Assembly: GCF_001642025.1 (NCBI RefSeq)
Contig: NZ_LWHO01000009.1
Location: 45,156 to 109,155, forward strand
From: Cutibacterium namnetense
GTDB lineage: Bacteria; Actinomycetota; Actinomycetes; Propionibacteriales; Propionibacteriaceae
Direction of reading: 5' to 3'
DNA length: 64,000 bases
Shown here: one piece after another, positions 1-64,000 of the stretch
How the letters are laid out: each line of letters opens with the position of its first letter
Position numbering within the stretch: the stretch's first letter is position 1
Program-made: the position numbers and the translations under genes
The notes under the pieces: model-generated
Database searches by the model: none
Told to the model about the DNA's origin: nothing
What the model saw: the letters and a program-made list of their open reading frames with translations, nothing else

Positions 1-462
1 GTCACCGAGTCGGCGCGGGTGTGGCGGCTGCTCCATACCTTCCTTGAGAGGAGCCAGCAACTCGTCCTTGGTCCAGATGTGCTTGGCGCGCGAGGTGTCG
101 GCCATCTTGAAGTCGTTAGTCATCGTCAGAGCACGAGTTGGGCACGCCTCGATGCACATTCCGCACAGAATGCAGCGCAGATAGTTAATCTCGTAGACGC
201 GACCGTAGCGCTCACCGGGCGAGTAACGCTCCTCGTCAGTGTTATCTGCCCCCTCGACGTAGATGGCATCGGCAGGGCACGCCCAGGCACACAGCTCACA
301 ACCCACGCATTTTTCCAACCCGTCAGGCCAGCGGTTGAGCTGGTGACGACCGTGCATGCGCGGCGGCATCGGCTTTTCCTTGCCCTTCTCCGGGTATCCC
401 TGGGTGAAGGGCTTGCGGAACATCGTCTCGAAGGTAATCCCGAATCCTGACCAGGCTCCCAT
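1..462 (-). CDS. nuoI: NADH-quinone oxidoreductase subunit I (partial; C-terminus lies beyond the window edge)
   Basis: The minus-strand frame reads [71 protein letters not shown]..., containing two 4Fe-4S ferredoxin CxxCxxCxxxCP motifs. Its ATG at 462..460 overlaps the nuoH stop (ATGA). The 19..450(+) and 323..901(-) ORFs in the track are antisense or alternative-frame artefacts. Confidence 0.85.
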
Positions 463-1784
463 CACAGACCTCCGTTCTCGTCGTGGTCTCGTCGAGCCAC
501 CGTGGTGGCTGCTGCGGCCCCAGCCAGCGGGGCCTGCACCTGATGTGGCAATGGCGGTACCGGATAGCCACCGGCGAAAGCGTCGAAGGGTTGATTCGGA
601 ACCTCCTTGGCCGTGGAATCGGCCTTGCCACCCATAAATGCCCACACGATGAGGGCGACCATGATGACGCCGACGACCACCAGGAAGATCGGGTTCCGGC
701 CCCACCCTTGATTGATGACAGTGCGCCAGGCAGCGACCAGCAGGACCCACCCCAGCGACACCGGGATAAGGACCTTCCAGCCCAGATCCATGAAGTGGTC
801 GTAGCGGAACCTCGGGATCGCGGCGCGCACCCACACGAAGAAGAAGATGACGAGCTGGGTCTTGAGGAAGAACCACAACAGGCCCCACCAGCCTGAATCA
901 ATGACCCCGAAGTAATTCAGCGGCCATGGAGCGCGGTAGCCACCCAGGAACAGGGTGGTACAGACCGCCGACAGGGTCGCCATATTGATGTACTCCGCCA
1001 GGAAATACATGCCATAGGGAAAGCCCGAATACTCGGTGATGTAACCACTGACGAGCTCCGACTCGCACTCTGGGAGGTCGAAAGGCAGACGGTTGGACTC
1101 ACCGAACATCGTAATGACGTAGATGATGAAGCTCGGGATCAGCAGCAACCAATAATGCCCGGCGATATGGGTATCAAATCCGCCAACAACCAGATGATTT
1201 GCCTGGGACTCGACGATCTGCGATGTCGACATTGAGCCGGAGAAGATGAACACTGTCACCAAGGACAGGCCCATCGCGACCTCGTAGGAGATCATCTGGG
1301 CGCTGGAGCGAAGCGAGCCGAGTAGGGAGTACGTGCCCGCCGAAGACCAACCGGCCAACACCACGCCGTAAATGCCGATGGACGCCACCGCGAGGATAAA
1401 CAGCACCGCAACCGGCACATCAGTAATCTGAAGCCTGGTGGTGTGGCCGAAGACCGACACTTCACCACCGAGCGGGATGACGGACCAGGACGCGAAGCAG
1501 GCGATGCCCGCAATGACCGGCGCCAGGTTGAAGACGATCTTATCGGCACCCTTCGGGGTGAGCATCTCCTTGAAGATGAGCTTCAAACCGTCACCGACAG
1601 CCTGAAACACACCACCAGCCCACGCCGAGTTCATGATCGGGCCGATGCGGTTCTGCATCTTGGCCAACACACGGCGCTCGAACCACACGTTAAAAATGGT
1701 CCAGGCCAGCAGGATCACGAAGAGGATGACGACCTTGATGATGATGAGCCACACCGGGTCAATGGTGGCCTCGAGGGGACTCAT
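462..1784 (-). CDS. nuoH: NADH-quinone oxidoreductase subunit H
   Basis: A 440-aa polytopic membrane protein whose sequence is typical NuoH/ND1. It sits in the nuo gene order and its start overlaps the nuoG stop. Confidence 0.92.
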
Positions 1785-4219
1785 GCCACACCTGCCTCTC
1801 GGGAAGTTTCGGATTCAACGGCGCTCAATGAAACGACAGTTCCGGGAGCGTCGGGGACGGTGGTTCGACTCTGCGGAGCAGTCGAATCGCCACGCAGCGA
1901 CGGGATCCACACTGCCTCAGCCGCCATCGTCGCGTCGATCTTGACCGGAAGTCGCAGATTGATAGGGCCGCAGACATCAATGAGCTGCCCAGTGGTCACG
2001 CCAAGTTGCTCGGCTGTCAACGGGTCGATGACGGCGACCGGAGCGGGGGCGGTGGCAACCAGGGCATCGGCACCGGTCAGGCTTGCCGAACCCTCCAGAA
2101 GCTGACGCCAGGTTTCCAGCACTCGGCCAACCGAACCAGCCTCAACCATGGGGGTCTGTGGTACGAGCGGGGAGGTCGACGCCATCTTCGGGTGACCACC
2201 CTGCCACTGCCCAAGGTCTGTCCAGGCTTTATGGGCCTGAGCGACCGTTGCGAGGCCGGAGACCGACCCCATCTGGGAGCTCAGGGCGTCGATGACGCGG
2301 ATCTCGTTCATGGGCGTCGCGGGCTGCTTATTGACCACCCTGACTCGGCCAGGGCGATGCTCCCAGTCAAGGAAGGTACCGGAGGTTTCCTCCAGCAGGC
2401 AGACCGGCAAGACAACGTCAGCCCGGGCCGAAACCTCGGAAAAGCGCTGCTCGACCGAAACGACGAACCCGCAATTCTCGACAGCCTCGCGGGCTCCGGT
2501 CGGGTCGGGCATATCGGCCAGCTCTACGCCAGAAACAACCAGCGCGTCGAGTTTTCCGGCCTGGGCGGCAGCCAGCATTCCGCCGGTGTCAAGGCCAGGC
2601 TGGGTTGGCAAGTTACTGGCTCCCCACGCGGCCGCGACATCTACGCGAGCCTTGGAATCGTCGACGAGACGCCCACCTGGCAGCAGCTGAGGCAGCAGAC
2701 CAGCCTCGATGGCACCAATCTCGCCAGCTCGACGCGGCACCCAGGCCACCCGAACCGTCGGGTCAAGGTCGTTGATGGCCGACAGGGTACCGGGCCGGGT
2801 AGCGGCCCTCTCCCCCACCAACACGATGGTTCCCTCCCCAATGGTCCCGTCGGCGACCAACTGGGCGAGAGCCTCGGGCTCCTGACCGGGCAGGCAGCGA
2901 GCCAGCTCGGCTCCCATCTTCGCCGAGCCATTGGACAGGTGAGTTCCGACTGCAGTGATCGCCACCTTGTGCCGACGCCACGCCTTACGCAGGCGCAGGA
3001 AGATCATCGGGCACTCGTCCTCAGGCTCCAAGGCCACCAGGACCACCCGCGAAGCCTTCTCAAGGTCGGCGTAGGTGACCGACTCCTCAAGACTGCGCCC
3101 GGCGACTCTGGCACCCAGATAGGCGGCCTCCTCAGCCGAGTGTGGCCGGGAACGGAAGTCGACGTTGTTGGTGCCGAGCACGACTCGAGCAAACCGGGAC
3201 CAGGACAGGCACGTCTCCACCGGGAGGCGTCCACCGGTGAGGACGCCGACGCTAGTACCAGCTTTCGTTAATCCAGCGGCGGCGGTCTGTAGGGCCTCGG
3301 CCCATGACGCCGGCTCCAACACGCCGTTGTGACGCACTAGCGGAGTCGTGACCCGGTCGTCAGCACGGCCGTAGCGGAAGGCGAAGCGCCCCTTATCGCA
3401 GTTCCACTCCTCGTTGACCTCCGACAGGTTGCCGGCGTTGCGACGCTTGACTTCGTAGTGACGGTGATCGGTGCGCAGCTGGCAGCCGGCTGCGCAGTGC
3501 TCACAGGTCGTCACCGTCGAGACCAGATCGAAGGGACGGGAACGGAAGCGGTACTCGGCGCTGGTAAGAGCTCCCACCGGGCAGATCTGGATGACGTTGC
3601 CAGAGAAGTAGGAGTTGAAGTCGTCACCCTGGTAAGCACCAATCTGGGAGACGGCGCCGCGCTCCTGCAGGTTGATGAAGGGGTCTCCGGCGATCTGATC
3701 AGCGAATCGAGTGCAGCGCTGACACAGCACACAACGCTCACGGTCCAACAGCACCTGGGCCGAGATGTTGATCGGCTTGGGATACGTGCGCTTGACCCCG
3801 CCGTAGCGGGACTCACCACGCCCGTTAGCCATCGCCTGGTTCTGCAGCGGGCACTCGCCACCCTTGTCGCAGATCGGGCAATCCAGCGGGTGGTTAATGA
3901 GGAGGAACTCCAGCATGCCCTCTTGGGATTTGCGAGCCATCTCGGAGCTGACCTGAGTCTTGACGATCATCCCCTCGGCGACCGGCATGGTGCAAGACGG
4001 TTGCGGCTTGGGGAAGCCACGGCCGTTACCGGCATCGGGGATCTCGACAAGGCACTCTCGACAGGCACCAGCTGGATCGAGCAGCGGATGATCACAAAAC
4101 CTTGGGATAGCAGTGCCGATAGATTCGGCCGCACGAATGATGAGGGTTCCCTTGGGGACACTCACCTGTTGACCGTCGATAGTGCACGTCACGAGTTCGA
4201 CGGGCTTGTTTTCGCTCAT
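1781..4219 (-). CDS. nuoG: NADH-quinone oxidoreductase subunit G (75 kDa Fe-S subunit)
   Basis: An 812-aa protein with an N-terminal 2Fe-2S/4Fe-4S Cys cluster region (CDHPLLDPAGACRECLVE..., CPICDKGGECPLQ) and a molybdopterin-oxidoreductase-like body. It lies between nuoF and nuoH. Confidence 0.92.
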   Translation of the reverse strand: MSENKPVELVTCTIDGQQVSVPKGTLIIRAAESIGTAIPRFCDHPLLDPAGACRECLVEIPDAGNGRGFPKPQPSCTMPVAEGMIVKTQVSSEMARKSQEGMLEFLLINHPLDCPICDKGGECPLQNQAMANGRGESRYGGVKRTYPKPINISAQVLLDRERCVLCQRCTRFADQIAGDPFINLQERGAVSQIGAYQGDDFNSYFSGNVIQICPVGALTSAEYRFRSRPFDLVSTVTTCEHCAAGCQLRTDHRHYEVKRRNAGNLSEVNEEWNCDKGRFAFRYGRADDRVTTPLVRHNGVLEPASWAEALQTAAAGLTKAGTSVGVLTGGRLPVETCLSWSRFARVVLGTNNVDFRSRPHSAEEAAYLGARVAGRSLEESVTYADLEKASRVVLVALEPEDECPMIFLRLRKAWRRHKVAITAVGTHLSNGSAKMGAELARCLPGQEPEALAQLVADGTIGEGTIVLVGERAATRPGTLSAINDLDPTVRVAWVPRRAGEIGAIEAGLLPQLLPGGRLVDDSKARVDVAAAWGASNLPTQPGLDTGGMLAAAQAGKLDALVVSGVELADMPDPTGAREAVENCGFVVSVEQRFSEVSARADVVLPVCLLEETSGTFLDWEHRPGRVRVVNKQPATPMNEIRVIDALSSQMGSVSGLATVAQAHKAWTDLGQWQGGHPKMASTSPLVPQTPMVEAGSVGRVLETWRQLLEGSASLTGADALVATAPAPVAVIDPLTAEQLGVTTGQLIDVCGPINLRLPVKIDATMAAEAVWIPSLRGDSTAPQSRTTVPDAPGTVVSLSAVESETSREAGVA

Positions 4220-5550
4220 GCTCCGGCCCCCTCCAGGACTCGGCGATCGGCGTCAGTGAAGACCGAACTGCGCTCATAGGGCAAGTACTGCCAGGCGGGT
4301 ATTCCTCGACAGCCAGCTTCAAATTCGTCGCGGAAGTAGCCAATGGCCCCGCGCAGACAGCCCACGGCACCGTCAGCCAGAGCGCAGAATGAACGGCCAC
4401 CGATATTGTCGGCAATGTCCATCAGCTTGTCGACATCACCTTCGGCACCCTCGCCGGCCTCGATGCGACGCAGCATCTGGACCACCCACCAGGTGCCCTC
4501 ACGGCACGGGGTGCACTTGCCACACGACTCGTGCTTGTAGAACTCTAGCCACCGCAAGGTGACTCGAACCACCGAAGTAGTCTCATCGAAACATTGCAGA
4601 GCCTTCGTGCCGAGCATCGTTTTGGCCCCGGCCATCCCCTCATAGTCGAGTGGGAGGTCAATGTCATCCTTGGTCAGGATCGGTGTCGAGGAGCCACCGG
4701 GAGTAAAGAACTTCAGTTCGTGTCCCTGTCGCATGCCACCGGAGATGTCGAGCAGCTGACGCAGCGTAATACCCATGGGGGCCTCATACTGCCCAGGACG
4801 GGCCACATGCCCGGACAAGGAGTAGATGGTAAAGCCATCGGACTTCTCGGTGCCCATGTATTTGAACCATTCCTTGCCGTTACGCAGGATCGACGGCACC
4901 GTCGAGATGGATTCGACGTTGTTAATAACCGTCGGGCTGGCGTACAGACCCGCAACAGCCGGGAAGGGCGGGCGCAGCCGAGGCTGACCACGACGTCCCT
5001 CCAAGGAATCCAGCAGAGCCGTTTCCTCGCCACAGATGTAGGCGCCTGCGCCGGCATGGACGACGACGTCGAGATCGTAACCGGAACCGAGGATGTTCTT
5101 GCCGATGTAACCGGCCGAGTAGGCCTCCCGCACAGCCTGCTGCACGCGTCGGACAACGTGCAGCACCTCACCGCGAATATAGATGAAAGCCACTTTGGCC
5201 TTGATGGCGTAGGAGGCGATGATGACACCCTCGACGAGGGTGTGCGGGGAGGCCATCATGAGCGGCATGTCCTTGCATGTACCAGGCTCGGACTCATCAC
5301 CGTTGACAACAAGGTAGGTCGGGTTGGGGTTGTCCTTGGGCACGAACGACCACTTCATGCCGGTCGGGAATCCAGCGCCACCACGGCCGCGCAGATTAGC
5401 GTCCTTGACCAGCGAGACGACCTCATCAGGCTGCATCGTCAAAGCTTTACGAAGGCCGGTGTATCCGCCCTGTCGCTCGTAGTTGAGCAGCTTCCAGCTA
5501 CGCTCGTCGTCCCAATTCGCCGACAGAACCGGGGTCAGTGGATCGGTCAC
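4216..5550 (-). CDS. nuoF: NADH-quinone oxidoreductase subunit F (51 kDa, FMN/NADH-binding)
   Basis: A 444-aa protein with GRGGAGFPTG (FMN/NAD site) and a C-terminal ESCGKCTPCREG 4Fe-4S motif. It overlaps nuoE by 4 nt. Confidence 0.93.
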   Translation of the reverse strand: MTDPLTPVLSANWDDERSWKLLNYERQGGYTGLRKALTMQPDEVVSLVKDANLRGRGGAGFPTGMKWSFVPKDNPNPTYLVVNGDESEPGTCKDMPLMMASPHTLVEGVIIASYAIKAKVAFIYIRGEVLHVVRRVQQAVREAYSAGYIGKNILGSGYDLDVVVHAGAGAYICGEETALLDSLEGRRGQPRLRPPFPAVAGLYASPTVINNVESISTVPSILRNGKEWFKYMGTEKSDGFTIYSLSGHVARPGQYEAPMGITLRQLLDISGGMRQGHELKFFTPGGSSTPILTKDDIDLPLDYEGMAGAKTMLGTKALQCFDETTSVVRVTLRWLEFYKHESCGKCTPCREGTWWVVQMLRRIEAGEGAEGDVDKLMDIADNIGGRSFCALADGAVGCLRGAIGYFRDEFEAGCRGIPAWQYLPYERSSVFTDADRRVLEGAGA

Positions 5551-6329
5551 TTCTTCTCCTCCACGGGCTCAGCGGGAGCGGGCAGGCTATTTGGGTCTGG
5601 AGCCTTCCAGCCGTTTTGTTTAGCTAGTCGAACACCCTGCACAGATGCCTCACCGGCGCTGGGACCCTCGTCGGCCCGACCGTCGGGGAAGCCGGCGAGC
5701 ACTCGCTCGGCCTCACGCCAACTGGTGATCTTCGCACCACGGGTGGAGTGAACCTCTTCGTCGCGGGCCAAAGCGTCCAGGATTTCTTCGGCGCGGATCG
5801 GGGTCATGTTATCCATGTACTCCCAGTTGACCATCATGATCGGCGCGAAATCGCAGGCGGCGTTGCACTCCACTCTCTCGAGGGAGAACTTGCCGTCGGG
5901 GGTCGTCTCCCCCTCCTTGATGCCAAGTTTCTTCTCGACACGGGCAAGCACCTCCTCGCCACCCATGACGGCACACAGCGCCGTGGTACACACCCCGATG
6001 TGATGCTGACCCGCGGGGTGCTTCTTGTACATGGTGTAGAAGGTCGCTACCCCAGAGACCTGGGCGGTAGTGATGCCGAGCACCTCGGCTGCGGTCTCAA
6101 TGCCGACCGGCGAGATGCGTCCATCCACTGACTGGACCAGATGGAGGATCGGCAACAGGGCCGAACGGGAGTCAGGGTAACGCGAGGCGATCTGACGCAT
6201 CTCCTCGACGGTGTGCTCGTCAATATTGGTGGAACGGTCAGTCTGGTCGACTCCACCGGTCCCTGAGAAGTCCGAATGGAAAGACTCGACGTAGGGGTAT
6301 CCCAGGTTGACGGGTTCTCGATCGCTCAT
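5547..6329 (-). CDS. nuoE: NADH-quinone oxidoreductase subunit E (24 kDa, 2Fe-2S)
   Basis: A 260-aa protein with a thioredoxin-like 2Fe-2S region (CTTALCAV...CNAAC). Its position between nuoD and nuoF supports the call. Confidence 0.9.
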
Positions 6330-7627
6330 CGGTCAACTCCTCCCATGACGGGATCCAGGGATGCCAGAGACGGCACCACGTCGGAAAGCATTCCGCCCTC
6401 ACACATGGCGGGCAGGGACTGCACGTTGATGAATCCAGGGTCGCGCAAGTGGGAACGGTAGGGCCGAACGCCGCCGTCAGAGACGAGATGACAGCCGAGC
6501 TCGCCACCAGCTCCCTCGATGGCCTGGTACACCTGGCCAGCAGGTACCCGGAATCCCTCGGTGACGATCTTGAAGTGATGGATGAGAGCCTCCATAGACT
6601 CGCCCATGATGTGGCGAATGTGCTCATTGGAGTTGCCCTGACCGTCGGGGCCTAAAGCCAGTTCAGCCGGCCACGCGATGTGCGGGTCTTCGACCATGTG
6701 ACGCTCACCCTGGGTGTCCTCAAGGCGCTTGAGACATTGCTTGAGGATGCGCACCGACTGGTCCATCTCTTCCAGACGGATGCGGAAGCGCCCGTAACAG
6801 TCGCAGGTATCCCAGGTGGCGACGTCGAAGTCGTACGTCTCGTAACCGCAATAGGGCTGGGTCTTGCGAAGGTCCCACGGTAGGCCGGTAGCGCGCAGAG
6901 CAGGGCCGGTAACTCCCAGGGCCATACAGGTAGATAGGTCGGCGTAACCGATGCCCTTGGTGCGGGTCTTAAAGATCGGGTTCTCATTGCAGAACTGGCC
7001 GATCTCGGGGAGGTACTTCTCCATCCGCTTGATGAGGTCGCGCAACTGGTCGAGTCCGGTCTCGGGCAGGTCGGTAGCGACGCCACCGGGACGGATCCAC
7101 GCGTTATTCATGCGCAAACCCGTGACGGCCTGGTTGAATTCCAGGATGATCTCGCGTTCCCTCAGGCCAACCTCGGCCACCGAGGACGCACCAAGCTCCA
7201 GACCACCCGTACCCACCGCGATGAGGTGGGAGGAAATGCGGTTCAACTCGGTAATCATGACCCGAAGTACGCGAGCGCGCTCGGGGACGTCGTCGGTAAC
7301 ACCGAGCAACTTTTCGACGGCCAGGCAATACACGAGCTCGTTAAAGAAGTTCGCAACGTAATTGCACCGGGTCATGAAGGTGACACCCTGAGTCCAGGTG
7401 CGGAACTCCATGTTCTTTTCGATACCGGTATGGAGGAATCCAACCCCGACTCGCAGGTCTGACACCGACTCGCCGTCAAGCTCGATGATGAGCCTCATGA
7501 CGCCGTGGGTAGACGGGTGGGAAGGCCCGAAGTTCACGACGACGGTTTCGTCGCCTCGCTCAGCAGCCTCATCAACAATCTGGGCCCAGTCGCCGCCCTG
7601 GGACAAGTACTCGTGGTTCTCGCTCAT
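6326..7627 (-). CDS. nuoD: NADH-quinone oxidoreductase subunit D (49 kDa)
   Basis: A 433-aa protein of the NuoD/NiFe-hydrogenase large-subunit-like family (N-terminal ...[12 protein letters not shown]..., C-terminal ...[26 protein letters not shown]...), in operon position. Confidence 0.92.
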
Positions 7628-8451
7628 CAGTTGTAGCTCCTGCGCTGGTCCGGCGGTGGCACGACGGCACCCTTATATTCGATCGGAATACCACCGAGGG
7701 GGTAGTCCTTGCGCTGCGGATGGCCGACCCAATCGTCGGGCATGAGGATGCGAGTAAGAGCCGGGTGGCCGTCGAAAATGACCCCGAACATGTCCCAGGC
7801 CTCGCGCTCCTGAAAGTCCACATGCGGGTAGACCGAAACAATGCTGGGTACGTGGGGAAGGGAGTCGACATCGCTGTGCCCGGTCCGGGCGACGTCTTCT
7901 TGGCCCGGATCAGCCAGAGCAACCTCGAGGCGAATGCGCCGGTTATGTGTCATCGACAGCAGGTCGTACACGACGTGCATCTCGCGCCCGGCCATGTGGG
8001 GATAGTGTACGCAGGTCAAGCATGAACAGCTCTCAAAGCGCAGGGCGTCATCGTCTCGAAGAGCCCTGACGAGTTCGAGGAGCTTTTCCGGGCGGACGAA
8101 GAAAGTGATCTCCCCACGATCGACCACGGTCAGACCGTCAGAAAAGTCAGGGACGAGCTCGGCCATACGATCAGCAACCTCGTCAAACCAGCCCCCATAG
8201 GGGCGCTCGAAGTTGCCAGAGATGTCGACGGTACGAACGATGCCGCCATAGCCAGACGTGTCGCCGGGGCCGGAGGTCGCCGCCCACATGCCCTCTCGAG
8301 TATCGATGCGACGATCGGTCCACTCATGGCTCTTAGCGGGAGTGTGGACCTGGTCGGGATCGTTGGGATCAAGGAAGTTGCGGCCGTCGGGGATGCGATC
8401 CCCGGAGTCCGAGCCGCCTGCGGCACCGCGCGGGGTCGGCTTGTCACTCAT
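7627..8451 (-). CDS. nuoC: NADH-quinone oxidoreductase subunit C (30 kDa)
   Basis: The ORF track extends to 8547, but the likely start is the ATG for MSDKPTPRG at about 8451, overlapping the nuoB stop (ATGA). Complex-I 30-kDa-subunit-like sequence, in operon position. Confidence 0.85.
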
Positions 8452-9005
8452 CGCATGAGCCCCTTCTGCTCGAGAGTGGTCTTGGCGTCGAGGGCCTGCT
8501 TCTCCTTGGCCGCCTCGACCTCGGACATGTGACCCATGAGCGGCCAATGCTGGATCTGCTCGCGGATCTTGAAAACAGCGTCAATGAGCATGTCCGGGCT
8601 AGGCGGACAGCCTGGCAGGTAGACATCCACCGGGACGATGTGGTCACAACCTTGGACGACCGCGTAGTTATTGAAGATGCCGCCAGAGGATGCGCAAGCC
8701 CCCATAGAGATAACCCATTTAGGTTCGGGCATTTGGTCGTAAAGCTGACGGACCACCGGAGCCATCTTCTGGCTCACCCGGCCCGAGACGATCATGAGAT
8801 CGGCCTGACGGGGGGAGGCACGGAACACCTCGTGGCCCCAGCGCGCGGCATCGGCACGCGGACCACCGTAGGAAATCATCTCGATGGCGCAGCAGGCCAG
8901 ACCCATCGTCAGCGGCCAGAAGGAAGTCTTGCGAAGCCATCCGACGATGGCCTCCATCGAGGTCATCACGATGCCAGCTGGGACGTCGGCGTCGTACTCA
9001 GCCAT
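8448..9005 (-). CDS. nuoB: NADH-quinone oxidoreductase subunit B (20 kDa, N2 cluster)
   Basis: A 185-aa protein with GLACCAIEM and GCPP motifs typical of NuoB/PSST. Confidence 0.93.
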
Positions 9006-9097
9006 CTCGCGCGTCCTTTCTTTCTAAGACGTTGAATGACGTGGCTCTCCAGCCACTCAACATATTGCTGAGCGCGACCCCAGGCCGCGCGGGAAGA

Positions 9098-9457
9098 TCA
9101 GGTCCAATCCAGGCCGCCGCGGCGACGGATGTAGAGGTAAGGGATGAAAACCATTGCCACGAACAGCACCATCTCCACCAGCGCAAAGACGCCGAGGTGA
9201 TTAAAGTCGACCGCCCACGGGTAGAGGAACATGATGTCGATGTCGAACACGATGTAGAGCATCGCCACGACGAAGAACTTGACTGGGAACTTTCCGCCAC
9301 CTGCAGGCTGTGGTGTCGGTTCAATGCCACACTCGTAGATCTCGTACTTGGCGCGGTTGGGTTGCTTTACCGCAAGAAGGACATTGACTGCGATCGTCGC
9401 CAGCACGAAGACCGCACCGAGGATGACCATCCCCACGAGGGGAGCGTATCCGTTCAT
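9098..9457 (-). CDS. nuoA: NADH-quinone oxidoreductase subunit A
   Basis: A small 3-TM protein. The RBS AAGGTGGTGAG precedes the ATG of MNGYAPL, while the track's 9481 start adds 8 residues. It is the first gene of the nuo operon. Confidence 0.85.
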   Translation of the reverse strand: MNGYAPLVGMVILGAVFVLATIAVNVLLAVKQPNRAKYEIYECGIEPTPQPAGGGKFPVKFFVVAMLYIVFDIDIMFLYPWAVDFNHLGVFALVEMVLFVAMVFIPYLYIRRRGGLDWT

Positions 9458-9577
9458 CTCACCACCTTTGGTCAGCACCATTCGTTCAGACCTTACGACT
9501 CTCGCTTAGTTCTCTGGTACTTTGGGTTACCTAACTTTTAGCTTTGCGGCATGAGAGTGCTGCCGCAGGCCACGAGT

Positions 9578-10825
9578 TCACACCGACGGGGTGATCCTCG
9601 TCAGCGTGTTGATAATACGGTCATCGAGGTCTCCAGCCTTGGAGTCAGTGAGGTTTGCCAACAATTTGTTCACAAACTTCATGAGTCGACGGCGCGGAAG
9701 CCCATACGTCGTGCAGATCTTCATGACGCGCGGATCACCGATGAGCCGCACGAAAACCGTCCCCAACCGGTAGTACCCACCAAAGTGGCGTTGCAGAGCA
9801 CGCGAGTACCCCTGAAGTGCCTTCTCGGCGGCCGGCGTCCCGTGGCGGCGGTAATGAGCCTCAGCGATAGCATCAGCCGCTAGCTCACCGGCCTCCATGG
9901 CGTAGTCGATGCCCTCGCCATTGAACGGGTTGACCATGCCACCAGCATCACCCACAAGTAACAAGCCGTCGCGATAGTGGGGTTGCCGATTGAATGCCAT
10001 CGGCAAGGCGGCACCGCGGATCGGCCCCTCCCGATGTTCCTCGTCAAAAGTCCACTCGGCGGGCAGATGAGACAGCCAACGCGTCATCAGGGAGCGATAA
10101 TCGGTGTGGCCAAAAGCGGCCGAGGAATTGAGCATTCCCAAACCGATATTGACCGTTCCATCCCCCTCCGGGAAAGCCCAGCCGTAACCCGGCAGAAGGT
10201 CAGATTTTTGTGGGGCACCGTCCCACAGTTCTAGCCAGCTGTCTAAATAACGCGATTCGGACAGCGCAGAGCGGTAGTACGCGCGTACCGCCACACCCAT
10301 CGGACGATCGTCGCGTTTGTGCAAGCCCATCGCTAAGCCCAGACGCGAAGAGTTGCCATCAGCTGCGACGACAACGGGGGCGCAATACTCGGTGCCATCG
10401 GAGGTCCGGACGCCGCGAATACGGCCATTAGAGTCGAGGATCGGCTCAGTGACATTGGCACCCTCAACAAGGGTGACCCCCTGCGACTCGGCGTGACGAG
10501 CCAGACGCTCGTCGAGCACCGTGCGCCGGCACACCATGCCGAAATTGGGGTAGTGGGCCAGCACCGGCCAGGGAAGGACGAAGGGGGCGACATGCCCGCC
10601 GTGAATTCGCAGGCCCTCAGTGTGCTTCCAACCAGCCCCTTCGGAGACGTCGATACCTAGCCGGATGAGCTGCTTGACGGCGCGCGGAGTCAGGCCATCA
10701 CCGCAGACTTTGTCACGGGGGAAGGTCGCTTTCTCCAGCAGGGCAACATGGAGTCCCCTGCGAGCAAGGTGCGCGGCGGTCGCCGAGCCACCAGGCCCAG
10801 CACCGACGACGACAACGTCGGACTC
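9578..10825 (-). CDS. Geranylgeranyl reductase family FAD oxidoreductase (MenJ-like menaquinone side-chain reductase)
   Basis: VVVVGAGPGGSATAAHLARRG is a Rossmann FAD site, and LVGDAGGMVNPFNGEGI is the GGR GDAGG motif. The start was chosen at MESDVVVVGAG. The mycobacterial menJ homologue sits beside menG/nuo, as here. Confidence 0.75.
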   Translation of the reverse strand, partial: ESDVVVVGAGPGGSATAAHLARRGLHVALLEKATFPRDKVCGDGLTPRAVKQLIRLGIDVSEGAGWKHTEGLRIHGGHVAPFVLPWPVLAHYPNFGMVCRRTVLDERLARHAESQGVTLVEGANVTEPILDSNGRIRGVRTSDGTEYCAPVVVAADGNSSRLGLAMGLHKRDDRPMGVAVRAYYRSALSESRYLDSWLELWDGAPQKSDLLPGYGWAFPEGDGTVNIGLGMLNSSAAFGHTDYRSLMTRWLSHLPAEWTFDEEHREGPIRGAALPMAFNRQPHYRDGLLLVGDAGGMVNPFNGEGIDYAMEAGELAADAIAEAHYRRHGTPAAEKALQGYSRALQRHFGGYYRLGTVFVRLIGDPRVMKICTTYGLPRRRLMKFVNKLLANLTDSKAGDLDDRIINTLTRITPSV

Positions 10826-11080
10826 CATCTGGCTTGTCACGTAGCCCCTCCTTATTGACAACGACGCCGGTATACCGACGATCTGCACGGGCGAGTCTAG
10901 GGGCTGTCGGCTATGAGCGTGTTGGCACGCCGGGTTCACAAGCCCCGAAAGCAGGCCAACACCTACCGAGGACGCTGTTGCCTGCGACCCCTCGATGACA
11001 CTATGCAGTGCTAAGCTTTAAGTGAAAGTCATCAATGATTTTCAACAATTCTCATACCTATGACATATTGGGGGATCACC

Positions 11081-11566
11081 ATGTTTGTCCAGATCGCTGC
11101 CAGTCTGGCAGCCGCATCTACCCTTGCACTCGGCGCGCCGGGAGCTCCCACACCCATTGATGAGAGCCACCTTCCAGTCGGCCCCCAGGTGTCGGTGACA
11201 GATTCCGCCCAGCACACCGGGCCATTCACTGCAACCACTCCTCTCACCATCAAGGTCAAGCCGAACGCACCGTGCGTGCGAGCCGACGGTTACCAGGCAT
11301 CCCTGGTGGCCCGCGTCCTCGACGGCAAAGGCCGTCAGGTGTGGACCGGAACGTTCGACGAGTCGCAGCTCATCGGCGGCAAAGGTTTCGGCACTGCGAC
11401 GTTCCACGTCGACTCTGCGGCAGCGGCGTTCAACTATCACGGCGATAAGCGCACCACCTACCGGGCTGTCAGCTACTGTGCCTACCCGCACTACGTTAAC
11501 GGTGCCCGGGAGCGCCTCTCCCAGGTGAGCGCTAAGACATTCGCGGTGAATCCTGCCGCCAACTGA
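11081..11566 (+). CDS. Secreted hypothetical protein (Sec signal peptide)
   Basis: The N-terminus MFVQIAASLAAASTLALGAPGAP is a signal peptide. An RBS GGGGGA sits upstream and an AT-rich patch precedes the gene. The protein has 2 Cys and no recognised family. Confidence 0.55.
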   Translation: MFVQIAASLAAASTLALGAPGAPTPIDESHLPVGPQVSVTDSAQHTGPFTATTPLTIKVKPNAPCVRADGYQASLVARVLDGKGRQVWTGTFDESQLIGGKGFGTATFHVDSAAAAFNYHGDKRTTYRAVSYCAYPHYVNGARERLSQVSAKTFAVNPAAN

Positions 11567-11604
11567 GTCAACGCGCGTGGGCAGCGCCGCCGGACCACCT
11601 CCGA

Positions 11605-12927
11605 ATGGCCCCGGTCTGTCGTCCCGCTGGCGCCATAGCGATGAGACGGCGCTGCCCATGTGGGCATCTCGGTTATCCTGCCACCGTGATCCTTGACCCA
11701 GGTTCAGCCCGCATACGCGCCCGCACCGTCTCGATCCCGGACCCAGGCCCGCTCGAAAGCTACCTGACGCCCAGCGACTCGGTGTGCTTTTTGCACCGCA
11801 ACTACGGCATGGTTGGACTGGGCGAGATCACACGATTTGAGACTGATTCCCCAGCAGCCGCTGACGTCTGGTGGGAAGCGCTATGCGACGATCTCGAGCA
11901 CGAGACTGAGATACCTGGCGCTGAAGCCACCGGGCCAGTCGCCTTCGGATCCTTCACTTTTGACCCAGACCGGTCTTCATCACAGTCCGTGATGATCCTT
12001 CCCAAAACGATCATTGGACGCTGGCCTGGTTACTCCTGGCTCACCCAACTTTCCTGGGACAGCATCGCCGACGATCCTCCTCATCAGCAAAGTGCGCCCG
12101 AGTCCCCCGGGACGATGACGGTGCGTGACGGCGTCATCAGCGAGCGAAGTTGGTACCAGGTGGCCCGACTCGTCCAAGACATCATGCGTCCAGGAGAGCT
12201 CGACCAGCTCGTCCTCATGCGTGACGTCGAAGCCAAGGCCGCCTCCCCTATCGACCCGCGATGGATCGTCGAGACCCTGCGTCACCAATTCCCCAACGCA
12301 TATACCTACCTCGTCGAGGGATCTGTCGGCACCACCTCGAAGCTGACCGTCGGGGTGAGCAAGTCCTTAATCACTTCCCGGGTACTAACCCACTCCCCCG
12401 CTACCGACACCAACCACCAAACCCTGTTATCGGCGCTTCAGGGCAAGGGGCCGCTGGCCACCCACCACGACGAAATCGTCAAGCAGACCTGCCAACGTCT
12501 CGAGCAATTCTGCGACACGGTCCATGTTCCTGACTGTCCGGGATGCGTCTACAGCGACGCTTCAAACTACCTTGTCACCGACGTCACTGGTATCCACTCC
12601 CCCGCCCAGGGGTCCTGTCTCGCCCTCGTGCAGGCTCTGTGCCCGCCAGCTTTTGTCACCGGGCTGCCACCGCATTGCGCCAGGTCCGTGCTGGCCGAGG
12701 TTGAGCACGTCGACCGGGGCCGCGTCTCCGGCCCTACCGGCTGGGTCGATTCTTTGGGCAATGGCCAGTGGGTTACTGACTGCCGTGGCGGTCAGATCGA
12801 CGCCACCGACCCCTCACTGGTCCATGTGTTCTCTGGCCACCCTGTCGGCCACGACGACGACACGGACGTCTTATCGGCCGAGGCGGAGCATCGCATCGAT
12901 GCGCTGCGAGACCTCTTCTTGGCGTGA
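11605..12927 (+). CDS. menF: Chorismate-utilising enzyme homologue, probably menaquinone-specific isochorismate synthase
   Basis: The C-terminal region CPPAFVTGLPPHCARSVLAEVEHVDRGRVSGPTGWVD resembles the chorismate-binding core (compare the PabB half of pabAB in this window: FPGGSMTGAPK...RGIYSG). It lies among men genes. The exact start is uncertain. Confidence 0.5.
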   Translation: MAPVCRPAGAIAMRRRCPCGHLGYPATVILDPGSARIRARTVSIPDPGPLESYLTPSDSVCFLHRNYGMVGLGEITRFETDSPAAADVWWEALCDDLEHETEIPGAEATGPVAFGSFTFDPDRSSSQSVMILPKTIIGRWPGYSWLTQLSWDSIADDPPHQQSAPESPGTMTVRDGVISERSWYQVARLVQDIMRPGELDQLVLMRDVEAKAASPIDPRWIVETLRHQFPNAYTYLVEGSVGTTSKLTVGVSKSLITSRVLTHSPATDTNHQTLLSALQGKGPLATHHDEIVKQTCQRLEQFCDTVHVPDCPGCVYSDASNYLVTDVTGIHSPAQGSCLALVQALCPPAFVTGLPPHCARSVLAEVEHVDRGRVSGPTGWVDSLGNGQWVTDCRGGQIDATDPSLVHVFSGHPVGHDDDTDVLSAEAEHRIDALRDLFLA

Positions 12928-12991
12928 GTTGAGGCCTTGTCGTACAAAACGGCGAGACACGCCATCAGGCGACGCCGAGCCCGCCCACCAA

Positions 12992-14728
12992 TCACCGCCG
13001 TTTGCGCTCGATGACCTTCTTCTCGGCATTGCCGCCCCGAGCTTCCTGACGAGCCTCGGCCAGTTGACGCTGCGACTCCTCACGCATTTCAGCCAAGTCC
13101 TGCTGATTCATACCGCCCATCCGCAGGAATCCGAATACCACCACGGCGATGAACACCGACACCCATGGCGACCACCCCAACACTAACGGGATGGTGATAA
13201 GAGCAACCATGTCGAGCCCGCGGATGAGGTTGAACATCAATCCGGGGGGCATTGAGCCGGCCTGAGTTGCCACCATCGGCGAGGAGTAATCGGCCGGTTT
13301 TGCACTGACCCACCGAATCGCACCAGCAAGACCGCCAGCAGCCGCCACCAAGCCATACATGATGGCCTGCTCCCACGGCCTTGATATCGCCGAGCCGACG
13401 CCGTGGAAGGCTGGGATGACGGCAATCGCCCACAACGCTGCTGCCACCGCAGGCACCACGGAGGCGGCCGAAATCACCTGGCTGGTCGTGAAAGGCAAAC
13501 AGCGCACCAGCCCCTTGCTACGGGTGAGTACTCGCAAGCTGGTAAAGAAGGGAACCAAAGCCGCGATGAGCACCAAGGCCGACACCGGGACTGTCAGGGC
13601 ACCGAATCCCAAGGCAGAGACGGCGTAGGGCACCACAGCCGTCACGATGAGGGTGAGCAGCGGCTTCGGGGACCGCATGACACGCTGCACATCGCGCCAC
13701 ACCAAAGCCCTCAAGCCCTCGCCCCGTCCGCGAGTGGGGCGCACCTGGCCGCGTTCGATGGCTTCTCGTTCCTGAAGAATGTCGCGTATGAGGGCGAAGT
13801 CGAGGGCGAAGGCGGCACCCTGCATACCGGAAGCCAGTGAACCCCCGGCCATGAGTCGGGCGCGTCGGATCTGGTTCAGGCGCAGTCGTGCTAGCAGAAA
13901 AGTGACGACAAGCAGTACCGCTCCAGCTCCGGCAACCACCCAAGCAGAAGTGAGGTTAGTGTCACTCGACATCGGCACTGCGTACCACCCTGACGCCGTC
14001 GATATGACTCCCAGCAGTACTACCAGACCAGCCAATCCGGCCAGCGTTTCGACCGCCTTCACCGACCACGTACGTTCGGCCCCCTGTTCAGCACTCGCAA
14101 AAGAGACAACTCCGGCAGCACCCAGGGCGCTCGCCAGGGTCCAGGCGACGACGGCCTTCCCAGCGCCCCCAGTAAGGGCAGCCACCAAGGCCCCCAGGAC
14201 GGCACCACCGATCACCGAAACGAGCACCGCAGCTCGTAGCCGTTTGGCGAGAAACTTGGCCCGGTCAATCGGAGCGTCCATGAGCCAGAATCCCTCAGCT
14301 GCCGAGGCAAGTACCGGCCCAAACACCCGGGCCGCGGCCAGGGCAAAGGCCAACACTCCTGACAATGCCGCCCACGGCAGCAGACCGCGCGCCGTCCGGC
14401 ATCCCGTCGAGGTGCAGCCCGAGGCCTGCCCTTGGGCCTGCACGATGAGGCTGATGACCATGGCAAGGACGACAACCAACGAAAAGACGAGCACGTAAGC
14501 GTCGCCAATGGCCTGCCAGATATTGCGGGTAGTACGGCCTTTACGCCAGTCGCCCATCAGTAGGGAGAGCTGACGTTCGTCAGCCTGACCGCCGAAGAAC
14601 TCGTCGGGGCGGTGAGCGATGACCAGCTCAGGGTCGGGGACGACCGCCGCCTCCGTCCTGGCATTCTGCGATTCGGACGGGGACGCCTTAGAGCGAGACT
14701 TGGAGTGCTTACTGTTGCGCCGACTCAT
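12992..14728 (-). CDS. Polytopic membrane protein, putative ABC transporter permease
   Basis: A 578-aa protein with a basic N-terminal tail and 10-12 predicted TM helices. It is translationally coupled to the upstream ABC ATPase (overlap 14725..14728). Confidence 0.6.
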   Translation of the reverse strand: MSRRNSKHSKSRSKASPSESQNARTEAAVVPDPELVIAHRPDEFFGGQADERQLSLLMGDWRKGRTTRNIWQAIGDAYVLVFSLVVVLAMVISLIVQAQGQASGCTSTGCRTARGLLPWAALSGVLAFALAAARVFGPVLASAAEGFWLMDAPIDRAKFLAKRLRAAVLVSVIGGAVLGALVAALTGGAGKAVVAWTLASALGAAGVVSFASAEQGAERTWSVKAVETLAGLAGLVVLLGVISTASGWYAVPMSSDTNLTSAWVVAGAGAVLLVVTFLLARLRLNQIRRARLMAGGSLASGMQGAAFALDFALIRDILQEREAIERGQVRPTRGRGEGLRALVWRDVQRVMRSPKPLLTLIVTAVVPYAVSALGFGALTVPVSALVLIAALVPFFTSLRVLTRSKGLVRCLPFTTSQVISAASVVPAVAAALWAIAVIPAFHGVGSAISRPWEQAIMYGLVAAAGGLAGAIRWVSAKPADYSSPMVATQAGSMPPGLMFNLIRGLDMVALITIPLVLGWSPWVSVFIAVVVFGFLRMGGMNQQDLAEMREESQRQLAEARQEARGGNAEKKVIERKRR

Positions 14729-15378
14729 CCGCGCGGGCCTCCCAACTCGACAGTTCGGGCTCCCAGGGTCTCGACAAGGGCTGGCTCGTGGCTGGCCATC
14801 ACAATTGCCAGGCCGTGATTCATCTCTTCGCGCAGCCTCTTACCAAGCCATGCGACACCTTCGACGTCAAGGCGGGCCTCGGGCTCATCCAAGACGAGGA
14901 GTTTGCGGGGGCGCACGAGGGCCGTTGCCAAGCCCAGTCGGCGCCGCTGACCGGAGGAGAGAGTGCCGGGAAGCTGACCGGACTGTGGGACGAGCTGGAC
15001 TTCCTCGAGCACCTCGTCAACGAGAGCGTCCGCGTCGACCAGCCCGTGAGCGCGGGCAAGTAAATCGAGGTGTTCTACCACCGACAGATCGGGGAAGAAG
15101 TCAAGGTCGTCAATGACCGTAGCAACGTTGCGACGAAACTCCGGATTCGTCTCGGAAACCTTTTTACCAAGCACCTCGATCGTTCCAGAGCTTGGGCGGT
15201 CGGCTCCCACCAGCATTCTCAACACCGTTGACTTACCGGCTCCGTTGCGGCCAGTAAGAGCGACGGCTTCCCCCTCATGAACGGTGAGGGAGAGGTGATC
15301 AATAATGATTCGGTCACCATAAGACTTCGAGATGTCCTTAGCGATGAGGACAGTAGAGCGGGATGCCATGCTGGCCAT
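14725..15378 (-). CDS. ABC transporter ATP-binding protein
   Basis: Carries Walker A (GRNGAGKST), the signature LSSGQRRR and Walker B (LLVLDEP). Confidence 0.85.
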
Positions 15379-15478
15379 TCTCCCGCACTTGCAAGACCCA
15401 CCTCAACCGGCATTGACTCATGGACCAACCTGCCCGAGGGGGTCAAGGGGGAGTCGCCTCCCCCTTACAATAAAACCC

Positions 15479-16198
15479 GTGTTGACAACCCGAGCCACCC
15501 TGGACAAACACCACACTGACGTCGCATCGATGTTCGACGGGGTGGCGAAACGCTATGACCTCATGAACCAGATCATGACGCTCGGGGCGATCGACACTTG
15601 GCGCGACCTCGTCGTCGCTGCGGTAGAGCCGGAACCCGGCCAGACCATCCTGGATCTGGCGGCTGGAACCGGCACCTCCTCAGCTACGTTTGCCGCCCGG
15701 GGCGCGCAGGTCTATCCCACCGATATTTCCACCGGGATGCTGGCGGTGGGTAAGCAGCGCCAGCCGCATCTGCACTTCGTCGCCGGGGACGCCACCTGCC
15801 TGCCCTACGCCGACAACTCCTTCGACGCCGTGACGATCTCCTACGGTCTGCGCAACGTCGAGGACCCACAAAAGGCACTGCGCGAGATGCTGCGCGTCAC
15901 CAAGCCTGGCGGCCGGGTCGTCATCTGCGAGTTCTCCTACCCCACCTGGGCACCGTTCCGCCACGTCTACACCAAGTACCTGCTGGCGGCGATCCCGGCC
16001 ATGGCCAAGCTGGCCTCCTCGAACCGGGATGCCTATGACTACCTGGCCGAGTCGATCCTCGCCTGGCCCGACCAGCCTCATCTGGCAGACATGATGGCCG
16101 AGGCCGGCTGGCAGGCCATTGCGTGGCGCAATGTCTGTGGCGGCGTCGTCGCCTTGCATCGTGGTTGGAAGGGCAGTGACGAGAAGGAGATGGCCTGA
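15479..16198 (+). CDS. menG: Demethylmenaquinone/ubiquinone methyltransferase
   Basis: [18 protein letters not shown] is the UbiE N-terminal motif, LDLAAGTG is the SAM-binding motif, and the C-terminal half is UbiE-like. The start is probably the GTG at 15479; the track ORF begins at 15332. Confidence 0.85.
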
Positions 16199-16199
16199 G

Positions 16200-17948
16200 G
16201 TGAAAGGTCCCTCCTCCCCGATCCTCCTCGACGCCTGGGCAGCTCGCAGCTGCCCGGTCAAGACCCAGAACGCCTATGACCCCACCCTGTCAGAACCGGT
16301 CGGCGATCCGCGTGACGACGAGCTCTTCGCAGGGGCGGAGGCCCACCTGACGGTCATCTGTGACGCCCTGGCAGCCGTCACGGACGCCGTCGATCTGCGC
16401 TCGGTCACCTTGAGCGTGGCCGGTCGCCGGGTCGCCACCCGCAGGGCCATCGAGGCCGGTGCACCCGTCATCGTCTGCCCTGAGTTGCCGTCGTCCCCGC
16501 AGGAGCACCGCACCGGCTCCCCCAACGCCTTGGTGCTGGCCGGCAAGCGTGCCGACGGCGGGCCTGGATATTTGCCGGTCATCGTCAAGGACTACCTGGT
16601 GCTGGAGAGCCACCACACCCTGGCGGAATTCACCTGGGTGTCCCCCCTGAATGATCCGGATCCTCGCCACGCACGGATGTCACTGGACCAGACCTTCCGC
16701 GCCGGCCGGGAACGCGCCCTCATCCAGGCCGCCCATCACTGGAGGCTCCTCGAGGGCCTGGGCCTGGTCGCCACCCCTGACGAGTGCCCCAGCCATCGAC
16801 GTCTCGTGGGGCTGGTCGGCCACGACGAGATTGGGATCCTCGACGACAACTTGGCCGTCTCCTGGCTCGATCTCGACCACAAGTTCATTCGCACCTTCTC
16901 GCGCTCGTCCGCCTCGGGATGGCGTCGCCGCAGCGTGCTGGACCGATACGACCACGAGCACACCTTCCGGGTGTCGGTGGCCGAGCACGCCATCGCCGGC
17001 GGCGAGCCGATGGTCGCCCCGATCGTCGTGCGTGAGTGCGAGTCCTGTCAGTGGTGGGCCATCTGTGAGCCACGTCTCGACGATGCCGATCTCTCCCTGC
17101 GCATCTCCAAGGCTCCCCTGGACGTCCGGGAGATCTCGACCCTGCGTCGTCTCGGGGTTTCCACCGTCGACGACCTGGCCGACGCCGACCTGGACGAGCT
17201 GCTGCCGGTCTACCTGCCTGAGGTTCAACACCGTCCCCGACCCGAACAACGACTCCGGGCGGCCGCCCGTCGCGCGCGCCTCATCCGTCAGGGAGTCCTG
17301 CTGGAGCGCAACGATGAGGGACCCATCGAGGTGGCCTCGTCCCGACTGGAACTCGACTTCGACATCGAGACCTCTCCGGATGGCCGGGTCTATCTGTGGG
17401 GTTTCGAGGTCAGTGATCCTGAACGCCTGCTCGACTCGACGACCGGTGACGTGCCCTATTACGTCGCCTTCAGCGAGTTCGCTGACATGGGCGACGACGA
17501 TGAGAACGCACTGGCCGCCCGCGCCATCGCCTGGCTCGACGAGATCCTCTCGGCCCACCCGGAGACGATCGTGGTCCACTACTCCGACTACGAGATCGTC
17601 CATCTGCGTCATTTCGGCCACGTCTGCCAGGACGTGGAGACTCGTCAAGCGGTACGTCGGCTGCTGGACTCCGGCTGTTTCGTTGACCTCTTCACCACCA
17701 TCAAGGCGCACTTCTTCGGGGTCAACGGGATTGGTCTGAAGGTCGTTGCCAACGCCGGCGCCGGGTTCTCCTGGCGTGACCCGGACCCGGGTGGCCTCAA
17801 CTCCCAGACCTGGTGGGACCTCGCCGTCCATGACCCCGATCCGCAGGTCCGCGAGTCCTCCAGAACCCGAGTCATGGAATACAACGAGGACGACGTGAAG
17901 GCTACCCTCGCTGTTCGCCGTTGGCTTGCCGAGAGGCCCTCCGAGTAA
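16200..17948 (+). CDS. RecB-family nuclease, TM0106-type (Cas4-like PD-(D/E)xK region plus RNase-H-like exonuclease domain)
   Basis: A Cys cluster ...VVRECESCQWWAICEPRL..., a later DFDIETSPDGRVYLWGFEV and ...YNEDDVKAT (DEDD-like exonuclease). The GTG start at 16200 lies immediately after the menG stop, with AAGGAG 11 nt upstream. Confidence 0.65.
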   Translation: MKGPSSPILLDAWAARSCPVKTQNAYDPTLSEPVGDPRDDELFAGAEAHLTVICDALAAVTDAVDLRSVTLSVAGRRVATRRAIEAGAPVIVCPELPSSPQEHRTGSPNALVLAGKRADGGPGYLPVIVKDYLVLESHHTLAEFTWVSPLNDPDPRHARMSLDQTFRAGRERALIQAAHHWRLLEGLGLVATPDECPSHRRLVGLVGHDEIGILDDNLAVSWLDLDHKFIRTFSRSSASGWRRRSVLDRYDHEHTFRVSVAEHAIAGGEPMVAPIVVRECESCQWWAICEPRLDDADLSLRISKAPLDVREISTLRRLGVSTVDDLADADLDELLPVYLPEVQHRPRPEQRLRAAARRARLIRQGVLLERNDEGPIEVASSRLELDFDIETSPDGRVYLWGFEVSDPERLLDSTTGDVPYYVAFSEFADMGDDDENALAARAIAWLDEILSAHPETIVVHYSDYEIVHLRHFGHVCQDVETRQAVRRLLDSGCFVDLFTTIKAHFFGVNGIGLKVVANAGAGFSWRDPDPGGLNSQTWWDLAVHDPDPQVRESSRTRVMEYNEDDVKATLAVRRWLAERPSE

Positions 17949-18091
17949 TCCTGGGACGCCTGGTCACGACGTTTCGCCGTGACGGGTGTCGCCATCGGCA
18001 TGAGGTCAGGCAAAGATGATCCTGGCATGGCAAAGGTATACGGTTTTGTTGACACGTCCCTGACGATCCCTATCCGCTCATCTGGAGACCC

Positions 18092-19879
18092 ATGCGTTCC
18101 TTGACACGAATCCTTCGATTCACCTCGCAGCTGTGGAAGTTCTACCTCGGGGTCGTCATCTCGGCTGTCATCGTCGCAATCACTCAGCTGGCCGTACCCT
18201 TCGTCATCGCCCGGGCCACCGACCTCGCCGTGGCAGGCGTGCGCGGCAACGACCACCACATCCGCGACATCATGCTTCTCGCGGTGGTCATCCTCGTCCT
18301 CGACGTCGTCAACTCCCTGCTCACCAACGTCAACGGATGGCTGGGCGACATCATGAGCGCCAAGATGCGCCAGATCCTGTCGACCCGGTACTTCAGCAAG
18401 CTGCTGGAGCTGCCGCAGTCCTGGTTCGACGAGGAGCTCACCGGATCGATCACCTCCAAGCTCACCCGATCGATCACCAATGTCACCGACTTCGCCAAGG
18501 CCTTCTCGAACAACTTCTTCACCCTGCTGCTGACGACGTTCGCCGTCCTCATCATTTCGGCCATCTACTCCTGGCCGCTGGCCCTGCTGTTGGCGATCGT
18601 CTTCCCGATCTACGTCTGGTTGACGGCCTTGACGTCACGCAACTGGCAGACCCATCGGGACGTCATCAACCACCACATCGACACCGCCGGCGGGCGGTTC
18701 CAAGAGGTCGTCTCGTAGATTCGCGTCGTCAAGTCCTACGTCACCGAGGCCAGCGAGCAGAAACAATTCAACAACCACTACGACGCCACCGTCGACGCCA
18801 CCCGCTAGCAGTCCAACCACTGGCACCTCATGGACACCGTGCGGAGGGTGGTCCTCAACGTCATCTTCTTCGGTATCTACGCCATCATCTTCGTCCGAAC
18901 GGCCAAGGGATACTTCGGCGTCGGGGACATGATCCTGCTCATCCAGCTCATGACGATGGCTCGCCAGCCGGTGCAGATGATGAGTTACATCATCGACGTC
19001 GCCCAGCGCGCCGTGGCCGGGTCCAAGGACTACTTCTCCGTCATGGAGACCCGTCCGGCCCACGTACCGCAGACCGCCACGACGACCATCCGCGAGCCCG
19101 AGCCGGGCGTCCCGATGATCTCCTTCAACGACACCGTCTTCAGCTACGACGGCACCAATCGGGTCATCGACCATGTCACCTTCGACGTCAGTCCCGGCGA
19201 GAAGGTGGCACTTGTGGGCGAATCCGGGGGCGGAAAGTCCACCTTGGTGAACCTGCTGCTCGGCCTCTACCCGGTCACCGAGGGCGCCATCATGGTGGCC
19301 GGCAACGATATCTCTCAGGTGACCCCGGATGCCTTGCGACGCCGTATCGGAGTGGTCTTCCAGGATCCGGCACTGTTCTCCGGATCGATCCGGGAGAACA
19401 TCGCCTACGGCACCGAGGCCACCGACGCGCAGATCCGCGACGCTGCTCACCGCGCCTACGCCGACCGCTTCATCAAGCGGTTCTCCCAGCAGTACGACAC
19501 CCTCGTCGGGGAGCGCGCTATCAAGCTCTCCGGTGGCCAGAAGCAGCGCATCTCGATTGCCAGGGCCCTGCTCAAGGACGCCCCGATCCTCGTTCTCGAC
19601 GAGGCCACCTCAGCCCTGGACACCAAGTCCGAGCGGTGGGTGCAGGCCGGTCTGGAATCCCTCATGGCCGACCGCACCAGCCTCATCATCGCCCACCGCC
19701 TCTCGACGATCTCCAGCGTCGACCGGATCGTCACCCTGGACGCCGGTCGCGTCGACGAGATCGGCACCCCGGCCGAGCTGGCCGCCTCCGGAGGTATCTA
19801 CGCCGAGTTGTTGGCCCTGCAGGCATCCAGCTCGAAGGCCGACCGCAAGAAGCTGGAGCGATTCGGCATCAAACTGTAA
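18092..19879 (+). pseudogene. ABC exporter (fused TMD-NBD, MsbA/IrtA-like) interrupted by two in-frame TAG codons
   Basis: A single reading frame. The N-terminal 6-TM domain occupies 18092..18715, TAG falls at 18716..18718 and again at 18797..18799, and the frame then continues with Walker A (GESGGGKST), LSGGQKQRISIARAL and Walker B (ILVLDEAT). Confidence 0.7.
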
Positions 19880-19981
19880 TGAGGACCGCGCCGACGATGG
19901 CACCGACGCAGCCGCGTCACGAACGGCGAATCGTCCCGACGCGTTTTGGGCCGGGCCGCAGCGGTGTCACGGGGTCGTGGA

Positions 19982-22267
19982 TCAGGTAGCTCTCATGTCG
20001 AAGTGGTAACGGCGATGGATGGCGGCCCCCAGCAAGGATCCACCGAACATCCCGGCGGCCAACGCACCGAAGACCCACCACGCGGCCCCAAGCAGGTCCA
20101 AGGCTCCCGACAGGATCCTGCCTGTGAGCCACACCGCGACAACCGAGGAGATCACCCCGCATATCAGGGCGGCCAGCATTGTGGTAGCCACCTCCACAAG
20201 GATGACCTGGTCCACCCAACGCCTGCCCAATCCGATGCGTTTGAGGCTGGTCACCAGATCACTGTTGGCGGCTCTCTCCTCCTTCGCCAACAGGCCCGCC
20301 ATGATGGCCGACAACACGATGAAGGTGACGGTCGCGACGATGGTGATCGTTGGCAGCGGGACATCACCGAGGATTCGGGGGGCCATGACATAAAATTCCC
20401 CCAACCCGTGCGCCTGCGTCCACTCGTTGGTCAGTCGATCCTGATCGGGGGTCAGCCCTGTGAACAGAATCGCCGATCCAGCGCCTCGTGGTATTCCTGC
20501 TTTCGGACGCACGGAGATGCGCTTGACCCAGCTCAGATCATCCGTCAGCCCGACGGTGTGTGCCGGGTCGGCCCTGGAGGGATCATTGGTCAAGTACCCG
20601 CCTGATACAAGGACGTCACGTTGGGCGTCGTCAAGCTTTGTGACGACCGCAACATCGTCAACCTTGGAGAAATACCACCACGATCCGCTGATGTTGGCGT
20701 CATCGACCTGGTGGACGGTGATGTTTTTGGCGCCTTCCAGGGCATCGGAAAACTGCTTGACCTGAGCCGACTCCAGGGCGGGCACACCCTCCATCGAGAC
20801 ATGGAGCAAGGCCATCCCCGGGGGCATACCGGTGCTCGTCTGCGCGTTGGCCTGGGAGAACAACGCTGAAACGATGAGAAGCCCGGTAGCGGTTGCGGTG
20901 ACCAGACCCGCCGCCACACCTGCGAAGACGCAATGCCACCCGCCCCGGCTGGAAAGAGCTCGATGAGCAGCAAGAGCCCGACCTACGGGGCGATGTGTCC
21001 GGACCAGACGAGAGAGCACGAAGGGTGCCCCCAAACCACCGGCCACTGCACACATCCCAGCGACCACAGCGACCGCGGTGAAGGTTGCGTCAGCCCCCAG
21101 GAGACCCCACAGGCACACTGCGCAGCCCAGTACCAGAGCCGCCCACCCCAGCCGACGAGCCGTGTTCATGTTGATCCCTCGCCGCTTCACGGTCTTACGA
21201 CGGGAGGGAACCATGTTCACCATGGCCGCAGGAAGTACCCCGATGACCAATGCCATCACCAACGGGACCGTGGGGAATCGCCAAGGCCCCAACGGAGCAG
21301 AAGCCCTGGGGGCCATGTACCACCGCGCCGCAGCGACCACCGCCTGGCCCAGGGCCACAGACATCAGCGAGACGGTTTCTGCAACGAGGAGGGCCACCGT
21401 CTTACTCATGGCCGATACCGATCGACGGCGTACCCCGATAGCCAGAAGGGGGGATGCGATGCGTCTGAGTAGGGCCGTCAGTGCCGCGCCGGACACGACT
21501 GCCCCCAGCAGGCCAAACACCAGCCATGCCAGATTCTGATCCACGAATGCCTTCGGCGTCAGCCCGTGAGCTTCGCTGGCAGAACGGGTCTGTGTGGTAT
21601 CGCAGTCACCTGCAAGCTTCAGGGTCTCGGCGAGGAGACTGCATACGTCACCGGGCTCCTGGGAGGTGAACCCAATTTGCCCATTGCCCCTGATACCGGC
21701 ACGTCCAGCGTCATCGCGGGAAATCCGCCATGACTGCCATGTGCCTGGAGCCGCAAGAACCAAGGTCGCAGCCCGATCGTAGACGGCTTCGACATGGCCG
21801 GTGACCGTGAGGTGGAGATCACCTGCCTTGGCAGACAACCGCGATCCATCATCAGCGCCAAGAGTACTGGTGGCCAGAACCTCCCCGGCCTTCGCCGGCC
21901 AGCGACCCGAGGTCAGCCGATAGCGACCTTGCGTGGCCGAACCGGCCATGGGCATCTCTTGGTAGGCGACGTCATCGTACTGTACAAGGTTGATATTGCT
22001 GTAGAGCTGGGGAAAGGGCGCCGATGCCTGCAACGTGTTATTACGGGGTATCGGTACGGGGGTACCTGGAGGCACGTCTTCCTGCAGCGAGAAGAGACCG
22101 CTGGTAGAGCCGTAGCTCGCGATGTTCTTCTGTTCATCGGACAGTTGCCGAGCATTGGTGATGCCGCTGGAGACAGTCAGAGCTACAACGACCAGAGCCA
22201 GCGGAATGACGCGAAGCCACGTCCGCCAGTTCGACACGACGAGCCGGGTGACGTGGACGACCCACAT
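19982..22267 (-). CDS. FtsX-family ABC transporter permease (10 TM, two large extracytoplasmic domains)
   Basis: A 762-aa protein with two FtsX-like 4-TM bundles plus large loops. The ATG (MWVVHV...) lies 1 nt after the ATPase stop and is preceded by GAGGAGG. Confidence 0.8.
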   Translation of the reverse strand: MWVVHVTRLVVSNWRTWLRVIPLALVVVALTVSSGITNARQLSDEQKNIASYGSTSGLFSLQEDVPPGTPVPIPRNNTLQASAPFPQLYSNINLVQYDDVAYQEMPMAGSATQGRYRLTSGRWPAKAGEVLATSTLGADDGSRLSAKAGDLHLTVTGHVEAVYDRAATLVLAAPGTWQSWRISRDDAGRAGIRGNGQIGFTSQEPGDVCSLLAETLKLAGDCDTTQTRSASEAHGLTPKAFVDQNLAWLVFGLLGAVVSGAALTALLRRIASPLLAIGVRRRSVSAMSKTVALLVAETVSLMSVALGQAVVAAARWYMAPRASAPLGPWRFPTVPLVMALVIGVLPAAMVNMVPSRRKTVKRRGINMNTARRLGWAALVLGCAVCLWGLLGADATFTAVAVVAGMCAVAGGLGAPFVLSRLVRTHRPVGRALAAHRALSSRGGWHCVFAGVAAGLVTATATGLLIVSALFSQANAQTSTGMPPGMALLHVSMEGVPALESAQVKQFSDALEGAKNITVHQVDDANISGSWWYFSKVDDVAVVTKLDDAQRDVLVSGGYLTNDPSRADPAHTVGLTDDLSWVKRISVRPKAGIPRGAGSAILFTGLTPDQDRLTNEWTQAHGLGEFYVMAPRILGDVPLPTITIVATVTFIVLSAIMAGLLAKEERAANSDLVTSLKRIGLGRRWVDQVILVEVATTMLAALICGVISSVVAVWLTGRILSGALDLLGAAWWVFGALAAGMFGGSLLGAAIHRRYHFDMRAT

Positions 22268-22268
22268 C

Positions 22269-22967
22269 TCATACCTCCTCGAGAACCCCGTCCTCCATGT
22301 CGAGAACCCGGTCGACATAGTCGCAGGCTCGCGGATCATGGGAGGACAGCAGGACTGCACGATCAGCACCGTCGGTGACGATGTGACGCAAGACCTTGAA
22401 GATCATGTCAGTATTGGCCCGGTCGAGCTGGCCAGTCGGTTCATCGGCGAGCACGATTCGATGACCGCCAGCAATCGCACGGGCGATCCCCACCCGCTGA
22501 GCCTGACCCCCAGACATCTCAGCAGGGCGTCGATCTGCCAATTCAGCGACCCCCACCTCTTTGAGAGCATCCATGGCAATGGCCGCAGAATTTTTAATTT
22601 CACGCGCCCGCAGGACAAGCTCAATATTCTCACGGGACGTAAAATCGGGGACGAGCCCATGATGCTGAAAAACCATCCCCATTTCATGAAGACGAATGGC
22701 GTCCCGTCGTGATTCTGAGATTTTCGTGATGTCCACTCCGTTGATGCACACCGTCCCGCGCAATGGAGACAGGAGCCCAGAGAGCACATTGAGCAGGGTT
22801 GTCTTTCCGGAACCACTCACTCCGCGAACGAGTATCAGCTCACCGGTGTGCAGCACAAGATCGACACCTTTGAGTACCTCGTCACCCTTAACATAGGAAA
22901 CATGGAGATCACTGGCCTTGAGGGGGTGAGCCACCCCCTCAAGGCCTTGTCGTTGCGATGTCAGCAC
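22269..22967 (-). CDS. ABC transporter ATP-binding protein (MacB/LolD-like)
   Basis: Carries Walker A (GVSGSGKTTL), the signature MSGGQAQRVGIARA and Walker B (IVLADEPTG). The GTG start overlaps the stop of the upstream small gene by 7 nt (GTGCTGA). Confidence 0.85.
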   Translation of the reverse strand: MLTSQRQGLEGVAHPLKASDLHVSYVKGDEVLKGVDLVLHTGELILVRGVSGSGKTTLLNVLSGLLSPLRGTVCINGVDITKISESRRDAIRLHEMGMVFQHHGLVPDFTSRENIELVLRAREIKNSAAIAMDALKEVGVAELADRRPAEMSGGQAQRVGIARAIAGGHRIVLADEPTGQLDRANTDMIFKVLRHIVTDGADRAVLLSSHDPRACDYVDRVLDMEDGVLEEV

Positions 22968-23275
22968 CGATGACCCAATCCATAGGATGAGGCTTCATCA
23001 TGATCTTTCCACCAGAACGACGAATCATTCGTCCACGGCTTATAATCCCAGCAATGCCCCTTCCGGTTTACATCATACCAAAATGCGGCACCATAAGGAG
23101 TCTGATTTTTTACAGAACTGAGAGAATCATTCTGATTTTTGTTGAAGTTATAGTAACCTACCTTAGTCTGTTTCGCAATGAGACCATGGAAATTCGAGTC
23201 GGCATACATTTCCAACGCAGCCTTCGACGGCGCCGGCGCTGCCGCCAAAACAGTGGCACCCATACACGCCGCCAC
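22961..23275 (-). CDS. Small AT-rich-encoded Trp/Tyr-rich secreted protein (candidate bacteriocin-like peptide)
   Basis: About 100 aa with a hydrophobic N-terminal leader (MGATVLAAAPAPSKA), and a mature part rich in W, Y, N and K with 2 Cys. Codon usage (AAT, AAA, TAT) and roughly 45-50% GC differ sharply from the roughly 63% flanks. It is the first gene of an operon with the ABC ATPase and FtsX permease. Confidence 0.55.
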   Translation of the reverse strand: MAACMGATVLAAAPAPSKAALEMYADSNFHGLIAKQTKVGYYNFNKNQNDSLSSVKNQTPYGAAFWYDVNRKGHCWDYKPWTNDSSFWWKDHDEASSYGLGHRC

Positions 23276-23394
23276 GACCCCCCAACTATTTTCCTATTAA
23301 CGGGCATGGCTAAAGCCCCCATTCTTGATCGCCCGCTGCTCTGCGGCGTATGGTACTTAGGTTACCTAACCTAAGACAGCCTGTCAAGAGTGGG

Positions 23395-24288
23395 TCACAA
23401 CGGCCGATCCAGCATCGCCCCGACCAGAAATCCCACAGCGCACAGCAACTCCGCCAGCCCGGTGTTCTTGAGGACCGGCACCAGGGCCATCCCGGTGGCC
23501 TTCGTGGCCAAGGCCTTCACCGGGGAGACGAGCAGAATGACCATGAGCAGGCCCAGAAGGACCCACCAGGTCGACAGGGCCGCGACGACGATGACACCGA
23601 CGCAGGCCAGGGCCACCAGCACGAGGTACAAGATCCGCGTCCCCTGATGGCCCAGCTTGGTGGCCACGGTGTGCTTGCCACTGACGCGATCACCGTCGAT
23701 GTCGCGCAGATTGTTGGCCACCAGCACCGCACAGGCCATCGCACCGATGACACAGGCCGTCACCCAGCCAGCCGTGCCGACGTGATCGGCCTGGACGTAC
23801 ACCGTGCCGCCGACGGCGACCAGCCCGAAGAAGATGAAGACGAAGGTCTCCCCCAGCCCGGCATAGCCGTAGGGGTGTGAACCACCGGTGTAGAACCAGG
23901 CCGCAAGGATGCAGGCCAGGCCCACGATGATGAACCACCAGTGTCCAGTCATGATGGTGATGATGAGTCCGGCCACCGCCGAGACCCCGAAGCACGCGAA
24001 GGCAGCAGCTTCGACGTGCGAGGGTTCAGCGACTCCTGACCCGACAAGCCGCAGCGGACCAACCCGGTCCTCCCCGTCGGAGCCGCGAATACCGTCGGAG
24101 TAATCATTGGCGAAATTCACCCCGACGACGAGCCCCAACGCCACCACGAGGCACAGGGTGGCCAGTTCCCACCGCGCACCACCGTCGGCAATGGCGATCG
24201 CGGTACCCGCCACCACCGGAGCAATCGCGGTGGGGAGGGTACGGGGACGAGCCCCCTCTAGCCATTCGGCTGCAGTGGCCATGGACAA
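23395..24288 (-). CDS. menA: 1,4-dihydroxy-2-naphthoate polyprenyltransferase
   Basis: A UbiA-family protein of 297 aa with about 8 TM helices and the NDYSDGIRGSDGEDR Asp-rich motif. Confidence 0.85.
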   Translation of the reverse strand: MSMATAAEWLEGARPRTLPTAIAPVVAGTAIAIADGGARWELATLCLVVALGLVVGVNFANDYSDGIRGSDGEDRVGPLRLVGSGVAEPSHVEAAAFACFGVSAVAGLIITIMTGHWWFIIVGLACILAAWFYTGGSHPYGYAGLGETFVFIFFGLVAVGGTVYVQADHVGTAGWVTACVIGAMACAVLVANNLRDIDGDRVSGKHTVATKLGHQGTRILYLVLVALACVGVIVVAALSTWWVLLGLLMVILLVSPVKALATKATGMALVPVLKNTGLAELLCAVGFLVGAMLDRPL

Positions 24289-24486
24289 CTCCCTGAGTCA
24301 GTGGTGGAGACGCGGATCGTGCGTCAGGCGGGCACCACACCGAAGGACTTCTCGGAACGTGCACCAGTGGCGACCATATCGCCGCTGCATGTCCAACCCG
24401 TATCTGCACCAGTGACAGAAACGATGGATAATCACAGATGCCCGATACCTCACTCGAGTTCGGCAGGAGTCGTCACCGTGAGAACC

Positions 24487-25764
24487 ATGTTCGCCAGCCT
24501 GAGCATTCCGAATTATCGGATCTACTTCTCCGGCACTCTCCTGACGAACATGGGGCAGTGGATGGCCCGTACCGCCCAGTCGTGGCTGGTGCTCGTCATT
24601 TTGACCCACGGCAATGCGGCGGTGCTCGGTTGGGTGATGGCGGTGAACTTCGCGCCCATCCTGCTCGTCACGCCGTGGGCTGGCGCTTTGGCTGACCGAA
24701 TGTCCAAGCGTCGCATCATGGTGACGGCGCAGATCGTTCTGGCGATTGACGCCGCGATTCTTTCCACCCTCGTCCTCACCGGGGCGGTGCGCCTGTGGAT
24801 GGTATTCGTCATCGCAGCCATGGATGGCCTCGCCGGCGCGTTCTACAGCCCGGCCACCCAGGCCTTCGTCTCCGAGCTCGTCCCACTGAAGAACCTGCCC
24901 AACGCCGTGAGCCTCAACTCTGCCTCCTTCAACGGCGCCCGCCTGCTCGGCCCTGGCGTCGGTGGCCTGCTCATCGCCGCCGTGGGAGTCGGCTGGGTGA
25001 TGGCCATCAACGTCCTCTGCTTCATCGGGTTCATCACAACCCTGTTGTTCATCAGGGCTGACCGTCTCTACGTGTCCCCACCCTCAGCCGAGAAGGCACG
25101 GGTGCGCGACGGCGTCCGGTACGTCAAGCGTCGCCCCGACCTCGTCATCCTGCTGGCGATCGGGTTCATGATGGGCACCTTCGGTTTCAACTTCAACATC
25201 TCCGATGCGGTCATGGCGACTCAGGCCTTTGGCAAGGGATCTGGCGAGTACGGTCTGCTCGGTTCGCTCATGGGTATCGGCTCGATGGTTGCCGCTCTGG
25301 GAGCGGCTCGACGCAGGCCGCGGCTGCGCTGGGTCGAGCTGGCCCTGCTGGTCTACAGCGTCAGCATGGGTTTGTCGGCCCTGGCCCCGAATTACGGCAT
25401 CTTCGCCGTGCTCAAGATGTTCGTCGGTTGGGGAGCCATCTCGACCCTCATCACCGCCAACGCCATGGTGCAGACCTCGGTTACTCCGCACATGCGTGGC
25501 CGGGTCATGAGCCTGTGGGCAACACTAGTCATGGGCGGCACCCCGCTCGTCTCCCCGGTCATCGGGTGGATCGGCAATGGCATCGGACCGCGCGCCACGG
25601 TCGCCTGGGGAGCCATCAGCCTAGGCATCACCTTTGTGGTCATCACCGCCGTCATCATGCACAACGACCGCATCCGGGTCGTGTTCGATCCCTCCAAGCG
25701 GGCACCGTGGCTGCGCCAGGTACGTGGCAAGGTGACCATCGACTACGTCCAGCAGACGAAGTGA
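24487..25764 (+). CDS. MFS transporter (EntS/enterobactin-exporter-like)
   Basis: Twelve TM helices and MFS signature loops. The start is placed at MFASLS...; the track ORF begins at 24301. Confidence 0.75.
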   Translation: MFASLSIPNYRIYFSGTLLTNMGQWMARTAQSWLVLVILTHGNAAVLGWVMAVNFAPILLVTPWAGALADRMSKRRIMVTAQIVLAIDAAILSTLVLTGAVRLWMVFVIAAMDGLAGAFYSPATQAFVSELVPLKNLPNAVSLNSASFNGARLLGPGVGGLLIAAVGVGWVMAINVLCFIGFITTLLFIRADRLYVSPPSAEKARVRDGVRYVKRRPDLVILLAIGFMMGTFGFNFNISDAVMATQAFGKGSGEYGLLGSLMGIGSMVAALGAARRRPRLRWVELALLVYSVSMGLSALAPNYGIFAVLKMFVGWGAISTLITANAMVQTSVTPHMRGRVMSLWATLVMGGTPLVSPVIGWIGNGIGPRATVAWGAISLGITFVVITAVIMHNDRIRVVFDPSKRAPWLRQVRGKVTIDYVQQTK

Positions 25765-25854
25765 GCGATCCACTTGTGCAACAGAAGGTGAATGTGGTGC
25801 CCGATTTGATCGGGCCCCTCTGGAAAACCAAGGCCAAGATGGTTCACTGGTGGC

Positions 25855-26856
25855 ATGAAGAAACTCATCAACGCTGTCGAGGATGTCGTCGTTGATTCCC
25901 TGCGCGGTGTAGCGGCCGCCCACCCTAACTCCCTGAAGGTCGATCTAGAGCACCGCATCGTGTTGCGCGCTGGTGGTCCGGTCAGCGGAAAGGTTGGTCT
26001 GGTCTCTGGTGGCGGTTCCGGCCACGAGCCGCTGCACTCAGGCTACGTGGGGCGAGGCATGCTCGACGCCGCATGCTGCGGTGAGGTCTTCACCTCCCCC
26101 GTGCCGGACCAGATCACCGAGGCCACCAAAGCCGTTGACGGTGGGGCCGGTGTACTGCACATCGTCAAGAACTACACCGGTGACGTCATGAACTTCGACA
26201 TGGCTGCCGAGATGGCCTCTATGGAGGCTGGCACCCGCGTCGAGTCCGTCGTTATCGCCGACGATGTTGCCGTGCAGGACTCCTTGTACACCGCTGGGCG
26301 TCGCGGGGTCGGCTTGACGGTGCTGGCCGAGAAGATCCTCGGCGCAGCGGCCGAGGAGAAGCGCGATATCGACGCCCTGCTCGAGCTCGCTAAGCGCATC
26401 AATGACGGTGGTCGCTCCTTTGGAGTAGCCCTCACCTCCTGCACAGTTCCGGCAGCCGGCAAGCCCACTTTCGACCTCGGCGAGAACGAGATGGAGTTGG
26501 GCGTCGGCATCCATGGTGAGCCCGGCCGCGAAACGACCGTGTTGGGCGCTGCCGCCGAGGTTGCCGCTCAGATCGTCGAACCCATCCTGGCTGACCATGA
26601 CTTCACCACAGCCCCGGTCATCGCGATGCTTAACGGCCTGGGCGGCACCCCTCTCATGGAGCAGTACCTCGTGTGGGGGGAAGTCGCCAAGATTCTGGAA
26701 GGCAAGGGCGTCAAGGTTGCCCGCACCTTGGTCGGCAATCACATTACGAGCCTGGAGATGGCAGGATGTTCCTTGACCTTGCTCTCCGCTGACGGCGATC
26801 TCCTGACGCTGTGGGATGCCCCAGTGGAGACTCCTGGACTTCGATGGGGATGCTGA
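25855..26856 (+). CDS. dhaK: Dihydroxyacetone kinase, DhaK subunit
   Basis: A DhaK-family protein of 333 aa containing GLVSGGGSGHEP. Confidence 0.9.
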   Translation: MKKLINAVEDVVVDSLRGVAAAHPNSLKVDLEHRIVLRAGGPVSGKVGLVSGGGSGHEPLHSGYVGRGMLDAACCGEVFTSPVPDQITEATKAVDGGAGVLHIVKNYTGDVMNFDMAAEMASMEAGTRVESVVIADDVAVQDSLYTAGRRGVGLTVLAEKILGAAAEEKRDIDALLELAKRINDGGRSFGVALTSCTVPAAGKPTFDLGENEMELGVGIHGEPGRETTVLGAAAEVAAQIVEPILADHDFTTAPVIAMLNGLGGTPLMEQYLVWGEVAKILEGKGVKVARTLVGNHITSLEMAGCSLTLLSADGDLLTLWDAPVETPGLRWGC

Positions 26857-27500
26857 TGTCTGAAATTTCTGCCGCAACCGTTTCCGAGTGGCTCAAGGAC
26901 TACTCGGCGGTCATCTCGGAACACGCGAATGAACTGACTGACCTGGATCGCCAGATCGGTGATGCTGACCACGGCTCGAATATGGCTCGCGGGATGACCG
27001 CCGTGGCGGCCCTTGACCCGGGATCCTTCACCTCTGCCGCTGAGCTCCTCAAAAAGGCGGGGATGACGCTGGTGAGCACCGTTGGTGGCGCTTCGGGTCC
27101 TCTCTACGGCACTTTCTTCTTGCGTCTGTCGACGATTATCAAGGTCGACGGTGAGCCCACTGCCCAGCTGCTCGCTGATGCCCTCGACGCTGGTTTGGCT
27201 GGCATCGTGGCCCGCGGCAAGGCAGCAGTCGGCGATAAGACTCTGGTAGACGCCCTGTCCCCCGCCGTAGACGCTGCCAAGCAGGTTGCTGCTGACGGTG
27301 GTTCTGCCGCCGAGGCGCTCGCTAAGGCAGCCGAAGCCGCTCACGAGGGCCGTGATGCGACCATCCACATGGTGGCTCGTCGCGGCAGGGCGTCGTATCT
27401 TGGGGAACGAAGCAAGGGACACCAGGACCCAGGTGCCACCTCGATGGCCCTGCTCGTGGCGTCCGCAGCGCGTTGCCTGTCAGGAGCCAATCATGAGTGA
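26850..27500 (+). CDS. dhaL: Dihydroxyacetone kinase, ADP-binding DhaL subunit
   Basis: A DhaL-family protein with the DLDRQIGDADHG motif. Its start overlaps the dhaK stop. Confidence 0.88.
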   Translation: MLMSEISAATVSEWLKDYSAVISEHANELTDLDRQIGDADHGSNMARGMTAVAALDPGSFTSAAELLKKAGMTLVSTVGGASGPLYGTFFLRLSTIIKVDGEPTAQLLADALDAGLAGIVARGKAAVGDKTLVDALSPAVDAAKQVAADGGSAAEALAKAAEAAHEGRDATIHMVARRGRASYLGERSKGHQDPGATSMALLVASAARCLSGANHE

Positions 27501-27918
27501 TCAAGGCGTTGGAATCGTCATCGTCTCCCATAGCCGCCCACTGGGCCAAGCTGCGGCCGATCTGGCCTCCCAGATGCTGCCCGGCCCGGAGACTCCACCC
27601 ATCGAAATTGCCGCTGGTCTTGATGACACCACTTTGGGTACCGACGCCACTGCGGTGAGCGCGGCGATCGAGAAGGTTGGTGGTTGTGACGGGATCCTCG
27701 TTCTCGTTGACCTCGGATCGGCAATCCTGTCGGCCGAGATGGCCCTGGACTTCCTCGATGCCGACATCGCTAGCAAAGTCAAGATCTCCACTGCCCCACT
27801 GGTTGAGGGGGCTGTGGTCGCGGCCGTCATGGCATCGACGGGCGCCGCGTTAGAGGTCGTCGCTGCCGAGGCAGAAAAGGCCCTGGAGCCGAAAATCTCC
27901 CAGCTCTCCGACGACTGA
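27493..27918 (+). CDS. dhaM: Dihydroxyacetone kinase phosphotransfer subunit (PTS EIIA-Man-like DhaM)
   Basis: MSDQGVGIVIVSHS is the EIIA-Man His site. The ATG overlaps the dhaL stop; the track ORF starts further upstream at 27286. Confidence 0.8.
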   Translation: MSDQGVGIVIVSHSRPLGQAAADLASQMLPGPETPPIEIAAGLDDTTLGTDATAVSAAIEKVGGCDGILVLVDLGSAILSAEMALDFLDADIASKVKISTAPLVEGAVVAAVMASTGAALEVVAAEAEKALEPKISQLSDD

Positions 27919-27929
27919 ACCTGCTAGAC

Positions 27930-27964
27930 GGTGGTGCCCGGTTGGCCCAGGCACCACCGTTTCG
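27930..27964. terminator. Bidirectional rho-independent-type terminator between dhaM and the dCMP deaminase gene
   Basis: A perfect 9-bp stem GGTGGTGCC / GGCACCACC with a 12-nt loop, followed by GTTTCG. Confidence 0.5.
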
Positions 27965-28010
27965 CAGGTTCAGGCTGGCTTCCTGATGAGGGCCGCAACT
28001 GGTAACGCTG

Positions 28011-28469
28011 TCACAGCTGCCAGTTGACCAGGTCGTCTTCACCAAACTCGCCGTCGGGCCACACTGCCCGCACGACGCCAGCTGCCGCCAGCGCCTTGCG
28101 GCAGCCAGAGCACGGCTTATCCGTCACGTAGGCCGTGGAACCGGCAGTATCTCGGGTGGCGAAGAGTAACGCGTTCATCTCGGCGTGAATGGCGATGCAG
28201 AACCCGGGGGAACCAGGCACGTCGTAGTCGGAGAACGCCGGCACCTCGCCATACCCCAGCTGCCCGCGCGGACAAGCCCCCTCCAGACAGTCCGGACGGC
28301 CGGGAGCAGCTCCGTTGTACCCCGTGGCGATAATGCGATGTTCGTGGACGAGCAAGGCCCCCACTCGACGACGGGTGCATTTGGCGCGCGCCGAGACAGC
28401 TTCCGCTATGCCCAGGAAATACGTGTCCCAATCGGGCACTGTTACGACCTTGCCGTTCACCTCGGCCAT
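28011..28469 (-). CDS. dCMP (deoxycytidylate) deaminase
   Basis: Cytidine/dCMP deaminase zinc motifs HAEMNAL and KPCSGC, in a 152-aa protein. Confidence 0.8.
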   Translation of the reverse strand: MAEVNGKVVTVPDWDTYFLGIAEAVSARAKCTRRRVGALLVHEHRIIATGYNGAAPGRPDCLEGACPRGQLGYGEVPAFSDYDVPGSPGFCIAIHAEMNALLFATRDTAGSTAYVTDKPCSGCRKALAAAGVVRAVWPDGEFGEDDLVNWQL

Positions 28470-28554
28470 CTTGGGCTCCTCTCGCTCATCTCCATGCGTT
28501 CACGTCTGCAAGACGCTGCATCGGCTGAATAACCATGTTCGACCTTAACCCCGG

Positions 28555-29538
28555 TCAAACGTCAATATCCTCGTAAGAACGCGGGTCCTCGATGGGTTCC
28601 AAGTGGCCACTCACCCTCATCTCAGGCCATTTGTCAAGAATCTCATCGATGAGGTCTTCCATAGCGTCGTGGCCCTGCTTGACTGTCCAGAACCCCGGAA
28701 CAAGCATGTGGAACTCGAGGAATTGTCGGTACCCGGCCTCTCGGGTGCGCACCGCGTGAAACCTCATGTGGTCATTAGAGTGAGCGTCAAGGAAGTCCCG
28801 GATAGCCGCGTTTTCTTCTTTGGGCAAAGAGACATCGAGCAGGGCGGTGCCAGACTGTTCGACGAGTTTAGCCCCGGTGATAAGGATGTTGATCCCGACC
28901 GCGAAGGCGACGATCGGGTCGAGGCGCTGCCACCCCGTTAGCCAGACCAGTCCGACTCCCACCAGGACGCCCACGGAGGTCCACACATCGGTGAGGAGGT
29001 GCTTGCCGTCGGCGATAAGGGTCATCGATCGACGTTTGCGGCCGTTTCTAAGTAAAACCCACGCCACTGCCCCGTTTATGACCGAGGCCAGCACCGAGAC
29101 CAACAGACCGATGCCGACGTCCTCAATGGATTGCGGATGGAAAAATCGCTGAATCGCGGTGTATATGATGACTGCGGCGGCGATGAAGATCATCATCCCC
29201 TCAGCACCAGCCGAAAAATATTCGGCCTTGGAATGGCCAAATTGATGGTTCTTGTCCGGCGGGCGGATCGACACCTTGAGAGCGACGAGGGCGATGACGG
29301 CTGCGACGAGGTTCACGAGGGATTCTGCGGCGTCTGAGAGTAATCCCACCGATCCGGTAATCCACCAGGCGAGGGCCTTCAACAGGATCGTTGCGGTGGC
29401 CGCTGCGATCGACAGCCATGCAAAACGACTAAGGTCCTCCGGCGGCTGGTGGCGCGGGGTAACTGCGGAAGTGTCAGGAATCGTCGTCACCCAAGCATTG
29501 TCCCAGCCCAATCTGTGCTCCCCAAACAGGAGGGTCAA
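28555..29538 (-). CDS. Cation diffusion facilitator family metal efflux transporter
   Basis: Six TM helices and a C-terminal cytoplasmic domain. The LLSDAAESLVNL region is CDF-typical. Confidence 0.8.
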   Translation of the reverse strand: MTLLFGEHRLGWDNAWVTTIPDTSAVTPRHQPPEDLSRFAWLSIAAATATILLKALAWWITGSVGLLSDAAESLVNLVAAVIALVALKVSIRPPDKNHQFGHSKAEYFSAGAEGMMIFIAAAVIIYTAIQRFFHPQSIEDVGIGLLVSVLASVINGAVAWVLLRNGRKRRSMTLIADGKHLLTDVWTSVGVLVGVGLVWLTGWQRLDPIVAFAVGINILITGAKLVEQSGTALLDVSLPKEENAAIRDFLDAHSNDHMRFHAVRTREAGYRQFLEFHMLVPGFWTVKQGHDAMEDLIDEILDKWPEMRVSGHLEPIEDPRSYEDIDV

Positions 29539-29714
29539 TCGTCCTCCGGCGACGCAGCATCTTCATCGTGGACGGATAACAGGGAAGGGTGCGCGCACCA
29601 CACGGCGCGATAGCTGCGGCGCAGGGATGTCACGAAGCTGAAACCTGTGGGGTGAATGATGGGAATGCAAGCATGTACTGCGAAGGTACTTCGTGACGAC
29701 TGTAGGAGGTTACT

Positions 29715-30680
29715 ATGCCCATCAAGCCACACAAACTCGGGATTATCGGGGTCGGTCGAGTCGGTGACGCTGTGCTCTCTGACGCCATGATGAGCGGTCT
29801 GTTCGGTGAGATTTGCGTCATCGACGTCAATGAGAAGTTGGCTGCCGGGCAGGCCCTCGATCAGCATCACGCCACCGCACTGCCCAACGTCACCAATGTC
29901 GCCGTGTACGCCGGTGACTACGGCGACTTGTCTGACGCCGATGTCATCATCGTGACTGCCGGCCCGTCTATCGACGCGTCCAACGGCCCAGCAACCGGTG
30001 CTGCACGGCGTGAATTGGCTGCCACTAACGGCAAGATCATCCGCTCCACCATGACGGAGATCACCAGCCGCAACCACGAGGCAGCCATCATCATATGCTC
30101 CAACCCCCTTGATGCCTTGGTCCATATCGCCAGCACCGAGTTCGATCATCCGCAGGGGTTGGTGCTCGGTACCGGAACGATCCTTGATTCGGCCCGCATG
30201 TGTCGCGTGGTCGCCGATCGTCTCGGAGTCGACCCAGATTATGTGCGTGGTTACATGATCGGCGAGCACGGCCCGTCCGGATTCCCGATGTTCACTGGAG
30301 TCAATGTCGGCGGCGTCGGCTTCGACGGCCTGGCCGAGCTCTTCGATACGGACCCGATGGACCGCGACGAGCTGACCACGCGCATTAACGATGCCGGTAC
30401 TGCCGTATTCAACTTAAAGGGCTGGACGAGCGCTGGCATCGGCCAATCGGCCGTCACCATTGCGCGCTCTATCCTCCTCAATGAACACGCCGTCTACCCG
30501 GTTTGTACCACCTTGCACGGCCAGTACGGCCACGACGGCGACGTGTCTATGGGCGTGCCGTGCGTTATCGGCGCCGCGGGTGTCGAACGCATCCTCGAGG
30601 TGCCGCTGGATGACTGGGAGCAAGAGCACCTGGCCAGTACCATCAAAGCCATCCAGGAGACCGTCGAGGCGGCTTCCTGA
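29715..30680 (+). CDS. ldh: L-lactate dehydrogenase
   Basis: KLGIIGVGRVG is the NAD-binding site. The core is LDH/MDH-family, with IGEHG marking the catalytic His region. A strong RBS TAGGAGGTT is present. Confidence 0.85.
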   Translation: MPIKPHKLGIIGVGRVGDAVLSDAMMSGLFGEICVIDVNEKLAAGQALDQHHATALPNVTNVAVYAGDYGDLSDADVIIVTAGPSIDASNGPATGAARRELAATNGKIIRSTMTEITSRNHEAAIIICSNPLDALVHIASTEFDHPQGLVLGTGTILDSARMCRVVADRLGVDPDYVRGYMIGEHGPSGFPMFTGVNVGGVGFDGLAELFDTDPMDRDELTTRINDAGTAVFNLKGWTSAGIGQSAVTIARSILLNEHAVYPVCTTLHGQYGHDGDVSMGVPCVIGAAGVERILEVPLDDWEQEHLASTIKAIQETVEAAS

Positions 30681-30712
30681 ACGCGCTTCGACGAAGCTCG
30701 TAGGATCGAGCC

Positions 30713-32215
30713 ATGGAACTCCCCTCATGGCTCGGTATCCCTACCCTCGCATTCGGATTGGGGAGCCGAACCCCCCAGCAGGGTCTCGTCCTTGCCGGGG
30801 GAGGGTCCAGAGCCTCCTTCCAGATGGGTGCACTGCGGCACCTTTACGACGTTGTCGGGATTGCCCCCACTTCGATGGTGGCCACTTCAGCCGGGTCGAT
30901 CGTGGCCTGCACCCTGGCCCAATGGACCGATCCAGCCAAGCAATCGGCGGCACTGCGTCAGCTAGAGGCGATGTGGCTCGAGATGACCGATCAGTCCGAC
31001 ATGTTCACGCCGCGGGCATGGTTTTCTCGGTTGCTCGAAATAGGCCCGGAATGGATGTCATTGCTCAACCGGGAAGCCGCTAAAACAAAGAGCCAACGTC
31101 CCTGGCTGAGCTTGCCATTCCATCGCGGCCCGGAGCAGACGAAAATCCCTGACCCCGCAGAACCTGTCGCTGGCCGTGACGACGACCGCCTCACCGGTCA
31201 GGCAAAGACCTTGGAAATCGCCACTCGTGACGACCCCATTACAGGTGGTTCCTGGACCCCAGGTGTCATCTTGCAGCTGCTATCAGCCCTGTCCCGATTA
31301 AGTCGCGACGGCGGTGATATTTCGACGATCGTGCGAGGAGCTGAGACCTCGGCGTCAACTTATCGTGCCGGACCTATCTTGGCGAAACTGCTCGATCGTG
31401 GCTTCTTCAAATCCGAATTATTAGCAACCTCGGGAATGTCAGTACGTATTGCCACAGTCGCCCTAGAATCCGGAGAGTTGCGGTACATGACCGAATCAGG
31501 GGTGCTCGTCGACCGCGACAATCAGCCGCTCGGCTCCTCAACCTTCGATGTCTCTCGCGGGGTACTCGCTTCCTGCTCCATTCCCGGGGTGTTCCGTCCC
31601 GTTGACCTCGACGGCGAGCACTACGTCGACGGTGGCCTGCGAGAAAATGTGCCCGCCGAAATGGCCATTGGGCACCTCGGCGTCACGAACCCCTATGTCA
31701 TCACCTGTTCGCCACCGGGAGCCCAGCGAGAGTCCGACTTCGGCTCTCGCAATATGCTCGATCTGGTGATGAGGTCGGTGTCGATCCTGACCGACGAGAC
31801 CGAGCGGGATGAGGTGGCCTACGCCCGCAACGCTGGAGCCGTCGTCATCGGCCCGGAGATTTCAGTGCACGACTCCATGACGGTCGACCCTGGCCTGCTG
31901 CGAATCAACCGCGACTACGGCTGGATGCGCTCAGCGGAGAAACACGTCAAGTCCGGTCTCGAGGACCACGAGCTTGTCAAGGATGCTGTGCGCACTCGAA
32001 TGCGCGGTTGGGAGCTGGAACAAGCCTGGCTCAAGGACGAAGCCTCCCGCGACGACATGGACGAAATGCAACACGTCAAGGACCATTTGCGTGACGTCGC
32101 CGCCCGACTACCCCTCGATCTGGCTCCTGACGGGGTTAAGACGTGGGGGCGGGTTCTCGAAGGACATGGCCACCCGCAGGCACCCGAGGATGTCGTCATC
32201 CCCTGGCAAGTGTAA
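30713..32215 (+). CDS. Patatin-like phospholipase
   Basis: LAGGGSRASFQMG is the oxyanion GGxR/K motif, ATSAGS the nucleophile Ser, and VDGGL the catalytic Asp. A C-terminal extension of about 200 aa follows. Confidence 0.75.
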   Translation: MELPSWLGIPTLAFGLGSRTPQQGLVLAGGGSRASFQMGALRHLYDVVGIAPTSMVATSAGSIVACTLAQWTDPAKQSAALRQLEAMWLEMTDQSDMFTPRAWFSRLLEIGPEWMSLLNREAAKTKSQRPWLSLPFHRGPEQTKIPDPAEPVAGRDDDRLTGQAKTLEIATRDDPITGGSWTPGVILQLLSALSRLSRDGGDISTIVRGAETSASTYRAGPILAKLLDRGFFKSELLATSGMSVRIATVALESGELRYMTESGVLVDRDNQPLGSSTFDVSRGVLASCSIPGVFRPVDLDGEHYVDGGLRENVPAEMAIGHLGVTNPYVITCSPPGAQRESDFGSRNMLDLVMRSVSILTDETERDEVAYARNAGAVVIGPEISVHDSMTVDPGLLRINRDYGWMRSAEKHVKSGLEDHELVKDAVRTRMRGWELEQAWLKDEASRDDMDEMQHVKDHLRDVAARLPLDLAPDGVKTWGRVLEGHGHPQAPEDVVIPWQV

Positions 32216-32242
32216 AAGTCCCAGGAACGTCCGGATACGACA

Positions 32243-32285
32243 CGACGGCGGCGAACGTCACGTTTACCGCCGTCGCAGCATTTCG
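32243..32285. terminator. Hairpin terminator between the convergent patatin and HAD genes
   Basis: A perfect 9-bp stem CGACGGCGG/CCGCCGTCG with a 16-nt loop, followed by CAGCATTTCG. Confidence 0.4.
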
Positions 32286-32293
32286 TCGATGTT

Positions 32294-33073
32294 TCAGATG
32301 AGCTCGTTGAGGTCGGCTACCGAATCAAGAATGATGTTGGGACGGTAGGGGTACTGTTCGACTTCTTCACGCTTGGTGATACCCGAGAGCACCAGGACAG
32401 TCAGCAACCCAGCTTCCATACCAGCAACCATGTCGGTATCCATCCGATCACCGATCATGGCCGTGGTCTCGGAGTGAGCCTCGATGCGATTCAAAGCCGA
32501 GCGGAACATCATCGGGTTCGGCTTTCCAACAATGTACGGCTTGTGCTTCGAGGCAGCCTCGATCATCGCAGCGACGGCACCGGTGGCGGGCAACGGGCCC
32601 TCCTTGCTGGGGCCAGTCGCGTCGGGGTTAGTGCAGATAAACCTGGCACCGTCGACGATAAACCGGACGGCCCGGGTAATGGCCTCGAAAGAGTAGGTAC
32701 GTGTTTCTCCGAGGACGACGTAGTCAGGGTCGATGTCGGTGAGGATAAACCCGGCTTCGTGCAGAGCCGTCGTCAGGCCAGCCTCGCCAATAACGTAAAG
32801 GCGCGCGCCGGGCTGCTGATCGGCTAGGAAGTGGGCGGTGGCCAGAGCCGAGGTCCAGATATTGTCCTCCGGCACCGTCAGACCAGAACCCTGCATCCGG
32901 GCAGCCAGGTCACGTGGGGTGAAGATGGAGTTGTTGGTCAGCACCAGGAATCGCTTCGAAGTGTCGACCCAACGATTAATGAGATCGCTGGCGCCAGGCA
33001 CCTCATGGTTCTCGTGGACGAGCACGCCGTCCATGTCGGTCAGCCAGCACTCGATGTCTGCGGGATCTCTCAT
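32294..33073 (-). CDS. HAD-superfamily hydrolase, subfamily IIA (NagD-like)
   Basis: The DMDGVL N-terminal motif, with GKP and the GDRMDTD motif IV. Confidence 0.8.
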   Translation of the reverse strand: MRDPADIECWLTDMDGVLVHENHEVPGASDLINRWVDTSKRFLVLTNNSIFTPRDLAARMQGSGLTVPEDNIWTSALATAHFLADQQPGARLYVIGEAGLTTALHEAGFILTDIDPDYVVLGETRTYSFEAITRAVRFIVDGARFICTNPDATGPSKEGPLPATGAVAAMIEAASKHKPYIVGKPNPMMFRSALNRIEAHSETTAMIGDRMDTDMVAGMEAGLLTVLVLSGITKREEVEQYPYRPNIILDSVADLNELI

Positions 33074-33209
33074 GGCTCCAAGCCTATCGAGATGCGGACA
33101 TACGCAAGAAGAATGCGCACTAATCGGAACTCCCGTGCATCTGGGTGCTAGGAGTGCGGCACGATGCCCAGGTCATCTGTTCCCCGGCTTCAATGAGCCA
33201 TGGCGATGA

Positions 33210-33285
33210 GGTGCCCCCACTGGGACTCGAACCCAGGACCCGCGGATTAAAAGTCCGCTGCTCTAACCATCTGAGCTACGGGGGC
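33210..33285 (-). tRNA. tRNA-Lys (anticodon UUU)
   Basis: The minus strand reads GCCCCCG TA GCTC AGATGGTTA GAGC A GCGGA CTTTTAA TCCGC GGGTC CTGGG TTCGAGT CCCAG TGGGGGC A CC, which folds as a cloverleaf. Confidence 0.9.
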
Positions 33286-33589
33286 TCCCCCAGTGTAGCG
33301 AGGTCCTGATAGCCATGCGAAACGACCCGGCATCTATCAGTTGATCCTCGACCCCACCGCGATGGGACTTGGCGATACCTACTCAAAAGCGTCAACCCGT
33401 ACTTCAGAGTTGGCATGAAATCTTTAGACTCGCCACCGCGATGGCAGCTATCGGGAGCATCGTCTTCCGTACCGCTGGCATCGCCCCTAGCCATCGCTGA
33501 TTAGAAGCCCCTTACCGGACCCTAAACAACATCTTTGAGGTTCTCAGTCTTTTCTCGGCGTGTCGTCTTGCGGACGTCGAAAAAACTCT

Positions 33590-33735
33590 TCGTTGCGAGT
33601 GGACGAAACTGGTTTTGACGCCTTGAATTGCCTTGTCACGCGAGATGTTCCTGGTTGGGTCGGTGGACGGATCCGGGGAAGAGCCAGGGGCGCCTCATAC
33701 GGAGGCGGGTCCACACGCCGGAAGGAGTCAGATCC
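33590..33735 (+). promoter_or_regulatory. Candidate c-di-AMP (ydaO/kimA-type) riboswitch in the long 5' leader of the NlpC/P60 gene
   Basis: A roughly 400-nt leader containing ...CCGGGGAAGAGCCAGGGGCGCC...ACGGAGGCGGGUCCACACGCCGGAAGGAG with the RBS embedded. ydaO elements are classically found upstream of NlpC/P60 and Rpf wall hydrolases in Actinobacteria. This is recalled from memory; the motif match has not been computed. Confidence 0.35.
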
Positions 33736-34935
33736 ATGGGTGTAGTGCGCCCACTTTGGGCCGGGGTCGCAACCCTGGCCACCGCCGGTCTCGCCATCGG
33801 CAGCAGTCAGATGTTCGTCCCCCAGGCGCAAGCCTCCAACAGTTCAGTAAAGGCCCGAGTGTCCGCTCGCACCGCCGTTAACGTCAGGGCCAAGGCGAGC
33901 ACAACCGGAAAGATTCTGGGCGTGCTTGATAGGGGCCAGCAGCTCAATCAGACTGGCATCCCGGTCAACGGCTGGGTCCCCGTTGCCTACCGCGGCCACA
34001 CCGCTTTCATTGACCACCACTACCTGTCGTCGGTCGCCTGGCGCCCATCCGCCCCCAGTCCCTCCGCCTCCAACTCGCCAGTCGGAATCGCCCAGGCGAC
34101 CACGTACGTCAATGTTCGCGCTGGGCATTCTATGCAGGCTGCCAAGGTAGGGATGCTCTCCCCCGGTGAGAGGGTCGGGTTGACCGGACGCTCCTCGCAA
34201 GGGTTTAGCGAGGTCATCTACAACGGCGTTCACCGTTGGGTGGGCTCCCGCTACCTCAGCGCCCCCAATAAGCCCACGCCAGCTCCCAAGCCCACGCCAG
34301 CTCCCAAGCCCACGCCGAGGCCAGCACCGGCCCCAGCCCCAAGGCCGGCACCGGCTAAGACCGTCTACACAACAACCAGCCTCAACCTACGAAACAGCGC
34401 CTCCACAAGCGCCCCCGTCTACACCTCAGTCCCACGCGGCACCGCCCTGGTAACCACCGGCCAAACCACCTCCGGATGGACTCAAATCACCTACCACCGC
34501 CGCACCCTATGGGCCGCCAGCAAGTACCTCACCACCAACGCACAACCCACACCGGCACCCAAACGCCCGGTGTCACCCAGAGGCGCTCGAGCCGCCATTG
34601 TGAACTACGCCACGGCTCAAATTGGCAAGGTCTACATCTGGGGCGGAGAAGGCCCCGACGGCTTCGACTGCTCCGGCCTCGTGTTGAAGGCATACCAGCA
34701 GGCGGGAATTAACCTGCCCCATTACTCGGGGTCACAGATCGAACGCGGCCATCGTATTTCCCTCGACCAGATCCAGCCGGGCGACCTCTTCGCTGCCTCG
34801 GGTGGCGGTCACGTCGGCATCTACGTCGGCAACGGGCAAATGGTGGAGGCAGCCAATCCCCGTGCCGGGGTGCGGCTGAGCCCTATTCGTTCCTCGATGT
34901 ACCCACTTCGCATCAATTCAGACATCCTGGACTGA
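33736..34935 (+). CDS. Secreted NlpC/P60 peptidoglycan endopeptidase with three SH3b-like domains and a Pro-rich linker
   Basis: A signal peptide MGVVRPLWAGVATLATAGLAIGSSQ, a (PTPAPK)n linker, and a C-terminal NlpC/P60 domain with DCSGLV (catalytic Cys) and ...GHVGIYVGNG (His). An RBS GGAAGGAG is present. Confidence 0.85.
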   Translation: MGVVRPLWAGVATLATAGLAIGSSQMFVPQAQASNSSVKARVSARTAVNVRAKASTTGKILGVLDRGQQLNQTGIPVNGWVPVAYRGHTAFIDHHYLSSVAWRPSAPSPSASNSPVGIAQATTYVNVRAGHSMQAAKVGMLSPGERVGLTGRSSQGFSEVIYNGVHRWVGSRYLSAPNKPTPAPKPTPAPKPTPRPAPAPAPRPAPAKTVYTTTSLNLRNSASTSAPVYTSVPRGTALVTTGQTTSGWTQITYHRRTLWAASKYLTTNAQPTPAPKRPVSPRGARAAIVNYATAQIGKVYIWGGEGPDGFDCSGLVLKAYQQAGINLPHYSGSQIERGHRISLDQIQPGDLFAASGGGHVGIYVGNGQMVEAANPRAGVRLSPIRSSMYPLRINSDILD

Positions 34936-34943
34936 ACCAGCAC

Positions 34944-34975
34944 GACGTCGGCAATCCTCACCGGTTGCCGACGTC
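34944..34975 (+). terminator. Hairpin terminator after the NlpC/P60 gene
   Basis: A perfect 11-bp stem GACGTCGGCAA/TTGCCGACGTC with a 10-nt loop. Confidence 0.45.
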
Positions 34976-35131
34976 TGCATTGCCACAGAAGACGTTGTGG
35001 ACACGCTGGCAGGCGCTCGTTCGCCCCGACAGTCAGTAGTGACTCTGCGCGACGATTTTTCGCCAGCGATACGACCTGGGTATGATGGCCCAGTTCGACG
35101 ATTGGTGTTGCATTGATCACGCATCCGTCGA

Positions 35132-35204
35132 GTCCCGGTCGTCCAGAGGCCTAGGACACCGCCCTTTCAAGGCGGCAACGCGGGTTCGAATCCCGTCCGG
35201 GATA
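35132..35204 (+). tRNA. tRNA-Glu (anticodon UUC)
   Basis: GTCCCGG TC GTCC AGAGGCCTA GGAC A CCGCC CTTTCAA GGCGG CAAC GCGGG TTCGAAT CCCGT CCGGGAT A. It is followed by a strong hairpin (GGGGTCTTGCATCG...CGATGCAAGGCCCC) and TTTGTT. Confidence 0.88.
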
Positions 35205-35631
35205 CTTCGGGGGGTCTTGCATCGACACGATGCAAGGCCCCTTTGTTACGTCCACACTTGATCGGTTTGTCAGCCAGCCCACCGCACCATGGCGACCCTC
35301 GGCCACCGTTCGTCCCCGCCAAGAAATGCCGATAGTGGCGTTGCCATCGCCGATTCGAGACGCTTTAACAGAAGCGGACACTCCCCTGAACACCCCTCAA
35401 CACCGGCCCCTGACCTGGTAACGCACACATTCCGTCCGCGGCACCGAAACTTTTCACCATGTTCGCTTACAGTGAACTCATCACGCCCGCGCGACAGCCC
35501 CATCGGCACATACAAATCCCCTAGTCACAGCCGTTTTCAGTCAGCACCCGCGACTCGATTTCCCTTCGAGGCAACATCCTTGCTATATTTTTCGAGCTGC
35601 CTGAGGCAGCGGTCAGGCTCGAAAGAGTCAA

Positions 35632-35705
35632 GGCCCCGTAGCGCAGTTGGTTAGCGCGCCGCCCTGTCACGGCGGAGGTCGTGGGTTCAAGTCCCATCGG
35701 GGTCG
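35632..35705 (+). tRNA. tRNA-Asp (anticodon GUC)
   Basis: GGCCCCG TA GCGC AGTTGGTTA GCGC G CCGCC CTGTCAC GGCGG AGGTC GTGGG TTCAAGT CCCAT CGGGGTC G. Confidence 0.9.
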
Positions 35706-35767
35706 CTGAAGCGGTGATGAGTTCATCACCGCTTTCGTGTTCATGAGACCTTTACGTGAACACACTT

Positions 35768-35843
35768 GGCCGGGTAGCTCAGTTGGTAGTAGCGTTCGCC
35801 TGAAAAGTGAAAGGTCACCGGTTCGACCCCGGTCCCGGCCACC
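35768..35843 (+). tRNA. tRNA-Phe (anticodon GAA)
   Basis: GGCCGGG TA GCTC AGTTGGTAGT AGC G TTCGC CTGAAAA GTGAA AGGTC ACCGG TTCGACC CCGGT CCCGGCC A CC. Confidence 0.9.
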
Positions 35844-35915
35844 TCACGGAATATTTTCCATCACCTCGAACTTCAGCCTGGTATCGACACCACTTCGCGT
35901 AACCTTCCGGAACCC

Positions 35916-36401
35916 TCACGTGGCGTGACGGAAAGCTGCCGACGAACGTGGCAGCGCGGCCAGCACGAGAGAACGCCCTAGGGCTGGTGCCAGGGCCTCC
36001 CAGACGGCCTGCCAGCCTCCAAGCGACCTGTTCCCTGGAGCTTCCACGCCGTCGCTTTGGTTATTGAGCTGGAACGTTTGAGTCCACATCAACATGGCGA
36101 GGACCGCAGCGGCGTAGGAACTCTGCCCAGCGATCGCGTAGATGAGGCCGAGCACCTTCATCGACATGTGGCCAGCAATGACGAGAGCGCTCAACGCGAT
36201 CGGTGAAAGCTGCGCAGACCCGCCAAGAACGGAGTCGTAACGTACCCCGAGAACTGCCAAATAGCCGGGATGGCCATAACCGCCATGGAGACGGCCATCG
36301 GGAGCCTTAATGCGTCCCGACGTGGTTTTACCCGCGACCCCATGCCGCACCGTCAATCTGCACCTGCTAGGCGACGGTGCCCAGCACGCGAAGTGTGCCA
36401 T
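35916..36401 (-). CDS. Hypothetical protein (coding status uncertain; possible small membrane protein from the internal start MSMKVLGLIY...)
   Basis: It is the only ORF of 60 aa or more in this 600-bp stretch. No motif or RBS was recognised. Confidence 0.25.
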   Translation of the reverse strand: MAHFACWAPSPSRCRLTVRHGVAGKTTSGRIKAPDGRLHGGYGHPGYLAVLGVRYDSVLGGSAQLSPIALSALVIAGHMSMKVLGLIYAIAGQSSYAAAVLAMLMWTQTFQLNNQSDGVEAPGNRSLGGWQAVWEALAPALGRSLVLAALPRSSAAFRHAT

Positions 36402-36443
36402 AAAAAGTGTTAACGACGCCCAAAACGCGTCAGATGTGAGCTA

Positions 36444-37400
36444 TTACGTCAAATAGGCGCCAACCCAGCGCTCCATTTCAGCGAAAACACTGGCCCGCAC
36501 CGACGGAGCGGAGAGCACCAAGTCGTGGAGTCCACCCCGGACACGGACCAGGGTGAGATGGCGGCCAAGATTGACTGCTGCACGTGCCAACCGATCGACG
36601 TCGAGGACGGTATCGGCGGTCTTCATCGACGGCTTCCACGTCGCTGAGAGGTCGCTGCGAGCGGACATAAGCACCAACAGCGGGACGTCGATGTGTAGCC
36701 CCTGAGCCACCTTCTGATGGCCATCAAGGATGGCTGCCAGCCACCCAGCACGAGTGACGAAAGGAGCCCACGACGGGTCCTTGACCTCGGGGACGTCCCA
36801 TTCCCCGCCAAACTCGCGTCGGATTGAGCGCCCGAAATTATCCCGGGACGGAATAGGCAGCACGGTCGTCGGTTCTGCGACGCGGACTGACCGAGCTAGC
36901 GGTCCGGCTAGGGCTCGGGTAAGGAACGACCCCTGAAGGTCGATCCACGGCGAGTTGAGAATGACCCCGTCGACCTGACCCGGATCACGCGCCACCCACA
37001 ACGGGACAATGAGTCCCCCGGTGGAATGGCCCATGATCGTCACCGAATCGTGGTCGGCGCGCAGCAAGGACACCGCAGCGCCGAGTTCTTCGTCGTATTC
37101 GGCCAGGTCACGAACCCAACCAGCCATCTGACCTGGGACGAGATTTCGCCCGTACCGACGCAGATCGAGCCCGAGGAAGTCATACCCCCAACTCTCTACC
37201 GCCTCAGCTAGGTGGGCTTGGTAGAAGCAGTCCGACCAGCCGTGGACGTAGAGCATGGCGCGGCCATGACGGGGCTCACCACGACGCACCACACTCGCAG
37301 TCAAGAGCCCATCGGGATCTCCAACAGCCTTAGCTGCATGCGGGAGCCCGATTCGGGCGTACTCAAACCCATCGAGCAGGGGGTCGTTCAGCCACCTCAT
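36444..37400 (-). CDS. Alpha/beta-hydrolase (lysophospholipase/monoglyceride-lipase-like)
   Basis: HGWSD is the oxyanion region, GHSTGG the nucleophile elbow (GxSxG), and a His lies near the C-terminus. Confidence 0.75.
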   Translation of the reverse strand: MRWLNDPLLDGFEYARIGLPHAAKAVGDPDGLLTASVVRRGEPRHGRAMLYVHGWSDCFYQAHLAEAVESWGYDFLGLDLRRYGRNLVPGQMAGWVRDLAEYDEELGAAVSLLRADHDSVTIMGHSTGGLIVPLWVARDPGQVDGVILNSPWIDLQGSFLTRALAGPLARSVRVAEPTTVLPIPSRDNFGRSIRREFGGEWDVPEVKDPSWAPFVTRAGWLAAILDGHQKVAQGLHIDVPLLVLMSARSDLSATWKPSMKTADTVLDVDRLARAAVNLGRHLTLVRVRGGLHDLVLSAPSVRASVFAEMERWVGAYLT

Positions 37401-37415
37401 GGCCGCATTACCGGC

Positions 37416-37619
37416 TCAGTCATCCTCGCCGTAGTGGGCGTACTTCTCAGCCAAATCTGCGTACTCATCCGACAGGCCATCCTCGTCATGAGGATCCTCC
37501 TGCTGATGGTTGTCGCCTCTCAGCTCTCGCTCCAGTGACTCGAGATCCATGTTCACCGAGCGATACTTCAAATCGCGGGCAACCTTGGTCTGTTTCGCCT
37601 TTGCACGGCCGCGCCCCAT
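37416..37619 (-). CDS. DUF3073-family small actinobacterial protein
   Basis: The N-terminus is MGRGRAKAKQTKVARDLKY... and the C-terminal tail is acidic. The start is taken at that M; the track ORF begins at 37730. Confidence 0.6.
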   Translation of the reverse strand: MGRGRAKAKQTKVARDLKYRSVNMDLESLERELRGDNHQQEDPHDEDGLSDEYADLAEKYAHYGEDD

Positions 37620-37754
37620 GTGGGTCGACCCCCTCGCTTCATCAATAGCGGCTTTGCCGCCCAAAATCATCAACTGTCGTGGGGCACAGGCTACCCGAGC
37701 GATGACCCACGTACCAAAGTGGGCCACCACAAGATGTGTTTACGGACGAACGGT

Positions 37755-38822
37755 CTAGCAACAAGGATGGTTTGAAACCAGCACCGCCCCCGGCTCATTC
37801 GTCGCGTCACGATGGGAAACACGGCCACACCGCCAAGCGGAAAGACCACGCTCGGCAAGCAGATCGATGGCTGTGGAGATGTTCGCGTCAGGCATGACGA
37901 GGACCATCCCGACTCCCATGTTGAGAGTCGCCTCAATGTCAGGCTGTGAGACGTTGCCCACCTGCTGGACGAGATTAAAGATCGGCGCTGGCGTCCACGT
38001 GGAACGGTCGACGGTGGCAACGAGGTCGTCGGGGAGGACTCGGGCTAGGTTGTTAGCTAGTCCCCCACCAGTGACGTGGCTCATCGCGTGCACGTCGACC
38101 TGGCGGATGAGGGCCAGCACATCAGCTGCATAGACCGTAGTTGGCTCCAGCAGCTCCTCACCGAGAGTGCGGCCCAACTCGTCGACGTGACGCTCCAGAG
38201 CCCAACCAGCATCAGCCAGCAGCACCTTGCGGACCAAAGAATAACCGTTCGAGTGCAACCCCGAGGAAGCCACCGCTAGCAAGGCGTCACCCTCCTGCAC
38301 TCGCTGCGGGCCGAAGATGGCGTCGTACTCGACGGCACCCGTAGTAGCACCGGCGACGTCGTACTCGTCGTCGGCCAGCAGACCCGGATGCTCAGCCGTC
38401 TCTCCGCCTAGCAGAGAACAGCCAGCCTTAACGCAGGCTGCGGCGATGCCCTTGACGACATTGGCAATCCGGTCAGGATCGACGTGGCCGCACGCAATGT
38501 AGTCAGTGACGAACCACGGCTCGGCACCCACGACGACGAGGTCATCGACGAGCATGCCAACGAGGTCAAAACCGATAGTGTCGTGAACGTCCATGGCTTG
38601 AGCGATGGCTACCTTGGTTCCAACCCCATCAGTCGAGGTGGCCAGCACCGGATGGCGGTACTTACCCAGGGCAGCTGCATCGAAAAAGCCAGCGAAACCG
38701 CCCAGGCCGCCGAGGACCTCTGGACGACGGGTAGCGGACACGTGGGCCTTCATAAGGTCGACGGCGCGCTCACCAGCCTCAATGTCAACTCCGGCACGGG
38801 CGTAGGCGGACTCGTTGCTCAC
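37755..38822 (-). CDS. purM: Phosphoribosylformylglycinamidine cyclo-ligase (AIR synthetase)
   Basis: A PurM-family protein of 355 aa. Its start overlaps the purF stop. Confidence 0.9.
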   Translation of the reverse strand: MSNESAYARAGVDIEAGERAVDLMKAHVSATRRPEVLGGLGGFAGFFDAAALGKYRHPVLATSTDGVGTKVAIAQAMDVHDTIGFDLVGMLVDDLVVVGAEPWFVTDYIACGHVDPDRIANVVKGIAAACVKAGCSLLGGETAEHPGLLADDEYDVAGATTGAVEYDAIFGPQRVQEGDALLAVASSGLHSNGYSLVRKVLLADAGWALERHVDELGRTLGEELLEPTTVYAADVLALIRQVDVHAMSHVTGGGLANNLARVLPDDLVATVDRSTWTPAPIFNLVQQVGNVSQPDIEATLNMGVGMVLVMPDANISTAIDLLAERGLSAWRCGRVSHRDATNEPGAVLVSNHPCC

Positions 38823-40306
38823 TGCTGCTCCTGGTTGGGGTCGGTGTTAGTGGCGTCAGCTAGCACGTCTCGCGCCGAGACGGGCACTTGTACGGGATAG
38901 ACGCCGTCAAAGCAGGCCCGACAGAGGTTGTCGGCGTCGACGTGGGTAGCACGAACGAGGCCGCCAAGGCTGACGTAGCCAAGTGAATCAGCGCCGATAG
39001 ATCGGCAGATGTCCTCGATCTCAAGGCCTGGGGCGATGAGCTGGGCGCGCGTAGCGAAGTCGATGCCATAGAAGCACGGCCACTGCACCGGCGGAGAAGA
39101 GATGCGCACATGCACCTCGGCCGCACCAGCCTCGCGCAGCATTCGGACAAGCTGACGCTGAGTATTGCCGCGCACGATGGAGTCATCGACGACGACGATG
39201 CGTCGTCCTTCGATGACGTCGCGCAGCGGATTGAGCTTGAGTCGGATACCCAGATTACGCAGAGTTTGAGAAGGCTGGATGAACGTCCGGCCCACATAAG
39301 AATTCTTGACCAGGCCCATGCCGTAGGGAATGCCGGACTCGTCGGCATAGCCGATGGCCGCCGGGGTGCCAGATTCTGGCACCGGAATGACGAGATCGGC
39401 ATCGGCGGGGTGTTCCTGGGCCAGAATCTTACCGATCTTGACGCGAACGTTGTGGATGCGTCGTCCGGCGATAACGGTGTCAGGGCGAGCCAGGTAAACG
39501 TACTCGAAGATGCACCCCTTGGGGTGAGCCTCAGCGAAACGGCTAGTGCGTAACCCAGCCGCGTCAATGGCGATCATCTCGCCGGGATCGATCTCGCGAA
39601 CGAAGGTGCCACCGACGATGTCGATAGCCGCAGTCTCGGAGGCGACCACCCACCCACTAGAAAGACGCCCCAGCACCAGCGGCCGGATGCCCTGCGGGTC
39701 ACGAGCAGCACACAGGGTGTGGTCGTCCATGAAGACGAGGCTAAAGGCACCCTGGAGGTGGGGCAGGACCTGGGTGGCGACCTCCTCAAGGGTGCCGTCA
39801 TAGGTCGTCATGAGGGCGGTCACCAGCGAGGTGTCGTTGCTTGAGTCCATCCGGTCCTTGTGGGGAACCTCGGTGTCCGGGGCGCGCTCAGCGATGAGAG
39901 CTTCAAGCGCGTCGGTGTTGGTGAGGTTGCCGTTGTGGGCCAGGGCCAGTCCACCACCACCGTGACGCGACCTGAATGTCGGCTGGGCGTTATCCCAGAT
40001 ACTCGCACCAGTCGTCGAATATCGGGTATGCCCGACTGCCATATGCCCCTGGAGGGAGTTAAGGGTGGTCTCGTCGAAAACCTGGGACACCAGCCCCATG
40101 TCCTTGAAGACCATCATTCGGCGACCGTCTGACACCGCCATGCCAGCTGATTCCTGGCCACGGTGTTGTAGGGCGTACATGCCGAAGTAGGTGAGTTTGG
40201 AGACCTCCTCACCGGGGGCGTAGATCCCGATGACGCCACAAGCGTCCTGGGGTCCGTGGTTCTGGGGGTCGAGGTCTGCGGTAAGCCTTCCGTCTGCGCG
40301 CGGCAC
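38819..40306 (-). CDS. purF: Amidophosphoribosyltransferase
   Basis: An N-terminal Ntn-hydrolase Cys (…DACGVIGIY), a PRTase domain (VVVDDSIVRGNT), and C-terminal 4Fe-4S Cys residues. Confidence 0.9.
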   Translation of the reverse strand: MPRADGRLTADLDPQNHGPQDACGVIGIYAPGEEVSKLTYFGMYALQHRGQESAGMAVSDGRRMMVFKDMGLVSQVFDETTLNSLQGHMAVGHTRYSTTGASIWDNAQPTFRSRHGGGGLALAHNGNLTNTDALEALIAERAPDTEVPHKDRMDSSNDTSLVTALMTTYDGTLEEVATQVLPHLQGAFSLVFMDDHTLCAARDPQGIRPLVLGRLSSGWVVASETAAIDIVGGTFVREIDPGEMIAIDAAGLRTSRFAEAHPKGCIFEYVYLARPDTVIAGRRIHNVRVKIGKILAQEHPADADLVIPVPESGTPAAIGYADESGIPYGMGLVKNSYVGRTFIQPSQTLRNLGIRLKLNPLRDVIEGRRIVVVDDSIVRGNTQRQLVRMLREAGAAEVHVRISSPPVQWPCFYGIDFATRAQLIAPGLEIEDICRSIGADSLGYVSLGGLVRATHVDADNLCRACFDGVYPVQVPVSARDVLADATNTDPNQEQQ

Positions 40307-40377
40307 GAAACCACGGTACCGCAGACCGGCCGACGACGCCCATGGATCCGGTTGGTGATGGTTAAAAGGCCGGCCTG

Positions 40378-41625
40378 TCAGCCCCTAGGCGGGATCACTT
40401 TCCGAGCCACTGGAACAGCCAACAGAATCGCAGCCACGCCGACACCAAAGGTCACCGCGTAGGCTGGGGTCGCGCCGCCCCAGTCGGCTAGACGCCCAGC
40501 CAGGGCCGTCCCGAAGGCATACCCGAGGCTGTTCATGGCTGCTAGCAGAGTCATGACGGTGCCGATCCGCCCAGCCGAGGCCGAGCGCTCTGCAACGCTG
40601 TACAGGGTGATCATGTACGGGGCTGCCGCCATACCGAGGATGATAAGGACCGGGACCAACGCCCCTAAATGATTGATCAACAGCAAAGGGGCTGCAAAGA
40701 GGGCCAGCCCAGCAGCGAAAAGACGCCACCTGGCCGCCAAGTCCAGACGATGAGCCAACCTTGGCAGGGCCAGCCCGGCAGCAGCGCTGCCCACCGAGAG
40801 CAGAGCGTGGAACAACCCCGCCAAACCTGGACGTCCAGCCTCGGCAGCAAGGCTGGTCGTGCCGGTCTGCACAGACCCGAACACCATGCCCATAAAGATC
40901 ATGCCGACGCAGGTGGCTGCGACGCCAGAGGTCAATAGCGGGCCGGGGCCACGACGATCTGACGGAGTGGCGACTGCGGCACGAGTCGTTCGGTCGGGAG
41001 GAGTCTCAAGGAGATTCGACGTCGGATCAAGGGCAAACCAGCTCCCCAGCACCAACAGCATGGCACCGGCGACGATAAGGCCCGGCACGGGACCGGCCAG
41101 CACAGCGAGGACGCCGACCGTGGCCGGGCCAAAAGCGAAGGAGGCTTCGTCAATGGCACCCTCCCAGGCAAAGGACGTTTCGAGGATGCCCGCCTCCATG
41201 GTGGGATTCGCCGCACCCATGGCACGCCAGCGGACCCTCGCCATCGTGCCAATCTGCGGCAGGAAGAATCCCGCTAAACCACCGATAGCAGCCACCACTG
41301 GCCAGCCTGCACCTATAACCGCAGCCAGCCCCTCACCGATCAAGGCTGCGCCACCGACAAGGGACTGTACAAGCAGGACCATGCGCTGACCGTGACGGTC
41401 CGTCAGAGCGCCAAAAAACGGGGAGCCAATAGCGATAGCCATGGCAACCATGCCAGCAGCCAGGCCACCAGGACCTAGCCGTCCCGATACCTGCGGGCTG
41501 GACACCAGCAACAGAGTGCCCAACTGGCTCATAGCTAGGGGTAGACGAGCCAGGGCGGAGACCATGACGAATGCCCTGCCAGGCAGCGAGAACAGGGTTC
41601 GGTAGCTCACGGAACCGGAGGACAT
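40378..41625 (-). CDS. MFS transporter
   Basis: A 415-aa protein with 12 TM helices and Gly/Ala-rich MFS-type helices. Confidence 0.75.
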   Translation of the reverse strand: MSSGSVSYRTLFSLPGRAFVMVSALARLPLAMSQLGTLLLVSSPQVSGRLGPGGLAAGMVAMAIAIGSPFFGALTDRHGQRMVLLVQSLVGGAALIGEGLAAVIGAGWPVVAAIGGLAGFFLPQIGTMARVRWRAMGAANPTMEAGILETSFAWEGAIDEASFAFGPATVGVLAVLAGPVPGLIVAGAMLLVLGSWFALDPTSNLLETPPDRTTRAAVATPSDRRGPGPLLTSGVAATCVGMIFMGMVFGSVQTGTTSLAAEAGRPGLAGLFHALLSVGSAAAGLALPRLAHRLDLAARWRLFAAGLALFAAPLLLINHLGALVPVLIILGMAAAPYMITLYSVAERSASAGRIGTVMTLLAAMNSLGYAFGTALAGRLADWGGATPAYAVTFGVGVAAILLAVPVARKVIPPRG

Positions 41626-41809
41626 GAGGCGGACCTCTCGATGATGGGGACAACGTGCTGTCCGCGTCTGCCCACCCTTCTGACGCGAATCCCGGTGATC
41701 GTCAAGTACACGGGGTAGCCCCCCGCTAGACGTCCCAGGCCCTGCCTATCGGCTCGGCCGACGGCAGGGCTATCCTACGCAGGAACGCCGCGCAGTGGAA
41801 CTTCGCCGC

Positions 41810-43153
41810 TCACTGGGCTAAGCCGGCAAGCATGAGGGCTTCAGTGAGGATCGCTCGACGAAAATCGCCCAGGTGCAGGGACTCGTCGATGCCATGCATA
41901 CGCGAATCAGGGTCAGTAACAGCAGTCACCAACACCGTCGCCTGGGGGAAGGCATGCTGCAGGTCGGTCACCAGCGGGATAGCGCCACCAGTGCCCATCT
42001 CGACCGGCTCCTGGCCCCACGCCAACTTGAAGGCCTCCTTGGCGACCTCAGCCCTGTCCCCCGTAAAGGGGACGACGCCCGGCTGTCCCAACTGGCCACG
42101 GGTCACCTGGATGTGAGCGCCAAACTCGACACGGGACTCCAGATGCTTGACCAACGCCTCCATAGCCTCGCCGGCATCTTGCCCGGGAGCGACACGCAGA
42201 CTGATCTTGGCCCGAGCGCTGGCAGGAAGGATGTTAATAGCGTCCTTGACCGGGGTGGCGTCAATAGCGATGACGGTGACCGAAGGCTTAGTCCACATCT
42301 TTTCGACGGCACGCCCTTGCCCAACCCACTGAACACCGTCGAGGACACCGGTCTCTTCACGTAGACGGTCCTCCGGGTAGTCCAGTTCGGGGCCCGCGAA
42401 CCCTTGCAACCCGTCGACGGTGACCTCACCGGTCTCGTCGTGGAGGGTGGCGATAAGTCGGCACAGAGTAGTCAAGGCGTCGGGCACGATGCCGCCGAAC
42501 TGGCCAGAATGCAGGGCGTGGTCGAGGGTAGAGACCTCCACCACACAGTCGACGACGCCACGCAGGGTGGTCGTCACGGAGGGGACGCCCTGCTCCCAGT
42601 TGACCGAATCGGCGACGACAATGACGTCAGCGGCCAGTGCGTCCTTGTGCTTGGCGATGATGGCCTCCATCGATGCCGAGCCGATCTCCTCCTCGCCCTC
42701 AACGAAGAGGGTGACGCCCACTGGAGGCTTGCCGTCAAAGGCACGAATAGCTGCCAAGTGGGCGGCAACGCCACCCTTGTCGTCGGCAGTGCCACGACCG
42801 TAAAGCCGCTCGCCCTTCGTGGTGGCGACGAAGGGTTCGGTGTGCCACTCGTCAAGGTTGCCGGTGGGTTGCACATCACCGTGAGAGTACAGCAGGACGG
42901 TGGGCATACCCTCAGGTGCCGGCCAATGAGCGATGACGGCGGGCAGACCCTCGTTCTCGGTGACGAGGGTGACGTCGGCAGCACCAGCCTCCTTGGCAGC
43001 GGCCGCAACGAACTCTGCCCCGGACCTCACATCGTCGGGCCGCTGAGAACTGACTGACTGGACTGCCACGTGACGCATGAGTTGCTCAACGGCGTCGTCG
43101 AAACCCGAATCAACCTTGGCAGACAAGTTCTTGAGAGCATGAGAAAGATCCAT
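41810..43153 (-). CDS. M20-family metallopeptidase (dipeptidase / DapE-like)
   Basis: HGDVQP, GRGTADDKGG and EGEEEIGS are the metal-ligand motifs. The start is placed at MDLSHALK...; the track ORF extends to 43267. Confidence 0.8.
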   Translation of the reverse strand: MDLSHALKNLSAKVDSGFDDAVEQLMRHVAVQSVSSQRPDDVRSGAEFVAAAAKEAGAADVTLVTENEGLPAVIAHWPAPEGMPTVLLYSHGDVQPTGNLDEWHTEPFVATTKGERLYGRGTADDKGGVAAHLAAIRAFDGKPPVGVTLFVEGEEEIGSASMEAIIAKHKDALAADVIVVADSVNWEQGVPSVTTTLRGVVDCVVEVSTLDHALHSGQFGGIVPDALTTLCRLIATLHDETGEVTVDGLQGFAGPELDYPEDRLREETGVLDGVQWVGQGRAVEKMWTKPSVTVIAIDATPVKDAINILPASARAKISLRVAPGQDAGEAMEALVKHLESRVEFGAHIQVTRGQLGQPGVVPFTGDRAEVAKEAFKLAWGQEPVEMGTGGAIPLVTDLQHAFPQATVLVTAVTDPDSRMHGIDESLHLGDFRRAILTEALMLAGLAQ

Positions 43154-43292
43154 GATCAAAGTGTAGAGCCGCCGCCGTGACGGAGCGCCGGATCGTGAGG
43201 CAGTCGCATGCCCGGCTCCTCCATACCTCGGGCAGCCGGGGTGCTCACCGAGGCAGGTTGGGCCCAACCCCCGAGGGTTAGGCCCTCATCGG

Positions 43293-44060
43293 TCAATTCC
43301 CGTGACCTTGGCCAATGAGGGGGGCAAGGACGTCCATGGGCAGCGGAAACACAACCGTCGAATTCTGATCGGCTCCGAGCTCGAGAAGCGTCTGCAAGTA
43401 TCGCAGCTGCAGCGAGGCCGGGCTCTTCGACAGTTCGTCGGCGGCCTGCCGTAACTCACTTGACGCTTGCATCTCGCCGCGCGCGTTAATGACCTTCGCT
43501 CGCCGTTCCCGCTCCGCCTCCGCCTCACGGGCCATGGCCCGCTGCATCGCCTCCGGGATCTCCACGTCCTTGATCTCCACGACGGACACATCAACACCCC
43601 ACGGGTGCGTCTGCACCTCGATGATCTCACGCAGATCTGTGTTGAGATCCTCCCGATGGGCGAGGAGCGTGTCGAGATCCGCTCGACCCAGGACGCTTCG
43701 CAACGTCGTCTGAGCAATCTGACTCGTCGCAATCGCGTAGTTCTCCACGTTCATAACGGCGCTCATGGGATCGGTCACATTGAACAGGACGACGGCATTG
43801 ACACGTGCCGGCACGTTGTCCCGGGTGATGATCTCCTGGGGCGGGATCGTCAGAGTCACGGTGCGTTGGTCGACCCTGTGCAGCTTGTCGAGGCCAGGAA
43901 AAATGAACACGAGCCCGGACCCGTGCAAACCCCGCAGTTTGCCGAACCGGAAGACGACGCCGCGCTCATATTCTGGGATGATCTTGAAGCTCGACACCAA
44001 AAACCCGATGACGAAGATGACGATCGCGATCGTCGTGAAGATCCATTCGATATTACTCAT
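43293..44060 (-). CDS. SPFH/band-7 (stomatin-like) protein
   Basis: An N-terminal TM helix, an SPFH core (…YERGVVFRFGKL…) and a coiled-coil ARE-rich tail. Its ATG overlaps the stop of the upstream gene. Confidence 0.85.
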   Translation of the reverse strand: MSNIEWIFTTIAIVIFVIGFLVSSFKIIPEYERGVVFRFGKLRGLHGSGLVFIFPGLDKLHRVDQRTVTLTIPPQEIITRDNVPARVNAVVLFNVTDPMSAVMNVENYAIATSQIAQTTLRSVLGRADLDTLLAHREDLNTDLREIIEVQTHPWGVDVSVVEIKDVEIPEAMQRAMAREAEAERERRAKVINARGEMQASSELRQAADELSKSPASLQLRYLQTLLELGADQNSTVVFPLPMDVLAPLIGQGHGN

Positions 44061-44854
44061 GTTCTGCTCCTGCCGGCGTCGACGTCGTCGGTACCTCGGT
44101 AGTATCTGCGCCGGTCAAACGCGCTCCGTGCCTCGGCCTCGGCCACCGCTGCCTGCTCGACCGAGCGATACCGGGTCCGATCAGACCTCCAGCGGGCTCC
44201 GTACCGGGCAATGAGGCGATCGGCTTCGTCACCTGCCCGGTCGGTCGTCGCCTGCCCATGAACGCCCAGCACCCGGACACGACCATCGTCGTGCGTCGTC
44301 CCGGCATCCGATACCGATGCCTCCAGTGGCAGCCCTTCCGGGATGTCCACCGGACGATGGCGCATGGACGCAGCGGTGGGAACAAGAGCCAGTCCGACGA
44401 TGGCGATGGTCACCACTAGAGCGAGCACCTCCGCCACTGATCGTGCCACAAAGAACATGCCGACCGGCAGGGCCAGCGCCGCAACCATGACGCATACCGT
44501 CATGCCGCGATGGAACAGCCCGGCCTCGGAGTACGGCCACGGGTCGACGGGCATAGTCACCTCACGTGCCGACATCGTCGGCGAGCAGGTGTCCTTAATG
44601 GGGCACCGACCGCAGATTTCGTGTTGACCGCGGTACCTCACGACCCGCTTCTGCGGATCAAAGCTCGCAGGCCACAGCCAGTGATCCTCATGACACTTCC
44701 ATCCGTCCCGATCGTCGTGGTAGATGAAGTTCGTCGTCTTCCACTCTCGACTCATCCGGGCACCGTGGCGCCCCAGGACATCGAGCAACCAGGCCACCAC
44801 AAGCAAGACAAGGGAATAGGAACAGGCAAGCACCACCTGGAGGGAGGAGCTCAC
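44057..44854 (-). CDS. Membrane protein, putative NfeD-like partner of the SPFH protein
   Basis: TM helices, a Cys-rich segment (CHEDHW...CGRCPIKDTC) and a C-terminal β-rich tail (...RVRVLGVHGQAT) resembling the NfeD OB-fold. It is translationally coupled to both neighbours (ATGA overlaps). Confidence 0.35.
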   Translation of the reverse strand: MSSSLQVVLACSYSLVLLVVAWLLDVLGRHGARMSREWKTTNFIYHDDRDGWKCHEDHWLWPASFDPQKRVVRYRGQHEICGRCPIKDTCSPTMSAREVTMPVDPWPYSEAGLFHRGMTVCVMVAALALPVGMFFVARSVAEVLALVVTIAIVGLALVPTAASMRHRPVDIPEGLPLEASVSDAGTTHDDGRVRVLGVHGQATTDRAGDEADRLIARYGARWRSDRTRYRSVEQAAVAEAEARSAFDRRRYYRGTDDVDAGRSRT

Positions 44855-47190
44855 CTCGACACCTCCGGCAACCGGTCGCGTCCTTGCTCATCCGGGGCTT
44901 CCTCGACAAAGAGCCGCTCCACCGGCAGCTCATCAACGGTCCTCCCCTGCCGGTGGTGCATCAATCCCTGGAATGCCATCCACAAGAACGGCAATACCCC
45001 GCCGATGATGAAGACGAGGTCCCCCGGCATGCGGAGCCACTCGAGGACGACGTTGCGATGCTCGGTGATGTAGTTGAGCTGCCGAGCCTCGAAATAGCCA
45101 GCGTCAACCGAGTGGTATAGCTGCAGGATGCCGAGCGGCAGGAGGGTGACGAAGACCATCCAGGCGAGTCCGATGTTCGTACACCAGAACGAGATCTTCG
45201 CCAGCTTGTCGCTCCATTTGTCTTCGGGAATGAGGTACCTCAGCGCGAACATCGCCAACGCCATAGCCATCATCCCGTAGACGCCCATCATCGCCCCATG
45301 CGCATGGTTGGCAGTGAGGGCGGTGCCAATCTCGTAGTAGGACACAATCGGCAGGTTAATGAGGAATCCGAAGACACCGGCACCGACGAAATTCCAAAAC
45401 CCGACCGCGACTAGGAACATCACTGTCCAGCGATGCGGGAACGGCGTCGACGACCGCGATTCGCGCCGGGCTCCGAGCTGCATGAATCCCCACGCCTCAA
45501 CCGTGAGGAATGTCAGCGGGATAACCTCCGCAGCCGAGAAGAAGGCGCCAATGGCCATGTGTGCGCTCGGGGTGCCCGAGAAATACAGGTGGTGCATGGT
45601 GCCGAGCACCCCACCAGCCGAATAGAGGATGACGTCCATGTAGATGACGCCCAATGCCACCTTCTCACGGACGACACCGAGCATGACGAAGATGTACGCC
45701 ACCATGACGGTGGTGAAGAGCTCAAGGAAGTCCTCTACCCAAAGGTGGACCACCCAGAAGCGCCAGAACTCGGCCACCGACAGCTGGGTGTGCGTCCCGG
45801 CGAGGAGACCCACGGCATAGAACATTGGGATCGACAGGGCCGAGAAGAAAAACACCCACGGCATATTGCCGACCGATTCGGTTCTCATCCGGGTATGCAT
45901 GGCACGCCAAATGATGAACACCCACAGGAACATGCCGAGGGTGAGGAGGAGCTGAAACAGCTTCGGCAGGTCGATGTACTCCCACTGCTCGCCAAAGACC
46001 GGACCCTTGGCCCACGAGACTCCGTAGACCGACAACGCCTCACTTATGAGGGAGCCGAACACGACAAACGCCACTGCCCCAAGCAGCACGTAAGTCAGCA
46101 CGTGCTGCTTCTTGGGCTCCTTACCCGAGACGAACGGAGCCAGAAAGACTCCGCCGGCAAGGAAGGCTGCCGCCGTCCAAAACAACGCCAACTGGACATG
46201 CCAGGTTCGGGCAAGGTTATAGGGCAGCCAGGTCGCGAGATCGAACCCGAAGAAGCTCGAGATATCAGCGCGGTAGTGCTCTGCTGCGGCACCGACAAGA
46301 GTCTGGACGAGGAAGAGCGCGGCGATGACGAAGAAGAACCATGCCGTGGCGCGTTGTGACTTGGTGAGCCCAACCTGGCTGGGACGGATGAAGCTCAGTG
46401 ACGGAGTCTCCGACTCGTGCCAGCCGATGTTCTTGCTCCAGCGCCCATATATTGCGAACATGACTCCAGTACCGCCGATGAGGACGATGAGGGAGAGCCC
46501 CGACCAGACGACCATGTCGGCTGTGGGATGATTCGCCACGGTCGGGTCCGCCGGCCAATTGTTCGTGTACGAATAACTGTGCCCGGGCCGATCTGCGGCT
46601 GAGCCCCATGCGGTCCACGCGAAGAAGTCGGTCAATTGCCTAGCTTGCGCCGGGTCCTTGACGTCGTGGGCCAGGAGACCGAGGTTGTGCGAGTTGCTCC
46701 CGAAATATGTCGTGTAGTGGGAGACGAGATGACGGTACGCGGCAGTCTGCTGGCTTGACAGCACGAGCACACCGGTGCGGGAATCGTAGCGATTTGTACG
46801 CCAGTCCTTGATATTGGCCTGATGCGGCTGACTCTCCCCGGCTTTGATTCGAGTGTCCAAGGTAAACGTCGCGGCACGACGCAGGTAGTCAGCGGTGAAG
46901 TCGGGGCCAAGATACCCACCGTGACCGACGATGGAGCCATACTCCATGAGGCCTCGATTATTGAACGTTTCCTGCCCGGCAACGATGTCGTCATGAGTGA
47001 ACAGCACCTCACCGGTAGTGGAAACCACCTTGTCAGGTATGGGTATGGAGTCGTTGTAGGTGTGATACGCGAGGATTCCCATCACCGTAAACCCGAGGAC
47101 CATCACAAGGGCGATGCCTTGGACCCACCCCTTGCTGACGACCATCGGTCGACGACGAGTCGCCTCTGGTTTCTTGTCTCCATTGCCCAT
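44851..47190 (-). CDS. norB: Quinol-dependent nitric oxide reductase (qNOR, NorB/NorZ)
   Basis: A 779-aa heme-copper oxidase superfamily protein with an N-terminal extension. His ligand motifs include HHLYF and HAHGAMMG, and there are 14 or more TM helices. Confidence 0.85.
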   Translation of the reverse strand: MGNGDKKPEATRRRPMVVSKGWVQGIALVMVLGFTVMGILAYHTYNDSIPIPDKVVSTTGEVLFTHDDIVAGQETFNNRGLMEYGSIVGHGGYLGPDFTADYLRRAATFTLDTRIKAGESQPHQANIKDWRTNRYDSRTGVLVLSSQQTAAYRHLVSHYTTYFGSNSHNLGLLAHDVKDPAQARQLTDFFAWTAWGSAADRPGHSYSYTNNWPADPTVANHPTADMVVWSGLSLIVLIGGTGVMFAIYGRWSKNIGWHESETPSLSFIRPSQVGLTKSQRATAWFFFVIAALFLVQTLVGAAAEHYRADISSFFGFDLATWLPYNLARTWHVQLALFWTAAAFLAGGVFLAPFVSGKEPKKQHVLTYVLLGAVAFVVFGSLISEALSVYGVSWAKGPVFGEQWEYIDLPKLFQLLLTLGMFLWVFIIWRAMHTRMRTESVGNMPWVFFFSALSIPMFYAVGLLAGTHTQLSVAEFWRFWVVHLWVEDFLELFTTVMVAYIFVMLGVVREKVALGVIYMDVILYSAGGVLGTMHHLYFSGTPSAHMAIGAFFSAAEVIPLTFLTVEAWGFMQLGARRESRSSTPFPHRWTVMFLVAVGFWNFVGAGVFGFLINLPIVSYYEIGTALTANHAHGAMMGVYGMMAMALAMFALRYLIPEDKWSDKLAKISFWCTNIGLAWMVFVTLLPLGILQLYHSVDAGYFEARQLNYITEHRNVVLEWLRMPGDLVFIIGGVLPFLWMAFQGLMHHRQGRTVDELPVERLFVEEAPDEQGRDRLPEVSR

Positions 47191-47345
47191 GGCGCAAGCC
47201 TATCGTTATTAACGATATAATCATCAATAAAGGATGAGCGTGTCCTCCCAGCCAGGGCACGATTTCAGGACAGCCCGTCTCGCAGCGCGGCCCTATCCTT
47301 GTGCTAGCGCTTGAGCACTGCAGTGGATGTCACCGAGGAGGGCCT

Positions 47346-49442
47346 GTGATCCTACTGGTGGACAACCACGACTCCTTCACCTTCAACCTTGCACACCTGC
47401 TGGCCGAAGCCAGCGGAATCGCGCCGGTGGTAGTCCGCCCCGAGGAGGTCGAGCGTGAGGGGATCCTTCGCCGATTGGCTGACGGCGAATTCGATCACGT
47501 GGTCATCGGACCCGGCCCTGGCACCCCGTGCAGCGACGAGGATTTCGAGATCGCTGATGAGGTGATCGATGCCTCCAGCGAGCTCCCGCTACTCGGGGTA
47601 TGCCTGGGCCACCAAGGCCTCGGGCTGCGGCACGGTGCCCAGTTACAGACCATTCAGCCCCACCACGGCATCGTGAGCCGGATCCATCACTCCGGGCACG
47701 GGATCTTCGCCGGATTGCCGCAGGGTTTCGAGGCGACCCGGTATCACTCGCTGTGCCTGACCATGTTGGGGGATCAGGTCGTCGAGCACGCTCGTGCCGA
47801 CGACGGCACCATCATGGCGTTCAAGGTTGCCGACCGGCCACATTGGGGTGTGCAGTTCCACCCAGAATCGGTGATGACGCAGGTCGGACGTCAGTTGGCC
47901 ACAAACTTCCTCGCGACTGGCAGCCAGCCCCGGCGTAGCGCAGTGCACAAAAAACGCGAACCAGGCAACTCCCAGTCACGGGAAGGTCTTCAAACTACGA
48001 CACGGTGGAAAATCCACCACCGAGCGGTGGAGATCGACCTCGACGAAGAAGCCACCTTCGGCCACCTAGCTGGCGACGGTGACGCCTTCTGGTTAGATTC
48101 GGCCGCCACACATGGCGACACCGGCCGCTGGAGTGTCATGGGCACAGCGCTAGGGACGGCGTCCGAACTGGTCAGTTACGACGTCACCACAAACACCCTG
48201 ACGGTCAACGGGCGAACCCAGCCCGGAGATGTGCTGAACTTCCTGGAACACCGCCTTGCGGATGGGACGTTACAAAGGGATCCCGGACTGGGTGATATCC
48301 CATTCGTAGGTGGCTACGTCGGCTTCCTGGGCTATGAATGCAAGGCGCTGACCTTAGGTCCGAATGCCCACTGCAGCGAGCTGCCCGACGCCATGTGGCT
48401 GCGCCCGGCCAGCTGGATTGCATACGACCACTACCGGCACCACGCTCACCTCCTAGCCTTGGTAGATCGCGACACACTAGGCGGCGACGAAGCCGCTGAT
48501 CTGTTGGACGCACTAGCGGCGACGCTGGTGGTGCGCCCAGGGGACAGCGAAAGCCCCACACCGCGGACCGCTCCCGTGGAAGGATCGTGGCGGCTCAGTC
48601 AAGGGGATTACCAGGATCGTATCCTTGCAATCCAGCGGGCGCTGGCGCGGGGCGACTCGTACGAGGCCTGTCTCACCGACACGTGGACTACTCAGTGCGA
48701 CGTGGACGGCTGGCGGCTGTACCGCACGCTGCGGCGTCGAAACCCAGCCCCCTACGGGGCGTATCTTCGGTTCACCGACCCGCGGGTGGAGGTGTGCTCT
48801 TCATCCCCGGAACGGTTCCTGCGAGTCCGCGACGGCATCGCCGAGTCCAAGCCGATCAAGGGGACGATCGCCCGCTGTGATGATCCGGTGGAAGACGCCC
48901 GGCGAGTCGTCGAGCTACAAACTGACGCGAAAAACCGTGCCGAAAACCTTATGATTGCCGATCTGGTGCGCAACGACCTGTCGCGCGTGTGCCAACCAGG
49001 CACGGTGGAGGTACCACGTCTGATGGCAATCGAGACATATGAGACGGTGCACCAAATGGTGACCACGGTGCGCGGGCGACTACGCGCAGACGCCAGACTG
49101 GTCGACGTACTGCGAGCGACCTTCCCTGGCGGATCAATGACCGGGGCGCCCAAGGAACGATCTGTGGAGATTCTGGACAGCCTGGAAGCCGGCTCACGGG
49201 GAATCTACTCGGGAATACTGGGATACCTCGGACTCGATCGCACTGCCGACCTCAGCATCGTGATCCGGACGTTGGTTCGAGCAGGGAAGCAGGTAACGGT
49301 CGGTGCCGGCGGCGCAATCGTCGCAGCCTCCCAGCCCGACGCGGAGTGGCGCGAGAAAAACCTCAAAGCCGCGGCGCCGCTAGCTGCGCTGACGGAGGCG
49401 ATGCAAGCGTTCCACCAGCCTGAAGATGACCCAGCGACGTAG
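47346..49442 (+). CDS. pabAB: Aminodeoxychorismate synthase, fused glutamine amidotransferase and PabB components
   Basis: The N-terminal class-I GATase carries GVCLGHQ and HPES. The C-terminal half carries SPERF, PGGSMTGAPK and RGIYSG. The GTG start follows GAGGAGG. Confidence 0.85.
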   Translation: MILLVDNHDSFTFNLAHLLAEASGIAPVVVRPEEVEREGILRRLADGEFDHVVIGPGPGTPCSDEDFEIADEVIDASSELPLLGVCLGHQGLGLRHGAQLQTIQPHHGIVSRIHHSGHGIFAGLPQGFEATRYHSLCLTMLGDQVVEHARADDGTIMAFKVADRPHWGVQFHPESVMTQVGRQLATNFLATGSQPRRSAVHKKREPGNSQSREGLQTTTRWKIHHRAVEIDLDEEATFGHLAGDGDAFWLDSAATHGDTGRWSVMGTALGTASELVSYDVTTNTLTVNGRTQPGDVLNFLEHRLADGTLQRDPGLGDIPFVGGYVGFLGYECKALTLGPNAHCSELPDAMWLRPASWIAYDHYRHHAHLLALVDRDTLGGDEAADLLDALAATLVVRPGDSESPTPRTAPVEGSWRLSQGDYQDRILAIQRALARGDSYEACLTDTWTTQCDVDGWRLYRTLRRRNPAPYGAYLRFTDPRVEVCSSSPERFLRVRDGIAESKPIKGTIARCDDPVEDARRVVELQTDAKNRAENLMIADLVRNDLSRVCQPGTVEVPRLMAIETYETVHQMVTTVRGRLRADARLVDVLRATFPGGSMTGAPKERSVEILDSLEAGSRGIYSGILGYLGLDRTADLSIVIRTLVRAGKQVTVGAGGAIVAASQPDAEWREKNLKAAAPLAALTEAMQAFHQPEDDPAT

Positions 49443-49506
49443 CCGTTCCCGTACGCGAAAACCGCTTTTACCGCATACGTGTGATCGCCCCGAACCTGAG
49501 CTCCCG

Positions 49507-51759
49507 TCACTCCCCCATAGCGGCCGGGATCGGCTTGCGCCAGGCGCGCTCGATCTCGTCAAGGGAGAGGCTGAACAGTCCGTTGACCTCGAGCTCGCCG
49601 TGATCAATAACCTCGCCGATACGCGCAGTCGGCACGCCGTGATCCTGGCACAGCGCCTTGAACTCGCGGTAGCCGCTACCGCACAGTGAGACGACCGCCC
49701 GAGCCGGGGTCTCAGAGAACAACATCACCGACGGCTCACCTTCAGGCAGGCTCACCGAAACACCAAGACCCCCCTGCAGGCAGCTCTCCACAAGCGCCTG
49801 GGCCAGGCCACCGTCGGACAAGTCGTGAGCGCTAGACAGCAGACCGCGTTTCGACGCCTCCACCATCACTGCGGCCAGAGCCTTCTCGGCATCCAGATCG
49901 GGCATCGGAGGCATACCACCCAGGTGGCCAGCGTGGATGACGTCCTCGTAGACTGACCCACCGAACTCGCACTTGGTCGTTCCCAGCAGCAAGACGGCGT
50001 CGCCGACGTGGGCGAAGGCCAACGGGATGCGACGATGCACGTCATCAATAACGCCCAGCACACCGACTAGCGGAGTAGGCCGAATCGACTCATCTCCGGT
50101 GCGATTGTGCAGGGAAACATTGCCGCCGGTAACCGGCACGCCAAGCTCGCGGCAGCCGTCAACCAGACCAAGGATGGTCTCGTCGAATTGCCACATGACG
50201 TCAGGATCGTACGGAGAGCCGTAGTTGAGACAATCGGTGACGGCCACTGGAGTCGCGCCAGAGACAGCCACGTTCCGATACGCCTCGCAGAGAGCCAACT
50301 GGGCACCAAGGTACGGGTTAAGGGTGGTCTGCCGCCCGTTAGCGTCCAAAGACAGCGCGATGCCGAGGTTGTCGTCAATGCCGATCATGCCGGCGTCGTT
50401 CGGCTGAGCGAGCACAGTGTTGCCGCGCACGAATCGGTCGTACTGATCAGTGATCCAGGAACGGTCACACAAGTGAGCTGAGCCGACGAGCGCAAGCAGG
50501 GCCCCTGCAAGACCCTCACCAGAGTTGTCACGCGGCAACGCGTTGGCGTCATCCTCATTGAACTCATCTATCCACCACGGACGAGCGGCTGGCATATCGA
50601 GTACCGGCCCGTCGTGAGCAACGGTCCGCGGATCGACGTCGACAATCCGCTCGCCGTGCCAATCAATGTGCAGGCGACCGGTGTCGGTAACCTCACCGAT
50701 GACAGTGGCAGCAACACCCCAGTGGGCGCAGATCTCCATGAAACGGTCGAGCTGGTCGGGGCGCACCACCGCGGCCATCCGCTCCTGAGACTCGCTCATG
50801 AGGATCTCTTCAGGGGCAAGGTTCGGGTCGCGCAGCGGGACGCGGTCGAGCTCAACGTGCATGCCACCGTCGCCAGCACTGGCCAGCTCAGAGGTGGCAC
50901 AGGAGATTCCGGCGGCACCGAAATCCTGCAGGGCCTCAACCACCCCAGCGTTAAAGAGGTCAAGGGTGCACTCGATGAGCAGCTTCTCCATGAAGGGGTC
51001 GCCCACCTGGACGCTAGGCCGCTTCGACTCACCCTCTGCGGCGAAGGACTCCGAGGCGAGGATCGACGCGCCACCGATACCGTCACCACCGGTGGCCGCA
51101 CCAAAGAGAATGACAAGGTTGCCCACACCCGAGGCCTTGGCGAACTGTAGATCCTCATGGCGCAGCACCCCGACGCACAGGGCATTGACGAGCGGATTGC
51201 CGTAATAGGTGGGGTCGAAGAGGGTCTGGCCGCCGATCGTCGGCAGGCCCAGGCAGTTGCCATAGTCGGCGATCCCGGAGACAACACCGGGCAGCACACG
51301 TGCGGTATCTGGAGCGTCCAGCGGGCCGAAAGCCAAGGCATTCATGACGCCAACCGGGCGGGCGCCCATCGCCATGATGTCGCGAACGATGCCACCAACC
51401 CCGGTAGCTGCACCCTGGTGGGGCTCGACGTAGGACGGATGGTTGTGAGACTCCGCCTTAAAAGTGACGGCCAGTCCGTTGCCGATGTCGACAACGCCGG
51501 CGTTGTCCCCGATGCCGGCAAGCAATGGGCCGAGCGGCGTCTGCTGGGGCAAGTCACCGAATCGACGCAGGTACTTCTTTGATGATTTGTACGAGCAGTG
51601 CTCCGACCACATCACCGAATACATAGCGAGTTCGCCGCCGGTTGGGCGGCGTCCCAGGATCTCCCGGATGCGCTGATATTCGTCGGCGGACAACCCCAAC
51701 TCTGCCCAGGGCTGCTCAACGTCGGGGGTGCTGACGGCGTTCTCCACTGTGTCTGCCAC
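49507..51759 (-). CDS. purL: Phosphoribosylformylglycinamidine synthase subunit II
   Basis: A PurL-family protein of 750 aa with duplicated PurM-like domains. Confidence 0.9.
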
Positions 51760-51788
51760 AGGACAAATCTAGCCGGTGAGCAACATCA

Positions 51789-53198
51789 TTGCCGCCCCGA
51801 CCACAGATGTGCCCTCACTCAAGGCACATAGGAATGATGGAACGTCTTACCATGATCCAAGTGAGTACCCCCACATTGAGCCCTCGTCGTCGCGTCGCCA
51901 TGACATGGGTGGTGTGGATTACAGCCGTAATCGCGTACGGGTTCGCGGTCATGCAACGAACCTCGCTAGGCGTCATGGGGCTGACGGCAGCCGCCCATTT
52001 CAACGCCCCGGCCTCCGTCGTCGCCACCTTCATGGTGCTGCAGCTAGCGATCTACGCCGTACTCCAGATTCCAGCCGGTATCACCGTCGACCGATTAGGG
52101 TCGAGGGTCGTCATCACCGCTGGATCGACCGTCATGGCCATCGGACAGGTCGTCATGGCACTCGCCGGGAGTGTCGGCGGAGCAGTACTAGCTCGCCTTC
52201 TCGTCGGATGCGGCGACGCTTTCATTTTCGGTGCCGCAATACGGTTGGTGCCAGCTTGGTTCCCCCCTAAGCAAACCCCCCTAGTAACCCAACTCACCGG
52301 TTTGCTGGGCCAGTTCGGACAAGTCGCCTCAGCCGTTGGCCTGGTGGCCATGGTGAACAGCAACGGGTGGCGTTCCACCTATCTCCTGGCAGCCGGTGGT
52401 GCTGCGGCAGCGGCTGTGCTGGCAGTTCTCCTCATCCGTGACGCCCCGCCCGCAGTGGAGCCACAACGTACTGACACCAACGTCAAACAGCTCCCCCATC
52501 AGGTCGCCGAGGTCGTCAAACATCCCTCGACGCGGCTGGCTTTTTGGGCACACATGTCGTCGAATTTCGCCGGAATCGTGTTTTCGCTGATGTGGGGCAT
52601 GCCCTACCTCACCCACGCTGAGGGGCGCTCAGCGGCCACCGCCTCGACGCTTATGACGGTCTACGTCATCGCCAATGCCATCGCCGGACCGACCGCCGGC
52701 ATCCTCACCAGTCGGCACCCCATTCGTCGCGGCACCCTCATCGAGGCCATGATCACCGCCTCCGCGCTGGCGTGGCTGGTCGTTCTAGTGTGGCCGGGGC
52801 CCGCCCCGTTGTGGATGCTTTTCCTCCTCACCATCTGTCTAGGCATCTCCCTGCCAGGCGGAAATGTCGGCTTCGACGTGGCGCGCACCTTCCAGCCAGG
52901 CAACCGGTTAGCCACCGCCACTGGTGTAGCGATTACGGGCGGCTTCTTCTTCGGCCTCTTGGAGATCGAAATCATCGGTTTACTACTCGACATACTGTGC
53001 CCTGGCGGCCGCTACACCCTCAGCGGATTCCGCTGGGCGATGTCAACCCAGCTCTTCTTCTTTGCCATCGGATTGATCGGGTTGGAGATCAACCAGCGTC
53101 GGCTCTACCGGATCATGGCCGACAACGGCGTAACCGTACCTACCTGGCGCGAGGCCGTGGAGCGGCAGTGGCGGGTCGTCAAGCAGCGTCGCCGCTAA
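51789..53198 (+). CDS. MFS transporter (start uncertain, probably MMERL or MIQVST)
   Basis: About 12 TM helices, with an MFS loop GxLxDRxGxR (VDRLGSR). Confidence 0.7.
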   Translation: MPPRPQMCPHSRHIGMMERLTMIQVSTPTLSPRRRVAMTWVVWITAVIAYGFAVMQRTSLGVMGLTAAAHFNAPASVVATFMVLQLAIYAVLQIPAGITVDRLGSRVVITAGSTVMAIGQVVMALAGSVGGAVLARLLVGCGDAFIFGAAIRLVPAWFPPKQTPLVTQLTGLLGQFGQVASAVGLVAMVNSNGWRSTYLLAAGGAAAAAVLAVLLIRDAPPAVEPQRTDTNVKQLPHQVAEVVKHPSTRLAFWAHMSSNFAGIVFSLMWGMPYLTHAEGRSAATASTLMTVYVIANAIAGPTAGILTSRHPIRRGTLIEAMITASALAWLVVLVWPGPAPLWMLFLLTICLGISLPGGNVGFDVARTFQPGNRLATATGVAITGGFFFGLLEIEIIGLLLDILCPGGRYTLSGFRWAMSTQLFFFAIGLIGLEINQRRLYRIMADNGVTVPTWREAVERQWRVVKQRRR

Positions 53199-53213
53199 AC
53201 AACCCGCCGTTAC

Positions 53214-55757
53214 TCAGCTATTGAAGTCACGGGCGGTTTCGGCACGAGATGCGGCGTCGCGACGCTCCCTAACCATCCGGGTCAGACCACCAGAGGCCAA
53301 CTGGTGACTCGCCAACCAACGGTCAGCAGTCTCGGCGACATCGCCGTCAGGGAACAATCCGACGACTAGACGCTGGGCCATCTCAATCGGGAACTCCTGC
53401 CAGATCTGCTCAAGATCATCGAAATAAGAGCTATTAAGACCGGCAAAGGCCTCTGCTCCCAGCGGGGTACGCAATCCCTCGATGAGGGCCAGACAGTGCT
53501 CATTGGACAGCTCCCCCGGGGTGCGCAGGCGACGATAGGCCTCCTGTTTTGCGGCATCGTCGGGACAGGCGGTGAGGGCAGCGAGGTGATGGGCGACACC
53601 GGTCTTGGTGTGGTCACGCTCTAGCTCAGCATCTAGATCTTCGACGCTGGCCTGGCCCAGACCCGCCAAGGCCATCCAGGACTGCCACCTCATCTCCGGA
53701 TCGACGACCAGGCCGGTGACATCACCGTCAAGCAAGCCACGGACCCGTCCAGCCGACTGCGGATCGGCAGCTGACAACGCCAGAGCGTGACGAGCCCACA
53801 TGCGCTGTAGATCGCTACCTGGCTCGGAGCCATCGAGTCCGAGCCAAGCCCGGGCTGCCTCCGCGCGACGTGCACTCTCGCGAGCAAAATCAGGCAGATA
53901 GTTCTCGACGGCCATTCGTGACTGCTGCAAAACGGTGGCAAGGATGGCCGGTTCGGTCTCCTTGGGGCCATGCAGGGCAGCAGCATCGAGGTAGTCCTGC
54001 ACCTTGAGCTTGGCGTCGCGCACGGCATTCCACAGCATCGACCAGACCAGCGCGCGAGCCAATGGGTCAGTCAGGCCCGACAGGTGGGCAAGGACGGTCT
54101 TCGTACCGGTGGCGCCGAGACGCACCTTGGCGTAGGTGAGGTCATCATCGTTGATAAGGATGAGGTCGGGAGCCGGCCTGCCCGCAGCCTCAGGAACCGG
54201 AGTGCGCGGGGAAGAGATAGCGAGATCAATGAGGTTAGTGCGCACCAGGTCTTCGCCACGCAGGGAGTACAGCCCGACACGCAAAGTGTGGGGACGATTA
54301 ACGCCGCGGCCAGTGCGGACGTCGACCGAATCACGCACTACAGCCAGCTCGGAAACTACACCGTCACGAATGGTGAGCTCTGGCAGCAGAACGTCGGGAC
54401 CAGTGGTCTTGAGCCAAGCGTTGACCCAGACGCTCAGATCGCGTCCGCAGGCCTTTTCGAGGTGACGAATGAGGTCGTCGAGGGTGGCTGACGAGAAAGC
54501 CAATTCGCGGAAGTAGTGGCGGGCCGCGCCAAAGAACCGCTCAACACCGACATGGGCCACCAGCTGTTTGAGCACCGAGGCGCCTTTGGCATAGGTGATG
54601 CCGTCAAAGTTTTGACGGGCAGCCTCCAGATCGACGATGTCAGCGACGATTGGATGAGTTGTCGACTGCTGATCGGCGGTGTAGGCCCAGGCTTTGCGCC
54701 CGACGGCGAAGTTCGTCCAAGCCTCGCGGTATTCGGTGCCGGCGACCGAGGCGTGAGCGCCCATGTACTCGGCGAAAGACTCCTTGAGCCACAAATCGTC
54801 CCACCACTTCGGGGTGACGAGATCGCCAAACCACATGTGGGCCATCTCGTGGAGAATGGTGTTGGTACGCCCTGCGAGCTCAGATCGAGTAGCCGGGCCG
54901 CGATGGATGTACTTCTCGGTGAAGGTCACCAGACCCGGATTCTCCATAGCGCCAAGGTTGTATTCCGGCACGAAGATCTGGTCGTACTTGCCCCACGGGT
55001 AGGGGTAGCCGAAGGCGTCGTGGTAGAAGGCCAGGCCCTGCTTGGTGATCTTGAAGATCTCCTCATGATCCACGTACTCGGCCAAGGATGCGCGAGCGAG
55101 AATGCCCAGCGGGATGGACTCCGAGCCGTCGCGGGAGTGCCATTCGTCCTCGAATCGGACGTACGGGCCAGCGGCGATGGCGGTGAGGTAGGTCGACATC
55201 CTCGGGGTGAGTGCGAAATCGTGTAGAAGGCCATTTTCCTCCTCCCGAATGTCCTCGTGGACCTGGTTGGAGGCGACCCGCCAGTCGCTCGGGGCGATGA
55301 CGTCAAAGTCGACGTGGGCTTTGAGGTCAGGCTGCTCGAACACTGAGTACATCCGGCGAGAGTCCGCCGCCTCAAAGTGGGTGTAGAGGTAAACCTTGCC
55401 GTCGGCGGGATCGACGAAGCGGTGCAAGCCCTGGCCAGTGTGTTGGTAGGGCAGCTTGGCGGTGACGACGACGAGATTCTTACGATGAGTATGGAGTCCG
55501 TGAAGCTGGATACGAGAGCCGTCATACTCCGGCTCGACCTCCTCATCGTTGACGATGACCGACTCAATCTCGCCGTCGAGCAAGTCCAGGAAGGTGTCGG
55601 GCTCCTTGGTCGAGAATCGCACCCTGGTGCTGGAGGTGAAGTGGGTGGCCCCATCAGCGTCTGCACCGCGCACGTCGATGCGGACGTGGTATCTCTCGAC
55701 AGTGATGATCTCGGACCGGTGACGGGCTTCTTCGCGGGTCAGATTCTTCGTACTCAC
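53214..55757 (-). CDS. pepN: Aminopeptidase N (M1 family)
   Basis: GAMEN, plus HEMAHMWFGDLVT and a downstream E forming the HExxH-E18 zinc site. The protein is 847 aa. Confidence 0.9.
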   Translation of the reverse strand: MSTKNLTREEARHRSEIITVERYHVRIDVRGADADGATHFTSSTRVRFSTKEPDTFLDLLDGEIESVIVNDEEVEPEYDGSRIQLHGLHTHRKNLVVVTAKLPYQHTGQGLHRFVDPADGKVYLYTHFEAADSRRMYSVFEQPDLKAHVDFDVIAPSDWRVASNQVHEDIREEENGLLHDFALTPRMSTYLTAIAAGPYVRFEDEWHSRDGSESIPLGILARASLAEYVDHEEIFKITKQGLAFYHDAFGYPYPWGKYDQIFVPEYNLGAMENPGLVTFTEKYIHRGPATRSELAGRTNTILHEMAHMWFGDLVTPKWWDDLWLKESFAEYMGAHASVAGTEYREAWTNFAVGRKAWAYTADQQSTTHPIVADIVDLEAARQNFDGITYAKGASVLKQLVAHVGVERFFGAARHYFRELAFSSATLDDLIRHLEKACGRDLSVWVNAWLKTTGPDVLLPELTIRDGVVSELAVVRDSVDVRTGRGVNRPHTLRVGLYSLRGEDLVRTNLIDLAISSPRTPVPEAAGRPAPDLILINDDDLTYAKVRLGATGTKTVLAHLSGLTDPLARALVWSMLWNAVRDAKLKVQDYLDAAALHGPKETEPAILATVLQQSRMAVENYLPDFARESARRAEAARAWLGLDGSEPGSDLQRMWARHALALSAADPQSAGRVRGLLDGDVTGLVVDPEMRWQSWMALAGLGQASVEDLDAELERDHTKTGVAHHLAALTACPDDAAKQEAYRRLRTPGELSNEHCLALIEGLRTPLGAEAFAGLNSSYFDDLEQIWQEFPIEMAQRLVVGLFPDGDVAETADRWLASHQLASGGLTRMVRERRDAASRAETARDFNS

Positions 55758-55896
55758 ACCACCAGAGTATGGCAGTGGCGCGTGCCATGGGCGTCTAGAC
55801 CGAGCAGTTCCTCTGGATGAAGCTGTACCTCGAACCGATCAGGGTGTCTCATGTCCGCTGTTGACGGGTACGAGCCGGCGGGCAAGGGCAGCCGTG

Positions 55897-56334
55897 TCAG
55901 GGTAGGTCATCCAGCGATTCCTTTGGACAATCGACCTGCTGGACCGTCACCCCATGGGCCACGTCGTAAACCCGACACGCGACCGAGGATGCCGATTTGC
56001 CCCCGTCAGGTGGCAACAGAGAGCCTGACTCCATATGCCTGTATAAGTCGACACGAAACCGGGTCCCCTCACGACTACGCACAACCCACCGGTCGACGAC
56101 GTTAACATCCGGCGGGTTGGTCTCGTTGAACCATGTCTGCGCGGCGTCCGCACGTTCAGCCGGGGAGGTGAGCCCATGCGAGTCCAACTCCTTGCGCAAC
56201 GCGTCGGGCAGGTCGTAGTCAGCTCGCCCAGCAACATCCTCATCTGTCTCAGACTGGATCGTGCTGCAACCCGCCACACCGAAGCAGAACAGCACACACG
56301 CAGTCATGACGACCACGAACCGAGGACTCCTCAT
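55897..56334 (-). CDS. Lipoprotein, tandem-duplicate copy 1
   Basis: MRSPRFVVVMTACVLFCFGVAGCST carries the lipobox VAGC. It shares about 85% identity with copy 2, including an identical C-terminal 40 aa. Confidence 0.7.
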   Translation of the reverse strand: MRSPRFVVVMTACVLFCFGVAGCSTIQSETDEDVAGRADYDLPDALRKELDSHGLTSPAERADAAQTWFNETNPPDVNVVDRWVVRSREGTRFRVDLYRHMESGSLLPPDGGKSASSVACRVYDVAHGVTVQQVDCPKESLDDLP

Positions 56335-56601
56335 CGGCGCCCCCTCAGTTCTCGCCGAGCAACCGCACACCGCTCCGGCAGATACGCATCTATGGTACCA
56401 GCACCCCTGGCACATCCACATCACACAGTCACGATTGCGACTAAGACGCGAAGTTCTAGCAAGAAAGGCAGGGCGTCATCACTGCGCTTGGTGAGGAGCT
56501 TGCCGAGTCAACCGATGGTGATCAAACGCTGTCCCTCGAACCAATCGGATGTCTCATCTTCACTGTTAACGAGTACGAGCCGGCGGGCAAGGGCAGCCGT
56601 G

Positions 56602-57039
56602 TCAGGGTAGGTCATCCAGCGATTCCTTTGGACAATCGACCTGCTGGACCGTCACCCCATGGGCCACGTCGTAAACCCGACACGCGACCGAGGATGCCGA
56701 TTTCCCCCCGTCAGGTGGCAACAGAGAGCCTGACTCCACACGGACGTAGAAGTCGACACGCAACCGGGTCCCCTCACGACTACGCACCACCCAATGGCCA
56801 CCAAGAGAGATGTCTATCGGCCTGGTCTCGTTAAACCACACCTGCGCGGCGTCCGCACGCTCAGCCGGGGAGGCAAGCCCCCGCGAGTCCAACTCTTTGC
56901 GCAGCGCACGGGGCACGGCAACGTCGGCGCTATCCGCTGCTTGCACATCCGCCTCAGATTGGATCGTGCTGCAACCCGCCACACCGAAGCAGAACAGCAC
57001 ACACGCAGTCATGACGACCACGAACCGAGGACCCCTCAT
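56602..57039 (-). CDS. Lipoprotein, tandem-duplicate copy 2
   Basis: MRGPRFVVVMTACVLFCFGVAGCST. Its ATG overlaps the stop of the upstream Tat-signal gene (ATGA). Confidence 0.7.
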   Translation of the reverse strand: MRGPRFVVVMTACVLFCFGVAGCSTIQSEADVQAADSADVAVPRALRKELDSRGLASPAERADAAQVWFNETRPIDISLGGHWVVRSREGTRLRVDFYVRVESGSLLPPDGGKSASSVACRVYDVAHGVTVQQVDCPKESLDDLP

Positions 57040-57725
57040 CGGCGCCCCCTCAGTTCTCGCCGAGCAACCGCACACCGCTCCGGCAGATACGCATCTATGG
57101 TACCAGCGCCCCCTGACGCATCCACGTGATCGACCACGTCGAAATGGCTCTGCAACCGTCCCACCTCAGGTGAAGTCGAACCTTTCGCGAGGTAGATCAA
57201 GGACTGGTCAGGCACCCTGAGATGCCCACCCCAAGCCAGGACTCCTCGCGACTCAGCAACGATATCCTCCAGCACAACAACCTCATCGGGGAAAAGATTA
57301 CCCGTTGACCCGTACGGGAGAAAACTCTCACGAAAAAGGAAGGCTGTCCCGGACAGAAGGTTGGACCGTTGCGGTGAGGCAACATTCCGGTCATGCTGGA
57401 GCCCTGCCACGTCACCGGGACGCAATGAGACAAGTTCGTAGTTGATGCGCCTCAAGGCATGCAGCAGCACGACCGACGGTGCACCGGTCGTCAGAGTCAC
57501 GTCGATCCCTGCACCCTCGACCGTCTGCGCAGCAGCAGCGGCACCGATCGGCCAGTCGTTAGCGCTGCGCATCCCAGACCATCGTTGCACGCGAGAAGGC
57601 TGGATGGGCGACAACGGAACCGGGGGCAGGGCGGCGGCCTCAGAAGCCAGAACGGCCGTCAGCCCGCTTGCGGCCATACCGCTCAGCAAGGCACGACGGG
57701 GAATCTTGTAGGAATTGTGTGTCAT
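57036..57725 (-). CDS. Tat-signal secreted hypothetical protein
   Basis: MTHNSYKIPRRALLSGMAASGLTAVLASEAAA is a twin-arginine motif. An RBS AAGGAAC lies 7 nt upstream and immediately follows the stop of the large upstream gene. Confidence 0.6.
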   Translation of the reverse strand: MTHNSYKIPRRALLSGMAASGLTAVLASEAAALPPVPLSPIQPSRVQRWSGMRSANDWPIGAAAAAQTVEGAGIDVTLTTGAPSVVLLHALRRINYELVSLRPGDVAGLQHDRNVASPQRSNLLSGTAFLFRESFLPYGSTGNLFPDEVVVLEDIVAESRGVLAWGGHLRVPDQSLIYLAKGSTSPEVGRLQSHFDVVDHVDASGGAGTIDAYLPERCAVARRELRGRR

Positions 57726-57738
57726 CGCCGCGTTCCTT

Positions 57739-60117
57739 TCACGCGCTTTCCGCCAGCTGACTGACAATCTTGGCGAAACCTTCAAAAAATGGGGACAATT
57801 TCTCCGACGGCAGTACTTCCGGCAACAGAGCTTTATCTCTGATCTGCATCTCCACCGCTGCTACTTGCAATTTGTGCAGCACAGAATCGGATGAATCGAA
57901 AAACATAGCCCGAGCCGATTTCTCAACAGAATCGGACGACGAGTTAAACCGCAGCCGATAGAAGTCGCGGAAGCGGGTCGTAATCGCCTGGCCAGTCAGG
58001 TAATCCCTCAGCACCGTCTTGAAGGGCACGCCAGCACGGATCGCCCGGCCCAGAAGATATCCATCCACATCTTCGATCATGTCCGAGAAACCGAAGGACG
58101 ACTCGACACCGCGATGAGCAAGCCGATCCATACAAAACGCGTACCCCGACGCATAACTCCTCTCATTGTTCATCCAGTCGGCATAGAAGGTCGAGAGGTC
58201 ACCACCCCAGCCCCCGAAATCGCCTCGGTTCGCATTTTTCCCGTCGCCCCAGCCCATAAGCATGACGGCGTTGGCAGTCGCGGCGAGATGATCCATTGAT
58301 ACGGTCTCATTGTAAATGGGATCCTCGAACGTGAGCATAAGCGAGCCAAGTTCGCTCGTAGCTGCCGTGAGCCAGTCCTCATCGGGAGCCCCGAGCAAGA
58401 TCCTCCAACCTGCGTAGACGTGGGTGTACTTCGGGTGTCGAAGGAACTCCAGCACCCGTTTGTTGATAAGGGCGACGTCACTGGTGCCCCCACCGAATTT
58501 CGCCGCCATGTCATGGACCTGGTCAACTTTAGCCAAGGTGTCCTCCAACTTTGACGGTGTATGCCCACCCACTCCATCCGGGCCAATCCCCGGATCAATT
58601 TTCGTACGGTGCACATCGCGGTCCAAATCAATTTCCTTGCCAGAATCAGCAGAGTAACGAACCTCCTGAATCTGGTTGAACGACCAATTATACGGAAGAG
58701 GGAACCCGAGATTGCCGGAGAAGCCCCACGACATTCCTGAGACAAATGAACTTACCGTGTAAGTCTGCTCTGAGACGCGCGAGCAGACATTACGACAACC
58801 GTAGACGCCAGCGCGATAGGCATGACCTCGGCTAGCCAAGGCCGCCTGAACTCCCCGAAAATAAGGAATAATATTGCTGTCAATTTCAGGATCGGTTGCG
58901 TCATGGTCCACCGAGAAGTAGACAATGGCGCCTGGATTGAAACCGTAATAGACCATGCGGTCATGTGCCTTATTTCCGTGTTCCCATCCAGATTCAAAGG
59001 AGAAATCAATCAGGTCACGTGCATTGTACTGCCAAATGGGGAACACTCTCATGTTGCCAGCAAAAATAGCATGGAGTTCACCATCTTTGAGTTTTTTATC
59101 CAGCTTGCCGCCGGGGGGTTCATCAAGATACCTACCTACGACCCTATAACCCGATCTGACCAGCGAATGCGCAAGCGACTCCGTGATCGTGAAACGAGTA
59201 TCACACGCATGCGCCGCGCGATTTGGGTCACCTGTGGATACCAATAATTGACACCACGTTGCGTAGTCCACACGATTGGTAACTGGTAGCAAACTGAATG
59301 CTTGAAATGCCTGAATATACTTGGCCAACTTGTCATCAAACGTAGACTTGAACATTGTATGAACCATGCCTTCACCTCTTGGAACAGCACCGTTGAAGAC
59401 ACAAGCCGCAGACAGCAACTCGACAAGAACACCACTATCACCAGGCTTCAAAATATGGGCTGCCAGCTGCCGTTGGGTCGCCGGCCCGAAATTCCCATTC
59501 ACCGAGGCGTCCGCTATCCCAAACTCAGACTGGAGGGCCTTCATTAGTAATTTCTGAACGTCACGTGAATAATGTCCCTCCGTAGGGATAAGCGTTGCAA
59601 AACTACGCCGCCAATAACGGCCATTCAACCACTGCTGGATCTTACGAACTTCCGGATCACCTCCGGCGACTAGGACGTAAGCATCCATCGTGAGCAAGGC
59701 CTTGAACAGTTTAGCATTCAGTCTCTCCTGCTTCCCAATACCCATGTTGTCGGTCATGGCATACAAGGAACCCGCCACTGCATCCTGCTGCGGCCCAAAA
59801 GGAGGTGAACTTCTCCAGATCCCGTCGAGATCCCCACCGGGATAACCTTTACAGTAAAAGGCGCACTTAATGATGTTGACAATATTCTTGTTCTGTTCGC
59901 CCGGCCCGACACCACCACGGGCGTCCACCTTGGACATTGTGGTCGGACCGAACGCATGCGACAGTTCCTGGATCCCCAACTCGTGCTGCAAGCCTTGCGT
60001 GAGCGAGTACATCGTCGCCCAATTCGTTTTGCCATTCTCCGGGCAACGGTCATAGCCAGCAATGCCCGAATACGTCGCGTTGACCCACCTCTGGGCATCC
60101 AGCACCCGCTCATCCAT
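57739..60117 (-). CDS. Large cytoplasmic-start (no signal peptide) multidomain protein: 3x peptidoglycan-binding (PG_binding_1-like) repeats + DUF1906/Rv2525c-type GH25-like domain + roughly 330-aa unknown C-terminal domain
   Basis: The repeats are ...RWVNATYSGIAGY..., ...IQQWLNGRYWRR... and ...GNFGPATQRQLAAHIL.... The DUF1906-like core reads ...VYFSVDHDATD...YFRGVQAALASRGHAYRAGVYG.... GC is about 52% against about 63% in the flanks. The ATG at 60117 is preceded by AGGGG; an alternative GTG lies at 60147. Confidence 0.6.
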   Translation of the reverse strand: MDERVLDAQRWVNATYSGIAGYDRCPENGKTNWATMYSLTQGLQHELGIQELSHAFGPTTMSKVDARGGVGPGEQNKNIVNIIKCAFYCKGYPGGDLDGIWRSSPPFGPQQDAVAGSLYAMTDNMGIGKQERLNAKLFKALLTMDAYVLVAGGDPEVRKIQQWLNGRYWRRSFATLIPTEGHYSRDVQKLLMKALQSEFGIADASVNGNFGPATQRQLAAHILKPGDSGVLVELLSAACVFNGAVPRGEGMVHTMFKSTFDDKLAKYIQAFQAFSLLPVTNRVDYATWCQLLVSTGDPNRAAHACDTRFTITESLAHSLVRSGYRVVGRYLDEPPGGKLDKKLKDGELHAIFAGNMRVFPIWQYNARDLIDFSFESGWEHGNKAHDRMVYYGFNPGAIVYFSVDHDATDPEIDSNIIPYFRGVQAALASRGHAYRAGVYGCRNVCSRVSEQTYTVSSFVSGMSWGFSGNLGFPLPYNWSFNQIQEVRYSADSGKEIDLDRDVHRTKIDPGIGPDGVGGHTPSKLEDTLAKVDQVHDMAAKFGGGTSDVALINKRVLEFLRHPKYTHVYAGWRILLGAPDEDWLTAATSELGSLMLTFEDPIYNETVSMDHLAATANAVMLMGWGDGKNANRGDFGGWGGDLSTFYADWMNNERSYASGYAFCMDRLAHRGVESSFGFSDMIEDVDGYLLGRAIRAGVPFKTVLRDYLTGQAITTRFRDFYRLRFNSSSDSVEKSARAMFFDSSDSVLHKLQVAAVEMQIRDKALLPEVLPSEKLSPFFEGFAKIVSQLAESA

Positions 60118-60661
60118 GAATAAACCCCTATCTGCGCTGCAAGCCACGTGCTTTTAGTTATCACGATTATCGTGTTTCTGTATTATCCGCACGAACGCGG
60201 ATAGTACACAAAACACTCGGCTCCCAAGCTAGGGGATAGCATCCGTGCCTAGCCCGCAGGCAGCCACCCCCAACCTTCCCTCGTCCAAAACTTACGCACA
60301 ACGATTCTCCGAGGCCAAAGGCCGCTCTCATTGCTGGAAGCCCAAAGGTCATCTGGAGTCCAAATCACTCGCGGTTGCAAAACACATCGCCATCGCCACG
60401 GCACAAACCCAGATGGGCACTTCTCCGATCGATTTCCCAATTCGAGGGAGCAAAGATCATCCGCGTCATTTCTATTACCTGAGAAAACACGTCACCATGG
60501 CCATCAGAAAAAGAAGCCGATATTCATACCAGCACGCATCGGCATCCATGCGCGCTACGCGAAAAGCGGCTGACCGGGCCGAGCACCGTGACATGATGGC
60601 ATTAGTCGGCGATGCGATGGGCCACCGACCACTAATCGCGTACACACCGTAAGGAGTACCA

Positions 60662-62023
60662 GTGTCGAACACAGAGCTCACGGTCGATGTTCTGGTCATC
60701 GGATGGGGCAACGCCGGCAAAACGATCGCCGGACGCCTGGCGGCGGAGGGACGCAAAGTCGCCCTCGTCGAGAGATCAGCACAGATGTACGGCGGCACTT
60801 GCATCAACATTGCATGCGTACCTACCAAGGACCTCATCGACTCGGCATCCAAACGGGACGGTCGCGACCCTGTTTCCTACTTCACCTCAGCTGTTGCCGA
60901 CCGAGACGCCCTCATCGCGACATTGAACCACGCGAATCATGCCATGTTGGAGGGCAAGGTGCTCCTCCTCGACGGGATAGCCAGCTTCACCGGGCCGCAC
61001 ACTGTCAAGGTGGCCGGTGGAGACGATGAGATCGCCGTGCATGCGGAGACGATTATCGTCAACACGGGATCTCACCCGGCCACCCTTCCAATTCCGGGAG
61101 CCGATGGTCCACGGGTCCATGACTCCACCACGATCCAGCACGTCGATCCCCTGCCGTCGCGACTCGTCATCGTAGGCGGCGGCTTCATCGGGCTGGAGTT
61201 CGCTCAGATGTTCGCCCGATTCGGCTCCCAGGTGATCCTGCTTGAGGCCGGCGAGACTTTCGCCCCAGCCCTAGATTCGGACATCGCGACCCGGGTGCGC
61301 GGCATGCTTGAGGGCGAGGGGATCACCGTCGTCACCGGAGCACAGGTGACCTCTTTCGATGACGCAGGCGATCATGTCGACATTGTCACCGGCGATCGGA
61401 CATTCGCCGCCGATGCGGTGCTGGTGGCAGCGGGCAGACGCCCAGCGACCGAAGACCTCAATCTGGCCGCCGCCGGGGTGGCCACTGATGAGCGGGGTTA
61501 CATCATCGTCGACGATCAGCTGCGCACCAACGTTGAGGGGGTGTACGCGGTCGGTGACGTCAACGGTGGACCGCAGTTCACCTATGTCTCCCTTGACGAC
61601 AACCGCGTGCTGTGGGACACCCTGCATGACGGGCCCCGCCGCCGTGACGATCGGGTGGGGGTCCCAGCGACGACCTTCCTCGAGCCGCCGCTATCCCAGG
61701 TCGGCATGACGATGCGCCAGGCCCGGGAGTCCGGTCGCTCGGTACTCGTGGCGACCAAGGATGTCGCCGCGATCGCCGCCATGCCGCGACCCAAGATTGT
61801 CGGCCAAACCGAGGGTGTCATTCGAGTCTTCGTCGACGCCGACGACCACACCATCCTGGGCGCGACTCTGTGGTGCATTGATTCGCAGGAACTGGTCAAC
61901 CTTGTCTCACTAGCCATGCGGTTGGGAGCGCGCTACGAGACGTTGCGTGACGGGATCTGGACACACCCGTCCTCGACCGAAGCTTTCAATGAGGTACTCG
62001 CGGCGCTCGAACCCCTCCGCTGA
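60662..62023 (+). CDS. FAD-dependent pyridine nucleotide-disulfide oxidoreductase (class I, redox-active CxxxxC)
   Basis: VIGWGNAGKTIA is the FAD site, GGTCINIACVPTK the redox disulfide, VIVGGGFIGLE the NAD site, and there is a C-terminal HP dimerisation motif. Confidence 0.8.
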   Translation: MSNTELTVDVLVIGWGNAGKTIAGRLAAEGRKVALVERSAQMYGGTCINIACVPTKDLIDSASKRDGRDPVSYFTSAVADRDALIATLNHANHAMLEGKVLLLDGIASFTGPHTVKVAGGDDEIAVHAETIIVNTGSHPATLPIPGADGPRVHDSTTIQHVDPLPSRLVIVGGGFIGLEFAQMFARFGSQVILLEAGETFAPALDSDIATRVRGMLEGEGITVVTGAQVTSFDDAGDHVDIVTGDRTFAADAVLVAAGRRPATEDLNLAAAGVATDERGYIIVDDQLRTNVEGVYAVGDVNGGPQFTYVSLDDNRVLWDTLHDGPRRRDDRVGVPATTFLEPPLSQVGMTMRQARESGRSVLVATKDVAAIAAMPRPKIVGQTEGVIRVFVDADDHTILGATLWCIDSQELVNLVSLAMRLGARYETLRDGIWTHPSSTEAFNEVLAALEPLR

Positions 62024-62095
62024 GGAATGAACGAAGTCCAGTCATTTTGACCGTGACTACTCGGTCAAAATGACTGGACTTCGAACGGTTTGGCC

Positions 62096-63571
62096 TCAAG
62101 AAGCCTTGGGAGCCGAGACGACTTCGGGTTTAAGGTCTCCGGTCTCAACCTTGACAACGCGTCCGGCCTTGTCGACAGTTACCTTGGCGCTCATGGCTGC
62201 GGCCAGATTGAGGCGCTGCCATCCACCCGAGGAGGAGTCGAGAGCGTATCCGGCATCAATCTCGGTGGCCGCCAGCACCTGACGGCGCTGGGCATCGGAG
62301 AGAGTTGGGAAAGCAGTGTCCAACAGATTCTCAGCACCAGCCGGAACGACCGGAGCGGTAGCGCTGGGGGCCGGGCCGCCATAGGCGGAAGCCTTGTCAA
62401 AACCGTAAGTCATGCGGGCACGATAGGCCTTGAGTGCTGAGGCGCGATCAACTACCGGTGCCGTTGACACCGAGTCGGTGAAGGTGTTGTAGTAACCCTT
62501 CTTGTCGTTAGCCCCTACGTTTCCAATGCATGCCTGCAAAGTGTCACCGTGACCGTCGGCTTCACAACGGTGAGTGAGGTATGCCGTGAGCTCGGTGCGG
62601 GCGGCCTTGAGGGAGGCAACGTACAACCTATCTGTGGTCAGCGCACCGGACACGTTGCTGTGACCCTCGATGCGCCCACCCATGATGTCCATCGGGTAGT
62701 GCACGCCGAGCACGACGCGATTGTTGCCGGCCTCGGATGCTCGGGCGAGGATCTCGGGACCCAGCTCGGGCAAAACCTCAGCCAAGGCCAGACCATAGGC
62801 ATAGGCAGCGGTGGTGTGCCCGGACGGGAAGGCCTGGCTGACAGTCAGATTGGTGCCTGAAGCGCCGTTCATCAGGTCGTAGCCGGCGGTGAGGAGAGCC
62901 CGGCCGCCCCTCTTGTGATCCACATCAATTCGGCTCGGCACACGCTCGATATCGAGGTTCTTTTTGAGGCCGTGAAGGTCGTTCGGGTTCCCGGAATCGG
63001 CGAAGCTACGATCAGTAAGATATGGGCGCGGGTAGTTGAAGTATTTCTTCGCGGGTCCGGTACCCTTCGTCATCACTTCCTGGAAGCCTGTCGACCAGAT
63101 AAACCGGGCAACGTGGTTAAGGCTGCAGGAATGAAGGTTCACGGGGGTACACCGGGCAAGTCCCTCGGCCACGTATTTACCGAGGACCGGGCCGAGGGAA
63201 TCGTTGTCTTCTTGCAGCGGATCGGTAAACATCGTGGCATCGCGTAGGGCACGCCACTGTTGGGATCGGCCCTGCCGGTCAGCAGCTTGCTGCGCTTGAT
63301 CAAAGCCAGCCTTGTTGATCTGCTCGACACCTTCGTCGTTGCGAGTCAGGAGCTTCGAACCCTGGGCCGTGACGTCACCGCGGAAAGCAGTGTGGAAGTC
63401 CTTCTTGTCAAAAGGCTTGGGGCTCCAGTAGCGGTTGTATTCGCTCAAGAGGGCGACGTGCGGATCTGCGGATTCATCAGTTTGGGCCGCCTGGGCGGGG
63501 CTCACCCCCACAGTGCTGACGAGCGCCGTCGCACAGGCAAGGCCCAGGACAGAGGTACGAAGGATTTTCAC
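62096..63571 (-). CDS. Secreted PAP2-superfamily acid phosphatase (or haloperoxidase-like)
   Basis: A signal peptide MKILRTSVLGLACATALVSTVGVSPAQA, plus the PAP2 motifs KYFNYPRP, PSGH and GVHYPMD. Confidence 0.7.
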   Translation of the reverse strand: MKILRTSVLGLACATALVSTVGVSPAQAAQTDESADPHVALLSEYNRYWSPKPFDKKDFHTAFRGDVTAQGSKLLTRNDEGVEQINKAGFDQAQQAADRQGRSQQWRALRDATMFTDPLQEDNDSLGPVLGKYVAEGLARCTPVNLHSCSLNHVARFIWSTGFQEVMTKGTGPAKKYFNYPRPYLTDRSFADSGNPNDLHGLKKNLDIERVPSRIDVDHKRGGRALLTAGYDLMNGASGTNLTVSQAFPSGHTTAAYAYGLALAEVLPELGPEILARASEAGNNRVVLGVHYPMDIMGGRIEGHSNVSGALTTDRLYVASLKAARTELTAYLTHRCEADGHGDTLQACIGNVGANDKKGYYNTFTDSVSTAPVVDRASALKAYRARMTYGFDKASAYGGPAPSATAPVVPAGAENLLDTAFPTLSDAQRRQVLAATEIDAGYALDSSSGGWQRLNLAAAMSAKVTVDKAGRVVKVETGDLKPEVVSAPKAS

Positions 63572-64000
63572 CAGTTGACTCCTAGCGTGGTAATGGGCTG
63601 CTCAGACGTAGCCACATGACTGTCACGAATTGACGGTATGGGGACGAAGTGACGGGCAGTGGTCCAGAAGGTGACGAATTACCCACACTCGTCGGATGGT
63701 GGCTGCCCCCACGCCAAGGCGCGTTTCCCATGGTTGGACTTTCGAATGTACGTCGTATGTTCAGATCCTCGTGAAATAACAACCCCGACGTAAAACCTAA
63801 GGCTTCTCAGGCGAGCTCAGGGGCTGCCCGGTCGATGTCGGGGTGACCTTGGTGGGGGTACTGTGTTCGCTGTCGGCCCAATGGGTGGGTTGATGCCCAG
63901 GTGGTGTGGGGAAGCTGGCGGGACTCCGGCACTGTCGCGCAACCGTGACCACCATTTTGTGTGTGGGAGTCGGGATACCAGATCACGTCGGGGGTGGTGT

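Follow-up and report, generated by a model that had tools for sequence, protein, structure and literature searches.

The locus examined here raises two questions: what a large protein with wall-binding repeats is for, and how it is exported when it lacks a signal peptide. It lies in a 64,000-nucleotide window of the Cutibacterium namnetense genome (assembly GCF_001642025.1, contig NZ_LWHO01000009.1; the window is the whole stretch of DNA analysed, and positions below refer to it) and comprises four genes, all on the minus strand. These encode a signal-less effector of 792 aa (57739-60117; protein record WP_063811687.1), a partner of 229 aa with a twin-arginine signal (57036-57725) and two lipoproteins of 145 aa each, designated A-type (lipoprotein A, 56602-57039) and B-type (lipoprotein B, 55897-56334). 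The partner ATG lies 13 nt past the effector stop, with AAGGAA directly after that stop, while the start of lipoprotein A overlaps the partner stop (ATGA), so that the two genes are translationally coupled, as the preliminary description had observed. The range given there, 57036-60245, omits the lipoprotein genes named in its own heading.

The effector gene has a GC content of 53.2% (GC3 59%), compared with a mean of 61.3 ± 3.1% for the genes of the window (GC3 70%; whole window 61.5%), close to the contrast of 52 versus 63% first noted. Low GC is limited to this gene and the 544 bp upstream of it (60118-60661, minus strand; GC 0.54-0.57), whereas GC is typical in the Tat gene (61%) and in the lipoprotein genes (61-63%). 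The upstream region is presumed to be a promoter and regulatory region shared divergently with an oxidoreductase gene, and yielded neither an Rfam family match nor a convincing promoter. An ORF of 135 aa lies inside it on the plus strand (60245-60652). The effector starts with ATG, as do all its homologues at the same position; a start at the in-frame GTG (60147) would lengthen it by just 10 residues.

The N-terminal part of the effector contains two mutually homologous peptidoglycan (PG)-binding-like repeats (aa 2-74, 59896-60114, and aa 154-227, 59437-59658, both minus strand; hhalign probability 98.6%, E = 9e-16) and a partial match to Pfam PG_binding_1 (aa 258-288, 59254-59346, minus strand; E = 1.7e-6, 28.6 bits against a cut-off of 23), which together make the earlier count of three PG-binding repeats reasonable. 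This element has been named PGBD (Burroughs, Nicastro and Aravind, eLife 2025; PMC12419801). It is followed by an Rv2525c_GlyHyd-like (DUF1906, GH25-like) TIM barrel (aa 319-501, 58615-59163, minus strand; PF08924, E = 7.7e-43), the segment of lowest GC in the locus (50.6%). To our knowledge, activity has been demonstrated for no member of this barrel family, and Rv2525c itself is not known to show any. The match makes the central domain a clear member (E about 8e-43) of the family founded by Rv2525c of Mycobacterium tuberculosis; the founder, however, is a single-domain protein with its own Tat signal, whereas in this locus it forms one of the three parts of a larger protein without a signal. 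The effector N-terminus is acidic rather than hydrophobic, no signal peptide was detected in it, and none of the 21 aligned homologues carries an N-terminal extension; the problem of export, rightly raised at the outset, is real. Full-length homologues with 44-65% identity are present in many Actinomycetes.

The C-terminal domain (aa 512-792, 57742-58584, minus strand) had been described as a region of about 330 aa belonging to no recognisable family. It spans about 281 aa, is assigned to PF27189 (YkzU) in newer Pfam releases, and occurs in an architecture already reported in the 2025 Lipocone paper (PMC12419801). Its fold is predicted with confidence, and the top structural match is TelC, a streptococcal toxin that acts as a lipid II phosphatase, although the match is moderate (Foldseek E = 0.1, TM 0.34, 16% identity) and a sequence-profile search of the PDB with this domain did not reach TelC. 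Conserved positions are H610, D633, D640, R665, D679, D683, D685 and R715; the six-residue spacing of D679 and D685, together with the invariant R715 and H610, corresponds to the pattern given as the TelC signature (PMC12419801). The domain is predicted to be a lipid II-targeting toxin head.

The partner begins with a Tat signal peptide that can be read directly from the sequence (aa 1-32, 57630-57725, minus strand: IPRRALLSG, a hydrophobic region and AAA/LP), in agreement with the initial reading of a twin-arginine (RRALL) secreted protein. The RR pair is present in every one of 50 homologues, 8 of which match Pfam TAT_signal, and in a set of 95 its conservation is at least 90%; Tat signals are common in Actinomycetes generally. 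The mature part adopts a VanY/LAS peptidase fold, but leucine stands in place of each of the three zinc ligands, a loss that extends across the family and makes the protein a predicted pseudo-peptidase. The gene adjoins the effector gene in 77 of 80 loci, and in two of the 80 no VanY-like gene lies within 6 kb. A functional analogy is offered by MelC1/MelC2 of Streptomyces, in which a signal-less tyrosinase is reportedly exported by a Tat 'hitchhiker' route via MelC1; there too a signal-less enzyme is encoded beside a small twin-arginine partner, but the gene order is reversed. The match between MelC1 and the partner is limited to the signal peptides.

Both lipoproteins are candidate immunity proteins, the B-type being a candidate second, orphan copy. 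They carry a VAGC lipobox; in lipoprotein A, G22 and C23 of this motif do not vary among 11 homologues, and a pair of C-terminal cysteines is also conserved. They form a small family of narrow distribution, and no Pfam or PDB relative was found for lipoprotein A. The tandem duplication noted earlier is clear: the segment 55842-57112 (minus strand) consists of two 566-nt units (55842-56407 and 56547-57112) separated by a unique spacer of 139 nt, giving a period of 705 nt, and the units are 87-94% identical. Each contains a lipoprotein gene together with the final ~73 nt of the partner gene and ~55 nt of 3' flanking sequence. The mature parts of A and B are 79% identical, while B matches the only lipoprotein of C. 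avidum ATCC 25577 at 99% identity. Three types, A, B and C, occur in one or two copies and in varying order, and tandem arrays have arisen independently in Cutibacterium, in a Micrococcales genome (two copies) and in a Dermatophilaceae MAG (three copies).

Polymorphism and recombination of the module among Cutibacterium strains centre on the TelC-like domain and the lipoproteins. In a comparison with C. avidum ATCC 25577, protein identity is 98-99% in the PGBD, glycosidase-like and partner segments and falls to 88% in the TelC domain and 79% in the lipoprotein. These last two have a dS of about 0.28, the other segments one of 0.04-0.08. dN/dS is below 1, with values of 0.26 (TelC domain) and 0.5 (lipoproteins). 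A nearly identical N-terminal backbone carries at least five different alleles of the TelC domain. Sliding-window identity to C. avidum ATCC 25577 and Cutibacterium sp. V947 is 95-100% over 55600-60730 and 78-88% in the flanks, declining gradually into pepN to about 55000; the 544-bp upstream region is 98-100% identical to C. avidum ATCC 25577, with flanks at ~80-88%. Such a tract within diverged flanks indicates a recent inter-species recombination block. The proposal of a genomic island holds in part: of the genes, just the effector gene is low in GC, and the module occupies the same chromosomal site in several Cutibacterium species, yet there has been recent exchange between species.

Comparable systems were already known. 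A PGBD, Rv2525c-like and prok-TelC fusion from Actinomycetota, in an operon with a secreted VanY-like protein and paired with either a 3TM-CCDN membrane protein or an Ig-pair protein, has been interpreted as a conflict system (PMC12419801). The present locus shares with it the effector domain order, the downstream secreted gene of the VanY superfamily, an actinomycetotal host and the reading as a conflict system aimed at the cell wall, and the 80 loci reproduce the published operon, including a small membrane protein with a C...C..D...N pattern. It differs in that the clade comprising Cutibacterium, Knoellia and Dermatophilaceae has neither 3TM-CCDN nor Ig-pair protein; one to three tandem copies of an unrelated small lipoprotein follow the VanY-like gene instead. 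Moreover, the partner was called a peptidase, whereas here its zinc ligands are lost across the family and its signal is of the twin-arginine type. No mention of Cutibacterium or Bac41 was found in the text and supplementary files of that paper that the analysis covered.

Residues 1-485 of the effector are 37% identical to BacA of the Bac41 operon (E = 2e-97; alignment from residue 1), carried by pYI14-type plasmids of Enterococcus faecalis. BacA likewise lacks a signal peptide and has the PG_binding_1 and Rv2525c-like organisation. It is a secreted antibacterial effector of the bacteriolysin; its cognate immunity gene, bacI, lies downstream, and a diversity of immunity-factor subtypes is reported. 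Its C-terminal domain is Ybfg_C rather than TelC-like, so that the family combines a constant N-terminal scaffold with a variable toxin head. BacA also works with the endopeptidase BacL1, and its operon, plasmid-borne in a Firmicute, includes a phage-type holin and no VanY-like Tat partner. TelC of Streptococcus intermedius (PDB 5ukh) is an LXG toxin exported by a type VII secretion system. Its lipid II phosphatase activity depends on Ca, and it is harmful only when outside the cytoplasm (PMC5555719). Its immunity protein TipC is membrane-anchored and faces the wall, and the telC-tipC operon also contains paralogues of tipC (PMC6193138). Here, by contrast, an LXG domain, a WXG partner and nearby type VII secretion genes are all lacking; the head is fused to a peptidoglycan-binding and glycosidase-like scaffold, and the candidate immunity lipoprotein has no detectable sequence relation to solved structures, TipC2 included.

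Taken with these comparisons, the locus is best read as a self-contained antibacterial effector module of the PGBD/Rv2525c-like/prok-TelC 'conflict system' kind, a reading to which we assign a probability of roughly 55%; it would be a secreted weapon of this skin bacterium against its bacterial neighbours. The effector would act outside the cytoplasm, held on peptidoglycan by its N-terminal repeats, with the barrel probably acting on wall glycan; for the TelC-like domain, the predicted role is cleavage of lipid II, or of a related undecaprenyl-linked precursor, on the outer side of the membrane, which would halt wall synthesis in the target cell. By analogy with MelC1/MelC2, the catalytically dead VanY-fold partner may bind the folded effector in the cytoplasm and take it through Tat, although Firmicute homologues such as BacA, with a holin in the operon instead, are secreted without a VanY partner. 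The lipoproteins, on the outer leaflet of the producer membrane, would neutralise the TelC-like domain as TipC does TelC, and the second copy, having diverged, would also guard the producer against a different toxin allele that circulates in Cutibacterium. The toxin-plus-immunity arrangement suspected at the outset is now the best-supported reading, given the homology to BacA and lipoproteins that are membrane-tethered, copy-variable and highly polymorphic. Against it, dN/dS is below 1, the TelC domain and its neighbouring lipoprotein showed no correlation in their divergence across seven alleles (Mantel r = -0.11, p = 0.59), and B-type lipoproteins occur with several different TelC alleles, so that specific toxin-lipoprotein pairing is not demonstrated.

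That same lack of detected co-variation would suit a role in the producer's own wall, namely housekeeping or conditional remodelling in which an autolysin bearing a lipid-carrier-recycling domain works with a VanY-like regulatory subunit that is not catalytic and with lipoproteins as anchors or regulators. The shared chromosomal site and dN/dS values below 1 throughout are also compatible with it, and, going by the title of Bellinzoni (2014), Rv2525c is Tat-exported and wall-associated in M. tuberculosis, with no toxin role indicated there. Such a role is nonetheless quite improbable for a module that has moved between species and has GC below its flanks in 76 of 76 loci. Effector homologues are patchy (302 matches among 185,579 species genomes), with two copies in some genomes and a truncated remnant in C. 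granulosum, and are abundant on plasmids (564 records); the scaffold is homologous to a bacteriolysin effector, the head resembles a toxin, and the TelC domain and lipoproteins are hypervariable. The roles of the smaller proteins could instead be exchanged: the Tat-exported VanY-fold protein would be the immunity protein or inhibitor, binding the effector or masking the peptide stem of the producer's lipid II, with the lipoproteins accessory or receptor-blocking, and the effector would exit by another route, for example when part of the population lyses, through a transporter not yet recognised or, as in Bac41, by means of a holin-like protein. A catalytically inactive fold that has kept its likeness to a peptide-stem-binding protein could plausibly serve as an inhibitor, and the partner is the only one conserved across the whole actinobacterial family; many Streptomyces-type loci place a 3TM-CCDN small membrane protein between effector and partner genes, and the Tat-independent secretion of Firmicute homologues, with the Bac41 holin, also fits. 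This combination of exchanged roles and other exit is nevertheless unlikely, as the partner is 98-99% conserved between strains whose TelC domains are 12% apart, which is unlike a cognate immunity protein and fits a general carrier; Cutibacterium-clade loci have no membrane protein or holin, and a secreted inhibitor would need no Tat signal specifically, yet the RR pair is kept in nearly all homologues. As for the suggestion of an endolysin with partner proteins, here a remnant of a prophage lysis cassette, signal-less PG_binding_1 and GH25-like proteins do resemble modular actinophage endolysins, and one uncultured phage record matches aa 2-503 at 30% identity. That record is, however, the sole match among 50,697 phage records, the flanks are housekeeping genes (pepN, oxidoreductase, MFS transporter, purL) with phage genes absent, the module of three or four genes is found again at 80 chromosomal loci whose flanks are unrelated, and a TelC-like domain is foreign to endolysins, all of which makes this origin very improbable.

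The antibacterial effector module favoured here is thus of a kind already described computationally in 2025, and the C. namnetense locus is a local variant rather than a new kind of system. It departs from that description in that a narrowly distributed lipoprotein family occupies the place of the 3TM-CCDN or Ig-pair protein.

The four-gene arrangement reported in the preliminary description was borne out, with all genes on the minus strand: the effector gene (57739-60117, 792 aa), the gene for its twin-arginine partner (57036-57725, 229 aa), lipoprotein gene A (56602-57039, 145 aa, lipobox VAGC) and a second lipoprotein gene (55897-56334). The range originally assigned to the feature, 57036-60245, is valid for effector and partner and leaves both lipoprotein genes outside. 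The effector start was placed at the ATG at 60117, which is also the start in 21 aligned homologues, an in-frame GTG upstream gaining ten residues only. The partner gene begins 13 nt past the effector stop, directly behind AAGGAA, and its own stop overlaps the start of lipoprotein A (ATGA). The lipoprotein duplication consists of two units of 566 nt, offset by 705 nt and 87-94% identical, each carrying the final ~73 nt of the preceding gene and separated from the other by a unique 139-nt spacer. The low-GC island noted earlier proved to be confined to the effector gene and its upstream region, the effector gene having 53.2% GC (GC3 59%) vs 61.3 +/- 3.1% across the genes of the window, and the three genes downstream being of ordinary composition. 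As effector GC was below that of the flanks in all 76 testable loci among the 80 compared (L001-L080; median -4.7 points, up to -12.5), the low GC characterises the gene family and is not special to the window. The low-GC region upstream also contains a basic 135-aa ORF (60245-60652, plus strand), divergent from the effector gene and without a family match, which some metagenome contigs (L099-L101) annotate as a gene and others do not. Rfam and promoter/terminator scans of the locus gave nothing useful.

Within the effector, the Pfam domain Rv2525c_GlyHyd-like (PF08924, DUF1906) was recognised at aa 319-501 (E 8e-43), scoring 147.4 bits against a gathering cut-off of 27.2 and covering profile positions 3-196 of 198. 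A partial PG_binding_1 match lies at aa 258-288, and aa 2-74 and 154-227 form two further repeats, homologous to each other (hhalign 98.6%). LXG or type VII-secreted toxins are defined by an N-terminal LXG domain, a WXG100-like partner and ess/esx genes; no such features were found, the Pfam content of the effector being limited to PG_binding_1 and Rv2525c-like domains and its neighbours being housekeeping genes.

The C-terminal domain, earlier regarded as belonging to no recognisable family and singled out for structure prediction, can now be read as a toxin head. Prediction for the final 281 residues yielded an all-helical model of very high confidence (pLDDT 95.4), whose fold resembles the TelC toxin domain, with two helical lobes and the Lipocone four-helix core; TelC was the top Foldseek match, though a weak one (E 0.1, TM 0.34). 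Sequence relatedness to TelC was not found, a profile of 51 C-terminal domains retrieving no TelC chains from the PDB at E <= 10, and the assignment thus derives from structure and published profile analysis and not from a direct sequence match. H610, D679, D683, D685 and R715 are among the invariant residues, with a six-residue spacing from D679 to D685. The published TelC-family signature comprises an active-site Asp in helix H4, a His in H2 and a second Asp six residues after the first, which pairs with a conserved Arg from a C-terminal helix, the six-residue spacing together with the pairing Arg being specific to TelC families (PMC12419801). TelC itself is a Ca-dependent lipid II phosphatase, toxic solely from outside the cytoplasm (PMC5555719). 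Newer Pfam releases additionally place PF27189 (YkzU) on this domain.

The partner, whose N-terminus is MTHNSYKIPRRALLSGMAASGLTAVLASEAAALPP, carries a predicted Tat signal that reads IPRRALLSGMAASGLTAVLASEAAA up to the cleavage site before LP, comprising an RR motif, a moderately hydrophobic h-region and an AxA site. The RR pair is invariant among 50 partner homologues, and in a set of 95 its conservation is at least 90%. The mature part has the LAS fold of VanY-type (M15) peptidases, in which three zinc ligands, His-Asp-His (SxHxxGxAxD ... H), accompany a catalytic Glu. With the zinc-ligand columns set through alignment to ChiX, the 95 homologues displayed Y58 / L18 / H13 at the first His, A64 / H12 / T8 at the Asp (D occurring once only) and H77 / L18 at the third ligand, where His has been lost in the Cutibacterium clade. 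The window partner has L, L and L at the zinc positions and Q in place of the catalytic E; on this loss of zinc ligands, it is a predicted pseudo-peptidase with a LAS fold.

In the lipoproteins, the signal in the window reads MRGPRFVVVMTACVLFCFGVAG followed by the Cys, in agreement with a lipobox of the form [LVI][ASTVI][GAS]C preceded by a basic n-region and a hydrophobic h-region, with G22 and C23 invariant in 11 homologues. The family is tiny: an exhaustive phmmer search returned 22 cluster representatives among 1.84 billion, Pfam and NCBIfam held no relatives, and the sole PDB match of the lipoprotein profile was the signal peptide of BamD. A relationship with 3TM-CCDN, a small partner of published Lipocone operons, was ruled out (hhalign probability 0.3%). 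Tandem lipoprotein copies have arisen independently in Micrococcales bacterium 31B (two) and in a Dermatophilaceae MAG (three), where the duplicated units likewise take in the VanY-like gene's 3' end.

Scanning a single genome for each species identified 302 effector relatives, the best 80 of which were used for locus comparison. The Tat-protein homologue adjoins the effector gene in 77 of these 80 loci and lies directly upstream in one more; it was missing from two, where the search for another Tat-signal partner relied on ORF lists that are noisy in high-GC genomes. No other neighbourhood gene was conserved among the 80 loci. By motif count, at least 31 of them, including Streptomyces, Micromonospora, Saccharothrix and Lentzea, encode a membrane protein of 100-165 aa between effector and partner genes, with a conserved loop C...FPL..C....DLVP..VNP. 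The clade of Cutibacterium, Knoellia, Dermatophilaceae and Micrococcales is devoid of it; in its place, one to three tandem copies of a lipoprotein gene come after the Tat gene. Actinomycetota operons of this kind have been published, in which the effector is accompanied either by an Ig-pair secreted protein or by 3TM-CCDN together with a secreted VanY-superfamily peptidase, and their authors read them as conflict systems directed against the cell wall of rivals (PMC12419801). The large and Tat proteins are accordingly members of that described system, known from computation, and the locus very probably belongs to it as a TelC-fusion conflict system. What is added here is the lipoprotein as a third type of small partner, the family-wide loss of the partner's catalytic site, the consistent presence of a twin-arginine signal on it, the population picture in Cutibacterium and the link to Bac41.

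The exact effector is deposited as WP_063811687.1 from C. namnetense, and the locus occupies the same site in C. avidum, C. modestum and Cutibacterium sp. V947, with pepN on one side and the same oxidoreductase gene on the other. From ~60730 to 55600, identity of the window to C. avidum ATCC 25577 and V947 reaches 95-100%, vs 78-88% in the flanks (window compared with L001, L002, L003 and L094). A near-identical tract inside diverged housekeeping flanks implies that the module was recently exchanged between species, and indicates that it moved as a whole, through recombination in the conserved flanks. Against ATCC 25577, the TelC-like domain (88% aa identity, dS 0.29) and the lipoprotein (79% aa, dS 0.28) stand out from the rest of the module (98-99%, dS 0.04-0.08). 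With dN/dS below 1, positive selection was not supported; the high divergence reflects older alleles brought in by recombination. At least five TelC-domain alleles, 6-15% apart, are carried in Cutibacterium on N-terminal parts only 0.4-2% apart, a constant N-terminus with a variable C-terminal toxin being the hallmark of polymorphic toxins, and the lipoproteins fall into types A, B and C, with one or two copies per locus and a variable order. A toxin head with an immunity array would be expected to vary in this way. Divergence of the TelC domain and the lipoprotein looked matched in a three-genome comparison; in a Mantel test on seven alleles, divergence of the TelC domain and of the adjacent lipoprotein was uncorrelated (r = -0.11, p = 0.59), and co-variation was consequently dropped as evidence for specific pairing.

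Several incomplete or rearranged copies were also encountered. C. granulosum retains a 282-aa remnant covering aa 1-275 only (94% identical) on 65 contigs, so the gene appears to be in decay in this species. C. acnes was not returned by the genome scan, and a partial 200-aa copy is present in a C. acnes MAG. Metagenome contig ERZ1030030 NODE_171 (L082 / L091) encodes an identical effector together with a VanY-like gene annotated at just 132 aa, a length that suggests a frameshift or assembly error. Two further metagenome contigs carry other module alleles, one with an ISL3 transposase directly upstream (L105) and one with different downstream genes instead of pepN (L099), contexts suggestive of further rearrangement in the module's surroundings.

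Plasmids searched in translation returned 564 records (Enterococcus 384, Lactiplantibacillus 72, Streptomyces 24, others), connecting the effector with Bac41. The Enterococcus faecalis match (pEF9594.1, 1366-7831) is the Bac41 operon itself, comprising bacL1, bacL2, a phage-type holin (Phage_holin_4_1), a 726-aa 'glycoside hydrolase domain-containing protein' and a small downstream gene. The 726-aa protein corresponds to BacA by length and operon position. BacL1 and BacA are named as the secreted effectors of Bac41 and BacI as its immunity protein, with subtype diversity, the specificity between BacA and BacI being the subject of Kurushima et al. 2016 (PMC4984558). BacA has no signal peptide, and its alignment with the window effector, beginning at residue 1, is limited to aa 1-485 (37% identity, E 2e-97), homology not extending over the full length. 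The two proteins share the N-terminal scaffold and differ in the head, BacA ending in a Ybfg_C domain that bears no resemblance to the TelC-like domain (hhalign probability 0.1%). A TelC-like head (hhalign 98.2%) is found instead in the 783-aa WP_000344083.1 of Enterococcus faecium plasmid p71_2_192kb (4001-6827), which has the PGBD / Rv2525c-like / TelC-like layout and recurs in several hundred further Enterococcus plasmid records. The next gene encodes a protein of 131 aa, anchored in the membrane by its N-terminus, and the two genes are candidates for a toxin and its immunity factor on clinical E. faecium plasmids; a 229-aa gene upstream was tested as a VanY-like partner and is not one. With a constant wall-binding scaffold and exchangeable C-terminal heads, the family behaves like a polymorphic toxin.

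Two origins had been proposed for the module, a toxin with its immunity genes and an endolysin with partner proteins. Around the module lie pepN, purL, norB, a pabB-like gene and genes for an MFS transporter, an oxidoreductase and a secreted PAP2 phosphatase; genes of phages, transposons or type VII secretion are absent, and a single record, with a weak match to the effector, was found among 50,697 phage records. On these grounds a phage or endolysin origin was rejected. The toxin-immunity idea is probably right: variable heads on a constant scaffold speak for it, neither the Mantel test nor dN/dS added further support, and we assign a probability of roughly 0.55 to a secreted antibacterial effector with lipoprotein immunity. 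The PAP2-superfamily gene, two genes upstream of the module (62096-63571, minus strand, 491 aa), is present in C. modestum and in metagenome contigs, and lies in a stretch without alignment to C. avidum ATCC 25577. Undecaprenyl-pyrophosphate phosphatases are found among the PAP2 enzymes, and a tie between this gene and lipid II would be purely speculative.

The least secure part of the mechanism is export. The partner, having given up catalysis, could bind the folded 87-kDa effector in the cytoplasm and draw it through the Tat translocon; allele-specific immunity at the membrane surface would then come from the fast-evolving lipoproteins or, in other clades, from 3TM-CCDN. This is compatible with the almost universal pairing of effector and partner genes, their translational coupling, the retention of the twin-arginine signal alongside the loss of catalysis, the high conservation of the partner between strains with different toxin heads, and the Cutibacterium locus being free of the membrane protein. 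However, secretion of the Firmicute homologues needs no such partner, a holin encoded in the Bac41 operon may be the release route of its signal-less effectors, and the partner is absent from two of the compared loci. Tat hitchhiking on a dead VanY-fold protein is a tentative proposal, and the fuller scheme, a dedicated carrier combined with allele-specific immunity, is similarly doubtful.

This kind of system is already in the literature, and the module is real and well delimited. The analysis ties together the computationally described PGBD / Rv2525c / TelC systems, the BacA protein of Bac41, which is experimentally studied yet mechanistically unexplained, and a TelC-headed gene very common on E. 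faecium plasmids. The export question and the connection with Bac41 and E. faecium are the aspects most worth following, and export of signal-less wall-active effectors can now be tested as dependence on the Tat signal of the dead partner; if true, a dedicated hitchhiker route would exist for antibacterial toxin delivery in Actinomycetes. Should the prediction hold, some skin Cutibacterium lineages (C. avidum, C. namnetense, C. modestum) would carry a secreted lipid II-degrading weapon swapped between species, an exchange that would bear on competition within the skin microbiome.
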